The notes beneath the pieces are model-generated. The model ran no database searches. It was given only the letters and a program-made list of their open reading frames with translations, and was not told the origin of the DNA. Shown here piece after piece: positions 1 to 64,000 of a stretch of 64,000 bases of DNA (position 1 is the first letter of the stretch; each line of letters begins with the position of its first letter). Source of the stretch: Actinomycetes bacterium (lineage in GTDB: Bacteria; Actinomycetota; Actinomycetes; S36-B12; UBA5976); contig JBAXRV010000002.1 in assembly GCA_037131045.1 (NCBI GenBank), positions 6,838 through 70,837 on the forward strand, given 5' to 3'. A program made the translations under genes and the position numbers.

Positions 1-219
1 CGACGGCTTGAACCACAACGTTAAGTAGGTGCCTGACAACAACAAGATGATGAACGAGTAGAGAGCAATTTCACCGAGCATGAATGACCAGTGATCGGGG
101 AACACTTTATTAAGGAGTTTCTTGACCCCACTTGCACCATGTAGGCGGTCATCGAGGTAGTTTCCTACAACGCTGGCTTTACCGCCTGCAACTGTGTCGA
201 TTGCTTTATTCGTGCTCAT
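1..219 (-). CDS. qcrB: Cytochrome bc1 complex cytochrome b subunit QcrB, N-terminal 73 codons only (gene continues past the left edge)
   Basis: Not in the ORF track because no stop lies in the window. Hand translation of the minus strand from ATG 219-217 gives [70 protein letters not shown], the conserved QcrB N-terminus. ATGA start/stop overlap with qcrA. Completes the qcrC-qcrA-qcrB order. Confidence 0.8.
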
Positions 220-1280
220 CCACGCTCCCAGAAACTCGGGCCGATTGGTTCTTTGAATCCACTTGCGGCTACTAGATATCCTTGCTCATTTACGGTAATC
301 GGCAACTGCGGCATGCGTCGTGCTGCCGGACCGAAGACCACATTGCCCGAGTCGGCGAGGTCAAAGGTTGATTGGTGGCATGGGCACAGCAGATGGTGCG
401 TGCGTTGTTGATACAACGAGATTGGGCAACCCACGTGTGTGCAAATCTTTGAGTAGGCCAAAATTCCTTGGTAATCCCAACCCTGCCCCTGTTGTGACAC
501 GATATCGGCCGGCGCCATGCGTACCAAAATGATGGATGCTTTCCCGCGCTCGTTGAGGTTTCCGTCTTCTTCTTCAATTTTGAGCAGGTTCGCAGGTACT
601 GCGTTGACTAAGCCACCGATAGGAATGTCTTCGGGACGAATAGGGCGGTAGGTAGCATCGGTAAGAATTTCGATGTTCTTATCCCAAATCGTTTCGCGAA
701 GCCGGGTCTTTGGCATGGGACCAAGATCGCGCAGGAACACAATGAGTGGAAGTGGGAACAGCGCAAGCGACCCGAGCAAGCTACGACGGATAATTTTGCG
801 TTCACCGATGCCCGAAGCGGACTTGCCCTCACGGATCGCTTCTCCAAAGGCTGCCTTATCTTCGGCAGAGGAAGCAAAAGCATGACGTTCTTCGGTGATT
901 TCAACATCAGGCATCAATTTTTTAGCCCAATGGATTGCTCCGGTACCAATCAGGAAAATTCCTAGGCCCAGTGAAAAACCTACTGAGATGTGATTGGCAT
1001 TAACAGGGCCAATCAAAGGCAAGATAACCAACACATCGTTGGGCACGACAATAAAAGCAATGATTGACGTCACGATCAGCACGGATGAAAGCCCAAACAT
1101 CGCTGCAACTTGACGCTCAGCTCGAATTGCGGCCTTGGGGTCGATGTCTGCGCGACGAAGTTCGTGATGTCCTAGTGGAACAATGGGTTTGCCTGTGATG
1201 ACGTCATGGCCGTTGACTGCGCCAATCGGATCGTGCGAACCATGTTGAATTTCGTTCACTTTGCTTTCGCTCCGATCCAC
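216..1280 (-). CDS. qcrA: Cytochrome bc1 complex Rieske iron-sulfur subunit QcrA
   Basis: Rieske 2Fe-2S boxes CTHVGCP and CPCHQSTF near the C-terminus, N-terminal TM helices, C-terminal [10 protein letters not shown] start at 1280. An alternative GTG at 1259 would give a GTGA overlap with the qcrC stop. Confidence 0.9.
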
Positions 1281-2032
1281 ACTGCAACAACAATGAGGGC
1301 GCCCAGCCCAACAATAAAGAGGAATAGTCCTTCAGTAACTGGCCCTAAACGGCCCAGCGCTGCGCCACCAGGGCTGTCCTGCTTTTGCAGTTCTTGAAGG
1401 TAACGAATGATGGCTTGCTTATCTTGAACTGTCACAGTTTTGTCACTAAAAATCGGCATGCTCTCGGGACCTGTGACCATAGCTTCATAGATTTCTTTCG
1501 GGTCAGCTTTCATCAAGCTAGGAGCCCAGCCACCTTGTGACAACGCACCACCTTTACCCGAGACGCTGTGACACTGCGAGCAGTTCGTGCGGAACAGTTC
1601 GCCACCGAGCGCGAGGTCGGCGCCGCTGGTACTAATCATGTCTTGGGTAGGAATTGCTGGACCCGGCCCAATACTTGCAACGTATGCGGCAAGTGCAGCA
1701 ATCTCGTTGTCACTGTAATGAACTGGACCCGGTTCAGATTGAATTCCTGGACCAGCTAGCGGCATGCGACCAGAGCCAACTTGGAAATCAACGGCAGCTG
1801 ACCCCACACCTATCAAAGAAGGACCATCTGATGAACCCTGGGCAGCAAGGCCATGACACGACGAGCACCCTTCAAGGAAGAGTGACTTTCCTTGTTCCAC
1901 TTGAGTGGCAGACTTCACGACGGACTTCGGCGCAGTACTTGCACTGACGGCAGCGTATGCAGCACCGGTTGTTCCCAGTGCAACTGCTAAGACAGCAAAG
2001 ATCGCTGCTGGATGTCTACGACTTAGTGCCAC
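1256..2032 (-). CDS. qcrC: Dihaem cytochrome c subunit QcrC of the bc1 complex
   Basis: Two CxxCH haem-binding motifs (CSSCH, CSQCH), an N-terminal signal/TM segment and a C-terminal TM anchor. Located between ctaE and qcrA as in other Actinobacteria. Confidence 0.9.
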   Translation of the reverse strand: MALSRRHPAAIFAVLAVALGTTGAAYAAVSASTAPKSVVKSATQVEQGKSLFLEGCSSCHGLAAQGSSDGPSLIGVGSAAVDFQVGSGRMPLAGPGIQSEPGPVHYSDNEIAALAAYVASIGPGPAIPTQDMISTSGADLALGGELFRTNCSQCHSVSGKGGALSQGGWAPSLMKADPKEIYEAMVTGPESMPIFSDKTVTVQDKQAIIRYLQELQKQDSPGGAALGRLGPVTEGLFLFIVGLGALIVVAVWIGAKAK

Positions 2033-2080
2033 GTGATATCTGTCCGTTCTCGATGCTGAGTACTTGTACTAGAAAGTTGG

Positions 2081-2677
2081 TTACTTAATGAGATAGATCG
2101 TTGCGAAAAGTGCAATCCAAACCACGTCGACGAAGTGCCAGTAGTAAGAGACCACAATTGCCGTTGTTGCCTTGTTGTGAGTGAAGTGTTTACCCGCATA
2201 GGTGCGGCCCAACACAAAAAGAAATGCAATAAGTCCACCAGTCACGTGCAGACCGTGGAAACCAGTCGTCAGGTAGAACGCAGTGCCATAAGAACTTGTT
2301 GGCATTGTGAGACCTTCGCGAATAAGTGCGGTGTATTCCGTTAACTGTCCGCCAACGAAGAACGCACCCATCAAGAAGGTGATGATGAACCATTTGCGCA
2401 GACCCTTGACATCTCCACGCTCAGCCGCAAACACACCCATTTGGCACGTCACTGAAGACAGCACAAGAACAGTTGTGTTCACCGCGGCAAATGGAATGTT
2501 CAATTTCTCTACGCTGTCTGCCCAGACTCCTGGATTGACAGAGCGCAGCGTGAAATACATTGCGAACAACGCGGCAAAGAACATGAGCTCGCTGGAAAGC
2601 CAGACAATGGTGCCAATCGAGACCATGTTTGGGCGCTCGGCGTGAGTGGGAATGCGTACTGCAGAAGTGGTCGTCAC
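2081..2677 (-). CDS. ctaE: Cytochrome c oxidase (aa3) subunit III
   Basis: Polytopic membrane protein of 198 aa ending in [21 protein letters not shown], the signature C-terminus of haem-copper oxidase subunit III. GTG start. Confidence 0.9.
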
Positions 2678-2816
2678 AAACCCTGAGTTTAGTCGCTAAG
2701 AGGGCGATCAGGCTTATGGGTAGGCACTTTCGTGGCGGCAATGTGACCTACTTCATCAGGTCATTGAGCAGGCTGCCAGTCATCTGTCACCACATGGCTT
2801 CAGATACGCTAGTGAC

Positions 2817-3227
2817 GTGGAAAAGTCCCTGCAGGTCCTCAAGGTTCTGGTCTATAGCGATGACGTGACGGTTCGCATGAGCGTACGCAATGCATTGGGA
2901 CGTCGACCTGCCGAGTACATCAGTGACGTGGCAATTTTTGAAGCGGCGACTGAGCCTGCTGTGATTGCCGCGGTGGATGCTGCGCCATTTGACTTGATTA
3001 TTTTGGATGGCGAAGCGGTACCTGCTGGCGGCATGGGTGTGTGTCGGGCACTGAAAGATGAAATTTTTAACTGTGCGCCAGTTTTGCTCATTGTCGGGCG
3101 ACCTCAGGATCGTTGGCTTGCCACCTGGTCTGGGGCGGATGCCGTCGTGGCTCACCCGATTGATCCGCGGGCTTTAGTCTCTGCTGCGGTGTCGCTTCTT
3201 GATGTTCACACCACAGTGGCTCGCTAA
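2817..3227 (+). CDS. Stand-alone receiver (REC) domain protein, atypical
   Basis: 136 aa with CheY-like alternating pattern: VLVYSDD (acidic pair) and DLIILDGEA (phospho-acceptor Asp position). The conserved Thr/Ser position reads LLIVGR and the conserved Lys position reads AHP. No output domain. GTG start. Confidence 0.6.
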   Translation: MEKSLQVLKVLVYSDDVTVRMSVRNALGRRPAEYISDVAIFEAATEPAVIAAVDAAPFDLIILDGEAVPAGGMGVCRALKDEIFNCAPVLLIVGRPQDRWLATWSGADAVVAHPIDPRALVSAAVSLLDVHTTVAR

Positions 3228-3232
3228 CAACC

Positions 3233-4318
3233 ATGAGTGAGTACACCTGGAAACAGATTCTGGGTTTGATTGCGGTACAAACTGACCTCAATGATGATCA
3301 GGCCAAATGGGCCATGAATGAAATCATGTCGGGTCAAGCAACGCCAGCCCACATTGCAGCCTTTGTCATGGGACTTCGCGTCAAAAACGAAACAGTTGAA
3401 GAAATTGCTGGAATGGTTGAAGCGATTTTGGCTAATGCGCAGCGCGTGACACTTGATCGCGATGCGGTTGACATCGTGGGAACCGGGGGAGACGGTGCTC
3501 ACACCGTCAATGTCTCGACAATGGCCGCATTAACCGTTGCAGGTTTAGGAATTCCAGTTTTGAAACATGGGAATCGAGCCATTTCATCTCGGTCCGGCAC
3601 TGCCGATGTGCTTGAGGCACTTGGGGTCTCGCTGAACATTCCAACAGATGCTGTTGCTGCGTGTGTTGAAGAAGCTGGCATCGCATTTTGTTTTGCCCCA
3701 TCGCATCATCCAGGTTTTCGACATGCCGGTCCGGTGCGCAAAGAGCTAGGAATTCTCACGGTGTTCAACGTGCTTGGACCGCTGTGTAATCCTGGACAAC
3801 CTCCGGCTTCACTTCTTGGCTGCGCCGACTTACAAATGGCACCGTTACTGGCGCATGTGCAACACGAGCGCGGCTTCAAATCGATTGTGGTTCGCGCAGA
3901 CAACGGTATTGATGAAATTGCGACTCAAGGTACAACACAAATTTGGGATGTCACCACTGACGAAGTAAGACATGAAATCTTTGACCCATCGGTTTTTGAT
4001 TTAGTACCGGCCACTGCTGATGATCTGCGCGGAGCAGAAGCGCAATTTAATGCGGATGTGGTACGCGAACTATTCGGTGGGAAGTCAGACGGAAAATTTG
4101 CGGCGATTCGAGATGTTGTTGCGGTTAATGCGGCGGCTGCGCTTGTGGCCTTCGATTCGACCAGAGCCAATCACACGTATGGAAATCCTGAAGTGACATT
4201 CTCGGCTCGACTTCGGGTTGCCCTGCCGGATGCGTATCGTTCGATTGACACAGGGCTTGCGGCCGATGCCTTGGGTGCACTCGTGGCTGCTACTGCAACG
4301 TTGGCGACACCGCAATAG
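3233..4318 (+). CDS. trpD: Anthranilate phosphoribosyltransferase
   Basis: VGTGGDGAHTVNVST (GTGGD motif), KHGNRAISSRSGTADVLEALG, full-length 361 aa. Adjacent to ctaE as in other Actinobacteria. Confidence 0.9.
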   Translation: MSEYTWKQILGLIAVQTDLNDDQAKWAMNEIMSGQATPAHIAAFVMGLRVKNETVEEIAGMVEAILANAQRVTLDRDAVDIVGTGGDGAHTVNVSTMAALTVAGLGIPVLKHGNRAISSRSGTADVLEALGVSLNIPTDAVAACVEEAGIAFCFAPSHHPGFRHAGPVRKELGILTVFNVLGPLCNPGQPPASLLGCADLQMAPLLAHVQHERGFKSIVVRADNGIDEIATQGTTQIWDVTTDEVRHEIFDPSVFDLVPATADDLRGAEAQFNADVVRELFGGKSDGKFAAIRDVVAVNAAAALVAFDSTRANHTYGNPEVTFSARLRVALPDAYRSIDTGLAADALGALVAATATLATPQ

Positions 4319-6065
4319 GCGTAGCCCAGTTGAATCCTGGCGTCATATGTATTAGCCGAACACCAGGTTGGGTAAGCCACCTGAGTACGAGTTGAGTTTC
4401 AGAAACTAACGTCACATCGGATTGATAATTTTGTCCCATAGTGCGCGCCGCTTGCATTGTTGGTCTGGGGCTGATCCCAGGTCGAGCATGCGCACTTGCA
4501 GCGAGAGCGCCGTGACGAATGACGTGAATGTCCCAGCCACCATCCACGGTGCTCGCTGCCGCAACGAATTCAGGTATTGCGCACAGTGAGCGAAGTCGGG
4601 CAGCAGTGTTTACTCCCGCTTTGAGCGCTGCCGCACGATCTCGGATCAGCGCCGCATCCTCAAATCGTTGGTCGTCGGAACATGCATTCATTCGCATAGT
4701 GAGCGCGTTAATGACCACCGATGGATTCGACAACATTACTTCTGTTGCGTGGGCAACGATTTCCTCATATGCCGATGTGTCTGACCCGTCGCGACATGGA
4801 GCGATACACCGTTTCATTTCAAATAATGCGCACGGCGTCTGCGATGTCTTGGCAGAGATTCGATCTTTGCACTGACGTATCAGTAATCCTTCGTGCATTG
4901 CATCGATAGCATGCTGCGCGGCATCAGCTGACCTAAAAGGACCGATAGTGACTCGGTCATCATGTGCAGGATGACTTTGGCGAACAATTGAAAATCTCGG
5001 GAACCGCTCGTTTGTCAGTGCAATCCACGCTGTTCGCTCTGGATTGCGACTGCGCTGATTAAATCGCGGCCGGTGTTCATTGATCATTCGAAGTTCTCGG
5101 ATCGCTGCCTCTAAGGCTGTGGCACACACAATTGCTTGCACCCGTTGCGCAATTTCAACCATGGCCGTCATGCGCTTTCGAGTCTCGGCTGCAGTGAAGT
5201 AACTCATTACACGCTTGCGCATATTTCGTGACGTTCCGACATACAGCGGTCGATTTGCATGGTCGTAAAACACGTACACACCGGGTGAGTCGGGAATACC
5301 GTCGGCGAGGTGCCGCTTGCGACGGCGCTTTTCTGTTGCTTGGCCAGAAAATGACATCAAGCCTGCCAAGTCAGATACGGCGAGGTTTCCCACTCGCTCA
5401 ATGAGTCCATGCAGCACGTGGACTGTCGCTCGAGCATCATCGAGTGCGCGGTGGGTTGGACTAGTGGGAGAGTGAAAGTACTCTGCCAATGTGGCTAGCT
5501 TGCGATTGTGAACCTCGCTGCCAGTAAGTATGCGTCGAGCTAAGGTCACTGTGTCGACAATCAGTGGTGCTGGCCATACCACCGCATTGCGAGCACAGGC
5601 GTCTTTGAGAAACCCAACATCAAACGGCGCATTGTGTGCCACGAGAACGGGAAGGTCCTCGCTTGCTCCAGCAAAGCCGGCAAATTCTAGAAACGCGACT
5701 AGCGCAGATGCCGTTGTTGGTGCGTTCGCAACGTGATGTTCGGTAATGCCTGTTAACACTGAAATGAATGCAGGTATCGGCATACCAGGATTGACGAAGG
5801 TTTGAAATTCGCCAAGGACTTGACCGCCTCGCACTTTGACTGCGCCAATCTCGGTAATTCCAGAATCGCTGGTGCGACCGCCTGTGGTTTCAAGATCGAC
5901 TACCACAAAGGTGACATCAGCCAATTGCGCACTTGCATGCTCAGCAAAGGCATCGTCCAAAGTCAGGGCCGTCATACCCGTGAGATTACAAGCGAACCCA
6001 GACATTTCTGGGTATGTGGGCCGAACAGTGTTGATAGTGATGTCGGAGGTGGGTTCTAGTGTCAT
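4290..6065 (-). CDS. DEDD 3'-5' exonuclease (DnaQ/epsilon-like) fused to a GIY-YIG nuclease domain
   Basis: FVVVDLETTG (Exo I), HNAPFDVGFL (Exo II), HRALDDA (Exo III), followed by GVYVFYD...LYVGTSRNMRKRVMSYF (GIY-YIG). From memory, this is the positional equivalent of M. tuberculosis Rv2191. Its 3' end overlaps the convergent trpD by 29 nt. Confidence 0.85.
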   Translation of the reverse strand: MTLEPTSDITINTVRPTYPEMSGFACNLTGMTALTLDDAFAEHASAQLADVTFVVVDLETTGGRTSDSGITEIGAVKVRGGQVLGEFQTFVNPGMPIPAFISVLTGITEHHVANAPTTASALVAFLEFAGFAGASEDLPVLVAHNAPFDVGFLKDACARNAVVWPAPLIVDTVTLARRILTGSEVHNRKLATLAEYFHSPTSPTHRALDDARATVHVLHGLIERVGNLAVSDLAGLMSFSGQATEKRRRKRHLADGIPDSPGVYVFYDHANRPLYVGTSRNMRKRVMSYFTAAETRKRMTAMVEIAQRVQAIVCATALEAAIRELRMINEHRPRFNQRSRNPERTAWIALTNERFPRFSIVRQSHPAHDDRVTIGPFRSADAAQHAIDAMHEGLLIRQCKDRISAKTSQTPCALFEMKRCIAPCRDGSDTSAYEEIVAHATEVMLSNPSVVINALTMRMNACSDDQRFEDAALIRDRAAALKAGVNTAARLRSLCAIPEFVAAASTVDGGWDIHVIRHGALAASAHARPGISPRPTMQAARTMGQNYQSDVTLVSETQLVLRWLTQPGVRLIHMTPGFNWATPIAVSPTLQ

Positions 6066-6086
6066 GAGTAACTGAGGAGTCGCTTT

Positions 6087-6299
6087 ATGTTGATTGATTG
6101 CAATAGTTGCCAGATGAAAGACATTGCCTGTTCGGATTGCGTTGTCACCATGCTGTTAGGACCAGTAGATGTGGACATTGCATCCAATAGGGGCGTGTTT
6201 GACGTACTTGCCGGATCGGGCTTAGTTCCTCCGCTTCGGCTGGTTTCGTCGCATCAGCACCTGTCACCGGGTGAGACTGCGGGAACAGCGACCGGTTAA
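6087..6299 (+). CDS. Small Cys-rich hypothetical protein (possible 4-Cys zinc ribbon)
   Basis: 70 aa, N-terminal CNSC-x7-CSDC. GAGGAG Shine-Dalgarno about 8 nt upstream of the ATG. Fills an otherwise empty gap between two confident genes. No family recognised. Confidence 0.45.
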   Translation: MLIDCNSCQMKDIACSDCVVTMLLGPVDVDIASNRGVFDVLAGSGLVPPLRLVSSHQHLSPGETAGTATG

Positions 6300-6313
6300 G
6301 GCAAGATTGAGCT

Positions 6314-7549
6314 ATGGCCCGAATCACAGTTGTTCTCACAACACTGACAGTGGTTGGGCTGATTGTTACTGCGTTCTATACCCCTTGGAACATATATACA
6401 GATGCAGCGCACCACATCAATCGGGTCATCTCAGTTGTGCGACCAGATACGTCGCGTGACTTCACTCCAGATCAAATTGCTCGCGAAGTCAGACTTCATA
6501 AATCCTTGTGGCCATGGCAGCTACTGCGGCTTACGCTGTCAGTAATAGTTCCGCTGTTGGCATTTGTCATCATTCGTTCTCAGAATGTAATCAGTTCCCT
6601 TACTCCAGCAAATCTTTTATGGTGGTTCACGGGTTTGGTCACACTTGTTCTCATGCGCTTGAGCACGGTTCCTGTTGACTGGGTGATTCGAAATTACTTA
6701 GTCGAAGCGGGCTTGAGCACTCAGTCAATGCGGGGCTGGCTCATTGACCTAGCAAAATCATTCGCGCTCTCGACTATCGTCACTTTGGTTTTAGTTGCAC
6801 TGTGCGTACAGGCAAGCACCTTGACTACGTCACGACAGTTAGCGATTGTTCCAGCTTGTGCCGCAGGCTTGGTAATTCTGTTTTCATTTTTGCTGCCAGT
6901 GGTTGTTGAACCGCTCTTTAATTCGTTTCACTCGTTACCAGATGGTCCCTTGCGTACTGCGATCCTCGATGAGTCACAGCGCATGAATGTGCCCATTGCC
7001 GATGTCCTGGTGGCCGATGCCAGTCGCAGAACATCTGCTCTCAACGCCTATGTTTCAGGGTTTGGCCCGACCAGACGCGTAGTTGTCTATGACACAGTGC
7101 TCAAGGACATGCCACAAGATGAAATTGTGGTTGTAGCAAGTCATGAACTTGCACACGCTCGGTACAACGATGTGCTTTATGCAACGTTGATTTCTGCACT
7201 GTTTACTGCTGCGGGCGCCCTTGCCTTAGTTTCATTTTTGGGTTCAGGTAAGGCAGTTGGTCGTGAAGTGGCGTTCATTGTTGGTTTAGCCACTGTGTGT
7301 GGCCTTTTGGCTGCTCCGGCTTCCAACTTTGTTACTCGGCGCGTTGAGAGTCGAGCCGATGTCACTGCGCTACTTAACTCAAGTGTGGCTAATCCATACT
7401 TAAGTTTCATCGACATGCAAAAACGAATTGCGATGAGTAACTATTCAGCTCTTGAACCAAATCGCTTTATGTTCTGGTTCTTTTCAACACATCCCACGTC
7501 GCCGCAACGTATTGCAATTGCTCGCACTGTGCAATCGAGTAAGCCGTGA
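6314..7549 (+). CDS. M48 family (Ste24/HtpX-like) membrane zinc metallopeptidase
   Basis: HELAHARYND (HExxH) in the C-terminal half, several N-terminal TM helices, C-terminal STHPTSPQRI. GTGA overlap with the downstream pimB. Confidence 0.8.
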   Translation: MARITVVLTTLTVVGLIVTAFYTPWNIYTDAAHHINRVISVVRPDTSRDFTPDQIAREVRLHKSLWPWQLLRLTLSVIVPLLAFVIIRSQNVISSLTPANLLWWFTGLVTLVLMRLSTVPVDWVIRNYLVEAGLSTQSMRGWLIDLAKSFALSTIVTLVLVALCVQASTLTTSRQLAIVPACAAGLVILFSFLLPVVVEPLFNSFHSLPDGPLRTAILDESQRMNVPIADVLVADASRRTSALNAYVSGFGPTRRVVVYDTVLKDMPQDEIVVVASHELAHARYNDVLYATLISALFTAAGALALVSFLGSGKAVGREVAFIVGLATVCGLLAAPASNFVTRRVESRADVTALLNSSVANPYLSFIDMQKRIAMSNYSALEPNRFMFWFFSTHPTSPQRIAIARTVQSSKP

Positions 7550-8679
7550 CCACACTGATTATCACGAACGACTTTCCGCCACGTGCTGGAGGCATTCAAA
7601 CGTTTGTCTTTGAAATGGCCCAACGATTCCCGTTGGGAAAAGTTGTCGTCCTTGCTTCCCACTTTGAGGGAGACACTGAATTTGATTCCACATTGTGTTA
7701 TCCCGTAGTGCGCGCCAAAACATCTGTACTGAAACCAAGTAAGTACACGTTGGAACTTGCTCGCGAGATTATTGCTTCACACAACGTCTCGAAGGTTGTA
7801 TTCGGCGCGGCTGCACCTCTTGGGCTACTTGCTCCGGCGGTGCGCGCACTTGGCATCAACGACATTGTCGCGATCACTCATGGCCATGAAGCAGGGTGGG
7901 CCATGACTCCTGTCACGCGTCAACTTCTGCGACGAATTGGAGATGCAGTCGATCACGTCACGTACTTGGGTCACTACACGCATAGCAAAATTTCGCCCGC
8001 ACTCAGTTCTCGGGCCCAGGCGAGTATGCGCCAACTCACGCCAGGTGTTGATACTGAGGTATTTCACCCGCGCAACCGAGACGCAGCTCAGGTACTTCGC
8101 GACCAGCTACATTTAGCAGACCGCCCAGTCATCGTGTGTGTCTCGCGATTAATGAAGCGCAAAGGTCAAGATGCATTGATCGATGCTATGCCCGAAATTC
8201 TGCGTGCGATCCCAGATGCTGCGCTTGTGATAGTTGGCAGTGGTGCCTACGAACAAGCGCTTCGCAAGCAGGCGAAATCCAGTACAGCACGCGAGAACAT
8301 TTACTTCACGGGAAAAGTTTCAATCGAGCAATTGCCATTGTGGTATGCCGTTGGAACAATTTTCGCCATGCCGTGCCGAACCAGAAATGCGGGTTGGGAT
8401 GTTGAAGGCCTAGGCATAGTTTTTCTGGAAGCATCAGCAACAGGTCTGCCAGTTATTGCAGGAAACTCAGGTGGCGCGCCAGATGCGGTTATCGACGGTG
8501 CAACCGGATGCATCGTCGATGGTCGTAATACAACAGACATTAGTCATCAGGTCATTGCACTACTTAAGGATGAACAACTCCGGGAGCGACAAGGTCAAGC
8601 AGGTCGCGATTGGGTGGTTGCACAATGGACGTGGGAACACAGTTCGCGCACGTTACAGTCTCTGTTGACGAAGGACTAG
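7546..8679 (+). CDS. pimB: GT4 glycosyltransferase, phosphatidylinositol mannoside mannosyltransferase PimB'-like
   Basis: ITNDFPPRAGGIQ N-terminus, FAMPCRTRNAGWDVEGLGIVFLEASATGLPVIAGNSGGAP (GT4 E-x7-E region). Closely parallels mycobacterial PimB' (Rv2188c) as I remember it, and occupies the same neighbourhood. Confidence 0.8.
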   Translation: MTTLIITNDFPPRAGGIQTFVFEMAQRFPLGKVVVLASHFEGDTEFDSTLCYPVVRAKTSVLKPSKYTLELAREIIASHNVSKVVFGAAAPLGLLAPAVRALGINDIVAITHGHEAGWAMTPVTRQLLRRIGDAVDHVTYLGHYTHSKISPALSSRAQASMRQLTPGVDTEVFHPRNRDAAQVLRDQLHLADRPVIVCVSRLMKRKGQDALIDAMPEILRAIPDAALVIVGSGAYEQALRKQAKSSTARENIYFTGKVSIEQLPLWYAVGTIFAMPCRTRNAGWDVEGLGIVFLEASATGLPVIAGNSGGAPDAVIDGATGCIVDGRNTTDISHQVIALLKDEQLRERQGQAGRDWVVAQWTWEHSSRTLQSLLTKD

Positions 8680-9854
8680 ACGCTGCTTCTGCGTGGAAGT
8701 GAACGTCGATGGACGCTGCGCCATAAAATCGCGGTTGCAGCAATGAGAGTGATAACGCGAAACGTTTGAATCAAGGTTGCAAATGCGTCACCACTTTGAA
8801 AACTCACATAGAGCCATGGGTAAAGCAGTTGGCCTAAGAATGAACTGGCGAATAAAAGTGCTGCAATAATAGGAAATTCGGGAGCTGGCAAGAATGCGCA
8901 CGTAGCTAAAAGTCCCAACACCCAAATGTTGTACTGCGGTGAAAGTACTCGACTTGTCACCATGGAGAGTAGTACAACTAATAAGAAAACATCTGGCAAT
9001 GGTATTGATTCAAGTCGACCCTGCATTCGCCACACAATGAGTAAACCAATGGTGAGCACGCCAACACTGGTGAGCACGACACTAATCAATGCAGTGTGTT
9101 GAGACATGACCTCGATAGCGCCATAGCGAAATTTAACGTGAACATGCCCTGGTCCGGCATTTTTCCACATGTATGGCAATGCTCCAACGGACTCAATTTG
9201 CAGCCCGCGATCACGTTGGCCCACAAGAAAGCCCAAGCTTCCGGGCCACCACATGTGCAAAAGACCCAGGCCACAGCCCAGAGCAATAGCGTATGCAGCA
9301 CCAACCCTGGCATGTAAACGTCGTGGCACTCCAATAAGACCAAGAATCGGCCATGCTTTGAGTAGCGTTCCAAGTGCCAGATACACGCCGCTTTTCATTG
9401 GTGTACGCATTGCTAAGACCGCACACACCGCTGCACACGTTGGGAAGACATCAAAACGCCCGAGCAGGATCGGTCCAATCGCCATGGGCGCTGCGGCCCA
9501 GATTAGCTCAGCCGAGGATCTGGGGTTCGGTGACTTACGGGCTACTCGACGAAGGGCCAAGTACATTCCGGCGTCAACAGCAAGCGCTAGCGAAACAAAT
9601 CCCACCATGTTTGCTGAAATACAAAAAGCGATGAAAAAAACCAATGCAGCTAGCGGGGGGTATTGCCACATCGGGTCGTTGATAGGGAAGTGACCATCAA
9701 CCATGTTTGAGGCCCACCAGTCGTAGAGGCGCACGTCGCTAAAAAGAGAATCAGCCTGGGGATACGGCAACAACTGAAATCCGCACATGATGACCCACGC
9801 CCGGGTGATGAACCAGATTACTGGCGCATTTCTATTCAGGTTTCGCAGATTCAT
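8676..9854 (-). CDS. GT87/DUF2029-type polyprenol-phosphate-mannose-dependent mannosyltransferase (Rv2181-like by position)
   Basis: 392-aa polytopic membrane protein. N-terminal loop DVRLYDWWASNMVDGHFPINDPMWQYPPLAALVF is typical of GT-C/GT87 enzymes. Its stop codon shares CTAG (8676-8679) with the convergent pimB. Confidence 0.65.
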   Translation of the reverse strand: MNLRNLNRNAPVIWFITRAWVIMCGFQLLPYPQADSLFSDVRLYDWWASNMVDGHFPINDPMWQYPPLAALVFFIAFCISANMVGFVSLALAVDAGMYLALRRVARKSPNPRSSAELIWAAAPMAIGPILLGRFDVFPTCAAVCAVLAMRTPMKSGVYLALGTLLKAWPILGLIGVPRRLHARVGAAYAIALGCGLGLLHMWWPGSLGFLVGQRDRGLQIESVGALPYMWKNAGPGHVHVKFRYGAIEVMSQHTALISVVLTSVGVLTIGLLIVWRMQGRLESIPLPDVFLLVVLLSMVTSRVLSPQYNIWVLGLLATCAFLPAPEFPIIAALLFASSFLGQLLYPWLYVSFQSGDAFATLIQTFRVITLIAATAILWRSVHRRSLPRRSSV

Positions 9855-9890
9855 CTCAATCTGTCCAGAAATCGGCGCACCGGTTTATCG

Positions 9891-11720
9891 TCATTTGTAA
9901 AGCGCGTTAATAGAGTCAGCGAAGTCGCTGTTAATCAGGTGTCGCTTGATACTGAGTTTTGGTGTGAGGTAACCGTTTTCAATCGTGAGATCAATTGGAA
10001 GAATTTCAAACTTCTTTATAGCCTCCGAGTTTGATACCGCTTCGTTGGCACTATTCACAGCCTGCTGCACTATGGCACGCACTTCACTGTTATGAACTAA
10101 TTCCTCAATCGGTGCGGCAGCAATTCCATGAGTGGCAAGAATTCCGGGCAGTGCCTCTTGGTCCAACGTCACCAAAGCGGCGATGTATGAACGTCCATCA
10201 CCGACCACAACACACTGACTCACAATCGGGTGCGCACGTAGGCGGTCTTCAAGAATGATGGGTGCGACGTTCTTGCCTGCAGAAGTGACGAGTAGTTCTT
10301 TTTTGCGCCCAGTTATATACAGATAACCGTCGTCATCAATTCGTCCAACGTCTCCCGAGCGGAACCATTCTCCATTGAGTACTTCGCGAGAAGCGTCGTC
10401 GTTATTCCAGTAGCCACTGAAAATGTGGCCACCCTTAAGCAAAATTTCGTCATCCGTGTCCAGCATGACTTCAGTACCAAAAATAGGTCGACCTACTGAA
10501 CCAATCTTTAGGGCTTGCGGAATATTCAAGGTGCTTCCAGCCGTTGTTTCTGTGAGCCCGTAACCTTCGAGAACAACGAGCCCTAAACCCCGGTAGAAAT
10601 GCCCGAGGCGAGAACCCAGAGAAGCACCGCCTGAAATAGCATGTGTGACCCGATCGCCTAAGGCCGCGCGCATCTTAGATAACACGAGGTGATCAAGAAT
10701 GAAATATTTCACCTTGAGTCCGATTGAAGTTTTTCCCGAATCTAAAGATTCGCTGTATGCGATGGCACTAGCAGCGGCAGCATCGAAAAGTTTGCCTTTG
10801 ATGGGACTTGCATCGTGGGCTTTCGAACTGGCGCTATTGAAAACTTTTTCAAAGACTCGAGGTACTGCGAGAACAAAAGTCGGTTTAAACGTTGTCAAAT
10901 ATCGACTGAGCGCGCCAACATTGGGACAGTACCCGATGGTGACACGAGCGCGAATCATTGCAACCTCGATGAGTCGGCCAAAGACATGAGCCAGAGGTAA
11001 GAACAATAATGTCGAAGCGCCTTCTTTCAGGAAGACTTCTGGAACTCCAGTGATGAGGTTGTCACACTGCGTCATGAAGTTACCGTGCGTGAGAACGCAA
11101 CCCTTGGGGCGTCCGGTTGTCCCAGACGTGTAAATGATTGTTGCCACTTCATGTGGTCCCACCTCATTTCTACGTTGGTCAAGCACTTCGTCGGAAATGC
11201 CTTCGCCGCGGCTGATGAGCTGCGCAAATACATCTTGAGAAAATACATAAGTGTGTTGCATGTCAGGAACTGTTGCTGAGATTTCATTGAATGGATGTAA
11301 AGTGCGGTCAGCTTCAAAGAATGTTGCAACAACACCAGCGTCTTGCATCATCCATTGCACTTGCTCGGCAGAGGAAGTTTCGTAAATCGGGACTGTGATC
11401 GCACCCACATACCAAATGGCGTAATCAGCGATCGTCCATTCAGCGCGAGTGCGTGAAAAAATCGCAACTCGCTGGCCAGCGCGAATCCCATCAGCAATGA
11501 GACCTTTAGCAACACCACGAACTGTGTCGCGCATTTGCGTTGCGGTGATGTAGGTCCACACACCGTCGGCTTCGGTAGCCATAACGGGTTTATCAGGATG
11601 TGTGTGCGCGTTGAATTCCACATGGTCTGATAAATTCCCAGACGTCGGGAAAGCTACGAGCGCTGGAGTGCTGGCCTGACGCACGGGTTCCTCCAAGGGA
11701 AAACTAGGTTTACGTGACAT
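9891..11720 (-). CDS. fadD15: Long-chain fatty-acid--CoA ligase (FadD15-like)
   Basis: AMP-binding motif IIYTSGTTGRPKG, then YGLTET, GWFRSGD and ITGRKKEL. The ORF-track start (12032) overlaps the divergent plsC. I place the start at ATG 11720 (MSRKPSFPLEEP...), giving 609 aa. Confidence 0.85.
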   Translation of the reverse strand: MSRKPSFPLEEPVRQASTPALVAFPTSGNLSDHVEFNAHTHPDKPVMATEADGVWTYITATQMRDTVRGVAKGLIADGIRAGQRVAIFSRTRAEWTIADYAIWYVGAITVPIYETSSAEQVQWMMQDAGVVATFFEADRTLHPFNEISATVPDMQHTYVFSQDVFAQLISRGEGISDEVLDQRRNEVGPHEVATIIYTSGTTGRPKGCVLTHGNFMTQCDNLITGVPEVFLKEGASTLLFLPLAHVFGRLIEVAMIRARVTIGYCPNVGALSRYLTTFKPTFVLAVPRVFEKVFNSASSKAHDASPIKGKLFDAAAASAIAYSESLDSGKTSIGLKVKYFILDHLVLSKMRAALGDRVTHAISGGASLGSRLGHFYRGLGLVVLEGYGLTETTAGSTLNIPQALKIGSVGRPIFGTEVMLDTDDEILLKGGHIFSGYWNNDDASREVLNGEWFRSGDVGRIDDDGYLYITGRKKELLVTSAGKNVAPIILEDRLRAHPIVSQCVVVGDGRSYIAALVTLDQEALPGILATHGIAAAPIEELVHNSEVRAIVQQAVNSANEAVSNSEAIKKFEILPIDLTIENGYLTPKLSIKRHLINSDFADSINALYK

Positions 11721-11830
11721 TATCCCGTTCAGGCACAATTGGGGCGGCAAAGAGTGCACTTTTTCGCGAGTGTATTTGGCTAGCGAAACACTCGGTTCGC
11801 CAAGAGAATTCAACACTGTGATGGCGAATT

Positions 11831-12562
11831 GTGCGCAGGTCCAAGGGTGGCTACGGTGGACTTGTGGCTGAGAGCGATAACTTCTACCGATTCCTGAAAA
11901 AGGTTGCCATCGGGCCGGCAATCGAGGTGACTTTTCATCCCTGGATTGAAGGCTTAGAAAATCTCCCAGAATCTGGAGCTGCGATTCTGGCGAGTAATCA
12001 TTTGTCTTTTTCAGACTCAATCTTTTTACCAATAGCAGTGCCGCGCAAAATTACATTCTTAGCCAAAGCTGAGTACTTTAATGCACCAGGGTTACGAGGA
12101 AAAGTAACTGCAGCATTCTTCCGTGGTGCCGGACAAGTACCTGTTGATCGCACAGGCGGCAATGCGGGAACGGCTGCGATTGCAACTGGCGTGCGGTTAC
12201 TTAAAGAAGGACACTTGTTAGGTATTTACCCCGAAGGTACACGTTCTCCTGATGCACGTCTGTACCGTGGCAAGACCGGCGTTGCTCGGATGGCGCTAGA
12301 AGCGCGAGTTCCTGTAGTTCCAGTCGCCATGATTAATACTGAAAAAGTACAACCTATTGGTCGCTCAAGGCCCAACTTCAATGTCGATGTGGGCATCCGA
12401 ATCGGCAAGCCATTAGATTTTTCTCGGTATTACGGAATGGAAGATGACCGATTTGTATTACGGTCACTGACCGATGAAATTATGTACAAAATTTTGGATT
12501 TATCGGGGCAGGAATATGCAGACATGTATGCCTCACGAGCAAAGACCATTGCAGGCGAATAA
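11831..12562 (+). CDS. plsC: 1-acyl-sn-glycerol-3-phosphate acyltransferase family protein
   Basis: NHLSFSDS (H-x4-D acyltransferase motif) and IYPEGTRS. From memory, positional equivalent of Rv2182c. The exact start is uncertain (GTG 11831 or a downstream GTG/TTG). Confidence 0.8.
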   Translation: MRRSKGGYGGLVAESDNFYRFLKKVAIGPAIEVTFHPWIEGLENLPESGAAILASNHLSFSDSIFLPIAVPRKITFLAKAEYFNAPGLRGKVTAAFFRGAGQVPVDRTGGNAGTAAIATGVRLLKEGHLLGIYPEGTRSPDARLYRGKTGVARMALEARVPVVPVAMINTEKVQPIGRSRPNFNVDVGIRIGKPLDFSRYYGMEDDRFVLRSLTDEIMYKILDLSGQEYADMYASRAKTIAGE

Positions 12563-12615
12563 TTTTCGCAAGAAAATCACCGCATGTATGCGAAGGTGTA
12601 AAAACTTTTTGGTCG

Positions 12616-13836
12616 TTAGTGAGTAACTACGCTGCCAAGTGGCTGATTGATTTCTTCGAGCAATGAGTGAAACCACTCTTGATTAACATTAAAGGGTTTT
12701 GCTCCAGCAACGCGATCGAATTCGCAAGCCCGGATAATGTTTTCATTGTCTTCGTCTTGTCCAACAAGTCCACTGATACCGCGAAGGGCTGCTTCAACAG
12801 CAACTTTGGCACATTCACGAATGAGATCTTGGTCGCGAACATTTGCAGGCGCTGAACGCGCGTAGTAGCCACTTTTTTGAACGAGAACTTTATTGGCTCC
12901 AATCATCGGAGCAAACTGTTCAGCGAACCACGCACCTGGATTAATCTTGTCTATTTTGACGTGCCCAAATGCATCTCGTGGGACCTCTTCACCACGTTCT
13001 TGCATTTCAGCCACGATTGAATCAACGCCAGCGCCTTCGGAAAGGAATATGTTGACATTTCCCACGGTGTCCATCACAGCAGACAAGCGTTTTGCTTCAG
13101 CAGTCAGATCTAATGCGAGCTCAGGTATGTAAACCGCATGGATTTCTCGTCGTGAACGGGAAACACCTAGTGCGTTGAGCCATTCAGTGTCATCGAGAAG
13201 CTGGCGATAACTTACAGCGGTTGCAGCTGTGAGCCAACCACAGTGGCGACCCATCACTTCGTGGACGATTAACATACGTGTGTTCGAAGTGTGTTCTGAA
13301 ACCACATTGCTGAAGTACCGAGCACCTTCGTCCGCAGCCGTCCAAGCGCCGAGCGACTGTGCAATCGGGTAGACGTCATTATCGATGGTCTTAGGCAGGC
13401 CGACCACGCCCAAGCCATAGTCATTGCGGGCCAAAAAAACTGCCAAGTCTGCAGCAGCGGTATTAGTGTCATCGCCGCCAATTGTGTGCAGTACATCGAC
13501 ACCATCTTTAACGAGTTGATCGGCTGCCACTTGCTGAGGATCTTGCCCTTCGCGCACAAGCCCTCGAGCTACGCAGTCGGCAATGTTAGTTAATTTCACG
13601 CGACTGTTACCGATCGGACTTCCACCAAAACTCTGAAGTAAATGTGCGTGAGCGCGAATCTCGGGCGTGATGACAATCGAGTCACCGCGTAAAAGTCCGT
13701 GGTAGCCATTTTGATAAGCAATAAGTTCAATCTCGGGTGCAATCCGGGTGTATTCCTCAATCAGCGCCCCAACAGCCGATGATAAACACGGCGCCAGTCC
13801 ACCTGCGGTCAGGAGTGCAACTTTCTTAACAGCCAT
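12616..13836 (-). CDS. pfp: Pyrophosphate-dependent 6-phosphofructokinase
   Basis: LLTAGGLAPCLS, TIGGDDTN (GGDD rather than GGDG, the PPi-type signature), LPKTIDND. Confidence 0.85.
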   Translation of the reverse strand: MAVKKVALLTAGGLAPCLSSAVGALIEEYTRIAPEIELIAYQNGYHGLLRGDSIVITPEIRAHAHLLQSFGGSPIGNSRVKLTNIADCVARGLVREGQDPQQVAADQLVKDGVDVLHTIGGDDTNTAAADLAVFLARNDYGLGVVGLPKTIDNDVYPIAQSLGAWTAADEGARYFSNVVSEHTSNTRMLIVHEVMGRHCGWLTAATAVSYRQLLDDTEWLNALGVSRSRREIHAVYIPELALDLTAEAKRLSAVMDTVGNVNIFLSEGAGVDSIVAEMQERGEEVPRDAFGHVKIDKINPGAWFAEQFAPMIGANKVLVQKSGYYARSAPANVRDQDLIRECAKVAVEAALRGISGLVGQDEDNENIIRACEFDRVAGAKPFNVNQEWFHSLLEEINQPLGSVVTH

Positions 13837-13928
13837 AAGGCAAATCTACTCGTTCGTTTCGCGAGTGCTGCGCAATGCTGGCAGCTTGCGATTTAGTATT
13901 CCTACTCGATGACGGCTAATCTAGTTCA

Positions 13929-15248
13929 ATGTCCGCAATCAATTGGCCAGACCTCGAAGCCGCACAACAGCCCAACTGGCCTGATGCTGCAGCTCTTGCA
14001 AACGCCCAGGACATTTTGCGTGTCCTACCACCGCTGGTTTTTGCTGGTGAATGCGACGAACTAACCACAAAGCTGGCAGATGTTAGCCGCGGCAACGGTT
14101 TTGTTTTGATGGGTGGAGATTGCGCCGAAACTTTTGCAGCAAATACCGCCGACTCAATCCGAGCCCGTCTGAAGACTTTATTGCAGATGGCAATCGTTCT
14201 GACGTATGGTGCGTCACTACCAGTTGTGAAGATTGGGCGAATTGCTGGCCAGTACGGGAAACCACGCAGCGCGGATTTAGAGACCGTCGATGGAGTGTCG
14301 CTTCCTTCGTACCGAGGTGATGCGGTCAATGGAATTGAGTTCACAGCGCAAGCTCGTATCCCAGATCCGATGCGTTTGGTGCAGACTTACCATTCCAGCG
14401 CAGCAGCGCTGAATCTGGTGCGGGCTTTTACGCAAGGTGGCTATGCAGATCTGCGCCAAGTTCATTCGTGGAACCAAGACTTCGTTGGGAGTTCGACTCC
14501 AGGTAAACGCTACGAACAGATGGCAGCGGAAATTGATCGCGCTCTCGCGTTCATGGCTGCCTGTGGTGCTGATCCAGAAGAATTCCGACGTGCCGATGTT
14601 TACGCAAGCCACGAGGCATTGTTGCTTGATTACGAAAAGCCGATGACACGAGTTGATTCGCGCACTGGAAATCTCTACGACGTTTCAGCACACTTCCTGT
14701 GGATTGGAGAGCGCACTCGTGACATCAATGGCGCTCACGTTGACTTTGCGTCTCGAATTAAAAACCCAATCGGCGTCAAACTTGGCCCGAAGTCATCTCC
14801 AGATGTAGTGCGAGCCCTGCTCGACAAACTCGATCCTGACAACACGCCAGGTCGCATCATGCTGATTACTCGTATGGGATCGGGTCAGATTCGCGAGGTC
14901 ATGCCTTCGATAGTTGAATCTGTTATGCAGACGGGTCACCCAGTCACCTGGGTATGTGACCCGATGCACGGTAATACTCGCGAAACTTCCAGTGGTCATA
15001 AGACCCGCCTATTTGACGATGTGCTGGATGAAGTCAAAGGCTTTTTTGAAGTACATCGAGCCACTGGAACACACCCTGGCGGCATTCATATTGAACTCAC
15101 AGGTGACGATGTCACCGAATGCCTCGGAGGAGTTGGTGGAGTCAGTGAAGACGACCTTCCATTCCGGTACGAAACAGCATGTGACCCAAGACTTAATCGG
15201 GTACAGAGCTTGGATCTAGCATTCCAAGTTGCAGACATGCTGCGCTAG
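13929..15248 (+). CDS. aroG: Class II 3-deoxy-D-arabino-heptulosonate-7-phosphate synthase
   Basis: 439 aa, with GRIAGQYGKPRS, WIGERTR and CDPMHGNT motifs typical of class II (AroA-II) DAHP synthases. Confidence 0.9.
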   Translation: MSAINWPDLEAAQQPNWPDAAALANAQDILRVLPPLVFAGECDELTTKLADVSRGNGFVLMGGDCAETFAANTADSIRARLKTLLQMAIVLTYGASLPVVKIGRIAGQYGKPRSADLETVDGVSLPSYRGDAVNGIEFTAQARIPDPMRLVQTYHSSAAALNLVRAFTQGGYADLRQVHSWNQDFVGSSTPGKRYEQMAAEIDRALAFMAACGADPEEFRRADVYASHEALLLDYEKPMTRVDSRTGNLYDVSAHFLWIGERTRDINGAHVDFASRIKNPIGVKLGPKSSPDVVRALLDKLDPDNTPGRIMLITRMGSGQIREVMPSIVESVMQTGHPVTWVCDPMHGNTRETSSGHKTRLFDDVLDEVKGFFEVHRATGTHPGGIHIELTGDDVTECLGGVGGVSEDDLPFRYETACDPRLNRVQSLDLAFQVADMLR

Positions 15249-15260
15249 TTCACTGCGCAA

Positions 15261-17198
15261 TTAAACAATCTTGAGAATAATCAGCGAACCCTTGGGTGCT
15301 TGACCGTTGGCACTTTGGGAGTACACCTTGTTCAAAATCACCACTGCAAGTTGTTTTTCGGTTTGCACTTGGAAACCAGCGTCGGTGAGAAGTTTCGTAG
15401 CTTCAGTAACATCTTTACCCACCACGTTGGGAACATCGACTAGAGCAGGACCCTTACTCACAGTGACTTTAACTGTTGAACCCTTAAGAACAGACTGACC
15501 TGGTAGGGGATCAACTTGCAGAATAGAACCGGCCACGCTGTCATCAAACAGTTGATCGGTAACAGAAATCTTTAACCCAAGGGCAGCCAATTTTGCAGTG
15601 GCCTCTTTCAGGTCAATGCCACTGATCGGTGGAATAACCACAGGTGCAGGACCCTTAGAAATAACAATCGTGACTTCGGCAGCACGCTTAACTTTGAGCC
15701 CAGCGGGAGGGTCAGTAGTGATTACAGCGCCGGCTTTAACATTGTCGTCATACTCTTGTCGAGTCGCGGCCACAGTCAGCGTGAGTGCCTCGAGTTCACT
15801 CTGGGCATCAGCAGGACTTTTACCAACTAAGTCAGATGGAATTAAATATCGTTCTTGTCCTTTTGATACGAAAATGGTCACCGACTTACCGCTACGCGCT
15901 CGAGTGTCTGGCTCGGGCTTGGTGTGAACAACTGTTCCCTTGGCGACAGTTTCGGAAAATTCATTCACTGTTTTGGCTGACAAACCAACATCGTTAAGAG
16001 TTGAAATCGCTGTGTCTGACGTTTGGCCAACAACATTTGGCATGGATATGTAGCTGCCGGTAAAGGTGTACCAGAACGCACCAGCAGCAGCAATTGCAAG
16101 AAGCACAAATAGGAACTTCATCGGCCTGCGCTTGCGCTTCGGCTTGATGGCAACGCGGCGAGTAGGTTCACGTCGAACAGGTTGGTTCGTTGTGATGTGC
16201 GTTTTGCTTCCAGGCTGCGCTTTGTGTGATCCCGTGCGACGAACTGCAGATGTGTCACCGTCGCGATGAAGGCGTGGAGGCTCTGTGAGTGGCATAGCAA
16301 TAGTAGGGTTCGTGCTCATTGCAACCGTGATCGACTCGGCAACGGGCACCGCGCTTCGTGCGCGCACGGTTACGTCAAGAAAAGTTTGTGCGCTTTGAAT
16401 TCTGTCGTTTGGATCTTTGCGGGTTGCAGCTAAAACCAGATGATCGACTGCGGGCGGAACATCTGTTTGGTAAATACTTGGCGCAGGAACTTCACGGCTC
16501 ACGTGTTGATAGGCAACATCAAGGGGCGAAGAGCCTGTAAATGGCACCCGTCCTGTCAGCATTTCGAAAAGCAAAATTCCAGCGGAGTACACATCGGAGC
16601 GTGCATCTATCGACTTTTGCTGCACTTGTTCGGGAGATAGGTACGCCATTGTTCCAAGAAGGAACGCGCCAGTTGAGTCACTCACTGGAGTTTCATTAAT
16701 GACGCGAGCTAGACCAAAATCGGTTACCTTGACGTGTCCTTGTGCCGTGATGAGCACATTTTCGGGCTTGATATCACGATGTACGAATCCAGCGTCGTGG
16801 GCACTTGCCAATCCGGCTAATACTGACGCCATAACCTCGAGGGCATGGGCACTGGCAAAGGGTCCGTTTTGGGTGAGAACTTCTCGTATTGTGCGACCCG
16901 GAACGTATTCCATGACCAGATATGGAAAACCCTCGGCAATACCTTGATCATGAACCGCAACCACATTGGGATGGGTCAAACTTGCAGCAGCCCGCGCTTC
17001 TTGCGTAAAGCGATCAACAAATCCAGAGTCAGTGATCAAGGATCCTGAGAGGACTTTTATGGCAACTGATCGACCTAAACGCAAATCGCTAGCTCGATAC
17101 ACAGTGGCCATGCCACCACGTGCGACTAATTCTTCGACTCGATAGCGACCATCAAGAACTCGACCGATAAACATATCGGAGGCGTTAGAGGTGGTCAT
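15261..17198 (-). CDS. Transmembrane Ser/Thr protein kinase with four extracellular PASTA domains
   Basis: Hanks kinase motifs (GGMATVYRA, VAIKV, HRDIKPEN, DFGLA, SPEQ), a single TM helix (FLFVLLAIAAAGAFWYTF), then four repeats of about 65 aa each ending in ...SKG (PASTA). Sits at the pknL position of the conserved locus. Confidence 0.9.
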   Translation of the reverse strand: MTTSNASDMFIGRVLDGRYRVEELVARGGMATVYRASDLRLGRSVAIKVLSGSLITDSGFVDRFTQEARAAASLTHPNVVAVHDQGIAEGFPYLVMEYVPGRTIREVLTQNGPFASAHALEVMASVLAGLASAHDAGFVHRDIKPENVLITAQGHVKVTDFGLARVINETPVSDSTGAFLLGTMAYLSPEQVQQKSIDARSDVYSAGILLFEMLTGRVPFTGSSPLDVAYQHVSREVPAPSIYQTDVPPAVDHLVLAATRKDPNDRIQSAQTFLDVTVRARSAVPVAESITVAMSTNPTIAMPLTEPPRLHRDGDTSAVRRTGSHKAQPGSKTHITTNQPVRREPTRRVAIKPKRKRRPMKFLFVLLAIAAAGAFWYTFTGSYISMPNVVGQTSDTAISTLNDVGLSAKTVNEFSETVAKGTVVHTKPEPDTRARSGKSVTIFVSKGQERYLIPSDLVGKSPADAQSELEALTLTVAATRQEYDDNVKAGAVITTDPPAGLKVKRAAEVTIVISKGPAPVVIPPISGIDLKEATAKLAALGLKISVTDQLFDDSVAGSILQVDPLPGQSVLKGSTVKVTVSKGPALVDVPNVVGKDVTEATKLLTDAGFQVQTEKQLAVVILNKVYSQSANGQAPKGSLIILKIV

Positions 17199-17292
17199 TG
17201 GTCAATTCTAAGGTGAATGCCTGCAACGACGAACCTACTCAGAAAACGGTAGATTCGATAGGGGAAATAGCGACTTTTTGCTAGGAGGCCGT

Positions 17293-17631
17293 ATGGCGAA
17301 GTTCGCGTACTTAGGCGTCTTAGCGTTTTGTCTGTTGGGTACCGCATGGCTAGAGGTTCTCTTAAAGACTCGCGTATATCGTCGGGCACTACGTCTGGCC
17401 TGCTCGGTATTCCCAGTAGTAGCGATTTATACGGTCTGGGATGCCTATGCCATTGCTGCTGGTCACTGGACATTCGATGCGCGCTTTGTCACGGGGGTTA
17501 CCGTGATCGCAGATGTCCCATTTGATGAGATTTGCTTTTTTATTGCGATACCTATTTGTGCAATCTTGACTTTGGAAGCGGTGCGAAGTGCTCGCGGCTG
17601 GCTAGCAGGGGACGAAGGTGATCAGGCGTGA
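17293..17631 (+). CDS. crtYc: Lycopene cyclase domain protein, heterodimeric cyclase subunit CrtYc
   Basis: About 112-aa three-TM protein with VPFDEICFFIAIP (P-x-E/D-E cyclase motif). AGGAGG 5 nt upstream of ATG 17293 (the ORF-track TTG at 17278 is less likely). GTGA overlap with crtYd. Next to crtB. Confidence 0.7.
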   Translation: MAKFAYLGVLAFCLLGTAWLEVLLKTRVYRRALRLACSVFPVVAIYTVWDAYAIAAGHWTFDARFVTGVTVIADVPFDEICFFIAIPICAILTLEAVRSARGWLAGDEGDQA

Positions 17632-18026
17632 CGTATACGGCGTTGGCACTACTAGGTGTGCTGGTTGCAGTCGTGTGCGACGTTTTTATTGCGCGAACAA
17701 AGTTAGTAACTCGCCGAATCTTCTGGGTCTCTTACTGCATTATTTTCGTTTTTCAATTGCTGTCTAACGGCGCGTTAACCGGATTTCGAATTGTCCGTTA
17801 TAGCGATGCCGCAATTGTGGGTTCAGCAACACCAGTTGATCATGCTCCGCCAATGTTTGGTGATGGTCGACTAATGTTTGCCCCCTTTGAGGACATACTG
17901 TTTGGATTTTCCTTAGTGCTGTTCACTTTAACTATGTGGGTCTGGCTAGGAAGGCGCGGCATGCAACGAGAACCGCACGCCGGACCGCCACATGAAATCA
18001 TGCAACGAATTCTTAAACGCAAGTAG
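17628..18026 (+). CDS. crtYd: Lycopene cyclase domain protein, heterodimeric cyclase subunit CrtYd
   Basis: 132-aa TM protein with APFEDILFGFSLV (second P-x-E-D cyclase motif). Translationally coupled to crtYc. Confidence 0.7.
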   Translation: MTYTALALLGVLVAVVCDVFIARTKLVTRRIFWVSYCIIFVFQLLSNGALTGFRIVRYSDAAIVGSATPVDHAPPMFGDGRLMFAPFEDILFGFSLVLFTLTMWVWLGRRGMQREPHAGPPHEIMQRILKRK

Positions 18027-18055
18027 CTCGTCGGAGTTTCGACAATGAGTGTGGG

Positions 18056-18964
18056 CTAGGACCAGAGTGCCCGTGCTCTGAAATATGCAGGTACAGCAAC
18101 GGAAAGTCGACGTTGAAGAGAAACTGTTGCGCGCTTATCAAAAATCTCATAATCAATCGCTTCCACAGCATCAACGATTCCGCAGTACAAGATGCGCGCA
18201 GTCTCAATGCATGGTCGGGCACTGGCACCTAGAAGCTCGATTCCTGGACGAGACTTTTCCTCTAAGTCACGTACTCGACTGATTTGAAATTTGAGCGCTT
18301 CCTTGACATCGGAAGTAGCCTTGCGCTTTTCCAAAGTTTCACGAGTGACATTAAATTGTGCCAGTTCGGTGAGTGGCAAGTAGACCCGTCCGCGGTCCAA
18401 ATCCTCTGATACATCGCGAATGAAGTTTGCGAGCTGGAATGCAACACCGAGTTGTGTCGCATGTTCGTAAGCAGCGCTTGACGTGGGCTCAAGAATTGGC
18501 ACCATCTGCAACCCAATAACAGCTGCCGAGCCGTACACGTACTCATATAAATCGTCGTAGGTGTTGTAGTGATTAACCGTCAAATCCATAGTCATGGAAT
18601 GCAAGAATGCCTCGAAGTGTGCTTGTGGGATATTCCAACGGCGAACCGTGTCTAAAACTGATCGACATACGGGGTCATCGGAAGTACCTGACTCGTATCG
18701 AGACAGAAAGTCCTGTCCCCAGGTATTTAATGCCTCCGCTTTTTCAACATCGGTCAGAGTGGAGGACAGATCATCAACAATTTCATCTGCGTAGCGCGCA
18801 AAGCCGTACAAGGCGTGCACAAATGGGCGTTTTTCGGGGGGTAGTAACAGGGTTGCTAAGTAGTAGGTTTTCCCGTGTTTCTTGTTCAGTTGGCGACACA
18901 ACTCATACGAGGCTCGTAGTTCTGGGTCATGAATGCCGGCAGCATCAAGGTCTCGGTTACTCAC
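18056..18964 (-). CDS. crtB: Phytoene synthase
   Basis: YLATLLLPPEKRPFVHALYGFARYADEIVDD (first Asp-rich motif) and ANFIRDVSEDLDRGRVYLP (second), 302 aa. Confidence 0.9.
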   Translation of the reverse strand: MSNRDLDAAGIHDPELRASYELCRQLNKKHGKTYYLATLLLPPEKRPFVHALYGFARYADEIVDDLSSTLTDVEKAEALNTWGQDFLSRYESGTSDDPVCRSVLDTVRRWNIPQAHFEAFLHSMTMDLTVNHYNTYDDLYEYVYGSAAVIGLQMVPILEPTSSAAYEHATQLGVAFQLANFIRDVSEDLDRGRVYLPLTELAQFNVTRETLEKRKATSDVKEALKFQISRVRDLEEKSRPGIELLGASARPCIETARILYCGIVDAVEAIDYEIFDKRATVSLQRRLSVAVPAYFRARALWS

Positions 18965-19138
18965 GAGGGATATCCTGCCACCTCAAGTGAACTTAGGCGA
19001 TGTGAGTAATCAACTCAGCAGTGTTAACAGGCTAGAGCTTCTGTCATGTCAATTGATGAGTCGTTATGTGCTGCCCGTATCGTGGGAGATGCACATTCCA
19101 CTTAGTGTTACCGAGTCTCCCATTGAGGTGAAATACCG

Positions 19139-19579
19139 TTGAGTCAAGTTCGTTCCGGCCTTTTGTCAGCGTTACTTAAGGCGCACTACCTCAAAGGGGC
19201 ATTGCGATGGAAAATCGAGATCAGTGACGAGATTTTCGTGCAGGAGCTGGCCCAATCTGCTTGGCAAGGCTGGCTTCTTGATACAACAGGAGCTAAGTCT
19301 AAAGATGAAGTCATGGCGATGATGGCACACCAACTTGAGTTCACTGATTCATTTAGCGGAAGTTTTGAATCGTTTGAACAGTGCCTTGTTGGTCTCAATC
19401 ACAGTCAGCCAACTTTTCTTGTGTGGCGTGGCTGGGAACAATTTGTGCGCGAGAGTCGTGACGATGCTCGTATCATCGGTGACATCTTGGACACTGTCTC
19501 TATGCAGTGGCCCGGTACCGTGTTAGTTGTTGGAAGAACGGGTGACTTCCCTGACATCGGTGAACTCAGCCAAAGTTAA
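19139..19579 (+). CDS. Barstar-like (ribonuclease-inhibitor family) protein, orphan
   Basis: The C-terminal 90 aa align by eye with Bacillus barstar. KSKDEVMAMMAHQLEFTDSFSGSFESFEQCLVGL..PTFLVWRGWEQF matches [45 protein letters not shown]. TTG start with GAGG upstream. The N-terminal 40 aa and the true start are uncertain. Confidence 0.55.
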   Translation: MSQVRSGLLSALLKAHYLKGALRWKIEISDEIFVQELAQSAWQGWLLDTTGAKSKDEVMAMMAHQLEFTDSFSGSFESFEQCLVGLNHSQPTFLVWRGWEQFVRESRDDARIIGDILDTVSMQWPGTVLVVGRTGDFPDIGELSQS

Positions 19580-19588
19580 GGGCAACAA

Positions 19589-21121
19589 TCAACTCATTCC
19601 AAGCGGCGTGTTTTGATTCTGGGAAGTCAGTGCTCGAGGATCTAATCCAGTTATTCCTTCATCACCCAGAATGAGCTTTCGTTCGCGTGGTGATGCAAAC
19701 ATGGCAAGGCTCAAAGTTCCAGCAGCAAGGAGCATCGCAAGGCCATCGCTGAACTCGATGAAAGTGTCGGCAGTTGCGCTGGAGTTAGCAACGCCATGGA
19801 TGGTGAAAGCACAAATGACAAGCATCATGTAGCGCATTTGTTGATGTGACAGACCTGTCACTGCAAGGAGCGGAATTGACCACAGCAAGTACCACGGTTG
19901 CACCACTGGACCAAGAACTACAAGGGCCAAAAATGAGTAGGCAACCGAGCGAGTAGCAGTTCTTCGGGTCGGCCACATCACCAATGCGACTAAGACAACG
20001 CCGAGTGTCAGTGCACCCATGACGCGAAAGAATGCAATGGTGTGATCAATTTGGTTGGTTACGCCAAAGAGTTGCAACACCAAGCCAGAGAGCATGCCCA
20101 TCGCGGTCGTCGGTGAAATCCAACTGCGAACTGTGCCTGGACTCGACAGCGCATTTAACCACCCAAGGGGACCCACGTGTGCCACCCAAGATAGGGCGAT
20201 GAGTGCAATTCCAGCAACGCCACCAACTTTTGTAAAGCTTGCCATGCGTGCTCGAGTAGATGAGTGTGTGCTGGCCAAGAGTGCAACGAAGGGAAGTACA
20301 ACGATTGCTACCGGTTTAATACCGAGGGCTACGGTTGCTGCGCACGTAGCAAGAAAGAAACGCTTCTCGGATGCCCACAACAAAGCAAGGCACGACAGCG
20401 CAATCATCAACGACTCATTGTGAGCACCAACAACAAGATGCATAATCACCAGCGGATTCAAGACAGCCAACCACGATGCTGCGACAGGATTAATTCCGTG
20501 GTGGCGCGCGAGACGAGGCACACACCAGGCGATACCAATGATTCCTAGTATGGAAATTCCGCGAAATACGTATGCCGCCACAAGTGGGGAGTTTGGCACT
20601 AACTGTGCGACGCTCTTTTCGATCAAAAGAAATACTGGTCCGTAAGGAGTCTTTGCATCCGCCCACATCGGATCTACTCCACTGGTGAACCAACCGGGAA
20701 CCAGTGACACTCCTGACTCGTACGGATTGTGACCGTCTACCTGTAATCGTCCTTGCATGTAATACGAGTACACATCTCGACTGAACAATGGTGCCGAGAA
20801 CAGAAGTGGGCTGATCCAAATGGCCATAGTGACGTAGAGGGTGCGCAGTGACACAGTCTTTTCGTGAAGAGTGTCTACGCCAATTACTAACCATGACTGC
20901 AGAAGTAATGCAGCTCCAACAACAACAAAGGAGCGAGTAAGTGCTAGGCCCAAAGTTGAGGTCTGTAGATAGTCAACTATGGGAAGGCGTAAGACATTTG
21001 CGGATAGTGGAAACCAACCCACTCCGAGTGATCCCAGCGACATGAAGCAACTTCCCAAAAAACCAGGAAGCCCATAGAGCCCAAACCAGGCTCGAGCTGC
21101 TGCAAAATTTGGGGAGGACAT
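19589..21121 (-). CDS. mptA: GT-C polyprenol-phosphate-mannose-dependent alpha-(1->6)-mannosyltransferase, MptA/MptB family
   Basis: 510-aa polytopic protein with LFSRDVYSYYMQG, TPYGPVF and LNPLVIMHLVVGAHNESLM, motifs I associate with mycobacterial MptA/MptB. Lies next to the GGPP synthase as Rv2174 does next to idsA2 (Rv2173), from memory. Confidence 0.65.
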   Translation of the reverse strand: MSSPNFAAARAWFGLYGLPGFLGSCFMSLGSLGVGWFPLSANVLRLPIVDYLQTSTLGLALTRSFVVVGAALLLQSWLVIGVDTLHEKTVSLRTLYVTMAIWISPLLFSAPLFSRDVYSYYMQGRLQVDGHNPYESGVSLVPGWFTSGVDPMWADAKTPYGPVFLLIEKSVAQLVPNSPLVAAYVFRGISILGIIGIAWCVPRLARHHGINPVAASWLAVLNPLVIMHLVVGAHNESLMIALSCLALLWASEKRFFLATCAATVALGIKPVAIVVLPFVALLASTHSSTRARMASFTKVGGVAGIALIALSWVAHVGPLGWLNALSSPGTVRSWISPTTAMGMLSGLVLQLFGVTNQIDHTIAFFRVMGALTLGVVLVALVMWPTRRTATRSVAYSFLALVVLGPVVQPWYLLWSIPLLAVTGLSHQQMRYMMLVICAFTIHGVANSSATADTFIEFSDGLAMLLAAGTLSLAMFASPRERKLILGDEGITGLDPRALTSQNQNTPLGMS

Positions 21122-21139
21122 GTCCCAAGGTTATCTGCG

Positions 21140-22639
21140 TTAGCGGATTGCGCGGGAACGATATGTTGGGTCAGGTCCTGTTATACGCTCAGCGGCTAGC
21201 CGACCAGAGATCAGCACCATGGGGACACCGACACCAGGTTGCGTGCCTGAACCAGTGAAGACAACATTTTGGCCCCAACGATTTCCAGGTCGAAATGGTC
21301 CAGTTTGGAAAAATGAATGCGCTGCTGCAAAGGGTGCGCCCCGTTCCATCCCGCGGTCGCTCCAGTCTTGCGGTGTGGTGATGTGCTCCACCTCGATGGC
21401 GTCACCAAAGCCATGGTAACCGCGACTTTCAAGAGTATTGATGACATGCTCTCGGTACTGCGGACCAATTTTGGCCCAGTCAATATCGGCATCAAGATTG
21501 GGAGTCGGGAACAGCACGTAGTAGATCTCTTTACCATCGGGGGCCAAACGTGAATCACCATGTGTGGGATTTGTGACTAACACGCTTGGATCTGTCATCA
21601 AAGTTTTGGTATTGATGAGCTCGTCAAATACGCCTCTCCAACTCTCACCAAAGTGAATGTTGTGGTGAGATATGTGGTCGTACTTAATGGACGAGCCAGC
21701 AAGCATGAGATAGCACGACGGTGAGTACTTAAGCCGATTGACGCTCCACTTAGAAACTCCAAGCAAGTCGCGATAGGCGACTGGCAAGTCTGGGTTCAGA
21801 ACAACAACATCAGCAGGAATGAATTCACCGTTTGTCGTTTCAACCCCAAGGGCTTTGTCGCCTTGTAGTCGCACGCGAGAAACCGTTGTGTTGTACTTAA
21901 AATTAACTCCATGATGAGCAGCAGCAGCTGCCATGGCAACGGGCACAGCATTCATCCCGCCTTCGGGGAAGAACACACCTGCGACTGAATCCATGTACGC
22001 GATGACTGCATAAATAGCAAGTGCGTCGTATGGAGATAAACCGGCATACATTGCCTGGAACGAAAACACTTTTTGAGTCCGTGGATCTTTAAGGTATTGC
22101 TCAACTTTGGGTGCGAGTTTCCTAAAACCACCAATAGCAACAAGTTTCGCTAAGTCACTAGACACGAGACTCAATGGGGAATCAATGTTGCGATCAATAA
22201 AATTACGCATTTCATATTTATAAAGATCAGAAACAAAATCGACGTATTTGAGGTAGCCACTCGCTTCGCGCGACCCAATGACGGTTTCAATTTCCGTGGC
22301 CATCTCTTGTGCATCCGAGTACACATTCAAAACGCTGCCATCTGGATGAAAGGACCGATACAACGGAGACACGGGCAAGAGCGTAAGCCAGTCGTTCATG
22401 TTTTCGCCTAAGCAGTCGAATGCATCGGCAATAAGGTCTGGCATCGTTAACACGGTTGGTCCATTGTCAAACTCAAACCCACGGTCACTGATGCGTCCTG
22501 CACGACCGCCTGGTCCTGGCTCACGCTCCACGACTGTGACATTACGTCCAGCTCCGGCTAGACGCATGGCAGCAGATAGACCAGCAAGTCCAGCGCCAAC
22601 GATCACCACATTGTCAGTAGGTCCTGAAATCCGTTTCAT
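21140..22639 (-). CDS. crtI: Phytoene desaturase
   Basis: VVIVGAGLAGLSAAMRLAGAGRNVTVVEREPGPGGRAG dinucleotide-binding fold, C-terminal VFTGSGTQPGVGVPMVLISG. Start set to ATG 22639 (MKRISGP...), 1 nt after the crtE stop. The ORF-track start at 22672 would overlap crtE. Confidence 0.85.
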   Translation of the reverse strand: MKRISGPTDNVVIVGAGLAGLSAAMRLAGAGRNVTVVEREPGPGGRAGRISDRGFEFDNGPTVLTMPDLIADAFDCLGENMNDWLTLLPVSPLYRSFHPDGSVLNVYSDAQEMATEIETVIGSREASGYLKYVDFVSDLYKYEMRNFIDRNIDSPLSLVSSDLAKLVAIGGFRKLAPKVEQYLKDPRTQKVFSFQAMYAGLSPYDALAIYAVIAYMDSVAGVFFPEGGMNAVPVAMAAAAAHHGVNFKYNTTVSRVRLQGDKALGVETTNGEFIPADVVVLNPDLPVAYRDLLGVSKWSVNRLKYSPSCYLMLAGSSIKYDHISHHNIHFGESWRGVFDELINTKTLMTDPSVLVTNPTHGDSRLAPDGKEIYYVLFPTPNLDADIDWAKIGPQYREHVINTLESRGYHGFGDAIEVEHITTPQDWSDRGMERGAPFAAAHSFFQTGPFRPGNRWGQNVVFTGSGTQPGVGVPMVLISGRLAAERITGPDPTYRSRAIR

Positions 22640-22640
22640 G

Positions 22641-23699
22641 TTAAGCGCTCCGCTGCGTTGCAACATATGCAAGTTCAGTCAGAGCCTCGCGTGCATGTGG
22701 GTCGATCGAATCTATTTGTAGCGCTTGTATTGCAGTGTGCGTCTGAGCAGTAATCATTGTCTCCACTTGTTCAAGGGCGCCCGTAGATGTGATCAAGGTT
22801 TGCAGCTCCTCGATCATTGGGGCAGTCATGGTCTTGGTCGTCATAAGTGAATCTATTTGTGCCGCCTTGTCATCACGTTGCATTGCCAGCGCAAGCAAAA
22901 CAGTTTGCTTACCTTCTCGCAAGTCATCGCCAGCAGGCTTGCCTGTAGTTTCGCTATCGCCGAAAACTCCAAGCACGTCATCACGTAGTTGGAAAGCTTC
23001 CCCAAGAGCCAGTCCGTACGCGCTAAGAGCTGCAATGTGCTCCGGCTTCGCATTCGCTATTGCGGCACCGATGTGAAGTGGTCGTTCGATTGTGTACTTG
23101 GCGCTCTTAAACCGAATCACATTTTGCGCACTTGCGACACTTGTGCCACGTCGAGCTTGTTCAAGTAGATCCAGGAACTGACCTGCCATAAGTTCAGTGC
23201 GCATGATGTCGTATACCGATTTGGCTCGGTTGAGCTCATCTTGGCTTAATCCACTAGTCAACAACATCTCATCAGCCCAGGACAGCGCCAAGTCTCCGAT
23301 GAGAATTGCCGCACCGTGACCGAAGCCGATACTTGATCCCTGCCAACCCGCTGTGTGGTGCATGGTTTCAAATTGTTTGTGAGTTGCCGGCTTTCCGCGT
23401 CGTGTGTCGCTGTCGTCCATTACATCATCGTGAATCAAGGCACACGCCTGTAAGAATTCAAGGGAGGCGCATGCTCGGACTAATTCGTCGCTGTCAGGCT
23501 GTCCCACACTTCGGTAGCCCCAGTATGCAAAAGCGGGTCTAAGTCTTTTGCCACCCTGGAGAAGTCCCGTGAGTGAGCTCACTAGTTCTACGGTGTCAGG
23601 GGATATCTGAGTGAGATAAGTCGTATGTGAAGTCACAAAGGTGTCTAATTCAGACTGAATGCGTTGCCGCAGGTTCGCCTCATCGAGTGGGTTGTTCAC
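22641..23699 (-). CDS. crtE: Geranylgeranyl diphosphate synthase (polyprenyl synthetase family)
   Basis: First Asp-rich motif LIHDDVMDDSDTRRG and second FQLRDDVLG. 352 aa. GTG start. Heads the crtE-crtI-mptA gene string. Confidence 0.85.
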   Translation of the reverse strand: MNNPLDEANLRQRIQSELDTFVTSHTTYLTQISPDTVELVSSLTGLLQGGKRLRPAFAYWGYRSVGQPDSDELVRACASLEFLQACALIHDDVMDDSDTRRGKPATHKQFETMHHTAGWQGSSIGFGHGAAILIGDLALSWADEMLLTSGLSQDELNRAKSVYDIMRTELMAGQFLDLLEQARRGTSVASAQNVIRFKSAKYTIERPLHIGAAIANAKPEHIAALSAYGLALGEAFQLRDDVLGVFGDSETTGKPAGDDLREGKQTVLLALAMQRDDKAAQIDSLMTTKTMTAPMIEELQTLITSTGALEQVETMITAQTHTAIQALQIDSIDPHAREALTELAYVATQRSA

Positions 23700-23756
23700 T
23701 TCTTTAGGTTATTGGCTCTCTGGCTTGCCTGCACATTGGCGTCGCTACGAATTACC

Positions 23757-24410
23757 ATGGGTTCTGTGTCCAACATGACCTTTGACGAGTACCTTCTCAG
23801 TTGGTCGCGCCTACATTCACAAGCGAAGGCCAGCGCTATTGTGCGGATGTGGCTTAGAGCTGCGTTTTGGTGTTCATCGCCATTTATCCGGTTTGGTCCG
23901 AATGCCGTCACATTTTTTGGCGCACTTGTGATGTTGTTGACCATCCCTTTGGCACATACTCGCCCCATATGTGCAGCAGTTGCAATGCCACTTATTGGCC
24001 TGATCGACAACATCGATGGAATCGTTGCTGTGCGCAGCCAAAGAGTGAGTCGCTATGGAGCCTTCTTGGATTCAGTTGTCGACCGTCTCGTTGACATCGC
24101 ATGTGTGGGATTAATTATTTCTTTTGGTGCTCCAATAACTCTGGCAATACTTGCCGTCATGACAACGTTGTTGCTTGAATATATACGCGCTAGGGCATCG
24201 TCATTAGGTGCAACCGACGTTGGCGTCATATCCATTGCCGAGAAACCGACTCGAGTCATCCTTACCTTCATGACCCTGCTGTGTATTGCGTTGTTCCCAT
24301 TTGATCAAGAGGTTGTGAGCACCATTTCGATTATTACGTGGAGCACAGTGGGCATGATTGGCATTTTTCAGGTGTGGCCTGCAATGCGGCGACAGTTACA
24401 AGCTCAGTAG
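23757..24410 (+). CDS. CDP-alcohol phosphatidyltransferase family protein (substrate unknown)
   Basis: IDNIDGIVAVRSQRVSRYGAFLDSVVDRLVD fits D-x2-D-G-x2-A-[R]-x8-G-x3-D-x3-D, except that the Arg position is Val with Arg one residue later. About six TM segments. Start moved to ATG 23757 (217 aa) because the ORF-track start at 23664 overlaps crtE. Confidence 0.75.
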   Translation: MGSVSNMTFDEYLLSWSRLHSQAKASAIVRMWLRAAFWCSSPFIRFGPNAVTFFGALVMLLTIPLAHTRPICAAVAMPLIGLIDNIDGIVAVRSQRVSRYGAFLDSVVDRLVDIACVGLIISFGAPITLAILAVMTTLLLEYIRARASSLGATDVGVISIAEKPTRVILTFMTLLCIALFPFDQEVVSTISIITWSTVGMIGIFQVWPAMRRQLQAQ

Positions 24411-24458
24411 TTACAAGCTCAGTAGTTACAAGCTCAGTAGTTACAAGCTCAGTGTTAC
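24394..24458. repeat. Perfect tandem repeat, 15-bp unit AGTTACAAGCTCAGT x 4 plus a partial fifth copy
   Basis: Read directly: copies at 24394-24408, 24409-24423, 24424-24438 and 24439-24453, then GTTAC. The first copy encodes the last codons and TAG stop of the CDP-alcohol transferase. The array ends 1 nt before the stop of the convergent CrtI-family gene (24459-24461). Confidence 0.9.
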
Positions 24459-25949
24459 TTAGGCTCGTCCAATCTTTTCCGCCACGATATTTGCTGATAG
24501 TGCAACAAGGGGTAAACCGCCGCCCGGATGAGCTGATCCTCCGACTAAATAGAGATTTCGAATGGCCGTCACATTGCTTGGGCGTAAGAATGCAGATCGC
24601 ATTCCGTTACTCGATGAACCATAGATTGAACCACCCGGAGCACCAGTTCGCGCTTGGAGGTCTGCAGGAGTGAATGTCGTTGACCAGGTGAGGCGATTGG
24701 CAATCTTCATTCCGCGCTGCGCAAGCCGTTCTTGAAGAAGTGCCCAATAGTTTGTCCGAAGTTCTTCCTCGGACCAATCGACACCATGCCCAGGGTCGTG
24801 GCGAGGCGCATTGACCAATACGAACCACGATTCACTGTTCGGTGGAGTCATGAGCGAATCCTGAGGGTTGCAGACATAGATTGTTGGATCCGCTACCGGT
24901 TGTTTAGTTTTTCCAAAGATGGAATCAAATTCGGCGTCGTAGTTTGCTGGGAACCACACGTTGTGATGCTCCAGGTCGGTAGACACGCCATCAAGAGCCA
25001 TCAAGCCAACAAACCCTGAAAGAGACGGAACATTTTTTGACAATTGTTTGCGAGCCCGAGCAGTGAGCTTACGCGAGTGTGAGTCCTGAAGTAGAGAGTT
25101 ATAGACCACACTTGCGTCTGCATTTGCAACCACAATGTCCGCCGCAAAGTCTCCCTGAGTTGTCGATACGGAAGTAACTGTAGAGCCACCATTAATGGTC
25201 GTAGCTGCAGTATTGAATTGAAAGGACACACCAAGCGACTGGCACCGTTCAAACAATGCAGCGCCGAGTTCGCGCACCCCACCAGCAACGTGATATGCGC
25301 CGAACGCTTGTTCGATGTAAGGAACTGTTGCAAGGGCAGCGGGTGCCTTACGCGGATCCGAACCCGTATATGTGGCATACCTATCAACAAGTGTGACAAG
25401 TCGTTGGTCGGAAAAATAGTGTTCTGCCAAACTCCGCAATGTTTGTGCAGGAGCAATTGTCCGCACATCATTGATGCGATAGGACAGTGCGAGCAAACTG
25501 CGAACACCGTTAAGTGGAGATTCGAGAAACGGTCCGCGGGTAGCTGCCCACATTTGTGCTGCGCGTTGCATGAATGCTTTCCATTCATCTGCACTCGCGC
25601 CACCCAATGTGTCACCAATTGCTTGAGTGCATGCTCCAATGCCAACACCGGGCATCTTCAGAACTGTTCCGTCGGCAAATTGATAACGAAATGCTGTCTC
25701 GAGGTCTACGAGGTTGACGCTGTCTTCAAGTGGTTTACCAGTTTTAAGAAACAAGTCGCGATAGACCGCGGGCAATGTAACAAGGCTTGGGCCGGTATCA
25801 AAGACATGGTCGCCGTGACGCACGGTCCCGAGTTTTCCACCCCAGGTGGCGCTGGATTCAATAACACGGACCGAATGACCCTTAACTGTAAGGCGCGCAG
25901 CACAGGCCATACCGCCCATACCTGCTCCGATGATTACTACCTTTGCCAC
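24459..25949 (-). CDS. CrtI-family FAD-dependent carotenoid desaturase/ketolase (CrtD- or CrtO-like)
   Basis: VVIIGAGMGGMACAARLTVKGHSVRVIESSATWGGKLG N-terminal FAD fold, C-terminal LYLVGGSAHPGGGLPLVALS. Second CrtI paralogue in the window. GTG start preceded by AAGGTGAAGG. Last gene of the tailoring operon. Confidence 0.7.
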   Translation of the reverse strand: MAKVVIIGAGMGGMACAARLTVKGHSVRVIESSATWGGKLGTVRHGDHVFDTGPSLVTLPAVYRDLFLKTGKPLEDSVNLVDLETAFRYQFADGTVLKMPGVGIGACTQAIGDTLGGASADEWKAFMQRAAQMWAATRGPFLESPLNGVRSLLALSYRINDVRTIAPAQTLRSLAEHYFSDQRLVTLVDRYATYTGSDPRKAPAALATVPYIEQAFGAYHVAGGVRELGAALFERCQSLGVSFQFNTAATTINGGSTVTSVSTTQGDFAADIVVANADASVVYNSLLQDSHSRKLTARARKQLSKNVPSLSGFVGLMALDGVSTDLEHHNVWFPANYDAEFDSIFGKTKQPVADPTIYVCNPQDSLMTPPNSESWFVLVNAPRHDPGHGVDWSEEELRTNYWALLQERLAQRGMKIANRLTWSTTFTPADLQARTGAPGGSIYGSSSNGMRSAFLRPSNVTAIRNLYLVGGSAHPGGGLPLVALSANIVAEKIGRA

Positions 25950-25996
25950 ACCTTCACCTTAAGACAGGTCGCTAGTCGGCGGGCACATGACGGGTG

Positions 25997-27094
25997 TCAC
26001 GACGTGTGCAAGACCCGACCTTTCCAGGTATTGGTTCCGCGAGCATGTCGGATCCACGACACCGCATTGAGAAATACAAAGCTGGAAATGGAAAGTGGGT
26101 GAAGTAATGCATCCGGAAAAACTCTGTGCTGAAACTGGCGCGCACACACCAAGCGCCCGACAACGCCAGCGCTGTATCCCACAAGAGCCAAAGCACGCTG
26201 ACCCGAGGCAAACCCATAAAGCGGCGCAACGTATATGAACACCAGCGACAGATTGATAAATATTGTTCCTATCAAACCGTTAAACGCAGACCACAGACTT
26301 TTCGCATAGCCAGAAATTAATTGGGAATTCGTTTCGTACATGTTGCACGTCGCAAGTGTGGTGCCATCTACGACCGTGGCTTTAAATCCGTTTTTACTGA
26401 GGTTTCGCGACAAGGCGATGTCTTCTAACACTTCATTGCGCACACCTTCGTGCCCGCCGCTGCGCACATAGGCATCGCGCTTCACTGCAATGAATTGGCC
26501 ATTTCCAACAGCCATACTGGGGCGTTGCGTTGCGAGTGAAATTTTGAGTGGAACAGTCGTCAGCCAGGACCACTGCAAAAGTGGTTGCACGAGACGGGCC
26601 AGAAACGTACTTGCAATCTGGCGAGGATACGGGCAAATCAAATCGAGACTCTTGTCCTGGAGAGTTGCAACCGCCGAACTTACAGCATGCGGACTGAGCA
26701 CCACATCGGCATCAATGAAAACCAGAAATTCACTTGTGACTGCGTTGGAAAGTTGATGGCAGGCGTATGGCTTTCCTAGCCACCCTGACGGTGGTTCGCC
26801 CGCACCGTCAATCACTGACAAGCGTGAATCGTGAAATGTGCTCAGGATTTGTGCCGTGGAATCAGTGGAATTGTCGTTGAGCACAACAATCTCTAAATGA
26901 GGAATGTCTTTTTGCGCTAATGCTGCGGTGACACACGATGCAATATGTCGTTCTTCATTACGGGCAGGAATCAGTACAGCGATTGATTGGAGAATCTCTC
27001 GAGGGTGACACGCAATCAAATAGCGTCGATTGAACCAGCTGTGAATAGTGAGTGCCCAGGCGAGTAGGCATGAGACTGCGAGCAGCGCGGTCAT
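25997..27094 (-). CDS. Membrane-anchored family 2 glycosyltransferase, carotenoid glycosyltransferase-like (CruC/CrtQ type)
   Basis: N-terminal TM segment, then VLIPARNEERHI, LEIVVLNDNSTD, FLVFIDADVVL (DxD) and C-terminal TM helices. Start set to ATG 27094 (MTALLAV...), which overlaps the cruF stop as TAATG. The 44-codon ORF-track extension lies inside cruF. Confidence 0.75.
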   Translation of the reverse strand: MTALLAVSCLLAWALTIHSWFNRRYLIACHPREILQSIAVLIPARNEERHIASCVTAALAQKDIPHLEIVVLNDNSTDSTAQILSTFHDSRLSVIDGAGEPPSGWLGKPYACHQLSNAVTSEFLVFIDADVVLSPHAVSSAVATLQDKSLDLICPYPRQIASTFLARLVQPLLQWSWLTTVPLKISLATQRPSMAVGNGQFIAVKRDAYVRSGGHEGVRNEVLEDIALSRNLSKNGFKATVVDGTTLATCNMYETNSQLISGYAKSLWSAFNGLIGTIFINLSLVFIYVAPLYGFASGQRALALVGYSAGVVGRLVCARQFQHRVFPDALLHPLSISSFVFLNAVSWIRHARGTNTWKGRVLHTS

Positions 27095-27864
27095 TACACC
27101 TGTCGCATCCTCATAATGACTGGAATCATCACGGCGCCCATTCCGATTAGCCCGGTGACAGCAACGGCTGGTTGATCTAAAAATGGTGCGAATGGAACAA
27201 TGTTCGCTAAGAAGCTGCCTAGCCAAACCCAGATCAGCATGGCAAAGGGGGCAAAATCTGCCAGCGTCAGTGGAGTCGGTTCCACAGTCTTATTGATTGC
27301 GTGCGAGATGAGGAAAGCGACAAAAAACCAAGAAAGATAGTTGGACACTGGGATTCCATTAATTGAGTCTGTGACCGAACGCCAGAACCAATACACCTCG
27401 TGCGTCATTTGAGGGTCAAGGTAAAGGTCCCATGCCGTCATGAGAGCGGCAGTTATCGCGCTAGAAGAAATCGGATTAGTACTGATTGAATGCCCGACGA
27501 GTAGGCAGGGGTACATCATCATGAACCATGCCAATGGAATCAAGAGTGGCACTCCGAACAGCTGCATGCCTAGTTGGTCGGTGTATTCGTAGTGCCCAAA
27601 GATGATGTGGGTATGTAGACCAAGAAATTCAGCAACAAAACTTGTGATTACGGTGGTCGTAAATACTCGATTGGCAAAGTCCGAACCGCGAGTCAAAGTT
27701 GCATGAACCAATGACATTGCTGCAAATGAAATCACTGCGGCAATTGTGATGTGCGCTCTGGTTGCATCGTGAACCAGGGTCCAGACAATATTGAGTAAAA
27801 CCGTGATCAGCCCGAGCAGCAATGGCAAAGGTCGGTTGTCAACTAAAATCTGCTTTACATTCAC
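27094..27864 (-). CDS. cruF: Carotenoid biosynthesis membrane protein, DUF422/CruF-like (carotenoid 1,2-hydratase family)
   Basis: FVAEFLGLHTHIIFGHYEYTDQLGMQLFGVPLLIPLAWF and WDLYLDPQMTHEVYWFWRS...NGIPVSNYLSWF match the two conserved blocks of the carotenoid-synthesis DUF422 family as I remember them. GTG start overlaps the upstream stop (GTGA). Confidence 0.75.
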   Translation of the reverse strand: MNVKQILVDNRPLPLLLGLITVLLNIVWTLVHDATRAHITIAAVISFAAMSLVHATLTRGSDFANRVFTTTVITSFVAEFLGLHTHIIFGHYEYTDQLGMQLFGVPLLIPLAWFMMMYPCLLVGHSISTNPISSSAITAALMTAWDLYLDPQMTHEVYWFWRSVTDSINGIPVSNYLSWFFVAFLISHAINKTVEPTPLTLADFAPFAMLIWVWLGSFLANIVPFAPFLDQPAVAVTGLIGMGAVMIPVIMRMRQV

Positions 27865-28580
27865 AGTGGGTCAGTCCAATTCTGGTTTTCAAAAGTGCCT
27901 GACATTGACACTACTTCAAAACGGGCAAAGAGTTCCTCGGCGTACCAACCTGTTTCATGAGTTCTTGAAATCACTTTTTGGTGCGGGCTCTGTCGTGTTG
28001 CAAATTGCGTAATGCTGTCGTTGTCACGCCAGACACTGAACGTGCCTTGCAGTCCTACAGGCGCTTCGCCAATACCGATGCTCATCAGTAACCCGTCAGT
28101 CGAGTTCAGATCTGCACTCACGGCAGGAACACTTCGCCAAAATTCACGCCACCAACGCACTTTGATTGACGCACGAGTAAGTGCCGCCACGCGAGTTTCG
28201 ACCTTTCGTGGCGTGGGATCACCAAACGGTTTCTGCGATGCCCAGGTTCCTTTACTAGAAATCGGTAGCAAAACGATTCGGGCATGCTCTGTGGCAATGG
28301 CGTTCCAGCTTTGCACCACATCGTGAGAAGCAAAATTGTCTGCGGAGTCTTGGGTATTCCACACTGTCAGAATTGCCCAATGATGTAAGTCAGCATCTCG
28401 CATCGTGAACGTGCGACCGGAACCAGTTCCTAACAATTTCCAAAATTTGAGCTCGGGTATGCGTCGCAAATTCATACGATGCAATCCCATTCGGAAGAGC
28501 GCGTTGGGTATTTTGCTCGTTGGCACATGAAAAATATCAAGCGCTACATGATGTGTGCTCATGGCTCTAGTCTGTCTCAC
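27861..28580 (-). CDS. crtA: CrtA-like carotenoid oxygenase (spheroidene monooxygenase family)
   Basis: Blocks FWKLLGTGSGRTFT, WAILTVW, ALTRASIKVRWWREFW, GIGEAPVGLQGTFSVW and WYAEELFARFEVV parallel the Rhodobacter CrtA sequence as I recall it. First gene of the tailoring operon. The start is GTG 28580 or ATG 28562. Confidence 0.7.
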   Translation of the reverse strand: MRQTRAMSTHHVALDIFHVPTSKIPNALFRMGLHRMNLRRIPELKFWKLLGTGSGRTFTMRDADLHHWAILTVWNTQDSADNFASHDVVQSWNAIATEHARIVLLPISSKGTWASQKPFGDPTPRKVETRVAALTRASIKVRWWREFWRSVPAVSADLNSTDGLLMSIGIGEAPVGLQGTFSVWRDNDSITQFATRQSPHQKVISRTHETGWYAEELFARFEVVSMSGTFENQNWTDPL

Positions 28581-28666
28581 TGGCTGTGCACTGTGCAGGA
28601 TGACGCGTTAGGTGTGATCGACAAGGGAAATGAAAGTTACTGCGAACCCGCGCAGAAATAAGGTGG

Positions 28667-29173
28667 CTAGTCGCCTGCAATGACCGCTGTACCTTGAGTG
28701 AGCGAGACTAGGTCTGCAAATGTCGTGCGATAAACAACATGGGTGTGACCTGCGGCAGCCCACACAACGTCGTAGTCAGCCAACGCGACATCAACAAAAG
28801 TGAGCGGCGAATACGGCTGACCATTGTGTATCCACCCAGTTGGGCTGACGCCTCCGATGGCAAAGCCACTCCACTCCCGCACGAAGTCTGCATCGGCGCG
28901 ACCAAATGTGGGAAGCGCCGCCGCCTCTTGAACTAGTGAGGTGTTAACCCGGTGTCGCCCAGATGTCACAACAAGCACAGGAACAATGCCATCGCCCAAG
29001 TCAACTGTGAAAACAATTGACGAGGCGATTTGTCCCACTTCAACGTCGAGTCCGGCAGCGGCCTCAACAGCTGTGCGTGCTGTGTCGCTTAGTGTGCGAA
29101 CCTCAGGATTAATTCCGGCATGCGCAAAGGCTTGCTTTACTCGGGCAACCGAGGCGTGTTCAGTTGTGCTCAT
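28667..29173 (-). CDS. ybaK: YbaK/EbsC-type aminoacyl-tRNA editing domain protein
   Basis: 168 aa. Has SGFAIGGVSPTGW (the GGvsPxG motif) and the overall pattern of the YbaK/ProX deacylase domain. Confidence 0.65.
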   Translation of the reverse strand: MSTTEHASVARVKQAFAHAGINPEVRTLSDTARTAVEAAAGLDVEVGQIASSIVFTVDLGDGIVPVLVVTSGRHRVNTSLVQEAAALPTFGRADADFVREWSGFAIGGVSPTGWIHNGQPYSPLTFVDVALADYDVVWAAAGHTHVVYRTTFADLVSLTQGTAVIAGD

Positions 29174-29179
29174 CAGCGG

Positions 29180-30526
29180 TTAAGCAGTTGCTTCCTTGAA
29201 GGCATGTTCGATAATTGTTAACGCATCATCGAGTAGGTGTTCAGGCATGACGAGTGGTGGCAGGAAGCGCAACACGTTTCCATAAGTTCCTGCTGTAAGT
29301 ACTAAGACACCTTCGGCGTGACACAACTTCGCCACCTTGCTGGTCATGTCTGCATCAGGCTCATCTGTTCCGGGCTTAACAATTTCAACGGCAATCATTG
29401 CACCGCGGCCACGAATGTTTCCTATGACTCCAGCGTCAGCTGCAATTTTTTCAAGACGTGGCAGCATGATGGTTTCGATGTGACGAGCCTTTGCATTTAA
29501 GTCTTCTTGTTCCATAATCGAAATGGACGCTAATGCTGCCGCGCATGCGATTGGATTGCCGCCATAGGTTCCCCCAAGGCCGCCCGCATGAACTGAATCC
29601 ATAATTTCTGCACGACCAGTGACAGCAGCTAGTGGTAAGCCGCCTGCGATGCCCTTAGCGGTAGTAATAAGGTCAGGAACAATTCCTTCGTGTTCGCTGG
29701 CAAACCATTTTCCGGTGCGACAGAATCCCGTCTGCACTTCGTCAGCTACAAAGACGATTCCGTTTGCCTTTGCGAAAGCCGCCAAAGCAGGGATGAAGCC
29801 TTCGGCAGGAACAACGAAACCACCTTCGCCTTGGATCGGTTCAATAACAAGTGCGGCCACATTGCCCGCACCAATTTCTTTTTCGATACGGCTAATTGTT
29901 CGTTGTGCTGCTTCAGGGCCGGTGAGCCCATCGTGGAATGGATAGGACATTGGCAGGCGGTACACCTCAGAGGCAAACGGACCAAAGCCTTGCTTGTAAG
30001 GCATGTTCTTACCAGTCATTGCCATTGTCAGATTTGTACGTCCGTGGTACCCATGTTCAAAAACGACGACTGCTTGACGCTTTGTGTAGGTACGTGCAAT
30101 CTTGACTGCATTCTCGACTGCTTCAGCACCCGTATTAAATAGTGCAGAACGCTTCTCGTGATCGCCTGGGGTCAGACGGTTAAGTGCTTCACATACTTCG
30201 ATGTAGTTCTCGTATTGAGTGACCATAAAGCAGGTGTGAGTGAATTTCTCCACCTGGGCAGTGACCGCGTCGATAACTGCCTGAGCCGCGTTACCAACTG
30301 ATGTGACGGCAATACCTGAACCCATGTCGATCAGTGAGTTACCGTCAATGTCGACAACAACACCTCCGGCAGCGCGATCAATAAAGATAGGTAGGGTAGC
30401 GCCGATACCGTTGCTGATTGCGGCCTTACGACGATCCTGAAGTGCCATGGATTTGGGGCCAGGAATCGCAGTAACAAGGCGTCGTTCCTGTGGCAAGCCG
30501 TTAACAAGATTTTCTGTAGCAGTCAT
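29180..30526 (-). CDS. gabT: 4-aminobutyrate aminotransferase (class III PLP aminotransferase)
   Basis: AIPGPKS...RRKAA N-terminus, FVADEVQTGFCRTGKWFA, TTAKGIAGGLP (PLP lysine). Start set to ATG 30526 (MTATENL...) rather than the ORF-track GTG at 30562. Confidence 0.8.
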   Translation of the reverse strand: MTATENLVNGLPQERRLVTAIPGPKSMALQDRRKAAISNGIGATLPIFIDRAAGGVVVDIDGNSLIDMGSGIAVTSVGNAAQAVIDAVTAQVEKFTHTCFMVTQYENYIEVCEALNRLTPGDHEKRSALFNTGAEAVENAVKIARTYTKRQAVVVFEHGYHGRTNLTMAMTGKNMPYKQGFGPFASEVYRLPMSYPFHDGLTGPEAAQRTISRIEKEIGAGNVAALVIEPIQGEGGFVVPAEGFIPALAAFAKANGIVFVADEVQTGFCRTGKWFASEHEGIVPDLITTAKGIAGGLPLAAVTGRAEIMDSVHAGGLGGTYGGNPIACAAALASISIMEQEDLNAKARHIETIMLPRLEKIAADAGVIGNIRGRGAMIAVEIVKPGTDEPDADMTSKVAKLCHAEGVLVLTAGTYGNVLRFLPPLVMPEHLLDDALTIIEHAFKEATA

Positions 30527-30629
30527 AACCGCAATGTTAGTCCTGCCGTTGGCCTGTGGCACACGTCACCCAACCCGATATCAAGGCGCAATTCGCAGGT
30601 TGGACTCGACTAGGCGTAGCGTATGGCAC

Positions 30630-32072
30630 ATGACAAAAGTGCATCCCTTTTGGGTTTCCGGGCAGGCAGTAACTAGCGACGTCGTGGCTCACGTCACGCA
30701 TCCTGGCGATGGGTCAACCGTTGGTTCTTACTACGTGCCCACTGCGGCTCAGGTTGAGCAGGCTATTGCAGCTGCGGCGGCAGTTCGCTATGAATTTCAG
30801 GCAACAAGCGCAGCGGTGCGTAGTGATGCCCTGATGCACATTTCGCAGCAATTGGCTTCCCGTCAGGAAGAAATTGCTCAGTTGATTACAGCTGAGAACG
30901 GAAAGCCCATTATCTGGGCGCGCAGCGAAGCGTCTCGAGCGATTGCAACATTTCGTTGGGCAGCCGAAGAAGCACGACGGTTTTCTGGTGAAGTGCAGCG
31001 TCTTGATACTGAAGTGTCGGCCACAGGTCGCTATGCGCTTATTCGTCGTTTCCCACATGGTGTTGTGCTTGGGATTTCACCGTTTAATTTCCCGCTGAAT
31101 TTGGTGGCACATAAAGTTGCACCTGCAATCGCAGTCGGTGCGCCAATTATTGTGAAGCCAGCCCCATCGACACCATTGAGTGCTTTACTACTTGGCGAAA
31201 TCATGGCCGAAACTAATTTGCCTGCAGGGTCGTGGTCTGTTCTTCCTGTTGATAATTCTGCTGCACCTGCACTCGTTGCCGACGAGCGACTTCCCGTGAT
31301 CTCGTTTACCGGATCCGACAAGGTTGGTTTCGAAATTCAAAAAGCCGTGCCGCACAAACACATCACTTTGGAATTGGGCGGAAATGCAGCGGCGCTCATT
31401 TTGGATGACTGGTCAAGCGACGCTGACCTCGAATGGGCTGCAACGCGTGTGACACTTTTTGGGACATATCAAGCCGGTCAGTCATGTATTTCGGTGCAGC
31501 GCATTTACGCGCATGAATCGCTGTTTGACAAGTTCGCCGCGAAAGTTATTTCGGCAGCAGAAAAACTCGTTAATGGCGATCCCTTCGACGATAAGACAAT
31601 CGTGGGTCCAATGATTAATGAAGCAGCAGCGATCCGAGTTGAGACTTGGGTCAATGAAGCAGTGGCGGCAGGTGCGAAACTCCTCACTGGAGGAAAGCGC
31701 GACGGTTCCTTCTATGAGCCGACGGTTCTGACCAATGTGCCAAAAGATGCCAAAGTTTCATGCAATGAAATATTTGGTCCGGTCATGATTTTAGATTCGA
31801 TTAGATCAACGCAAGAAGGCTTTGATTTAGTCAATGACTCACCGTTTGGATTACAAGCGGGGGTTTTCACGCACAATATTCAGACGGCATTCCGCGCACA
31901 TCGTGAACTAGAAGTTGGGGGCGTCATTATTGGTGATGTTCCAACTTTCCGATCTGACCAAATGCCATATGGTGGCGTCAAAGCCTCTGGTGTAGGCAAG
32001 GAAGGTTTGCGCTGGGCTATGGAAGACATGACGCATGAACGCATCATGGTCCTGAGTGGTCTTGACCTTTAA
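30630..32072 (+). CDS. NAD(P)-dependent aldehyde dehydrogenase (possible succinate-semialdehyde dehydrogenase)
   Basis: ISFTGS, TLELGGNAA, QAGQSCISVQR (catalytic Cys), EIFGPV. Start set to ATG 30630 (MTKVHPFW...) because the 61-codon ORF-track extension overlaps gabT. A role with gabT is inferred only from divergent adjacency. Confidence 0.85.
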   Translation: MTKVHPFWVSGQAVTSDVVAHVTHPGDGSTVGSYYVPTAAQVEQAIAAAAAVRYEFQATSAAVRSDALMHISQQLASRQEEIAQLITAENGKPIIWARSEASRAIATFRWAAEEARRFSGEVQRLDTEVSATGRYALIRRFPHGVVLGISPFNFPLNLVAHKVAPAIAVGAPIIVKPAPSTPLSALLLGEIMAETNLPAGSWSVLPVDNSAAPALVADERLPVISFTGSDKVGFEIQKAVPHKHITLELGGNAAALILDDWSSDADLEWAATRVTLFGTYQAGQSCISVQRIYAHESLFDKFAAKVISAAEKLVNGDPFDDKTIVGPMINEAAAIRVETWVNEAVAAGAKLLTGGKRDGSFYEPTVLTNVPKDAKVSCNEIFGPVMILDSIRSTQEGFDLVNDSPFGLQAGVFTHNIQTAFRAHRELEVGGVIIGDVPTFRSDQMPYGGVKASGVGKEGLRWAMEDMTHERIMVLSGLDL

Positions 32073-32075
32073 CGC

Positions 32076-33290
32076 ATGAATGCTGCTCGAGTTCGCCGCA
32101 TTGTTGTGCTGGGAAGCACTGGCAGTATTGGTACGCAAGCGTTAGACATTATTCGTGCACATCCAGATCGATTTGTTCTCGTAGGTATTTCGGCTGGCGG
32201 CGGTCACGTTGAATTGTTGGCGGCGCAAGCGATTGAATTTGGTGTCGCACACGTGGCATTGGCACAAGCAACTCAAGCGCAAGACTTGCAGCTTGCCTTG
32301 TACGCCCAAGCAGTGAAGGCTGGCTATTCCGAGGGCAACTATGAATTGCCAAAGCTGCACATTGGACCGATGGCCGCTGCGGAACTTGCCGCATTGGAAT
32401 GCGATGTTGTATTGAATGGCATTGCGGGTGCAGTGGGACTTGAGCCCACGGTTGCTGCGTTGCGTGCCGGTAACACACTTGCACTCGCTAATAAGGAATC
32501 ACTCGTTATTGGCGGGCGAGCAGTTACGAGTCTGGCAAGCGCAGGGCAAATAGTTCCTGTCGACTCGGAACATTCGGCGATTGCTCAAGCCATGCGCAGC
32601 GGAACGCATGCTGAAATTGCACAACTTATATTGACGGCAAGCGGTGGACCGTTTAGAGGCTGGACTCGTGAGCAACTTGCTGGGGTTAGTGCGGAGCAAG
32701 CGTTACATCATCCGACTTGGTCGATGGGTCCTGTTGTCACGATAAATTCGGCAACGTTGATGAATAAAGGTCTCGAAGTGATAGAGGCGCACCTTCTTTT
32801 CAACATTCCGATGGACAACATTGACGTTGTCGTGCACCCACAATCCATTGTGCATTCGATGGTGGAGTTCACTGATGGATCAACAATCGCCCAAGCAAGT
32901 CCACCAGATATGCATTTACCGATTGCTCTGGGATTGGGTTGGCCTGATCGGGTTGCCAGAAGCGTGGCACCCATAACGTGGGATACACCTACGCAATGGA
33001 CTTTTGAACCCGTAGACAGGAAGACGTTTCCGGCACTTGACCTTGCCAAAAAAGCTGGATCCCTGGCTGGTACAGCGCCTGCTGTCTTGAACAGTGCGAA
33101 TGAAGTAGCAGTGTCAGCATTCCTCGAAGGCGCCATCTCGTTTTTAGAGATTGTTGCGCTGGTGGATGAAGTCCTCACAATTCATCTCACAGAAGACTTT
33201 GTCGCAGATGAGCGACTTACTATAGAAGAAGTGCAGGCAGCTCATCGTTGGGCGCAAAGTTACAGCCAGCAACTTATATCGAGGAAGTGA
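32076..33290 (+). CDS. dxr: 1-deoxy-D-xylulose-5-phosphate reductoisomerase
   Basis: VLGSTGSIGTQALD, LANKESLV, PVDSEHSA, HPTWSMG. Confidence 0.9.
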   Translation: MNAARVRRIVVLGSTGSIGTQALDIIRAHPDRFVLVGISAGGGHVELLAAQAIEFGVAHVALAQATQAQDLQLALYAQAVKAGYSEGNYELPKLHIGPMAAAELAALECDVVLNGIAGAVGLEPTVAALRAGNTLALANKESLVIGGRAVTSLASAGQIVPVDSEHSAIAQAMRSGTHAEIAQLILTASGGPFRGWTREQLAGVSAEQALHHPTWSMGPVVTINSATLMNKGLEVIEAHLLFNIPMDNIDVVVHPQSIVHSMVEFTDGSTIAQASPPDMHLPIALGLGWPDRVARSVAPITWDTPTQWTFEPVDRKTFPALDLAKKAGSLAGTAPAVLNSANEVAVSAFLEGAISFLEIVALVDEVLTIHLTEDFVADERLTIEEVQAAHRWAQSYSQQLISRK

Positions 33291-33295
33291 CTCAC

Positions 33296-34576
33296 ATGAT
33301 TGGTGTCATTGGATTTGTCATCGTCATCGTGGGACTCATGCTTTCTATCGCATTGCACGAACTAGGTCATCTATTGCCAGCGAAGAAATTTGGCGTCAGG
33401 GTTCCGCAATACATGGTCGGTTTTGGACCTACTCTGTGGTCGCGTGTGCGTGGCGAAACTGAATATGGTGTGAAGGCGATTCCTCTTGGTGGGTATATCC
33501 GCATGATTGGCATGTATCCACCGCGCGCAGTTGGAAAAGATACCTCTGGCAAGCCGGGTGTGTTCGAAACCTGGATCGAAGATGCCCGCCAGACGTCGTT
33601 AGGTGAGATTCACGAAGGCGAAGAAGCTCGTACGTTTTACAACCTTTCAGTGCCTCGTAAGTTAACTGTGATGTTCGGCGGCCCAGTAACAAATCTGATT
33701 CTGGCTTTCTTTCTCTTTGCGCTGTCCATGTGTGTCATTGGGTCACCAGAGCCAACAACAACTCTGTCGCGGGTTTACGTGTGTGTTCCAACGGATGCAA
33801 ATCCTTCAGGTATTGCATCCGTCGATGGTGGCTGCGGTGACGGTCAAAAGACTGCAGCCGCAATGCTCGGATTACGTGCTGGTGACACCTTGAATTCAGT
33901 TGACGGAAAACAGTTGACACATTGGTTCGATTTAGGAGATGCACTTTCAGGAAAGCAAGGCAACACCGTTGTGGTGTCATTTACTCGTGATGGGGTGACT
34001 CAGCAGAAATCGGTTGTGCTCGGTCAGATTACCGATTCAGAAGGGACACGGGCATTTTTAGGAGTGTCACCTGGCTCAGTCATGATGCGGTCATCACTTG
34101 GTGACGTTGGCCCCTTTATGCAGCGGTATGCCATAGATTCAGTCGCTGCCTTGAAATCTTTCCCAGTGAGTGTTTACCATCTTGCACGCGATTTGTTTAC
34201 GTCTGCTCCACGCGATCCAAATGGACCCATCAGTGTCATTGGAATTGGAAAGATTGGCGGAGAGATTGCCTCGACACCTGACTTATCGTTGTCACTGAAA
34301 TTGTCGTCAAGTTTGAACTTACTGGGATCACTTAATTTGTTTCTATTCCTATTCAATATGGTTCCACTGTTGCCACTTGATGGAGGCCATATTGCAGGAG
34401 CACTCTTTGAAGGTGCACGACGCACCTGGGCCAGAATTCGCCGAGCACCACAGCTGCCAGGTCCAGCGGATACCGCACGTCTGACACCCATTGCTTATGT
34501 TGCGACGTTGGCCCTTTTGACCATGTCGCTGGTTGTCATCCTGGCTGACATCATCAAGCCCATTTCCTTAGGTTAA
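33296..34576 (+). CDS. rseP: M50 site-2 zinc metalloprotease (RseP/Rip1)
   Basis: HELGHLL in the first TM helix, an internal PDZ-like region, C-terminal NMVPLLPLDGGH. Start set to ATG 33296 after GAGGAAG. The ORF-track start overlaps dxr. Confidence 0.85.
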   Translation: MIGVIGFVIVIVGLMLSIALHELGHLLPAKKFGVRVPQYMVGFGPTLWSRVRGETEYGVKAIPLGGYIRMIGMYPPRAVGKDTSGKPGVFETWIEDARQTSLGEIHEGEEARTFYNLSVPRKLTVMFGGPVTNLILAFFLFALSMCVIGSPEPTTTLSRVYVCVPTDANPSGIASVDGGCGDGQKTAAAMLGLRAGDTLNSVDGKQLTHWFDLGDALSGKQGNTVVVSFTRDGVTQQKSVVLGQITDSEGTRAFLGVSPGSVMMRSSLGDVGPFMQRYAIDSVAALKSFPVSVYHLARDLFTSAPRDPNGPISVIGIGKIGGEIASTPDLSLSLKLSSSLNLLGSLNLFLFLFNMVPLLPLDGGHIAGALFEGARRTWARIRRAPQLPGPADTARLTPIAYVATLALLTMSLVVILADIIKPISLG

Positions 34577-34641
34577 GGCGACGTCGTTGCCACAACATAG
34601 GTTGAATGGGCACTTTGTTGGGGTTACGAGATAATAGAAGC

Positions 34642-35796
34642 ATGTCAATCGATCTTGGTTTACCCAGCTTGCCGCCACCGGTGCTAGCCCCGCGGCGATT
34701 GAGTCGACAAATTATTTTGAATCATCACTCACATCCTGTAAAGGTGGGAGGCGACGCTCCCATAAGTGTGCAATCGATGGCGACCACGCTTACAGCAGAT
34801 ATCAATTCGACATTGCAACAGATTGCTGAATTGACAGCTTCTGGTTGCCAAATTGTTCGGGTTGCGGTGCCAAGCCAGGATGACGCAGATGCGTTACCTG
34901 CGATCGCTAAAAAGAGTGGCATTCCGGTTATCGCTGACATTCATTTTCAGCCAAAGTATGTCTTTGCCGCAATTGATGCAGGTGTTGCAGGGGTTCGTGT
35001 CAATCCAGGCAACATCAAGCAATTCGATGACAAAGTCAAAGAGATTGCTCGAGCTGCAGGAGATGCGGGCATTCCGATTCGTATCGGTGTGAATGCGGGC
35101 AGTTTAGATAAACGTCTTTTGGAAAAGTACGGCAAAGCTACACCTGAGGCTCTTGTGGAATCTGCGCTGTGGGAATGTTCATTGTTTGAAGAGCACGGTT
35201 TCCGTGATATCAAAATTTCGGTTAAGCACCACGATCCAGTAATCATGGTGCAGGCCTACCGGTTGTTAGCAGCTCGTTGTGATTACCCACTTCACCTTGG
35301 TGTTACAGAAGCAGGTCCGACATTCCAAGGAACAATCAAATCTGCAGTAGCTTTTGGTTCGCTGCTGTCCGATGGAATTGGCGACACTATTCGCGTGTCG
35401 CTATCTGCGCCACCGGTTGAAGAAGTCAAAGTGGGTAACCAGATTCTCGAGTCTCTTAATTTGCGGCAACGAGGTCTCGAGATTGTCTCGTGTCCATCAT
35501 GTGGTCGCGCTCAAGTTGATGTGTACACACTCGCTGAGCAAGTCACTGCAGGACTCGAGGGCCTAGAGGTTCCATTGCGCGTTGCAGTGATGGGGTGTGT
35601 CGTCAATGGTCCAGGTGAAGCACGCGAAGCAGATCTTGGAGTAGCTAGTGGTAACGGCAAGGGTCAGATTTTCGTTAAGGGCGAAGTGATTAAAACCGTC
35701 CCCGAACATCTCATAGTCGAAACTCTTATTGAAGAGGCAATGAAGCTTGCAGCAGCCATGGAAGAACAGGGCGATCCAATCGTTACTGTGTCGTAG
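34642..35796 (+). CDS. ispG: 4-hydroxy-3-methylbut-2-en-1-yl diphosphate synthase
   Basis: [27 protein letters not shown] ... GCVVNGPGE (Fe-S cysteines). Start set to ATG 34642 ([13 protein letters not shown]...) by analogy with other actinobacterial IspG N-termini. Confidence 0.9.
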
Positions 35797-35798
35797 CA

Positions 35799-36638
35799 AT
35801 GACGCACGACGTTCGTACGATTGAGGCCCGTCATTTACCGCAGCTGGTAGACATTATTAAAAGCAACCCAGTGCGTCACTGTTATGTTGCGTCACGAGTG
35901 CTGTCTCAATCAAAATCATTTCTTCGCAGCGCACATAGTGATGTCTACGGCTTCTTTTCTGGAGATGAACTCATCTCTGCAATGTTGGTCGGAGCAAACC
36001 TAGTTCCTATCAATACGACAGCCGAATCTCGTGCCGCATTTGCCAAAGTGCTAGCGCGACAAGGTCGACGTTGCTCATCGATTGTGGGTCCCGACAGTGA
36101 GGTCCTTGATCTATGGTCGACTCTCGAGTCTGCTTGGGGCAAAGCACGTGAAGTGCGCTCACGTCAACCTGTCATGGCGCTATCACAACGCTCCCTAGTC
36201 GCATCGGATGACTTGGTTCGATACGCGCATAAGTCTGATCTCGATGTGTTGCTGCCAGCGTGTATTGACATGTTCACGAATGAAGTGGGAATCTCACCGG
36301 TTGCTTTTGGAACTGGAACGATGTACCGCAATCGGATTGCCGAAATTATCGCGGCGCGACATTCTTTTGTGCGTATCGATGATGGACAGATCATATTTAA
36401 GGCAGAGATTGGGTCCGTTGGGGCAGGGGTAGCCCAGATACAAGGGGTGTGGGTTCACCCCAACTGGCGTGGCAAGGGGCTTTCTGTGCCAGGGATGGCA
36501 GCTGTTACTAAGTACGTTCTTGACGACATAGCTGGCACCGCTTCGCTGTACGTCAACGATTTCAACACTGTGGCAATTGCTGCCTATAAGTCTGTGGGAT
36601 ATGAACAGGTAGACACGTTCGCGACCGTGCTGTTCTAG
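35799..36638 (+). CDS. GNAT family N-acetyltransferase
   Basis: C-terminal half has QIQGVWVHPNWRGKGL (acetyl-CoA binding R-x-x-G-x-G/A). Follows ispG as Rv2867c does in M. tuberculosis, from memory. Confidence 0.6.
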   Translation: MTHDVRTIEARHLPQLVDIIKSNPVRHCYVASRVLSQSKSFLRSAHSDVYGFFSGDELISAMLVGANLVPINTTAESRAAFAKVLARQGRRCSSIVGPDSEVLDLWSTLESAWGKAREVRSRQPVMALSQRSLVASDDLVRYAHKSDLDVLLPACIDMFTNEVGISPVAFGTGTMYRNRIAEIIAARHSFVRIDDGQIIFKAEIGSVGAGVAQIQGVWVHPNWRGKGLSVPGMAAVTKYVLDDIAGTASLYVNDFNTVAIAAYKSVGYEQVDTFATVLF

Positions 36639-36692
36639 TTCGCGGTAGTCCTATCGGTACGATAAAGCCACACCTATCAAGGAGTTTGTCTC

Positions 36693-38459
36693 GTGCTACG
36701 TATGTCGACGTTGTTCCTGCGTACCTTGCGAGAGGATCCTGCTGACGCAGAAGTTGCCAGCCACCGTCTGCTCGTGCGTGCTGGGTATGTGCGCCGTATT
36801 GCGCCAGGCATTTGGTCTTGGCTACCACTTGGTTATTTGGTGTATCGCAACATTGAAAACATCGTGCGTGAAGAAATGGACGCTGCAGGTTTTCAAGAGG
36901 TTCATTTTCCTGCACTCTTGCCGCGGGAGCCGTATGAGAAAACTCATCGTTGGCAGGATTATGGTGACAATCTCTTCCGTCTACAGGATCGAAAAAAAGC
37001 AGACTACCTTTTGGGTCCAACTCACGAAGAGATGTTCACGTTGATGGTTAAGGGCGAGTATTCGTCCTACAAAGACTTACCGCTTTGCATTTATCACATT
37101 CAAATCAAGTATCGGGACGAAGCTCGTCCTCGTGCTGGAATTTTGCGTGCTCGCGAATTCGTTATGAAGGATTCCTATTCTTTCGATATTGACGATGCTG
37201 GTTTGGACGTCTCTTATCAACGTCATCGCGATGCCTACATTTCGACGTTTGATCGTCTCGGATTGCATTACGAAATTGTTTCTGCAATGGCCGGAGCAAT
37301 GGGCGGTTCAAAGAGCGAAGAGTTCCTTGCACCATGCGATACGGGTGAAGACACCTATGTGAAATGTCATTCGTGCGGGATGGCTGCCAACGTTGAAGCG
37401 ATTGTTACTCGTCCACAAGAACCGCAGGACTATTCGCAGGTGCCTGCCGCGCATGTGGAGGATACGCCTGACACTCCAACGATTGCCTCATTAGTTGAAA
37501 TATCCAACGCTCGTCCGGAGTTGAGACGCGCCGATCGAGATTGGGAAGCATCAGACACACTCAAGAATGTTGTTCTGATGATGATTGCAGTTGATGGAAC
37601 GAAGTCTCCTCTCGTCATCGGACTTCCAGGTGATCGTGAGGTTGATCTCAAGCGAGTCGAGGCCGCAATACATCCGTATTCACTTGAAGTATTTGAAGAA
37701 GAAGACTTTAAGAAATATCCAGCTTTAGTTAAGGGCTACATTGGGCCGACAGTTCTTGGTGAAAGTTCATCTTCAGGTATTCGCTATCTCGTTGATCCGC
37801 GAATTGTGGAAGGTTCACGTTGGATCACCGGCGCCAACAAGCGCGGAAATCACGTGTATGACTTAGTTGCCGGACGTGATTTCTCGTGGGATGGAGTCAT
37901 TGAAGCGGCCGAAGTTCGACAGGGTGATGGCTGTTCATCTTGCGGCGCCGATATTTCAATGGCGCGAGGTATTGAAATTGGTCATATTTTTCAATTGGGA
38001 CGTAAGTACGCCGAGGCTCTTGATTTGCAGGTACTTAACGAAAACAGTGAACTTGTCACGGTCACTATGGGTTCTTACGGCATTGGTGTGTCACGGGCAG
38101 TGGCAACAATCGCAGAGCAATCGCATGATGAAAAGGGCTTGATCTGGCCGCGAGAAGTTGCACCAGCAGACATCCACATCATCGCCACGGGTAAGGAAGA
38201 TCAACCTTTCGATGTTGCCGAAACCTTCGCAGCAAGTCTTGAGGCGCAAGGAGTGCGGGTTCTCTATGATGATCGACGGGGCGTATCACCGGGTGTGAAG
38301 TTCAATGATTCAGAACTCTTGGGTATTCCAACAATCGCTGTTATTGGTCGTGGTTTAGCTGACGGTGTGATTGAAGTGCGCGATCGCAAGTCAGGCGAAC
38401 AGGAAAATGTCGCTGTTGATGATTTCGTAGCCCACGTGGTTGCGCTCGTTCGGTCATGA
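36693..38459 (+). CDS. proS: Prolyl-tRNA synthetase (bacterial type with INS editing domain)
   Basis: [36 protein letters not shown]-terminus, class II motifs ([21 protein letters not shown]), 588 aa. Confidence 0.95.
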
Positions 38460-39199
38460 ACATCCAAGCTGTCATCTTTGATTGGGGTGGCACGCTCACA
38501 CCTTGGCACGATGTTGATTTACAAGCCCGATGGTTGGCTTACGCACACATCTACGCGCCAGAGCGCGCCGATGAACTCGCTCGAGCGTTGCACGTAGGCG
38601 AGCAGTCTCGGTGGGCGCATCAATTTGATACCCAAGGAGAGACCGGAACCGGCGCGCTTGAAGCGATGTTCGAAGTCAATGGCATCGATACGTCGAGTTC
38701 GCTACATTTCGAAGCACTTGAGGCCTATTTGCGGGCGTGGGATCCGGATACATACACCGATGTTGATGCCGTTGCGCTTTTAGAAGCATTGCGAGGAATG
38801 GGAATAAAGACTGCCGTGTTGTCGAACACGATGTGGCCACGGCGCCACCACGAAAGTGTTCTAGAACGTGATGGCATCTTGCATCTGTTTGACTACCTGT
38901 TGTTCACTAGCGAAACAACGAGCGCTAAGCCACACCGCTCTGTTTTTACAGATGTTACGTACAACCTTGGAGTAGATCCGCAACACTGTGCCTTTGTTGG
39001 GGATCGACTCTTTGACGACATTCATGGAGCACAAGAAATCGGTATGAAAGGAATTTGGATTCCGCACTCAATAATTCCTGCAGCTCAGTCAACAGACTTA
39101 GGAATCATTCCTGCAGCAACCGTCCAACGGTTGGGAGATGTTCTTGACGTGGTCAATAACTGGAACGCCGTACCTGACGGGAATGCGTCAACTCTCTGA
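38456..39199 (+). CDS. HAD superfamily hydrolase
   Basis: [11 protein letters not shown] (motif I region), VLSNT (motif II), [10 protein letters not shown] (motif IV). ATGA overlap with proS. Confidence 0.7.
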
Positions 39200-39969
39200 T
39201 GTGGAATGACCTTTCAGCGTTAACGCTCGTCGTTTGCATATGCACGGCATTGCTTGCTGGGTTTGTCGATGCCGTAGCAGGTGGTGGCGGGTTGATTCAG
39301 TTGCCAGTGATGTTAGCCGTGTTTCCACATAATTCGTTGGCGGCGGTGTCCGGCACAAATAAGTCGATTTCAATTGTTGGCACATCTGTTGCAGCGCGTA
39401 CCTACGCAAAGCAAATTCCTTTGGAACGCCGGCATGTCCTTCCTATGGCCTTATGTGCATTCATTGGTTCGGCACTTGGCGCCCATCTCATTACAAAGGT
39501 AGATCGAGCGGCATTTGAACCAATACTTTTGATTGTTCTGATTTCGGTAGGAATGTTCACGTTGTTTCGCCCAGAGTTTGGCCGGACGCCTTCCCACGAA
39601 GTTCGTGGACCACTCTCAGCAAGTGTGTTCGGAGCGGGCATAGGGTTTTACGACGGCATCATGGGCCCAGGAACCGGCATGTTTTTAGTCTTTGGTCTGG
39701 TTGCTTTCATTGGTTTTGATTTCTTAAAAGGTTCGGCATCTGCCAAGTTTGTAAATGTGGCAACGAACTTGGCGGCTCTTATGATCTTTATTCCCACACA
39801 CAATGTGATGTGGCTAGTGACGGCGTTTATGGCACCAGCAAACATGCTCGGTGGTTACCTTGGAGCGCACACTGCGCTCAAGCGCGGCAGCTTATTTGTA
39901 CGACTGGTCTTTCTAGGAGTGCAAGCGCTCTTGATAGTGCGACTTATCGTTAGCGTCACATCTCACTAA
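39199..39969 (+). CDS. TauE/SafE (TSUP) family anion exporter membrane protein
   Basis: 256 aa, 7-8 TM helices, AGFVDAVAGGGGLIQLP N-terminal motif and a repeated GIGFYDGIMGPGTGMF block typical of TSUP proteins. TGATG overlap with the HAD gene. Confidence 0.75.
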   Translation: MWNDLSALTLVVCICTALLAGFVDAVAGGGGLIQLPVMLAVFPHNSLAAVSGTNKSISIVGTSVAARTYAKQIPLERRHVLPMALCAFIGSALGAHLITKVDRAAFEPILLIVLISVGMFTLFRPEFGRTPSHEVRGPLSASVFGAGIGFYDGIMGPGTGMFLVFGLVAFIGFDFLKGSASAKFVNVATNLAALMIFIPTHNVMWLVTAFMAPANMLGGYLGAHTALKRGSLFVRLVFLGVQALLIVRLIVSVTSH

Positions 39970-39986
39970 ACCGTTTTATTCAATGG

Positions 39987-40385
39987 CTAATGCGGGAAGG
40001 CACTAGTCATTCCAGACCATGCGTATGCGCGAAGTGCGCACTCTTGTGGGAAGCCGATCATTTCCTGCGCGAAGACCCGATCAAGAGTGAAGAGCGAGGT
40101 CGCCCACTGATTACACAGTCGATTTTCAAGAATGCCGGCAACACTCCTAGCTGAAGTGTTGTCGGTGATTCGAGTGGGAAGTTGATATGCAGCTGCGGCA
40201 GGGCTCACTGGTATCGAATGGGTCAGACAGAATTCAACGAGTCGATCACGTAGCTTTCGATGAATTGCCTGATCATCTAAGGCTTGGTTTGCATCTTCGG
40301 CGTAAGCAGCAACGATGCCGTACGTGTAAACGGCGCAATGGGCACTATCGAGCAAGTCTTGAACAGTAGTTATGTCTTGCGTCAT
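39987..40385 (-). CDS. Ferritin-like DUF4439 domain protein
   Basis: AHCAVYTYGIVAAY...HRKLRDRL...AAAAYQLP...SARSVAGILENRLCNQW follows the DUF4439 pattern (EHaavYxYG...HRxxRD...aYxlP...lE). ATGA overlap with the upstream lipoprotein gene. Confidence 0.6.
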   Translation of the reverse strand: MTQDITTVQDLLDSAHCAVYTYGIVAAYAEDANQALDDQAIHRKLRDRLVEFCLTHSIPVSPAAAAYQLPTRITDNTSARSVAGILENRLCNQWATSLFTLDRVFAQEMIGFPQECALRAYAWSGMTSAFPH

Positions 40386-40789
40386 GGCGTTACTCCCAGC
40401 GCTACTGCATGGACAGCCAAACTTGCCGATATCAAAGAAAAGGCACGAGATAAGTTCGCTTGCGTTACTGCAAGGGTGTTATCGCGAAACGTGATGCTGG
40501 TGGTGGAGAGTTGCGTATGCAAATCACGGGGTATAGATGCGCTTGCAGTTGGTTCTGGAGTTGTACCTAAATTGTCATGTGACAACTGCACCAAGGCAGC
40601 AATGTGTGAAGCAAGATGTGACTGCAGCTCTTGATTGTGGAGTGCCAATCCCTGCAGTGCCTGCAATCGTGATATGGCATCACGAATTAGGGTGTCGTCG
40701 GCAGAAAGCGTGCCTGACGAATGCCCACAACCAAGCAGAACTGCGCTCGAAGCACAGATGTTTAAAAATCCGCGACGGTTTATTGCCAT
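40382..40789 (-). CDS. Putative Tat-exported lipoprotein, partner of the DUF4439 protein
   Basis: MAINRRGFLNICASSAVLLGCG carries a twin-arginine motif (RRGFL) followed by a lipobox (LLGC). The remainder is helical and Ala/Leu-rich. Positional equivalent of the Ala-rich proteins upstream of rimP in other Actinobacteria. Confidence 0.5.
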   Translation of the reverse strand: MAINRRGFLNICASSAVLLGCGHSSGTLSADDTLIRDAISRLQALQGLALHNQELQSHLASHIAALVQLSHDNLGTTPEPTASASIPRDLHTQLSTTSITFRDNTLAVTQANLSRAFSLISASLAVHAVALGVTP

Positions 40790-40854
40790 ATCTCCAACCT
40801 AGCGTTAGGGTCACAAATACATAATTGTTCCACCCAATTGAAGAGGCGTCGGCC

Positions 40855-41313
40855 ATGACAGCGATTTCTGATATCACATCAGCTCTTGAACCAATCGTTG
40901 CTGCGTTGGGTATTGACATAGACGACATCGAATTGAGCAAGGCCGGAAATCGACGCATCCTGGAAGTGTTCGTTGACGCAGACGGCGGCGTAGATCTGGA
41001 CAAGGTAGCAGAAGCCTCGCGGGCAATTTCAGAATTTTTGGATGCCAGCAATGTGATGGGTGATGCGCCGTATGTTCTGGAAGTATCGTCGCGCGGCATT
41101 AGCCGACCATTAACTAAGCCAGTACATTGGGCGCGCAATGTAGGGCGCCTCGTGACTGTGTCTGGTGATTCTGTAAATGCCAGTGGCCGCATTGTGGCGT
41201 TTGAAAATCCGCAAGTCACGCTGAATGTCAAAGGGCAAATGCGCAAGTTCGACATCGGTGCTATCTCGAAGGCTTTTATCGATGTGGAATTCAATCGTAA
41301 GGATGATGAGTAA
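40855..41313 (+). CDS. rimP: Ribosome maturation factor RimP
   Basis: Typical RimP sequence (LEVSSRGISRPL) directly upstream of nusA. Start set to ATG 40855. TAATG overlap with nusA. Confidence 0.85.
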   Translation: MTAISDITSALEPIVAALGIDIDDIELSKAGNRRILEVFVDADGGVDLDKVAEASRAISEFLDASNVMGDAPYVLEVSSRGISRPLTKPVHWARNVGRLVTVSGDSVNASGRIVAFENPQVTLNVKGQMRKFDIGAISKAFIDVEFNRKDDE

Positions 41314-42287
41314 TGGATATTGATGTCTCTGCGTTGAAGGGAATTACTCGCGAGCGCGGGATCTCTTTGGAATATCTCATCGAGGCCATCGAGCAAGCAC
41401 TCCTCGTGGCATACCAACATACTCCGCACGCACATGAACAAGCTCGAGTCCAATTGGATCGAGTTAATGGACATGTGACCGTGATTGCAAAAGAACTTGA
41501 TGATGATGGCAATGCCATTGGTGAATTTGAAGCAACTCCAGAAGGTTTTGGTCGAGTAGCGGCATCGCTTGCTCGTGGCGTGATTACCCAACGATTGAAA
41601 TCTGCTGGGGACGATGCAACTGTTTTGGAATTTCAGGCTAAAGAGGGTGACATTGTTTCTGGCGTTATTCAGCAAGGAAGCGATCGACGTCTGATTTTTG
41701 TCGACTTAGGTCCTGTTGAGGGTGTGCTCCCTCCCGAAGAATGGGTTCCTGGTGAGGACTACTCGCATGGACGTCGCATTCGCTGCTATGTGGTCAGTGT
41801 GCGACTTGGACCAAAGGGCCCGATTGTGACGTTATCTCGTAGCCACCCACGTTTCGTAGAAGAGCTATTCAAACTCGAAGTGCCCGAGATTGCTGATGGC
41901 ACAGTAACGATCGAAGGCTTAGCCCGTGAAGCTGGCCATCGCACGAAGATTTCTGTGTCCACAAAGGTTTCAGGAGTGAATCCAAAGGGGTCGTGTATTG
42001 GTCCCATGGGTGGTCGAGTGCGTGCTGTAATGAGCGAATTGGGAGGAGAGAAGATTGATATTGTGGACTTCAGTGCCGATCTTGGCGAGTACGTTGCTCA
42101 CGCATTATCTCCAGCACCGGTTATTTCATCCACGGTGATTGACCCGGTAAACCGGGTCGTTCGGGTAGTCGTTCCCGATTACAAATTGTCGCTGGCCATT
42201 GGTCGAGAAGGGCAAAACGCCAGACTTGCTGCCCGATTAACTGGGGCAAAAATCGACATAAAATCAGACTCGGCACCCTCGGATTAG
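41313..42287 (+). CDS. nusA: Transcription termination/antitermination factor NusA
   Basis: N-terminal domain, S1 domain (GDIVSGVIQ), two KH domains (GIGPMGGRV, AIGREGQNARLAARLTG). 324 aa, with no C-terminal AR repeats. Confidence 0.95.
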   Translation: MDIDVSALKGITRERGISLEYLIEAIEQALLVAYQHTPHAHEQARVQLDRVNGHVTVIAKELDDDGNAIGEFEATPEGFGRVAASLARGVITQRLKSAGDDATVLEFQAKEGDIVSGVIQQGSDRRLIFVDLGPVEGVLPPEEWVPGEDYSHGRRIRCYVVSVRLGPKGPIVTLSRSHPRFVEELFKLEVPEIADGTVTIEGLAREAGHRTKISVSTKVSGVNPKGSCIGPMGGRVRAVMSELGGEKIDIVDFSADLGEYVAHALSPAPVISSTVIDPVNRVVRVVVPDYKLSLAIGREGQNARLAARLTGAKIDIKSDSAPSD

Positions 42288-42371
42288 CCCTAAAAGTCCG
42301 CTGACAGCCGTCCCGCAGGATTTGGGTGACCAACTTGTCAGGCGAAGTGGGCTAGACTGGGCTTGGTTTTC

Positions 42372-42620
42372 ATGGCTAAGACAGTGACTCGCATGTGTGT
42401 TTCGTGCCGGAGTCGTGATTCCACAGATCTGCTAGTTCGGCTCGTGCTTGAAAATCAACGATTAATCGTCGATGTGAATGGCACAGCACCTGGTCGAGGC
42501 GCCTATGTGCATCCTGGATCTCAGTGTATGTCGAGTGCGCTGTCACAGAAGATTCTCGGTCGGGCCTTGCGCTCACAGGGACCTCTTGATGTCAGTGCGC
42601 TAGACGAACTCACTAGTTGA
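42372..42620 (+). CDS. ylxR: YlxR/DUF448 RNA-binding protein
   Basis: RMCVSCRSR...GRGAYVH motif characteristic of YlxR. Lies between nusA and infB. Confidence 0.8.
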   Translation: MAKTVTRMCVSCRSRDSTDLLVRLVLENQRLIVDVNGTAPGRGAYVHPGSQCMSSALSQKILGRALRSQGPLDVSALDELTS

Positions 42621-42782
42621 TTTACCTTAACCGTCAACGACCGCCACAACGGGAGTAGTTATGCCACAGAATACGGCTGCGTTCAACCGATGAACGCCCG
42701 CAAGCAGAGTGCTCAGTAATGAGTGCGAAGAAAACAACGACGGTCCGGTAGCACCTAAAAACCCGGACCAGACTGGAGAAAC

Positions 42783-45509
42783 ATGTCCAAGGCCCGGGTT
42801 TATGAACTCGCTAAGAAATATGGTGTCGATAGCAAAGTCATCATTGAAAAGCTTGAGTCAATTAATGAATACGTTAAGTCAGCATCGTCAACTGTTGAAG
42901 CTCCTGCTGTGCGCAAGTTGGAAAAGGCATTTCCTGATTTAGCAACTGCAGCTGCTGCTGCCGCAGATCAACCAGCACCGGCAAAGAAAGCTGCCGCTAA
43001 GAAGGCAGTTGCCAAGCCAGCTGCTGATCCTGATCCGGTGGCCACTGCAGAACCTATCGACACACAACCACGTGCAACATCGCCAAGTGTGACCTCGCAA
43101 CCAGAGGCACCCGCTACTTCTTCGCCAGCATCTGATGTTCAAGAGCCAGTTGGTGGACCACGTCCGCCTACTCCTGGCCCACGTCCTGGTAGTCCACGTG
43201 CAGGTAACAATCCGTTTGTCTCGGCGCCAAGAACAGCGCGCCCAGGAAATAATCCATTTTCAACCGGTGATCGTGGCGCCCGACCTGCCTCACCTGGTGT
43301 AGCTGGAGCTCCGCGTCCAGCAAGTGCTCGTCCTGGTGGTCCAAGTGATCGTGGCCCGCGTCCTGGTGGTCCAAATGATCGCGGTCCGCGTCCTGGTGGT
43401 CCAAGTGATCGCGGTCCGCGTCCTGGTGGAGGCTTTGGAGCGGGTCGTCCAGGTGGACCGAGCACTGGTGGCTTTGCTGGAGCACGTCCAGGTGGCACAC
43501 CTGCTGGAGCGGGAGCTGGAGCACCCGGTGGTCGTCCGGGTTCGGGAACTGGTCGTCCTGGTTCAACGGGTGGTCGCGGTAATACTGCAGGGGCATTTGG
43601 AAAGTCAGGAGGTCGTCCGTCAAAGGGTCGTAAGTCAAAGCGTGCAAAGCGTCAAGAGTTCGACAACATGATGGCACCAACAATTGGTGGCGTCACGCTT
43701 CCGGTTGGCCAAGGACAAGCATTACGTATTCAACGTGGTGCGTCACTGACAGACTTCGCCGAAAAGATTGGTACTGAGCCAGCAGCGTTAGTACAGATGT
43801 TGTTCAAAATGGGTTCGATGGTGACCGCTACGCAGTCGGTGGATGAAGAGACACTTGAGCTACTCGGAGCCGAGCTTAATTTCGATGTGCAAATCATTTC
43901 CCCAGAAGATGAAGACCGTGAGCTACTTGAATCCTTCGATCTTGAATTCGGGGACGAAGGTGGCGAAGAAGCTCTTGTCATTCGAGCACCGGTAGTCACT
44001 GTCATGGGTCACGTTGATCATGGTAAGACTCGTCTTCTTGATGCAATTCGACAAACAAACGTCGTTGCTAAGGAAGCTGGTGGTATCACACAGCACATTG
44101 GTGCCTACCAAATTCATCACACGCACGAAGGTATTGAGCGGGCGATTACGTTTATTGACACTCCAGGTCACGAAGCGTTCACCGCCATGCGTGCTCGTGG
44201 TGCTCAAGTCACCGACATTGCAGTCCTAGTAGTTGCGGCAGATGACGGTGTTAAGCCTCAGACGATTGAAGCTCTTAATCACGCACAAGCCGCTGGCGTC
44301 CCGATCGTGGTTGCAGTGAACAAGATTGATAAAGAAGGCGCTGATGCGACTAAGGTACGTGGCCAACTCACTGAGTATGGACTTGTTCCCGAAGAGTACG
44401 GCGGCGACACAATTTTCGTCGACGTATCAGCTAAAAATAGTCTCAACATTGATGAGCTTATTGATTCAATTTTGCTCACCGCTGATGCTGGTATGGATTT
44501 GCGGGCCAACCCGAATCAAGATGCACAAGGTGTCGCTATCGAAGCCCACCTTGACCGTGGTCGAGGTCCAGTTGCCACTGTTCTTGTACAACGTGGCACG
44601 TTGCGTCCTGGTGATTCGATTGTTGTCGGCGACGCTTATGGTCGCGTTCGAGCCATGCTTGATGAAAACGGTGACACGGTTGACTTCGCGGAGCCAGCGC
44701 GTGCAGTTCAGGTTCTTGGTCTGACTGCAGTTCCACGAGCCGGCGACTCATTCCTTGTGGTTGATGAAGACCGCACGGCCCGTCAAATTGCTCAGTCACG
44801 CCAGGCTCGTGAACGTAATGCCGAGTTGGCAAAGCGCCGCAAGCGCACCACTTTGGACGATGTTCTTAAGGCGTTGGATAAGGGTGAAATCGCGGAGCTC
44901 AAGATCATCATCAAGGGTGACGTATCTGGTTCTGTGGAAGCTCTGGAAGATGCGTTACTTGCCATCGACATCGGCGACGAGAACGTCTCGCTTCGTGTGA
45001 TTCATCGCGGCGTTGGTGCTATTACCGAAAACGATGTGACCTTGGCTTCGGCATCTGATGCCATGATCATTGGCTTCAACGTGCGTCCGGAAGGTAAGTC
45101 CCGCGACTTGGCAGAACGCGAAGGAGTAGAGGTTCGCTTCTACAACGTCATCTATTCAGTCATTGATGAAATCGAATCTGCGCTGAAAGGCATGCGTAAG
45201 GCTGAATTTGAAGAGATTGAACTCGGTGCCGCCGAAGTGCGTGAAGTCTTCCGATCAAGCAAGTTCGGAAACATCGCGGGTTGCATTGTTTCGTCTGGAG
45301 AAATCAAGCGCAAGGCTAAGGCTCGCTTGGTGCGTGATGGCGTTGTTGTCAGAGGCGACCTATCTATTGATACCTTGCGTCGCTTTAAGGATGACGCCAC
45401 AGAGGTTCGTGAAGGCTTCGAGTGCGGTATCGGTCTTGGGTCCTTTAATGACGTCAAGGTCGGCGACATCATTGAGACTTTTGAAATGCGCGAAAAGGTC
45501 CTTGTGTAG
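42783..45509 (+). CDS. infB: Translation initiation factor IF-2
   Basis: [16 protein letters not shown] and NKID GTPase motifs. Long Pro/Gly/Ala-rich N-terminal linker. 908 aa. Confidence 0.95.
43341..43430 (+). repeat. Three tandem 30-bp in-frame repeats inside infB ([10 protein letters not shown] / [10 protein letters not shown] / [10 protein letters not shown])
   Basis: Read directly: 43341-43370, 43371-43400 and 43401-43430 differ at only 3-4 positions. A degenerate copy precedes them at 43321-43340. Confidence 0.85.
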
Positions 45510-45520
45510 GGAGTACGTGA

Positions 45521-45949
45521 ATGGTTGATATTGCACGCGCACGCAAACTAGGCGAGCGCATACAAGAAATCGTTGCCGAAACTCTTGAGCTTCGGATAAA
45601 GGATCCTCGTTTGGGATTCATTACTGTCACGGACTGCAAAGTCTCACCTGATCTGCACGATGCCACCGTGTTCTACACGGTTTATGGAACAGACCAGGAA
45701 GCAATTAGTACGGCAGCAGCATTGGAGTCTGCGCGGGGAATGATTCGCACGGAGATTGGGCGACGCACCGGTGTTAAATTTACGCCGAGTGTCTCGTTCA
45801 TCCGAGATGCCCTACCTACTAATGTCCAGGCAATCGATGACCTGCTTGCAGCAGCACAGGCCGCAGATAGCGAAGTTCAACAGCGCGCACGACAAGCTAC
45901 ATATGCTGGCGACTCAGATCCGTACAAACGTGCAGGTGATGACCAGTGA
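45521..45949 (+). CDS. rbfA: Ribosome-binding factor A
   Basis: RARKLGERIQEIVAETLELRIKDPRLGFITVTDCKVSPDLHDATVFYTV is a canonical RbfA sequence. Follows infB. Confidence 0.9.
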   Translation: MVDIARARKLGERIQEIVAETLELRIKDPRLGFITVTDCKVSPDLHDATVFYTVYGTDQEAISTAAALESARGMIRTEIGRRTGVKFTPSVSFIRDALPTNVQAIDDLLAAAQAADSEVQQRARQATYAGDSDPYKRAGDDQ

Positions 45950-46932
45950 CGTCCGCTCCTGATTGGTCAGGAGCGGTTTCTGCCTTACGTCATGCAGATT
46001 CGGTGCTACTCATTGCGCATGTAACACCAGACCCTGATGCGTTAGGTTCAGCGCTGGCTTTAGGGATGGCGCTTCGCAGTTTAGGAAAGACGGTTGCTGT
46101 TTCTGTGGGTGAATTTGGATTTCGAGTACCTGAGTCGATGAATTTTTTACCAGGAATTGAACTTGTTGTGTCCCCTGAAAACGTGCCGCTATCCGATGTC
46201 GTGGTGTCGTGTGACACGGCCTCGGTGCACCGCCTCGGAGTGCTCGCTGATGTGCTCACCAATGCACCAGTCTCGATTGTTATCGATCATCATGCATCTA
46301 ACGCCGGTTTTGGAACAATCAATGTGGTCGATCCGTCGTCGCCTGCCACTGCCGAAATGGTTCTAAAAATTATTGACCTACTTGATGTTGATCTAGACCA
46401 TGACATTGCCACTGCACTTTATGCTGGGTTGGCTACCGACACTGGTTCCTTTAAATATCGCGGAACCACTTCTGACACGTTGCGCACTGCTGCACGTCTC
46501 TTTGATACTGGATTTGACCACAGCACGATAGCTCGCTTGCTTTTTGATGATGAGCCTTTTAGTTCAGTTCAGATGTTAGGCGAAGCGATGTCAAACGCGG
46601 TTCTGCGCACTGATGTCGCAGATGGTCTGGGATTGGTATACACATTTATTAGTTCCCAAGCGCGCGGCCATTTGGATGAACTGTCCATGGAGCGTGTCAT
46701 CGACAATTTGCGTCGCACTCACGAAGCGGAGGTTGCGTGCGTATTCAAGCAATCAGACGATGGTGTGTGGAAAGCTTCGTTACGCAGCAAGTCGGCAATA
46801 TCGGTTGGTCAGATTGCAACGTCATTCGGTGGCGGTGGTCATAAGTTTGCGGCCGGATACACAGGCTCAACCGATGCCACTGAAATGGTGGAACGTTTAA
46901 TTGACGCGCTTGATAGTGGCGCCGGAGCGTAA
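45946..46932 (+). CDS. nrnA: DHH/DHHA1 family phosphoesterase (NrnA/CnpB-type nanoRNase)
   Basis: HVTPDPDALGS, IDHHASN (DHH), C-terminal FGGGGHKFAAG (DHHA1 GGGH). GTGA overlap with rbfA. Confidence 0.8.
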   Translation: MTSAPDWSGAVSALRHADSVLLIAHVTPDPDALGSALALGMALRSLGKTVAVSVGEFGFRVPESMNFLPGIELVVSPENVPLSDVVVSCDTASVHRLGVLADVLTNAPVSIVIDHHASNAGFGTINVVDPSSPATAEMVLKIIDLLDVDLDHDIATALYAGLATDTGSFKYRGTTSDTLRTAARLFDTGFDHSTIARLLFDDEPFSSVQMLGEAMSNAVLRTDVADGLGLVYTFISSQARGHLDELSMERVIDNLRRTHEAEVACVFKQSDDGVWKASLRSKSAISVGQIATSFGGGGHKFAAGYTGSTDATEMVERLIDALDSGAGA

Positions 46933-46933
46933 C

Positions 46934-47809
46934 GTGACACTTGACGGGATTGTTCTTGTAGACAAACCAGAGGGACCCACTTCTCATGACGTTGTGGCTA
47001 TGGTGCGCAAAATCTTTAATACCCGCAAAGTTGGCCACGCAGGAACTTTAGATCCAATGGCAACCGGAATGCTGGTCATCGGCGTCGGACGAGCAACGCG
47101 ATTACTTGGACACCTCACGTTGTCGGATAAAGAGTATGTCGGCACGATTCGGTTAGGCATTGCAACGGATACAGACGACGCCCAAGGGCACGTGACTTCC
47201 ACCGCAACTTGTGGTTCAATCACTGACGAGAAAATTTTGGAAGTGGTACGAAGTTTTCGTGGTCACATTTCACAACGCCCCAGCAGTGTGAGTGCCATCA
47301 AAGTTGATGGTAAACGTGCCTATGCACGTGTGCGCCAGGGTGAGGAAGTCGAACTCAAACCTCGAGATGTCACCGTTCATGATCTGGAGATTCTTTCGAT
47401 TGTTCATCTGGCGCAAGTTGATTGTGTAGATGTCTCGGTTCGTGTGGTGTGCAGCGCTGGCACCTACATTCGCGCTTTAGCCAGAGACATTGGTAAACAG
47501 TTGGGTGTGGGAGGGCATCTCACATCGTTACGCCGAACTCGATCGGGATTGTTCACAACAATGTCTCCTCTGGATGCTTTGCGCGAGACTCCTAAGATGC
47601 TTGACTTAGACGAAGCAATGCGCATGGCGTTTCCATGCATCACGCTTGAAGTTGACGATGCAATTCGGGCTCGACATGGCGTGCGAGTACCTGCGCCTGT
47701 TGATTCGCACTCCGGCATCGTTGGGGTATTTAATCCTGACGGTCATGTCGTGTCGTTGGGTCGAGTTGAAAATGGGGAAGTCTTTCCTGTGGTGGTGTTT
47801 GCAGAATGA
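46934..47809 (+). CDS. truB: tRNA pseudouridine-55 synthase
   Basis: GIVLVDKPEGPTSHDVV and KVGHAGTLDPMATGMLVIGVG (catalytic Asp). Start set to GTG 46934, just after the nrnA stop. Confidence 0.9.
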   Translation: MTLDGIVLVDKPEGPTSHDVVAMVRKIFNTRKVGHAGTLDPMATGMLVIGVGRATRLLGHLTLSDKEYVGTIRLGIATDTDDAQGHVTSTATCGSITDEKILEVVRSFRGHISQRPSSVSAIKVDGKRAYARVRQGEEVELKPRDVTVHDLEILSIVHLAQVDCVDVSVRVVCSAGTYIRALARDIGKQLGVGGHLTSLRRTRSGLFTTMSPLDALRETPKMLDLDEAMRMAFPCITLEVDDAIRARHGVRVPAPVDSHSGIVGVFNPDGHVVSLGRVENGEVFPVVVFAE

Positions 47810-48711
47810 TGACGTCCTCGGTTGTTGCAGTCGGTGTTTTCGATGGTGTCCACGGCGGGCATAAAGTTCTCATTGATCGGGCCAGACGTATTGCAGATCA
47901 ACGCAGCCTGCCGTTAGTAGTGGCATCGTTTAATCCGCATCCAGCTATGGTGTTACGACCAGGCACTTTCTTGGGACTCTTAACATTGCCAGAGCGACGG
48001 GCTGAGTTGCTTCGTGATGCGGGAGCTGACCGTGTCGAGTTTCTGACATTTGACGACACACTGCGAAACATGTCAGCTGATGAATTTGTCGAAAACATAA
48101 TTCAAGGTCGGTTACATGCGGCGGCTGTGGTCGTAGGACGCAATTTCCGTTTTGGGCGAAAAGCGAGCGGTGATGTCGATGCATTACAGGTATTAGCCAA
48201 TAAGTATGGATTCGATGTCGATGTTGTGGATTTAGCTGGTGATACCCAATCGTGGTCATCCACTCGTATTCGCCAAGCCATTTTGGCTGGCGATGTTGCT
48301 ATGGCTCGAGACCTACTGGCACGACCTCACCGACTCAGCGGACCGGTCGTCCATGGAGATCACCGTGGACGAGAACTAGGTTTTCCCACAGCAAATATTG
48401 CGGTGCCAGAAGAATTGCTCATTCCTATGGACGGTGTGTATTCGGCCATTGTGCGGGTAGCTGGTCAGTCGTATCCTGCTGCTGTCAGCATTGGGACCAA
48501 CCCCACGTTTGAAGGAGTTCTCAGTAGGCGAGTAGAGGCTCATGTCATTGGTCACACCGATCTTGACCTTTATGGTCAGATGGCAGACCTTGATTTCATT
48601 GACTTTGTTCGTCCAATGCTCAAGTTTGAGGGTATTGATCCCCTGATTGCGGCCATGAATAACGATGTTGTACTCGCGAGTGCTCAGATTTCCGATTTCC
48701 TTGATTCATAG
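47806..48711 (+). CDS. ribF: Bifunctional riboflavin kinase / FMN adenylyltransferase
   Basis: AVGVFDGVHGGH N-terminal nucleotidyltransferase motif and C-terminal GDHRGRELGFPTAN kinase motif. ATGA overlap with truB. Confidence 0.9.
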   Translation: MMTSSVVAVGVFDGVHGGHKVLIDRARRIADQRSLPLVVASFNPHPAMVLRPGTFLGLLTLPERRAELLRDAGADRVEFLTFDDTLRNMSADEFVENIIQGRLHAAAVVVGRNFRFGRKASGDVDALQVLANKYGFDVDVVDLAGDTQSWSSTRIRQAILAGDVAMARDLLARPHRLSGPVVHGDHRGRELGFPTANIAVPEELLIPMDGVYSAIVRVAGQSYPAAVSIGTNPTFEGVLSRRVEAHVIGHTDLDLYGQMADLDFIDFVRPMLKFEGIDPLIAAMNNDVVLASAQISDFLDS

Positions 48712-48741
48712 GCTTCCTGATAGCCTGAGGTCTGACGAATT

Positions 48742-48762
48742 CGGGGCGGGCGCCCCGATTTT
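48742..48762 (+). terminator. Putative intrinsic terminator downstream of ribF
   Basis: CGGGGC-GGGC-GCCCCG (6-bp G+C stem, 4-nt loop, 48742-48757) followed by ATTTT (48758-48762), 31 nt after the ribF stop. It could alternatively belong to an rpsO leader structure. Confidence 0.55.
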
Positions 48763-48794
48763 CGCGACTAACCAAGCGCCCGAGAGGAAATAAC

Positions 48795-49064
48795 ATGCCC
48801 TTAGAAACTTCAGTTAAGCAGGCCATCATCGCTGAATTCGGCACCAAGCCAGGCGACACAGGAAGCCCAGAAGTTCAAATTGCACTATTAACCCGTCGTA
48901 TCAATGATCTGACAGGTCACCTAAAGACTCACAAGCACGATCACCACAGCCGTCGCGGATTGCTTCTGCTCGTTGGTCAACGTCGTCGCTTGCTCGATTA
49001 CCTCACCAAGACAGATATCAGCCGTTACCGTTCGATCATCGAACGTCTCGGGATCCGTCGCTAA
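48795..49064 (+). CDS. rpsO: 30S ribosomal protein S15
   Basis: 89 aa with [38 protein letters not shown], a canonical S15 sequence. Confidence 0.95.
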
Positions 49065-49262
49065 TTATCACGTCATGGCCAGCCGAACGTCGGTTGACCA
49101 TTCGGGGTAACCGCGTTCTATCGCATTTGATGGTTCGGTCCTCGGTAGTGATGTTCGAAAATTTCTTTCGCGCATCTCGATCGAAGATCGTACATCGCAG
49201 CTGACTCGAGGTCAGCACCGATTACGTTCGCGGCTTACCCCCTTATCAAATAGGGAGTACCT
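49065..49262 (+). promoter_or_regulatory. Structured rpsO-pnp intergenic leader (candidate Actino-pnp-type autoregulatory RNA)
   Basis: 198-nt non-coding gap in an otherwise gap-free region. Hairpins seen by eye: GGCCAGCCGA-ACG-TCGGTTGACC (49077-49099, one mismatch) and GCTGAC-TCGAG-GTCAGC (49200-49216). GGGAG Shine-Dalgarno at 49253-49257. Covariance-model identity was not tested. Confidence 0.45.
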
Positions 49263-51470
49263 ATGTCGCAAGTCCATTCAAGCGTTGCTGTGATCGATAA
49301 CGGATCATATGGCAAACGCACAATCAAGTTCGAAACGGGTCGATTGGCCCGTCAAGCCGGCGGAACTGCCTCTGTGTTCCTTGATGACCAAACCATGCTG
49401 CTGTCTACAACAACTGCAGGTAAGTCACCAAAAGATCAGTTCGACTTCTTCCCACTGACCGTAGACGTTGAAGAACGTATGTATGCAGTTGGACGTATCC
49501 CAGGTTCGTTCTTCCGTCGCGAAGGCCGTCCTAGCGAAGACGCAATTTTGACATGTCGTTTGATTGACCGTCCACTGCGCCCGTCATTCATCAAGGGACT
49601 TCGTAATGAAGTTCAGGTCGTTGTGACGGTACTGTCACTTAATCCCAACGATTTGTACGATGTTATTGCAATTAACGCTGCATCAATGTCGACGCAACTT
49701 GCCGGATTGCCTTACTCGGGTCCAATCGGTGGCGTACGTGTTGCTCTTATCAAGGGTCAGTGGGTTGCATTCCCGACTCACGAACAACTTGAAGATGCAG
49801 TGTTTGACATGGTTGTTGCAGGTCGCATCGTTGAAGATGACATTGCAATCATGATGGTTGAAGCTGAAGCTACCGAAAATACAATCGATTTAATCAAGGG
49901 TGGCGCTACGGCTCCTACTGAAGAGATTGTTGCTGAAGGTCTCGATGCCTCAAAGCCATTCATTCGCGCACTCTGTGTGGCACAAAGTGAACTAGCCGCC
50001 GTTGCAGCAAAAGAAACCGCAGTATTCCCAATCTTCTTGGATTATGAAGCAGACGTATTTGCTGCCGTTGAAACTGCAATCGGTACTGAACTTGCTGCGG
50101 CTCTCACTATTGCTGGAAAGCAAGAGCGCGAGACTGAACTTGATCGCATTAAGGAACTCACGGTTGAGCGCGTTGGCGCACAATTCGAGGGACGCGAAAA
50201 GGAAGTCAGCGCAGCTTTGCGTTCCGTGACTAAGAAAGTTGTACGTAAGCGCGTCATCAAGGACAAGATTCGTATTGATGGTCGTGGGCTTGCTGACATT
50301 CGTGAACTTTCGGCTGAAGTTGATGTGCTACCTCGCACACACGGCTCTGCGCTTTTTGAGCGTGGCGAGACTCAGATTCTTGGAGTCACAACATTGAACA
50401 TGCTCAAGTTAGAGCAGCAGCTTGATACGTTGTCGCCAGTTACGGTGAAGCGATACATGCACAACTACAACTTCCCTCCTTACTCAACAGGTGAGACTGG
50501 TCGTGTAGGAAGCCCGAAGCGTCGCGAAATTGGCCACGGTGCTCTTGCTGAGCGTGCTCTGGTTCCAGTTTTGCCTAAGCGTGAGGAATTCCCATATGCC
50601 ATTCGTCAGGTGTCTGAAGCATTAGGTTCCAATGGTTCAACATCCATGGGATCTGTGTGTGCTTCGACCATGTCACTACTCAATGCTGGTGTTCCATTGA
50701 AGGCGCCAGTTGCCGGAATTGCAATGGGCTTGATCAGTGAAGTAGTAGATGGCAAAACAGAATACGTTGCATTAACTGACATTCTTGGTGCTGAAGATGC
50801 CTATGGCGACATGGACTTCAAGGTTGCAGGAACAAAAGAATTTGTAACAGCTCTGCAACTAGATACCAAGCTTGATGGAATTCCAGCATCTGTTCTTGCA
50901 AGTGCTTTGACGCAGGCCAAAGATGCACGTCTTTCAATTCTTGAAGTCATGATGGAAGCCATTGATACTCCAGATGAGATGTCGCTATTCGCGCCACGCA
51001 TCATCACTGTCAACATCCCAGTCGACAAGATTGGTGAAGTGATTGGTCCAAAGGGCAAAATCATCAACCAGATCCAAGAAGAAACTGGCGCGGACATCAG
51101 TATTGATGACGACGGCACGGTTTACATTGGTGCAAGCAACGGCGAAGCCGCCGAAGCAGCACGTGCTCAGGTGAATGCCATCGCGAACCCAAGCATGCCT
51201 GAAATTGGCGAACGCTACATGGGAACAGTCGTTAAGACAACAAACTTTGGTGCGTTCATCTCCTTGTCTCCTGGCAAGGACGGTCTGCTTCACATCAGCC
51301 AATTGCGCAAGCTTTCTGGTGGTAAGCGCGTTGAAGCAGTCGAAGATGTAGTCAAGGTGGGCGACAAGGTTCACGTCGAGATTGCTGAAATCGATCCGCG
51401 TGGAAAGCTTTCACTGATTCCTGTAGTTGAAGGTCAAGAAAACGATTCTGAAAGTGAAGACGAGAGTTAA
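49263..51470 (+). CDS. pnp: Polyribonucleotide nucleotidyltransferase (PNPase)
   Basis: Two RNase PH domains, a KH domain ([17 protein letters not shown]) and an S1 domain ([15 protein letters not shown]). 735 aa. Confidence 0.95.
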
Positions 51471-51474
51471 GAAC

Positions 51475-53859
<2,385 letters not shown>

Positions 53860-53860
<1 letters not shown>

Positions 53861-54561
53861 CAAAGATCCCCCTGCTTTGACCAAGACCAACCCACAATGA
53901 ATGCGACCGTAGATGCGGCAAGCACTGGGATACCAGCTGGCATCACAGGTGTCAGAGTGAGTGCGACGAGCGCTCCGCCCAGTGCAGTTGCAGCAGCATA
54001 GCGACTCTTAATCTGTGGCCAAACTAAAGCGAAGAGTCCTGCGGCAATCGCAGCATCTAGTCCTAGCGCCTTTGGGTCACCGATTGCGCTGGCTGTCACT
54101 GAACCCAAAAGCGTGGCTAAGTTCCACAAAACAAATACCGACAGGCCGGTAGACCAAAAACCCAGACGCGATGCGCGGCCGTTGTCGACGGCTTCATCCT
54201 GTGCCAGACCCATTGCAGTTGATTCGTCGATTGTGAGGTGACTTGCCAGAATTTTGCGTGCACCATTGACTTTCAAAATCGGTGCCATACGAAGTGAGTA
54301 CGCAGCATTTCGAGTGCCTAGCAGCATTGCTGCGGCAATTGCTGCGAGCGACCCACCACCTGAAGCAATTGTGCTCACGAGAGCGAATTGACTTGCTCCA
54401 GTGAACATCAGCAGCGATAAGGCTTGAGTCTGCGCGATAGTGAGACCTGTTGTGGCGCCTAACGCACCAAACGAAACGCCATAAATGGCAACAGCAACGC
54501 CAATACTTGCTGCCTTACGCGAAATGTCGGAACGTAGTGCGATCCATTCCTGATGAGTCAC
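53860..54561 (-). CDS. azlC: AzlC family branched-chain amino acid permease component
   Basis: YGVSFGALG, LSLLMFTGASQFA and LLGTRNAAYSL are AzlC family blocks. Start set to GTG 54561 (GTGA overlap with the upstream small ORF stop). Confidence 0.75.
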
Positions 54562-54851
54562 TGCCACCGCACTTGGTTGCGTTGTCGGGCCTGCGCCGCA
54601 CCGGCATATGAACTGATGTCGATGACGAAGCCAAGTGCGACAAAGAACCAACTAAAGCCTGATACGGATCCATTCCACCAAAACATCACAACGTAGAACA
54701 ACTCAGTGAACGGCAGAAATAGCCAACCCACAATGGAAGTTCCGTGATGACCTTCGAATGCTTGTCCAATTCGCCCAGTAAATAGGGCAATGAGCACAAG
54801 AGTGAAACGAGGGGCAAGTGAACCAAGGGCCAAGGAGAGACATCCACACAT
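54558..54851 (-). CDS. Small hypothetical membrane protein (three predicted TM segments)
   Basis: 97 aa. ATG preceded by AAGGTAAAGG. GTGA-coupled to azlC. No family recognised. Confidence 0.4.
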   Translation of the reverse strand: MCGCLSLALGSLAPRFTLVLIALFTGRIGQAFEGHHGTSIVGWLFLPFTELFYVVMFWWNGSVSGFSWFFVALGFVIDISSYAGAAQARQRNQVRWQ

Positions 54852-54883
54852 ACCTTTACCTTACGCAAGACTAGGCTCATCCT

Positions 54884-55783
54884 GTGACCCGTACCCGCTC
54901 TGGATTTCTGTTTGCACTCGTTGGCGTTGTGATATTTTCATTTACTTTGCCCATGGTGAAAATTGCGCTCCCATCGCTTAGTCCGTGGACGATCACGTTA
55001 GGTCGCATGGCTATCGCAGGTACGACCGCACTAATTGTGCTGACGTTGCGAAAGACACCTTTGCCAGACCGCTCGCTCTGGCGAACAATTTTTTATACTG
55101 GGCTGGGTATCAGTTTAGGTTTTCCAATTTTTAGCACGCTGGCGCTGCAGCGAACCACATCAGCACATGCAGCGGTGATTATCGCGGGATTGCCGCTAGC
55201 AACTGCTGTACTAGCGGTGCTGCGTCATAAGGAAAAAGTGGCGCCGATGTTTTGGTTCGGTGCTGTTATCGGAAGCCTCACGCTCATGGTGTACGCGTGG
55301 CATCATGGCGGAAGCCAAGGTGCTGACCCAGTGGCTGACGTGCTTTTGATTGGCGCTGTCTTGTCATCGGCATTCGGATACTCCGAAGGTGCAATACTCA
55401 CGAGGTCCATGCCTGGTTGGCAAGTGGTGTCGTGGTGTGTAGTCATGTTCCTGCCAGTGAGCAGTATTGGCGCGATTGCCACATTCTTTGCAGGGCGACA
55501 GACTCACACCGTTGAGCTGAAGGGCTTTTTGGCCTTCTTGTTTGTCTCATTTGGTTCCATGTATTTAGGCTTTTTTGCGTGGTACCGCGGATTGTCGGTG
55601 CTCGGTGTTGCTCGAGGCTCCCAAGTGCAGCTCATCCAACCCATCATGACTTTGTTGTGGTCCAGTCTGCTGCTGGGCGAACACATCGGTGCCACTTCGA
55701 TTATTGCCGCGGTGATAGTGCTCTCGTGTGTCCTGCTCACGCAACGGGCTCGTCATTTTGCGGTCATTGCCCCGGCCGATTAA
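54884..55783 (+). CDS. EamA/DMT family transporter
   Basis: 299 aa, ten hydrophobic segments arranged as two EamA-like halves. GTG start. Confidence 0.75.
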   Translation: MTRTRSGFLFALVGVVIFSFTLPMVKIALPSLSPWTITLGRMAIAGTTALIVLTLRKTPLPDRSLWRTIFYTGLGISLGFPIFSTLALQRTTSAHAAVIIAGLPLATAVLAVLRHKEKVAPMFWFGAVIGSLTLMVYAWHHGGSQGADPVADVLLIGAVLSSAFGYSEGAILTRSMPGWQVVSWCVVMFLPVSSIGAIATFFAGRQTHTVELKGFLAFLFVSFGSMYLGFFAWYRGLSVLGVARGSQVQLIQPIMTLLWSSLLLGEHIGATSIIAAVIVLSCVLLTQRARHFAVIAPAD

Positions 55784-55880
55784 CACCCAAATTGCCAATA
55801 AGTACACCTGGTTATAGGCTTAATTACGAAACCAGATAGTTGCATAAATCAAACTATCCCAAGCGCGAAGGTTTATAGCA

Positions 55881-56723
55881 ATGATTGGCAACTACCTCAT
55901 CGGTTTCCGAGAAGGTATTGAAGCATCGCTCATTGTGAGCATTCTGATCACATATTTGGTCCGTACGCAACGCGAATTTCTTATTCGATTTGTTTGGGTC
56001 GGAGTGCTTGGAGCGATCATTGTTAGTGCCGCAGTAGCCGGAGTGCTTCAGGGTATTTCGACTGAACTTTCCGACCACGCTGAGCCCATTTTTGCCGGGA
56101 CCATGTCATGTGTGGCAGTTGGTTTTGTGACGTGGATGATTTTCTGGATGAAACGAAGCGCAAAAACAATCGCTGGTGAACTACGCGGGCGACTCGATAC
56201 TGCCGCGCTTGCTGGTGGCGCAGTCGCTGTGGCATCGATGGCCTTCTTTGCAGTTGTGCGTGAAGGAACAGAAACGGCAGTTTTCTTTTGGGCTGCCGCG
56301 CATGCTACGGGACACCAGGGCGCCTCCTTTGTTGGGCTACTTCTGGGGCTAGTGACAGCCGCCTTTATTGGTTTCCTCGTGTTCAAATCCTCGGCCAAAA
56401 TCAACCTACGAACCCTTTTTAATGTCACTGGAGTTGCCCTGGTTTTTGTTGCAGCAGGTGTCTTGTCCTATGGGATAGCCGAGTTCCAGGAGGTGGGTCT
56501 GCTGACAATAGGGACAGGAACAGCACTGAATCTGAGTTCCTATCTCACAGATGGGTCAGTGCAAGCAGTACTTGCCGCGGGCCTTTTTAATCTCAAAGCG
56601 ATCACGTCGACACTGCAAGTTGCGGCCTACCTTGTGTACGTCATCGTGGTGTTGTCTCTGATCCTGAGACCGTCACGTAGCTCGCTGACATCAACACCTG
56701 TACCTGACCGCACCACGGTATAA
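55881..56723 (+). CDS. efeU: FTR1/EfeU family high-affinity iron permease
   Basis: Two REGxE motifs (FREGIEASLIV and VVREGTETAVFF) in TM1 and TM4, seven TM segments. Confidence 0.8.
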   Translation: MIGNYLIGFREGIEASLIVSILITYLVRTQREFLIRFVWVGVLGAIIVSAAVAGVLQGISTELSDHAEPIFAGTMSCVAVGFVTWMIFWMKRSAKTIAGELRGRLDTAALAGGAVAVASMAFFAVVREGTETAVFFWAAAHATGHQGASFVGLLLGLVTAAFIGFLVFKSSAKINLRTLFNVTGVALVFVAAGVLSYGIAEFQEVGLLTIGTGTALNLSSYLTDGSVQAVLAAGLFNLKAITSTLQVAAYLVYVIVVLSLILRPSRSSLTSTPVPDRTTV

Positions 56724-56749
56724 AGGCCCGCTACCGATACTCTGGATTC

Positions 56750-57469
56750 GTGTCAGACCAAATCCGCTTTCGTAGTGATGTCACTGTCGAACTCATTAAG
56801 CACTCGGCTAGTGACGCCGATGTAGTGTGGGCAGCGCGGGTGTCCACCAAAGGTGAGCAATCTCAGGATGACATGCATGCTGATGCGTCAAAGTCGTCAG
56901 GTCTGATTAATTACCTCATGCGGGATCGGCATGGCTCACCTTTTGAGCATTCCAACATCACGTTCTTTGTGCAAGCACCGATTTTTATGTGGCGGGAACA
57001 TTTTCGGCACCGTATTGCCAGTTACAACGAAGAGTCGGGACGCTACAAGGTTTTAGAACCTGAGTTCTATGTTCCAGGACCGGAACGCAAGCTCATCCAA
57101 GTGGGTAAAGCTGGAGCATATGATTTTGTCGATGGGTCCCAAGAGCAATTCGATATTGTCAATGAACAGACTAGACACGCGTGTGCTGTTGCCTACGAAG
57201 CCTACGAAAAAATGCTCGAGGCAGGTGTAGCGCGTGAGGTGGCTCGAATTGTTTTGCCGGTCACGATTTATTCATCAGCTTATGTCACGATGAACGCGCG
57301 TGCGTTGATGAACTTTCTGAGTTTACGTCGCAAAGCAGAGGGGTCACACTTCCCATCTTTCCCACAACGTGAAATTGAAATGGTCGCAGAAAAGTACGAA
57401 GCAATTTTTGAAGACTTGATGCCACTCACGCATGCAGCGTTCGTGGCCAATGGGCGAGTAGCCCCTTAA
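56750..57469 (+). CDS. thyX: FAD-dependent thymidylate synthase
   Basis: ThyX signature RHRIASYNEESGRY (RHRxxSxxxxSxR). 239 aa. GTG start. Confidence 0.9.
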   Translation: MSDQIRFRSDVTVELIKHSASDADVVWAARVSTKGEQSQDDMHADASKSSGLINYLMRDRHGSPFEHSNITFFVQAPIFMWREHFRHRIASYNEESGRYKVLEPEFYVPGPERKLIQVGKAGAYDFVDGSQEQFDIVNEQTRHACAVAYEAYEKMLEAGVAREVARIVLPVTIYSSAYVTMNARALMNFLSLRRKAEGSHFPSFPQREIEMVAEKYEAIFEDLMPLTHAAFVANGRVAP

Positions 57470-57478
57470 GGAGTGAGC

Positions 57479-58375
57479 ATGAAAGCAACTGACGCATTCG
57501 GCACCGTACTGACGGCCATGGTCACACCCTTCACACGCGACGGCTCTGCAATTGACTTTGATGCAGCTGCGCAGCTAGCTAATGACCTTGTTGATCTTGG
57601 TAATAACGGACTTGTCGTCAATGGCACCACCGGTGAGTCGCCAACAACTGACGAACATGAAAAGCGTGCGTTACTCGAATGTGTTATTTCTGCTGTTGGA
57701 GATCGAGCCAAAGTAATAGCCGGTGCTGGTTCCAATGACACTGCGCACTCGGTATTGCTTGCTAAGGATGCAGCCCAAGCGGGAGCTCACGGGCTGTTGG
57801 TTGTGACGCCTTATTACAACAAGCCGCCACAGGCGGGCGTTATTGCGCACATGCATGCGGTTGCTGACGCCACAGATCTTCCTGTGATGGTTTATGACAT
57901 TCCTGGGCGTACTGGTATTCCCATCACATCTGAGTCGTTGATGACTTTGGCAGAACATCCACGCATTTTGGCAAACAAAGATGCAAAGGGCGACCCATGG
58001 GCGGCTTCGCAAGTGATGGCAAAATCCGACATGGCGTATTACTCTGGCGATGACGGTTTGAACTTAGCGCTTCTGGCAATCGGTGCTGTCGGTGTCGTGA
58101 GCGTTACAGGTCACATCGTGGCTGACCGACACAAAGCAATGGTGCAAGCGGTTGCAGCGAATGACTTGGATACAGCGCGCACAATTAATCAAGGACTTGT
58201 TCCCATCACCGAAGGTTTGATGACAAAAGCAGGCGGCGCCATCATGGTCAAAGCCGCGCTTGATTTATTGAGACGCGTGGGTGGTGGGACGTTGCGACTT
58301 CCACTCGTATCGGCAACGCCGGCTCAAATTGATCAACTTCGTGCTGATCTTCGCGCAGGTGGATTCACCCTGTGA
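57479..58375 (+). CDS. dapA: 4-hydroxy-tetrahydrodipicolinate synthase
   Basis: GTVLTAMVTPF, VNGTTGES, YNKP and ANKDA (Schiff-base Lys region). ATG 57479 with AAGGAG 5 nt upstream is preferred over the ORF-track GTG at 57473. Confidence 0.9.
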   Translation: MKATDAFGTVLTAMVTPFTRDGSAIDFDAAAQLANDLVDLGNNGLVVNGTTGESPTTDEHEKRALLECVISAVGDRAKVIAGAGSNDTAHSVLLAKDAAQAGAHGLLVVTPYYNKPPQAGVIAHMHAVADATDLPVMVYDIPGRTGIPITSESLMTLAEHPRILANKDAKGDPWAASQVMAKSDMAYYSGDDGLNLALLAIGAVGVVSVTGHIVADRHKAMVQAVAANDLDTARTINQGLVPITEGLMTKAGGAIMVKAALDLLRRVGGGTLRLPLVSATPAQIDQLRADLRAGGFTL

Positions 58376-60057
58376 CACATGCTCACCCTGAGTTAGGCGC
58401 TCCACCGGCACTTGATGATTCGACTCTGCGGGTCGTCGCATTAGGCGGACTAGGTGAGATCGGTCGCAACATGACCGTATTTGAATACCGCGGCAAGTTG
58501 CTCATCGTGGATTGTGGAGTGCTTTTTCCCGAAGATTCGCAACCTGGTGTCGATTTGATTTTGCCCGACTTTGACTACATTCGCGATCGACTCGATGACG
58601 TTCTTGCCGTGGTGTTAACACATGGGCATGAAGATCACATTGGCGCTGTTCCGTATTTGTTAAGGGAACGAGCAAACATCCCCATTTTGGGTTCGCAACT
58701 GACCCTTGCCCTGGTTGAAGCCAAACTTAAAGAACACCGCATCACTCCAGTCAGTGTGACTGTGCGCGAAGGCCAGAACGAACTCATCGGCGAGTTTGCA
58801 CTTGAATTTATTGCCGTGAACCATTCCATCCCGGATGCATTAGCGGTATTTATCAATACACCTGCGGGCTCTGTATTGATCACTGGCGATTTTAAGATGG
58901 ACCAATTGCCCCTTGATGGCCGAGTCACTGATCTGAATGCGTTTGCTCGACTTGGCGATGCAGGTGTTGACCTCTTTATGGTGGATTCCACTAATGCTGA
59001 GGTTCCAGGCTTTGTGACGAGTGAACGTGACATCATCCCAGTTCTCGATTCAATAATCGGACGGGCTCGTGGGCGAGTCATCGTGGCATCGTTTGCTTCG
59101 CACGTGCATCGAGTACAGCAAATTATCGATGTCTCAACATCACACGGACGCAAGGTTGCCTTTGTTGGACGATCTATGGTGCGCAACATGAAAGTGGCTA
59201 GTGATCTTGGATATCTGACCATTCCTGAAAATACGCTGATTAGTAGTGACGAGATTCAAACGCGCCCTGACGACGAATCGGTTTTGATTTGTACTGGTTC
59301 GCAAGGAGAGCCGATGGCAGTTCTCTCGCGGATAGCCAATCGCGATCATGGAATAACTATCGGACCTGATGACACCGTGATTCTGGCATCGTCTTTGATT
59401 CCAGGAAATGAAAATGCAGTAAACCGAATTATCAACGAGCTGTCTCGACAGGGCGCACGAATCGTGCACAAAGGTAATGCGTTAGTTCACGTGTCAGGTC
59501 ATGCTGCAGCGGGTGAGCTGTTGTACTGCTACAACATTGTTAAGCCGAAGAATGTCATGCCAATCCACGGTGAATGGCGTCACTTGCGCGCAAATGCCGC
59601 ATTAGCGATTCGCACAGGTGTTGAGCCAGAACGTGTAGTGCTCGCCGACGATGGTGTGGTTATTGATTTGACTCAGGGCAAAGCTCGTATCGTTGGTGCA
59701 GTGCCCTGTGGCTTTGTCTATGTGGATGGTTCCAGTGTCGGTGATGTGACCGAAACGCTACTTAAGGATCGACGCATTTTGGGTGAAGAAGGTTTCATCA
59801 GTGTTGTCACAGCAGTTGATCTTGTTGAAGGCAAAGTTGTTGCTGGGCCCGAAATTCATGCACGTGGTTTCGGTGAAAATGACCGTGTCTTTGACGAAGT
59901 GCTTCCGACATTACGCATTGCGCTAGAAAAGGCGTTGGCCGATGGGGTGACAGATACCCACCAGCTTGCCCAAATTGTGCGACGTGTAGTCGGCAAGTGG
60001 GTGGGCGATAAGCATCGTCGCCGACCGATGATTGTGCCGGTTGTCATCGAAGGCTAA
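58372..60057 (+). CDS. rnj: Ribonuclease J
   Basis: Metallo-beta-lactamase motif LTHGHEDHIG, beta-CASP region, HVSGHA. 561 aa. GTGA overlap with dapA. Confidence 0.9.
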   Translation: MTHAHPELGAPPALDDSTLRVVALGGLGEIGRNMTVFEYRGKLLIVDCGVLFPEDSQPGVDLILPDFDYIRDRLDDVLAVVLTHGHEDHIGAVPYLLRERANIPILGSQLTLALVEAKLKEHRITPVSVTVREGQNELIGEFALEFIAVNHSIPDALAVFINTPAGSVLITGDFKMDQLPLDGRVTDLNAFARLGDAGVDLFMVDSTNAEVPGFVTSERDIIPVLDSIIGRARGRVIVASFASHVHRVQQIIDVSTSHGRKVAFVGRSMVRNMKVASDLGYLTIPENTLISSDEIQTRPDDESVLICTGSQGEPMAVLSRIANRDHGITIGPDDTVILASSLIPGNENAVNRIINELSRQGARIVHKGNALVHVSGHAAAGELLYCYNIVKPKNVMPIHGEWRHLRANAALAIRTGVEPERVVLADDGVVIDLTQGKARIVGAVPCGFVYVDGSSVGDVTETLLKDRRILGEEGFISVVTAVDLVEGKVVAGPEIHARGFGENDRVFDEVLPTLRIALEKALADGVTDTHQLAQIVRRVVGKWVGDKHRRRPMIVPVVIEG

Positions 60058-60192
60058 CCGCCGACCTGGGTGGCACGAACCCGTCCAAAACTGGCCGCTG
60101 GCAGAGCGAAAAAGGGGCGTAAATCCAGCGATTACGACACGCCCTAGCCCGTGTTACGGGTGTTACTGGTGGGTTTTTCATATGCTTAGTAC

Positions 60193-62739
60193 ATGGCTTC
60201 CCCGTCCGGCACTAAAGCGCGTCCCAGTTCACAGTCTCGAAGTGGCAACGCGACCAAGAGAAAGCCTAAAAAACCCACTGGATTCAGGGTATTTACCTCT
60301 GGAGTCAGCACGATCGCAGCCACAGTCTGGCTCGGAATCGCTCATGTCATCGGTGCCATTGCCCGTGGAGTGGGTCGAAATGCTCGAGATTTAGACCCCG
60401 CACACCGCCGTGATGGCTTGGGGTTGGGGTATTTAGCAATGGCTATTGTGACCGCATCGGTCCTCTGGCTGCATACTCAAGGTTTTGTGGCTGGAGTCGT
60501 CAGCGCAGTGGTTACTGGCGGTATCGGAATGTTTGATTTCCTTGCGCCAGTGGCGTTTGCTGCCATTGCTGCACATATTCTGCGCTACCCAGATTCGGCA
60601 AAAGAGCGAAACGGCCGATTAATCATCGGTTGGACTCTGTGTGTACTTACTGTTGTGGGCTTAGCACATATTTTCAGCGCAAACCCAAGCCCAACAGACG
60701 GTGCGCTAGCGATGCGCGAAGCTGGTGGCTGGGTTGGTTGGTTAGTGACCGTAATTTTTGTCATGGCAGTGGGAAAGGCAGTTACTGTGGCACTGCTTGC
60801 ATTGCTGTTGATGTTCTCAGTTCTCATTATTACTGCAACACCAGTTAACAAAGTTGTTCCTCGAGTTCGAGAGTTCATTAGCCATCTCACTACTCCGTTA
60901 AGCGAGGCGGTGGATGGCGCTTTGTCGTCAAGAGCCAGTAAGCACGACGATATGGCGATTGATGCAATGCACGACGATCGTGCAAAAAAACGTACATGGT
61001 TGCGCCGCAAAGCTAAAGGTGCGGCAATTGACCCAGCACTTCTGATAGGTGAGCTAGAAGGTGACGCACCATTTATGCACCCAGTTGTTCATGTTGCGCA
61101 ATCTGCCATGGACACCGACATAGTGGCGATACCGCAGATCAGTGAACAGCCAACCATCGCTGTGGCAATCCCACCGGAAGGGATCGCCCAGCATGTCACC
61201 GGAAGCCAACCAAGACCTGCCGCAGGTGTGCCTGTACCTGCGCAACCTGCTCAACAGTTGCCGTTGTCATGGGCATCCAACTACAAACTTCCAGACACTA
61301 ACATCTTGAAACCAGGCCCTGCACCTAAGGCTCGTACTAAAGCAAATGACAATGTGATCGAAAAACTCACTGAAGTGATGGAGCAATTCGACATCGATGC
61401 TCGCGTCACTGGTTTTCAGCGTGGCCCAACAGTAACTCGGTACGAAGTAGAACTTGGTCCAAAGGTGAAGGTAGAACGTGTTACCGCTTTGAGTAAGAAC
61501 ATTGCCTACGCAGTTGCAAGTGCTGATGTTCGCATACTTTCACCAATTCCCGGCAAGAGTGCCATAGGTATCGAGATCCCGAATGCTGATCGCGAAATCG
61601 TCTCACTTGGTGACGTGATGCGCAGCACAGAAGCCCGCGGGGATCTGCACCCCATGCTTGTGGGATTGGGTAAAGACGTCGAGGGTGGATTTACTGTTGC
61701 TAACTTGGCAAAGATGCCGCACTTACTTGTTGCTGGAGCAACCGGTGCGGGTAAATCGGGATGCATGAACACATTAATCACTTCAATTTTGATGCGCTCC
61801 ACACCAGAAGAAGTTCGCATGGTACTGATTGACCCGAAGCGCGTTGAGTTAACTGCTTACGAAGGTGTGCCACACCTACTGACTCCGATCATCACGCACC
61901 CTAAGAAGGCCGCGGACGCCTTGCAGTGGGTAGTGAAAGAGATGGAAGCGCGCTATGACGACCTGGCCAACTACGGTTTCCGCCATGTCGATGACTTTAA
62001 CAAGGCAGTGCGTGCTGGAAAGATTGCGCCACCAGTGGGCAGCGAACGAGTATTGCGCCCGTATCCATACTTACTCGTCATCGTTGATGAGTTAGCTGAT
62101 CTGATGATGGTGGCACCGCGAGATGTTGAAGATTCGATCGTGCGTATCACACAGCTTGCTCGGGCAGCAGGCATTCACCTGGTTCTTGCGACCCAGCGGC
62201 CAAGCGTCGATGTTGTTACCGGATTAATCAAGGCAAACGTTCCAAGCCGTCTGGCATTTGCGACCTCGAGCTTGGCAGACAGTCGAGTAATTTTGGATCA
62301 ACCTGGCGCTGAAAAACTTGTGGGTCAAGGTGATGGCTTGTTCCTTCCTATGGGCACAAGCAAACCAATCCGAGTTCAAGGATCTTGGGTAACTGAAGCG
62401 GAGATTCGCAGTGTTGTTGCACACTGCAAGTCCCAAATGGAACCTCAATATCGTGAAGACATCACATTGCCAGCGAACACTCATCGCGAGATCGACTCTG
62501 ACATCGGTGGCGATCTGACTGAACTGATCCAGGCTGTAGAAATCGTGGGAACAACGCAAATTGGTTCTACTTCGATGCTGCAACGCAAGATGCGCATTGG
62601 TTTTGCAAAAGCTGGTCGCTTGATGGACCTGATGGAAAATCGCGGAATCGTTGGACCATCCGAAGGCTCTAAGGCTCGTGAAGTTCTGATCACAGCAGAA
62701 GACTTGCCTGGCACCATCGCACTGTTGCGTGGCGAATAG
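60193..62739 (+). CDS. ftsK: DNA translocase FtsK
   Basis: N-terminal TM helices, low-complexity linker, motor domain with Walker A GATGAGKS and Walker B LLVIVDE, C-terminal winged-helix gamma domain ([20 protein letters not shown]). Confidence 0.95.
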
Positions 62740-62749
62740 ACTTCATCGG

Positions 62750-64000
62750 GTGACGTCCACTCCGCGAGTATCCATAGTTTCGTTGGGCTGTTCGCGTAAC
62801 GACGTAGATTCAGAAGAACTGGCTGGACGTCTTCTGGCCGATGGTTGGGCTATCGAAGCGGGTGACGGGGATACCGATGTCATTCTGGTCAATACCTGCG
62901 GATTCATCGAACAGGCAAAAAAAGACTCAATAGATACTTTGCTTCAGGCATCTGATCTCAAAGAGGCTGGTAAGACCGCCAAAGTTGTCGCTGTGGGTTG
63001 CATGGCGCAACGCTATGGCAAAGAACTAGCTGCGGAACTTCCTGAAGCCGATGCCATTTTCAGTTTCGATGACTACACAGACATCGGCTCACGATTACGC
63101 GATGTGTTAGATGGTCGCTCATTTATTGCGCATGACCCTATCGATCGACGCACAATGCTTCCAATCTCGCCAGTGGATAGGCGCGCAGAAGAGTCAGGCG
63201 CACCAGGAATGGGCCCGCACATTTTTCGCAGCCGTCTGGATCAACAACCGTGGGCGCCATTGAAAATTGCTTCAGGGTGTGATCGTCGTTGTACGTTTTG
63301 TGCCATCCCAGCGTTTCGTGGGTCCTTTGTTTCTCGAAGCGCACAGGAAATTCTTGAGGAAGCAAGCTGGCTTGGGCAAAATGGCGTTAGGGAAGTTTTC
63401 CTTGTGAGTGAAAATTCCACATCTTATGGCAAAGATATCGGTGACTTACGAATGCTAGAGAAGTTACTGCCTGCCCTTGCACAGTTGGAAGGAATTGAGC
63501 GAGTGAGGGTTTCGTATTTACAGCCTGCAGAAATTCGCCCGGACTTGATTCGCATCATTGCCCAAACTCCTGGTGTGGTTCCTTATCTCGATTTGTCGTT
63601 CCAACATGCCAGCAATGCAGTCCTGCGTCGCATGAAGCGTTTTGGCGATAGCGAGAGCTTTATGGAATTGTTAAATGCTGCTCGCGTCCTGAACCCTGCA
63701 ATTGGCGCTCGAACAAATTTCATCGTGGGTTTCCCCGGTGAGACTGAGCAAGACGTCGAGATACTTGCGCAATTTATTAACGACTCACAGCTTGATGCGA
63801 TTGGCGTATTTCCATATTCGGATGAAGATGGCACTGCCGCAGTGACACTTGATGGACACTTGCCCGAAGACGAAGTGCAAGCTCGTTTTGATCACATCAG
63901 CTCGCTTGCCGAACGTGTCACTGAACAAGCGGCTAGCGCAAGATTAGGTAGTACCGTCAGCGTGCTTATTGAGACTGATGACAACACTGGTCGTGCCGAA
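62750..64000 (+). CDS. rimO: Ribosomal protein S12 methylthiotransferase RimO, 5' 417 codons (runs off the right edge)
   Basis: Not in the ORF track (no stop in the window). Hand translation from GTG 62750 gives [28 protein letters not shown]..., VNTCGFI, radical-SAM [19 protein letters not shown] and [10 protein letters not shown]. SLGCxxN rather than GCQMN favours RimO over MiaB. Confidence 0.85.

Follow-up and report, generated by a model that had tools for sequence, protein, structure and literature searches.

In acI actinobacteria (Nanopelagicales), the "actinoxanthin" operon has the order acyltransferase-crtA-cruF-cruG-crtD and lies upstream of crtE-crtI-crtB. Metatranscript support for it spans the intergenic regions, and its product is a prediction only (Dwulit-Smith et al. 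2018, bioRxiv 10.1101/367102). The flavobacterial myxol pathway of Flavobacterium P99-3 and Nonlabens spongiae employs CruF, CrtD and CrtA-OH, and reconstitution in E. coli has shown that these enzymes turn gamma-carotene into deoxymyxol (PMC11855829). In purple bacteria, residues H194, T128, T173, and R214 of Cereibacter sphaeroides CrtA have been probed by mutagenesis or modelling and found to be important (PMC13488962). Salinispora makes sioxanthin, which is modified at one end only and whose psi-end carries a 1'-O-glucosyl group, a free 2'-hydroxyl, and a 3',4' double bond, with no keto group. The sioxanthin gene region of Salinispora and the Micromonosporaceae was reportedly described by Richter, Hughes and Moore in 2015, and we take it to be strop_3244-3251 in Salinispora.

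The window analysed here, the whole stretch of 64,000 nt from an uncultured, freshwater-type Actinomycetes bacterium, contains four consecutive minus-strand ORFs, as seen in the ORF list and by reading the minus strand (Table 1). The TGA stop of the crtA-like gene overlaps the GTG start of cruF (GTGA, 27864-27861), the TAA stop of cruF overlaps the ATG start of the GT2 gene (TAATG, 27096-27092), and a gap of exactly 47 nt separates the TGA stop of the GT2 gene (25999-25997) from the GTG start of the crtD-like gene. All three junctions agree with those originally claimed. Taken as a whole, we consider it probable that the four genes constitute a single operon with translational coupling. Its products would decorate the psi (open) end of a C40 carotenoid, supplied by crtE-crtI-crtB and crtYc/Yd nearby, in an inferred five-step route. 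Public gene calls start the crtA-like gene at ATG 28562 (233 aa) instead of GTG 28580, and its homology begins at about residue 11 with either start. For the crtD-like gene, public calls use ATG at 25919 (486 aa). Judged from the sequence, GTG 25949 is preferable, because the match to the CrtD profile begins at residue 4, the GxGxxG dinucleotide-binding motif is present in the longer form only, and AAGGTGAAGG precedes the start. Metagenome contigs from the same population carry 2, 3 or 4 copies of the tandem repeat that follows the operon.

Table 1. Features of the carotenoid locus in window coordinates
Feature	Position	Strand	Remarks
crtYc (17278-17631) + crtYd (17628-18026), split lycopene beta-cyclase	17278..18026	+	TIGR03462 61.6 + 30.4 bits; convergent with crtB
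crtB phytoene synthase	18056..18964	-	PF00494 233 bits
crtI phytoene desaturase	21140..22672	-	TIGR02734 488 bits; likely start ATG at 22639, 499 aa (gene call)
crtE / idsA-type GGPP synthase	22641..23699	-	PF00348 178 bits; first gene of separate lycopene unit
15-nt tandem repeat, 4.4 copies	24394..24458		TRF score 123; spacer between convergent crtD and CDP-alcohol transferase genes
CrtD-like CrtI-family flavoenzyme, predicted 1'-hydroxycarotenoid 3',4'-desaturase	24459..25949	-	496 aa; TIGR02734
Membrane GT2, predicted carotenoid glycosyltransferase	25997..27094	-	365 aa from ATG at 27094; PF00535
CruF-family membrane protein, predicted carotenoid 1',2'-hydratase	27094..27864	-	256 aa; PF04240
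CrtA-like heme monooxygenase, predicted carotenoid C-2' hydroxylase	27861..28580	-	239 aa from GTG; NF045923 match

The four family assignments of the original prediction (CrtA, CruF/DUF422, membrane GT2, and CrtI family) hold in profile searches. The CrtA-like protein matches the CrtA model NF045923 over positions 4-225 of 226 with 192 bits (E 7e-57), under the equivalog cut-off of 300. The CruF-family protein scores 108.6 bits on PF04240 Caroten_synth (GA 25) and 90.6 bits on TIGR03460 CruF, under that model's cut-off. The GT2 protein matches PF00535 (71.7 bits) and PF13641 (67 bits), carries a DAD motif within FIDADV, and has hydrophobic segments at the N- and C-terminus. The CrtD-like protein exceeds the cut-off of TIGR02734 crtI_fam (302.7 bits vs 238). 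All four proteins score under NCBIfam equivalog cut-offs, so isofunctional orthology is not demonstrated for any of them. The authors of the acI study raised a CrtO-type function for the orthologue of the CrtD-like protein (bioRxiv 10.1101/367102); a ring 4-ketolase of this type would lead to a salinixanthin-like product with a 4-keto ring, a possible keto-carotenoid antenna. We regard this as very improbable, since the protein scores 342 bits (NF045637, cut-off 580) and 275 bits on CrtD models against 41.7 bits on CrtO, and the Salinispora orthologue comes from a genome whose carotenoid is unsaturated at 3',4' and lacks a keto group.

The CrtA-like protein is homologous to purple-bacterial CrtA (Cereibacter sphaeroides; PMC13488962) over its full length and shares with it the heme-ligand His, both substrate-proximal Thr, the propionate-binding Arg, and a tandem ABM barrel fold, here modelled. 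Residues T135, R136, T180, H200, and R220 are invariant in comparison with Cereibacter and Roseobacter CrtA; the heme ligand H200 together with T135, T180, and R220 is shared with the Cereibacter ovatus and Roseobacter litoralis proteins, and these four correspond to C. sphaeroides H194, T128, T173, and R214, respectively. The AF2 model (pLDDT 93) shows the tandem ABM fold, and its PDB neighbours (3MCS, aldoxime dehydratase, and coproheme decarboxylase) are those reported for CrtA. However, identity to purple-bacterial CrtA is just 33-35%, the proline-rich C-terminal tail is missing, the gene does not lie in a photosynthesis gene cluster, and the expected product is an alcohol instead of a ketone. 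Ketolase activity at C-2', known from spheroidenone synthesis and here yielding a 2'-keto carotenoid, seems quite improbable. The top named model of the protein is indeed the Rhodobacter-type spheroidene monooxygenase, CrtA is able to carry out two successive hydroxylations to a ketone, and R. sphaeroides CrtA has both ketolase and hydroxylase activities. Nevertheless, an NJ tree without support values places the window protein in an actinobacterial clade together with its Micromonospora and Salinispora counterparts, separate from Rhodobacterales CrtA, and the sole solved product from this clade, sioxanthin, retains its 2'-OH. Moreover, we know of no natural precedent for a 1'-O-glycosylated tertiary carbon beside a 2'-ketone, which also counts against a ketolase. 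In the same tree, the protein falls in another clade than low-GC representatives, putatively Bacteroidota.

The operon is orthologous to and syntenic with its acI and Salinispora counterparts. It shares with the acI operon the order of the four genes, all on the same strand and upstream of the lycopene genes, as well as a crtB convergent with crtYd/Yc and a YbaK-like gene upstream. Its CrtA-like protein is 41-58% identical to those of Nanopelagicales, Nanopelagicaceae, and Planktophila loci. The window differs in lacking the acI alpha/beta-hydrolase "acyltransferase", a gene present in just 10 of the best 80 of at least 597 loci, in carrying inserted MptB and barstar-like genes that separate crtI from crtB, in its GC content of ~51%, and in its overlapping genes, with crtA and cruF lying 15-130 nt apart in relatives. 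The ~18.8-kb Salinispora locus encodes YbaK-like, CrtA-like, GNAT, CruF, GT2, and CrtD proteins, an opposite-strand CDP-OH transferase, MTHFR, CrtE, and PknB. The window has the same series of CrtA-like, CruF, GT2, CrtD, opposite-strand CDP-alcohol transferase, and then CrtE, within the same backbone of a YbaK-like gene upstream and a PknB-type kinase beyond. Identities between the syntenic proteins range from 36% to 50% (CrtA-like, 44%; CruF, 36%; GT2, 42% over 357 aa; CrtD-like, 42%; CrtE, 50%). In contrast to the window, a GNAT gene separates crtA-like from cruF in Salinispora, whose crtI, crtB, and cyclase genes are not part of this locus. The carotenoid genes of the window lie in conserved housekeeping synteny on a conserved chromosomal backbone, not in the "island" originally described.

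Profile searches located crtE, crtI, crtB, and crtYc/Yd where they had been predicted; the PF18916 matches of crtYc/Yd sit just under its cut-off. The split cyclase could yield mainly beta-carotene, a point against the proposed route. The ring of sioxanthin is aromatic (phi) and needs a CrtU-type enzyme. Only a beta-cyclase and no CrtU-like ORF is found in the window, so a beta-ring would be expected. No ketolase, ring hydroxylase, rhodopsin or blh was detected among all window ORFs of at least 150 aa. The earlier claim that ring ketolases and ring hydroxylases are missing therefore stands, while its extension to acyltransferases does not: a PlsC-type gene (11831-12562) and a GNAT gene (35799-36638) are present, both far from the operon and amid housekeeping genes. 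The product is probably not acylated, because the window encodes neither a homologue of the alpha/beta-hydrolase that belongs to the acI operon nor the GNAT of the Micromonosporaceae.

In the proposed route, cyclisation of lycopene at one end would give gamma-carotene, and CruF would add water across C-1',2' to form 1'-hydroxy-gamma-carotene. The CrtD-like flavoenzyme would introduce the 3',4' double bond (1'-hydroxytorulene), the heme-dependent CrtA-like monooxygenase would hydroxylate C-2' to deoxymyxol (plectaniaxanthin), and the membrane GT2 would add a hexose, most likely at O-1', where sioxanthin carries its glucose. A glycoside of deoxymyxol (plectaniaxanthin), equivalent to sioxanthin with a beta-ring, is the likeliest product; we infer all of the individual reactions, the site and identity of the sugar, and the formation of a single ring. 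Each of the four enzymes would account for one step in the psi-end chemistry of sioxanthin, and the Salinispora gene-to-step assignment is deduced from synteny and product structure. The flavobacterial pathway has three enzyme families in common with the window, acting on gamma-carotene in the order hydratase, desaturase, 2'-hydroxylase. Its cluster as listed has no glycosyltransferase, a single-chain CrtY, and a CrtZ adding a 3-OH, whereas the window has a GT2, a split CrtYc/Yd, and no CrtZ. The acI prediction, Salinispora synteny and sioxanthin, and the flavobacterial reconstitution in E. coli provide three independent lines of support for the predicted 1'-hydration, 3',4'-desaturation, 2'-oxygenation, and glycosylation of a monocyclic carotenoid.

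It is rather unlikely that the sugar is instead attached to the 2'-hydroxyl, as in CruG-made cyanobacterial myxol 2'-glycosides. The acI paper calls the GT2 orthologue CruG (bioRxiv 10.1101/367102), and among named NCBIfam models the 96.5 bits of the window protein on CruG, a 2'-O-glycosyltransferase, are second to HpnB alone (100.7 bits). Both scores are far under the cut-offs, which is 600 for CruG, and the 42% identical Salinispora GT2 belongs with a 1'-O-glucoside with free 2'-OH. Modification of both lycopene ends, giving an acyclic symmetric diglycoside of the oscillol-diglycoside type and leaving the cyclase for beta-carotene/retinal only, is improbable. In E. coli, CruF alone does produce both mono- and dihydroxylycopene from lycopene (PMC11855829), and the cyclase genes form a separate unit in opposite orientation. 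On co-expression of cyclase and CruF, however, monocyclic 1'-hydroxy-gamma-carotene predominates (PMC11855829), and sioxanthin is modified at a single end.

Among species-representative genomes, at least 597 stretches carry a CrtA-like gene. The labels of the best 80 of these loci are almost all Actinomycetota, apart from three that look like mis-binned MAGs. Where these 80 loci had enough flank, the crtA-like, CruF, GT2, and CrtD genes were colinear in 45 of 54 actinobacterial species genomes, in genera including Micromonospora, Frankia, Gordonia, and Salinispora, and several of the 80 also show split-cyclase matches. The combination of a CrtA-family oxygenase with a split cyclase, originally regarded as no textbook actinobacterial pathway, is thus not unusual in Actinobacteria. 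The pathway is supported but not new: described in lake acI bacteria, present in sioxanthin-making Salinispora, and common across the phylum, the gene set is an ordinary and already known one.

Profile searches placed the products of the first two genes of the operon inside the CrtA and CruF families, in agreement with the original prediction. Gene 1 (crtA-like) matched the NCBIfam CrtA model NF045923 with 192.4 bits (E 6.8e-57), aligning residues 12-232 to positions 4-225 of the 226-position model. This is full-length homology to the CrtA profile but falls below the equivalog cut-off of 300, so the protein is a member of the CrtA family and is not callable as the same enzyme. Gene 2 (cruF) scored 108.6 bits against PF04240 (Caroten_synth/CruF; GA 25), with residues 42-223 covering positions 5-189 of 209, and remained under all CruF equivalog cut-offs (TIGR03460, 90.6 vs 154.7; NF045693, 57.4 vs 400; NF041333, 42.6 vs 300). 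Gene 3 encodes a GT2 protein with a GT-A domain (PF00535, 71.7 bits; PF13641, 67.2 bits), and its translation contains the sequence FIDADV (DAD, the DXD motif) and hydrophobic N- and C-termini that flank the domain as membrane segments. Its top named models, HpnB (100.7 bits) and CruG (96.5 bits), both score far below their cut-offs; CruG, a 2'-O-glycosyltransferase model with an equivalog cut-off of 600, is slightly outscored by HpnB. Gene 4 belongs to the CrtI family (TIGR02734 crtI_fam, 302.7 bits; cut-off 238.1). It scored 342 bits against the CrtD model NF045637 (cut-off 580), 275 against NF042421 (cut-off 500), and 41.7 against CrtO, and thus appears CrtD-like rather than CrtO-like, though under the equivalog thresholds. 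Pfam lacks a model for the CrtA family, the sole Pfam match of gene 1 being a sub-threshold DUF3291, and public records call the actinobacterial CrtA-like proteins just "monooxygenase" or "heme-degrading monooxygenase HmoA". For these two reasons the carotenoid step is missed by automated annotation.

The close coupling of the 4 genes was confirmed on the minus strand. The TGA stop of gene 1 shares bases with the GTG start of gene 2 in a GTGA overlap (27864-27861), the TAA stop of gene 2 runs into the ATG start of gene 3 in a TAATG overlap (27096-27092), and 47 nt separate the TGA of gene 3 (25999-25997) from the GTG of gene 4 (25949). In public gene predictions for metagenome contigs of 100% identity, gene 1 begins with ATG 28562 (233 aa) and gene 4 with ATG 25919 (486 aa). 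For gene 4, GTG 25949 is the better start, because the CrtD profile alignment begins at residue 4 of the long form, the GxGxxG motif is present only in that form, and AAGGTGAAGG precedes this codon. A consensus scan for promoters and terminators across 24200-29300 returned counts at chance level (4 vs 4.3 expected; 5 vs 5.8) and therefore carries no information on transcription units.

Features of the operon, of its surroundings in the window, and of the compared Micromonosporaceae loci
Feature	Position	Strand	Remarks
Gene 1, crtA-like	28580-27861	-	ORF listing
Gene 2, cruF	27864-27094	-	ORF listing
Gene 3, GT2	27094-25997	-	ORF listing
Gene 4, crtD-like	25949-24459	-	ORF listing
15-nt tandem repeat AGTTACAAGCTCAGT, 4.4 copies	24394-24458		fills the convergent spacer between crtD and the CDP-alcohol transferase gene
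CDP-alcohol phosphatidyltransferase-family gene, divergent	23664-24410	+	211 aa in the public call, which begins at about 23775
MptB/GT87-family membrane mannosyltransferase gene	19589-21121	-	
Barstar-like ORF (PF01337)	19139-19579	+	barnase gene not beside it
PlsC-type acyltransferase-family gene	11831-12562		distant from the operon, among housekeeping genes
DUF4081-GNAT	35799-36638		distant from the operon, among housekeeping genes
Actino-pnp RNA motif (RF01688, 58.1 bits)	49134-49192	+	just 5' of the gene for polynucleotide phosphorylase (49263-51470)
GNAT acetyltransferase gene between crtA-like and cruF, Micromonospora	L086 10495-11466		
GNAT acetyltransferase gene between crtA-like and cruF, Salinispora	L088 9756-10325		

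We then compared the CrtA-like protein with the characterized CrtA of C. sphaeroides. In that enzyme, H194 is the axial heme ligand and the H194A mutant is inactive and without heme; the substrate site is lined by T128 and T173, most activity being lost in the double mutant; and R214 is assigned to heme-propionate binding from modelling (2026 study, PMC13488962). By spacing, these residues correspond to H200, T135, T180, and R220 of the window protein. In an alignment of 68 representatives of the CrtA family, H200, T135, R136, and T180 are invariant and R220 is nearly so. All 5 residues are invariant in a 5-sequence alignment that took in the annotated CrtA of Roseobacter litoralis, from a photosynthesis gene cluster, and a Cereibacter ovatus-cluster protein (P0226). 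For R188 and R202 the window protein has no arginine at exactly the corresponding position; arginines lie at His-4 and His+6. The AlphaFold2 model, built on the alignment (pLDDT 93.1, pTM 0.90), shows a duplicated ferredoxin-like beta-alpha-beta unit forming a tandem ABM barrel. Foldseek against the PDB retrieved 3MCS (E 8e-12), aldoxime dehydratase (TMq about 0.6), and coproheme decarboxylase, and the published model of C. sphaeroides CrtA likewise has 3MCS, aldoxime dehydratase, and coproheme decarboxylase as neighbours. Because residues, fold, and structural neighbours all match, the window protein is predicted to be a genuine heme-type monooxygenase of the CrtA family. In a neighbour-joining tree, which carries no support values, the window, acI-like, Salinispora, and Micromonospora proteins form one large clade, apart from Rhodobacterales CrtA and from low-GC representatives that probably come from Bacteroidota. 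This placement favours a Salinispora-like hydroxylase over a ketolase, short of proof.

The operon has its counterpart in the sioxanthin producers. A search with a Micromonospora CrtA-like query led to a Salinispora pacifica protein whose locus (L088) contains, in order, YbaK-like, CrtA-like, GNAT, CruF, GT2, and CrtD genes, then CDP-OH transferase and MTHFR genes (both on the opposite strand), CrtE, an Rv2175c-like gene, and a PknB-type kinase gene. We take this region to be the "terp2" sub-cluster of Richter et al. 2015. Between the window and this locus, protein identities are 44% for CrtA, 36% for CruF, 42% for GT2, 42% for CrtD, and 50% for CrtE; the same order of crtA-like, CruF, GT2, and CrtD genes occurs in the Micromonospora loci. 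The window thus shares with the sioxanthin module a syntenic set of CrtA-like, CruF, GT2, and CrtD genes with detectable orthology. It differs in the GNAT gene between crtA-like and cruF, a Micromonosporaceae feature, whereas in the window those two genes overlap by 4 nt. No CrtU-like ORF for aromatic-ring chemistry was found among window ORFs of at least 150 aa. Making the psi-end of sioxanthin takes a single hydration, desaturation at 3',4', hydroxylation at 2', and glucosylation, so that each of the 4 enzymes would carry out one step. A paper citing Richter et al. 2015 confirms a 1',2'-hydratase in the pathway, and according to antiSMASH the sioxanthin cluster is present in nearly all Micromonospora. 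In one metagenomic protein (P0183, 405 aa), a CrtA-like domain is fused to a GNAT domain. This fusion and the GNAT neighbourhood hint at a functional link, perhaps acylation of the sugar or of a hydroxyl group, which has no counterpart in the window.

A second counterpart is the operon described in all acI clades, in which acyltransferase-crtA-cruF-cruG-crtD lies directly upstream of crtE-crtI-crtB and metatranscript reads span the intergenic regions (Dwulit-Smith et al. 2018). The carotenoid predicted from it, actinoxanthin, is derived from gamma-carotene and is desaturated, dihydroxylated, glycosylated, and acylated (Dwulit-Smith et al. 2018). The pathway reading in the original prediction is supported, and the same inference had already been published for acI. 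Our literature search found no experimental follow-up on the acI carotenoid after Dwulit-Smith et al. 2018. We compared the gene order with that description and with loci from Nanopelagicales, Nanopelagicaceae, and Planktophila (L007-L009, L023, L075, L081, L082). The window shares the series crtA-cruF-GT2-crtD, with these four genes on one strand and crtE-crtI-crtB downstream of them, and crtYc/Yd is convergent on crtB. It lacks the alpha/beta-hydrolase "acyltransferase" found upstream of crtA in acI. In L081 this gene (2037-2825) encodes a protein of 262 aa, alpha/beta-hydrolase-like by a GxSxG-type motif in the translation, and its stop overlaps the crtA start. A tblastn search of the window with the L081 protein gave nothing better than E 0.43, and in the window 86 nt separate the YbaK-like gene from crtA. 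A hydrolase of this type stands upstream of crtA in 10 of the best 80 of at least 597 loci.

These numbers come from scanning GTDB at one genome per species, which gave at least 597 CrtA-like matches; at 50% clustering the family has 924 representatives. Labels among the best 80 matches are almost entirely Actinomycetota and include Nanopelagicales, Kineosporiaceae, Geodermatophilaceae, Frankia, Micromonospora, Gordonia, Nocardioides, Quadrisphaera, Kineococcus, and Acidimicrobiia, while 3 odd labels (Bifidobacterium twice, Spirochaetaceae once) look like mis-binned MAGs. With the window's proteins as tblastn queries, CruF, GT2, and CrtD followed the CrtA-like gene in order and on the same strand in 45 of the 54 loci that have 9 kb or more of flanking sequence, and a YbaK-like gene was found upstream in 28 of 64. 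The combination of a crtA-like gene with a split cyclase, which had been considered unusual for Actinobacteria, is not a rarity in the phylum, several of these loci also giving split-cyclase hits, and the operon is orthologous to an already described, widespread actinobacterial module. The closest species representatives among the best 80 (L007-L009) show 56-58% identity in CrtA, 81% in CrtI, and 77-80% in GabT. L008 and L009 carry the label Ca. Nanopelagicales; L007 bears the label Bifidobacterium breve and looks like a mis-binned MAG. A protein identical to the window CrtA-like protein occurs in a MAG that NCBI labels "Actinomycetes bacterium", as well as in several contigs from ENA and Logan; the ERZ273000xx samples hold related contigs. 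The host is therefore an uncultured bacterium related to acI.

The genes around the operon belong to the core chromosome: qcrA/C, ctaE, trpD, GT4 and GT87 glycosyltransferase genes, an acyl-CoA ligase gene, pfk, aroG, a PASTA kinase gene, dxr, rseP, ispG, proS, nusA, infB, truB, ribF, pnp, dapB/A, thyX, and the genes for RNase J and ftsK. GC content is flat at about 0.50-0.52, so "island" was the wrong word for this region. Horizontal acquisition as an island was rejected on the flat GC together with core-gene flanks in an order shared with Salinispora. The CDP-alcohol transferase gene runs towards crtD and away from crtE, and its top model is archaetidylinositol-phosphate synthase (99.5 bits, below the cut-off). 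It was weighed as a fifth pathway gene, since in 33 of 44 actinobacterial loci, Salinispora included, an opposite-strand homologue follows CrtD at no more than 3 kb. Adjacency drops to 2 of 8 loci without backbone markers, which argues against that role and for a conserved backbone gene; its position is probably backbone synteny. The stop codon of this + strand gene falls in the first AGTTACAAGCTCAGT repeat unit. In metagenome contigs of this population the repeat has 2, 3, or 4 copies, and an A/T variant also occurs; this variation in copy number identifies it as a population-level VNTR. Between crtI and crtB, the barstar-like and MptB/GT87 genes break the usual crtE-crtI-crtB run; an MptB-family gene also follows crtI in L007 and L008. 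An Rfam scan of the window matched Actino-pnp only.

Taken together, the genes suggest the following route. GGPP would be converted to phytoene and lycopene by the products of crtE, crtB, and crtI; lycopene would be cyclised once by CrtYc/Yd, hydrated by CruF, desaturated by CrtD, 2'-hydroxylated by the CrtA-like enzyme, and finally glycosylated by the GT2. In E. coli, CruF, CrtD, and CrtA-OH of Nonlabens spongiae convert gamma-carotene step by step to 1'-hydroxy-gamma-carotene, 1'-hydroxytorulene, and deoxymyxol (PMC11855829). Work in E. coli has also shown competition between a cyclase and CruF for the ends of lycopene, which makes a monocyclic product plausible here. Orthology with Salinispora makes O-1' the most likely site of glycosylation. 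The original prediction had found no acyltransferase, ring ketolase, or ring hydroxylase in the window. For the ketolase and hydroxylase this stands among ORFs of at least 150 aa, where profiles detected no rhodopsin, blh, CrtW/O, CrtZ, or CrtU; for acyltransferases it does not, since PlsC-type and DUF4081-GNAT genes are present. With neither the acI alpha/beta-hydrolase nor the Micromonosporaceae GNAT in the window, an unacylated glycoside is expected. We know of no isolation of deoxymyxol glucoside, the beta-ring analogue of sioxanthin, from any actinobacterium. That the host uses such a non-acylated, non-ketolated deoxymyxol (plectaniaxanthin) glucoside as the antenna of an actinorhodopsin encoded elsewhere in its genome is a long shot; if true, it would extend carotenoid-antenna phototrophy to a hydroxy-glycoside without a 4-keto group.

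The operon shows no new enzyme family, pathway logic, or surprising taxonomic spread, and it adds one more uncultured lineage to those with the conserved actinobacterial carotenoid-glycoside module. Compact, with 4 genes and no acyltransferase, it is convenient for heterologous expression. The shared synteny joins the "actinoxanthin" predicted for acI to Salinispora sioxanthin, whose structure is solved, and this link gives a concrete structure to seek, deoxymyxol 1'-glucoside.
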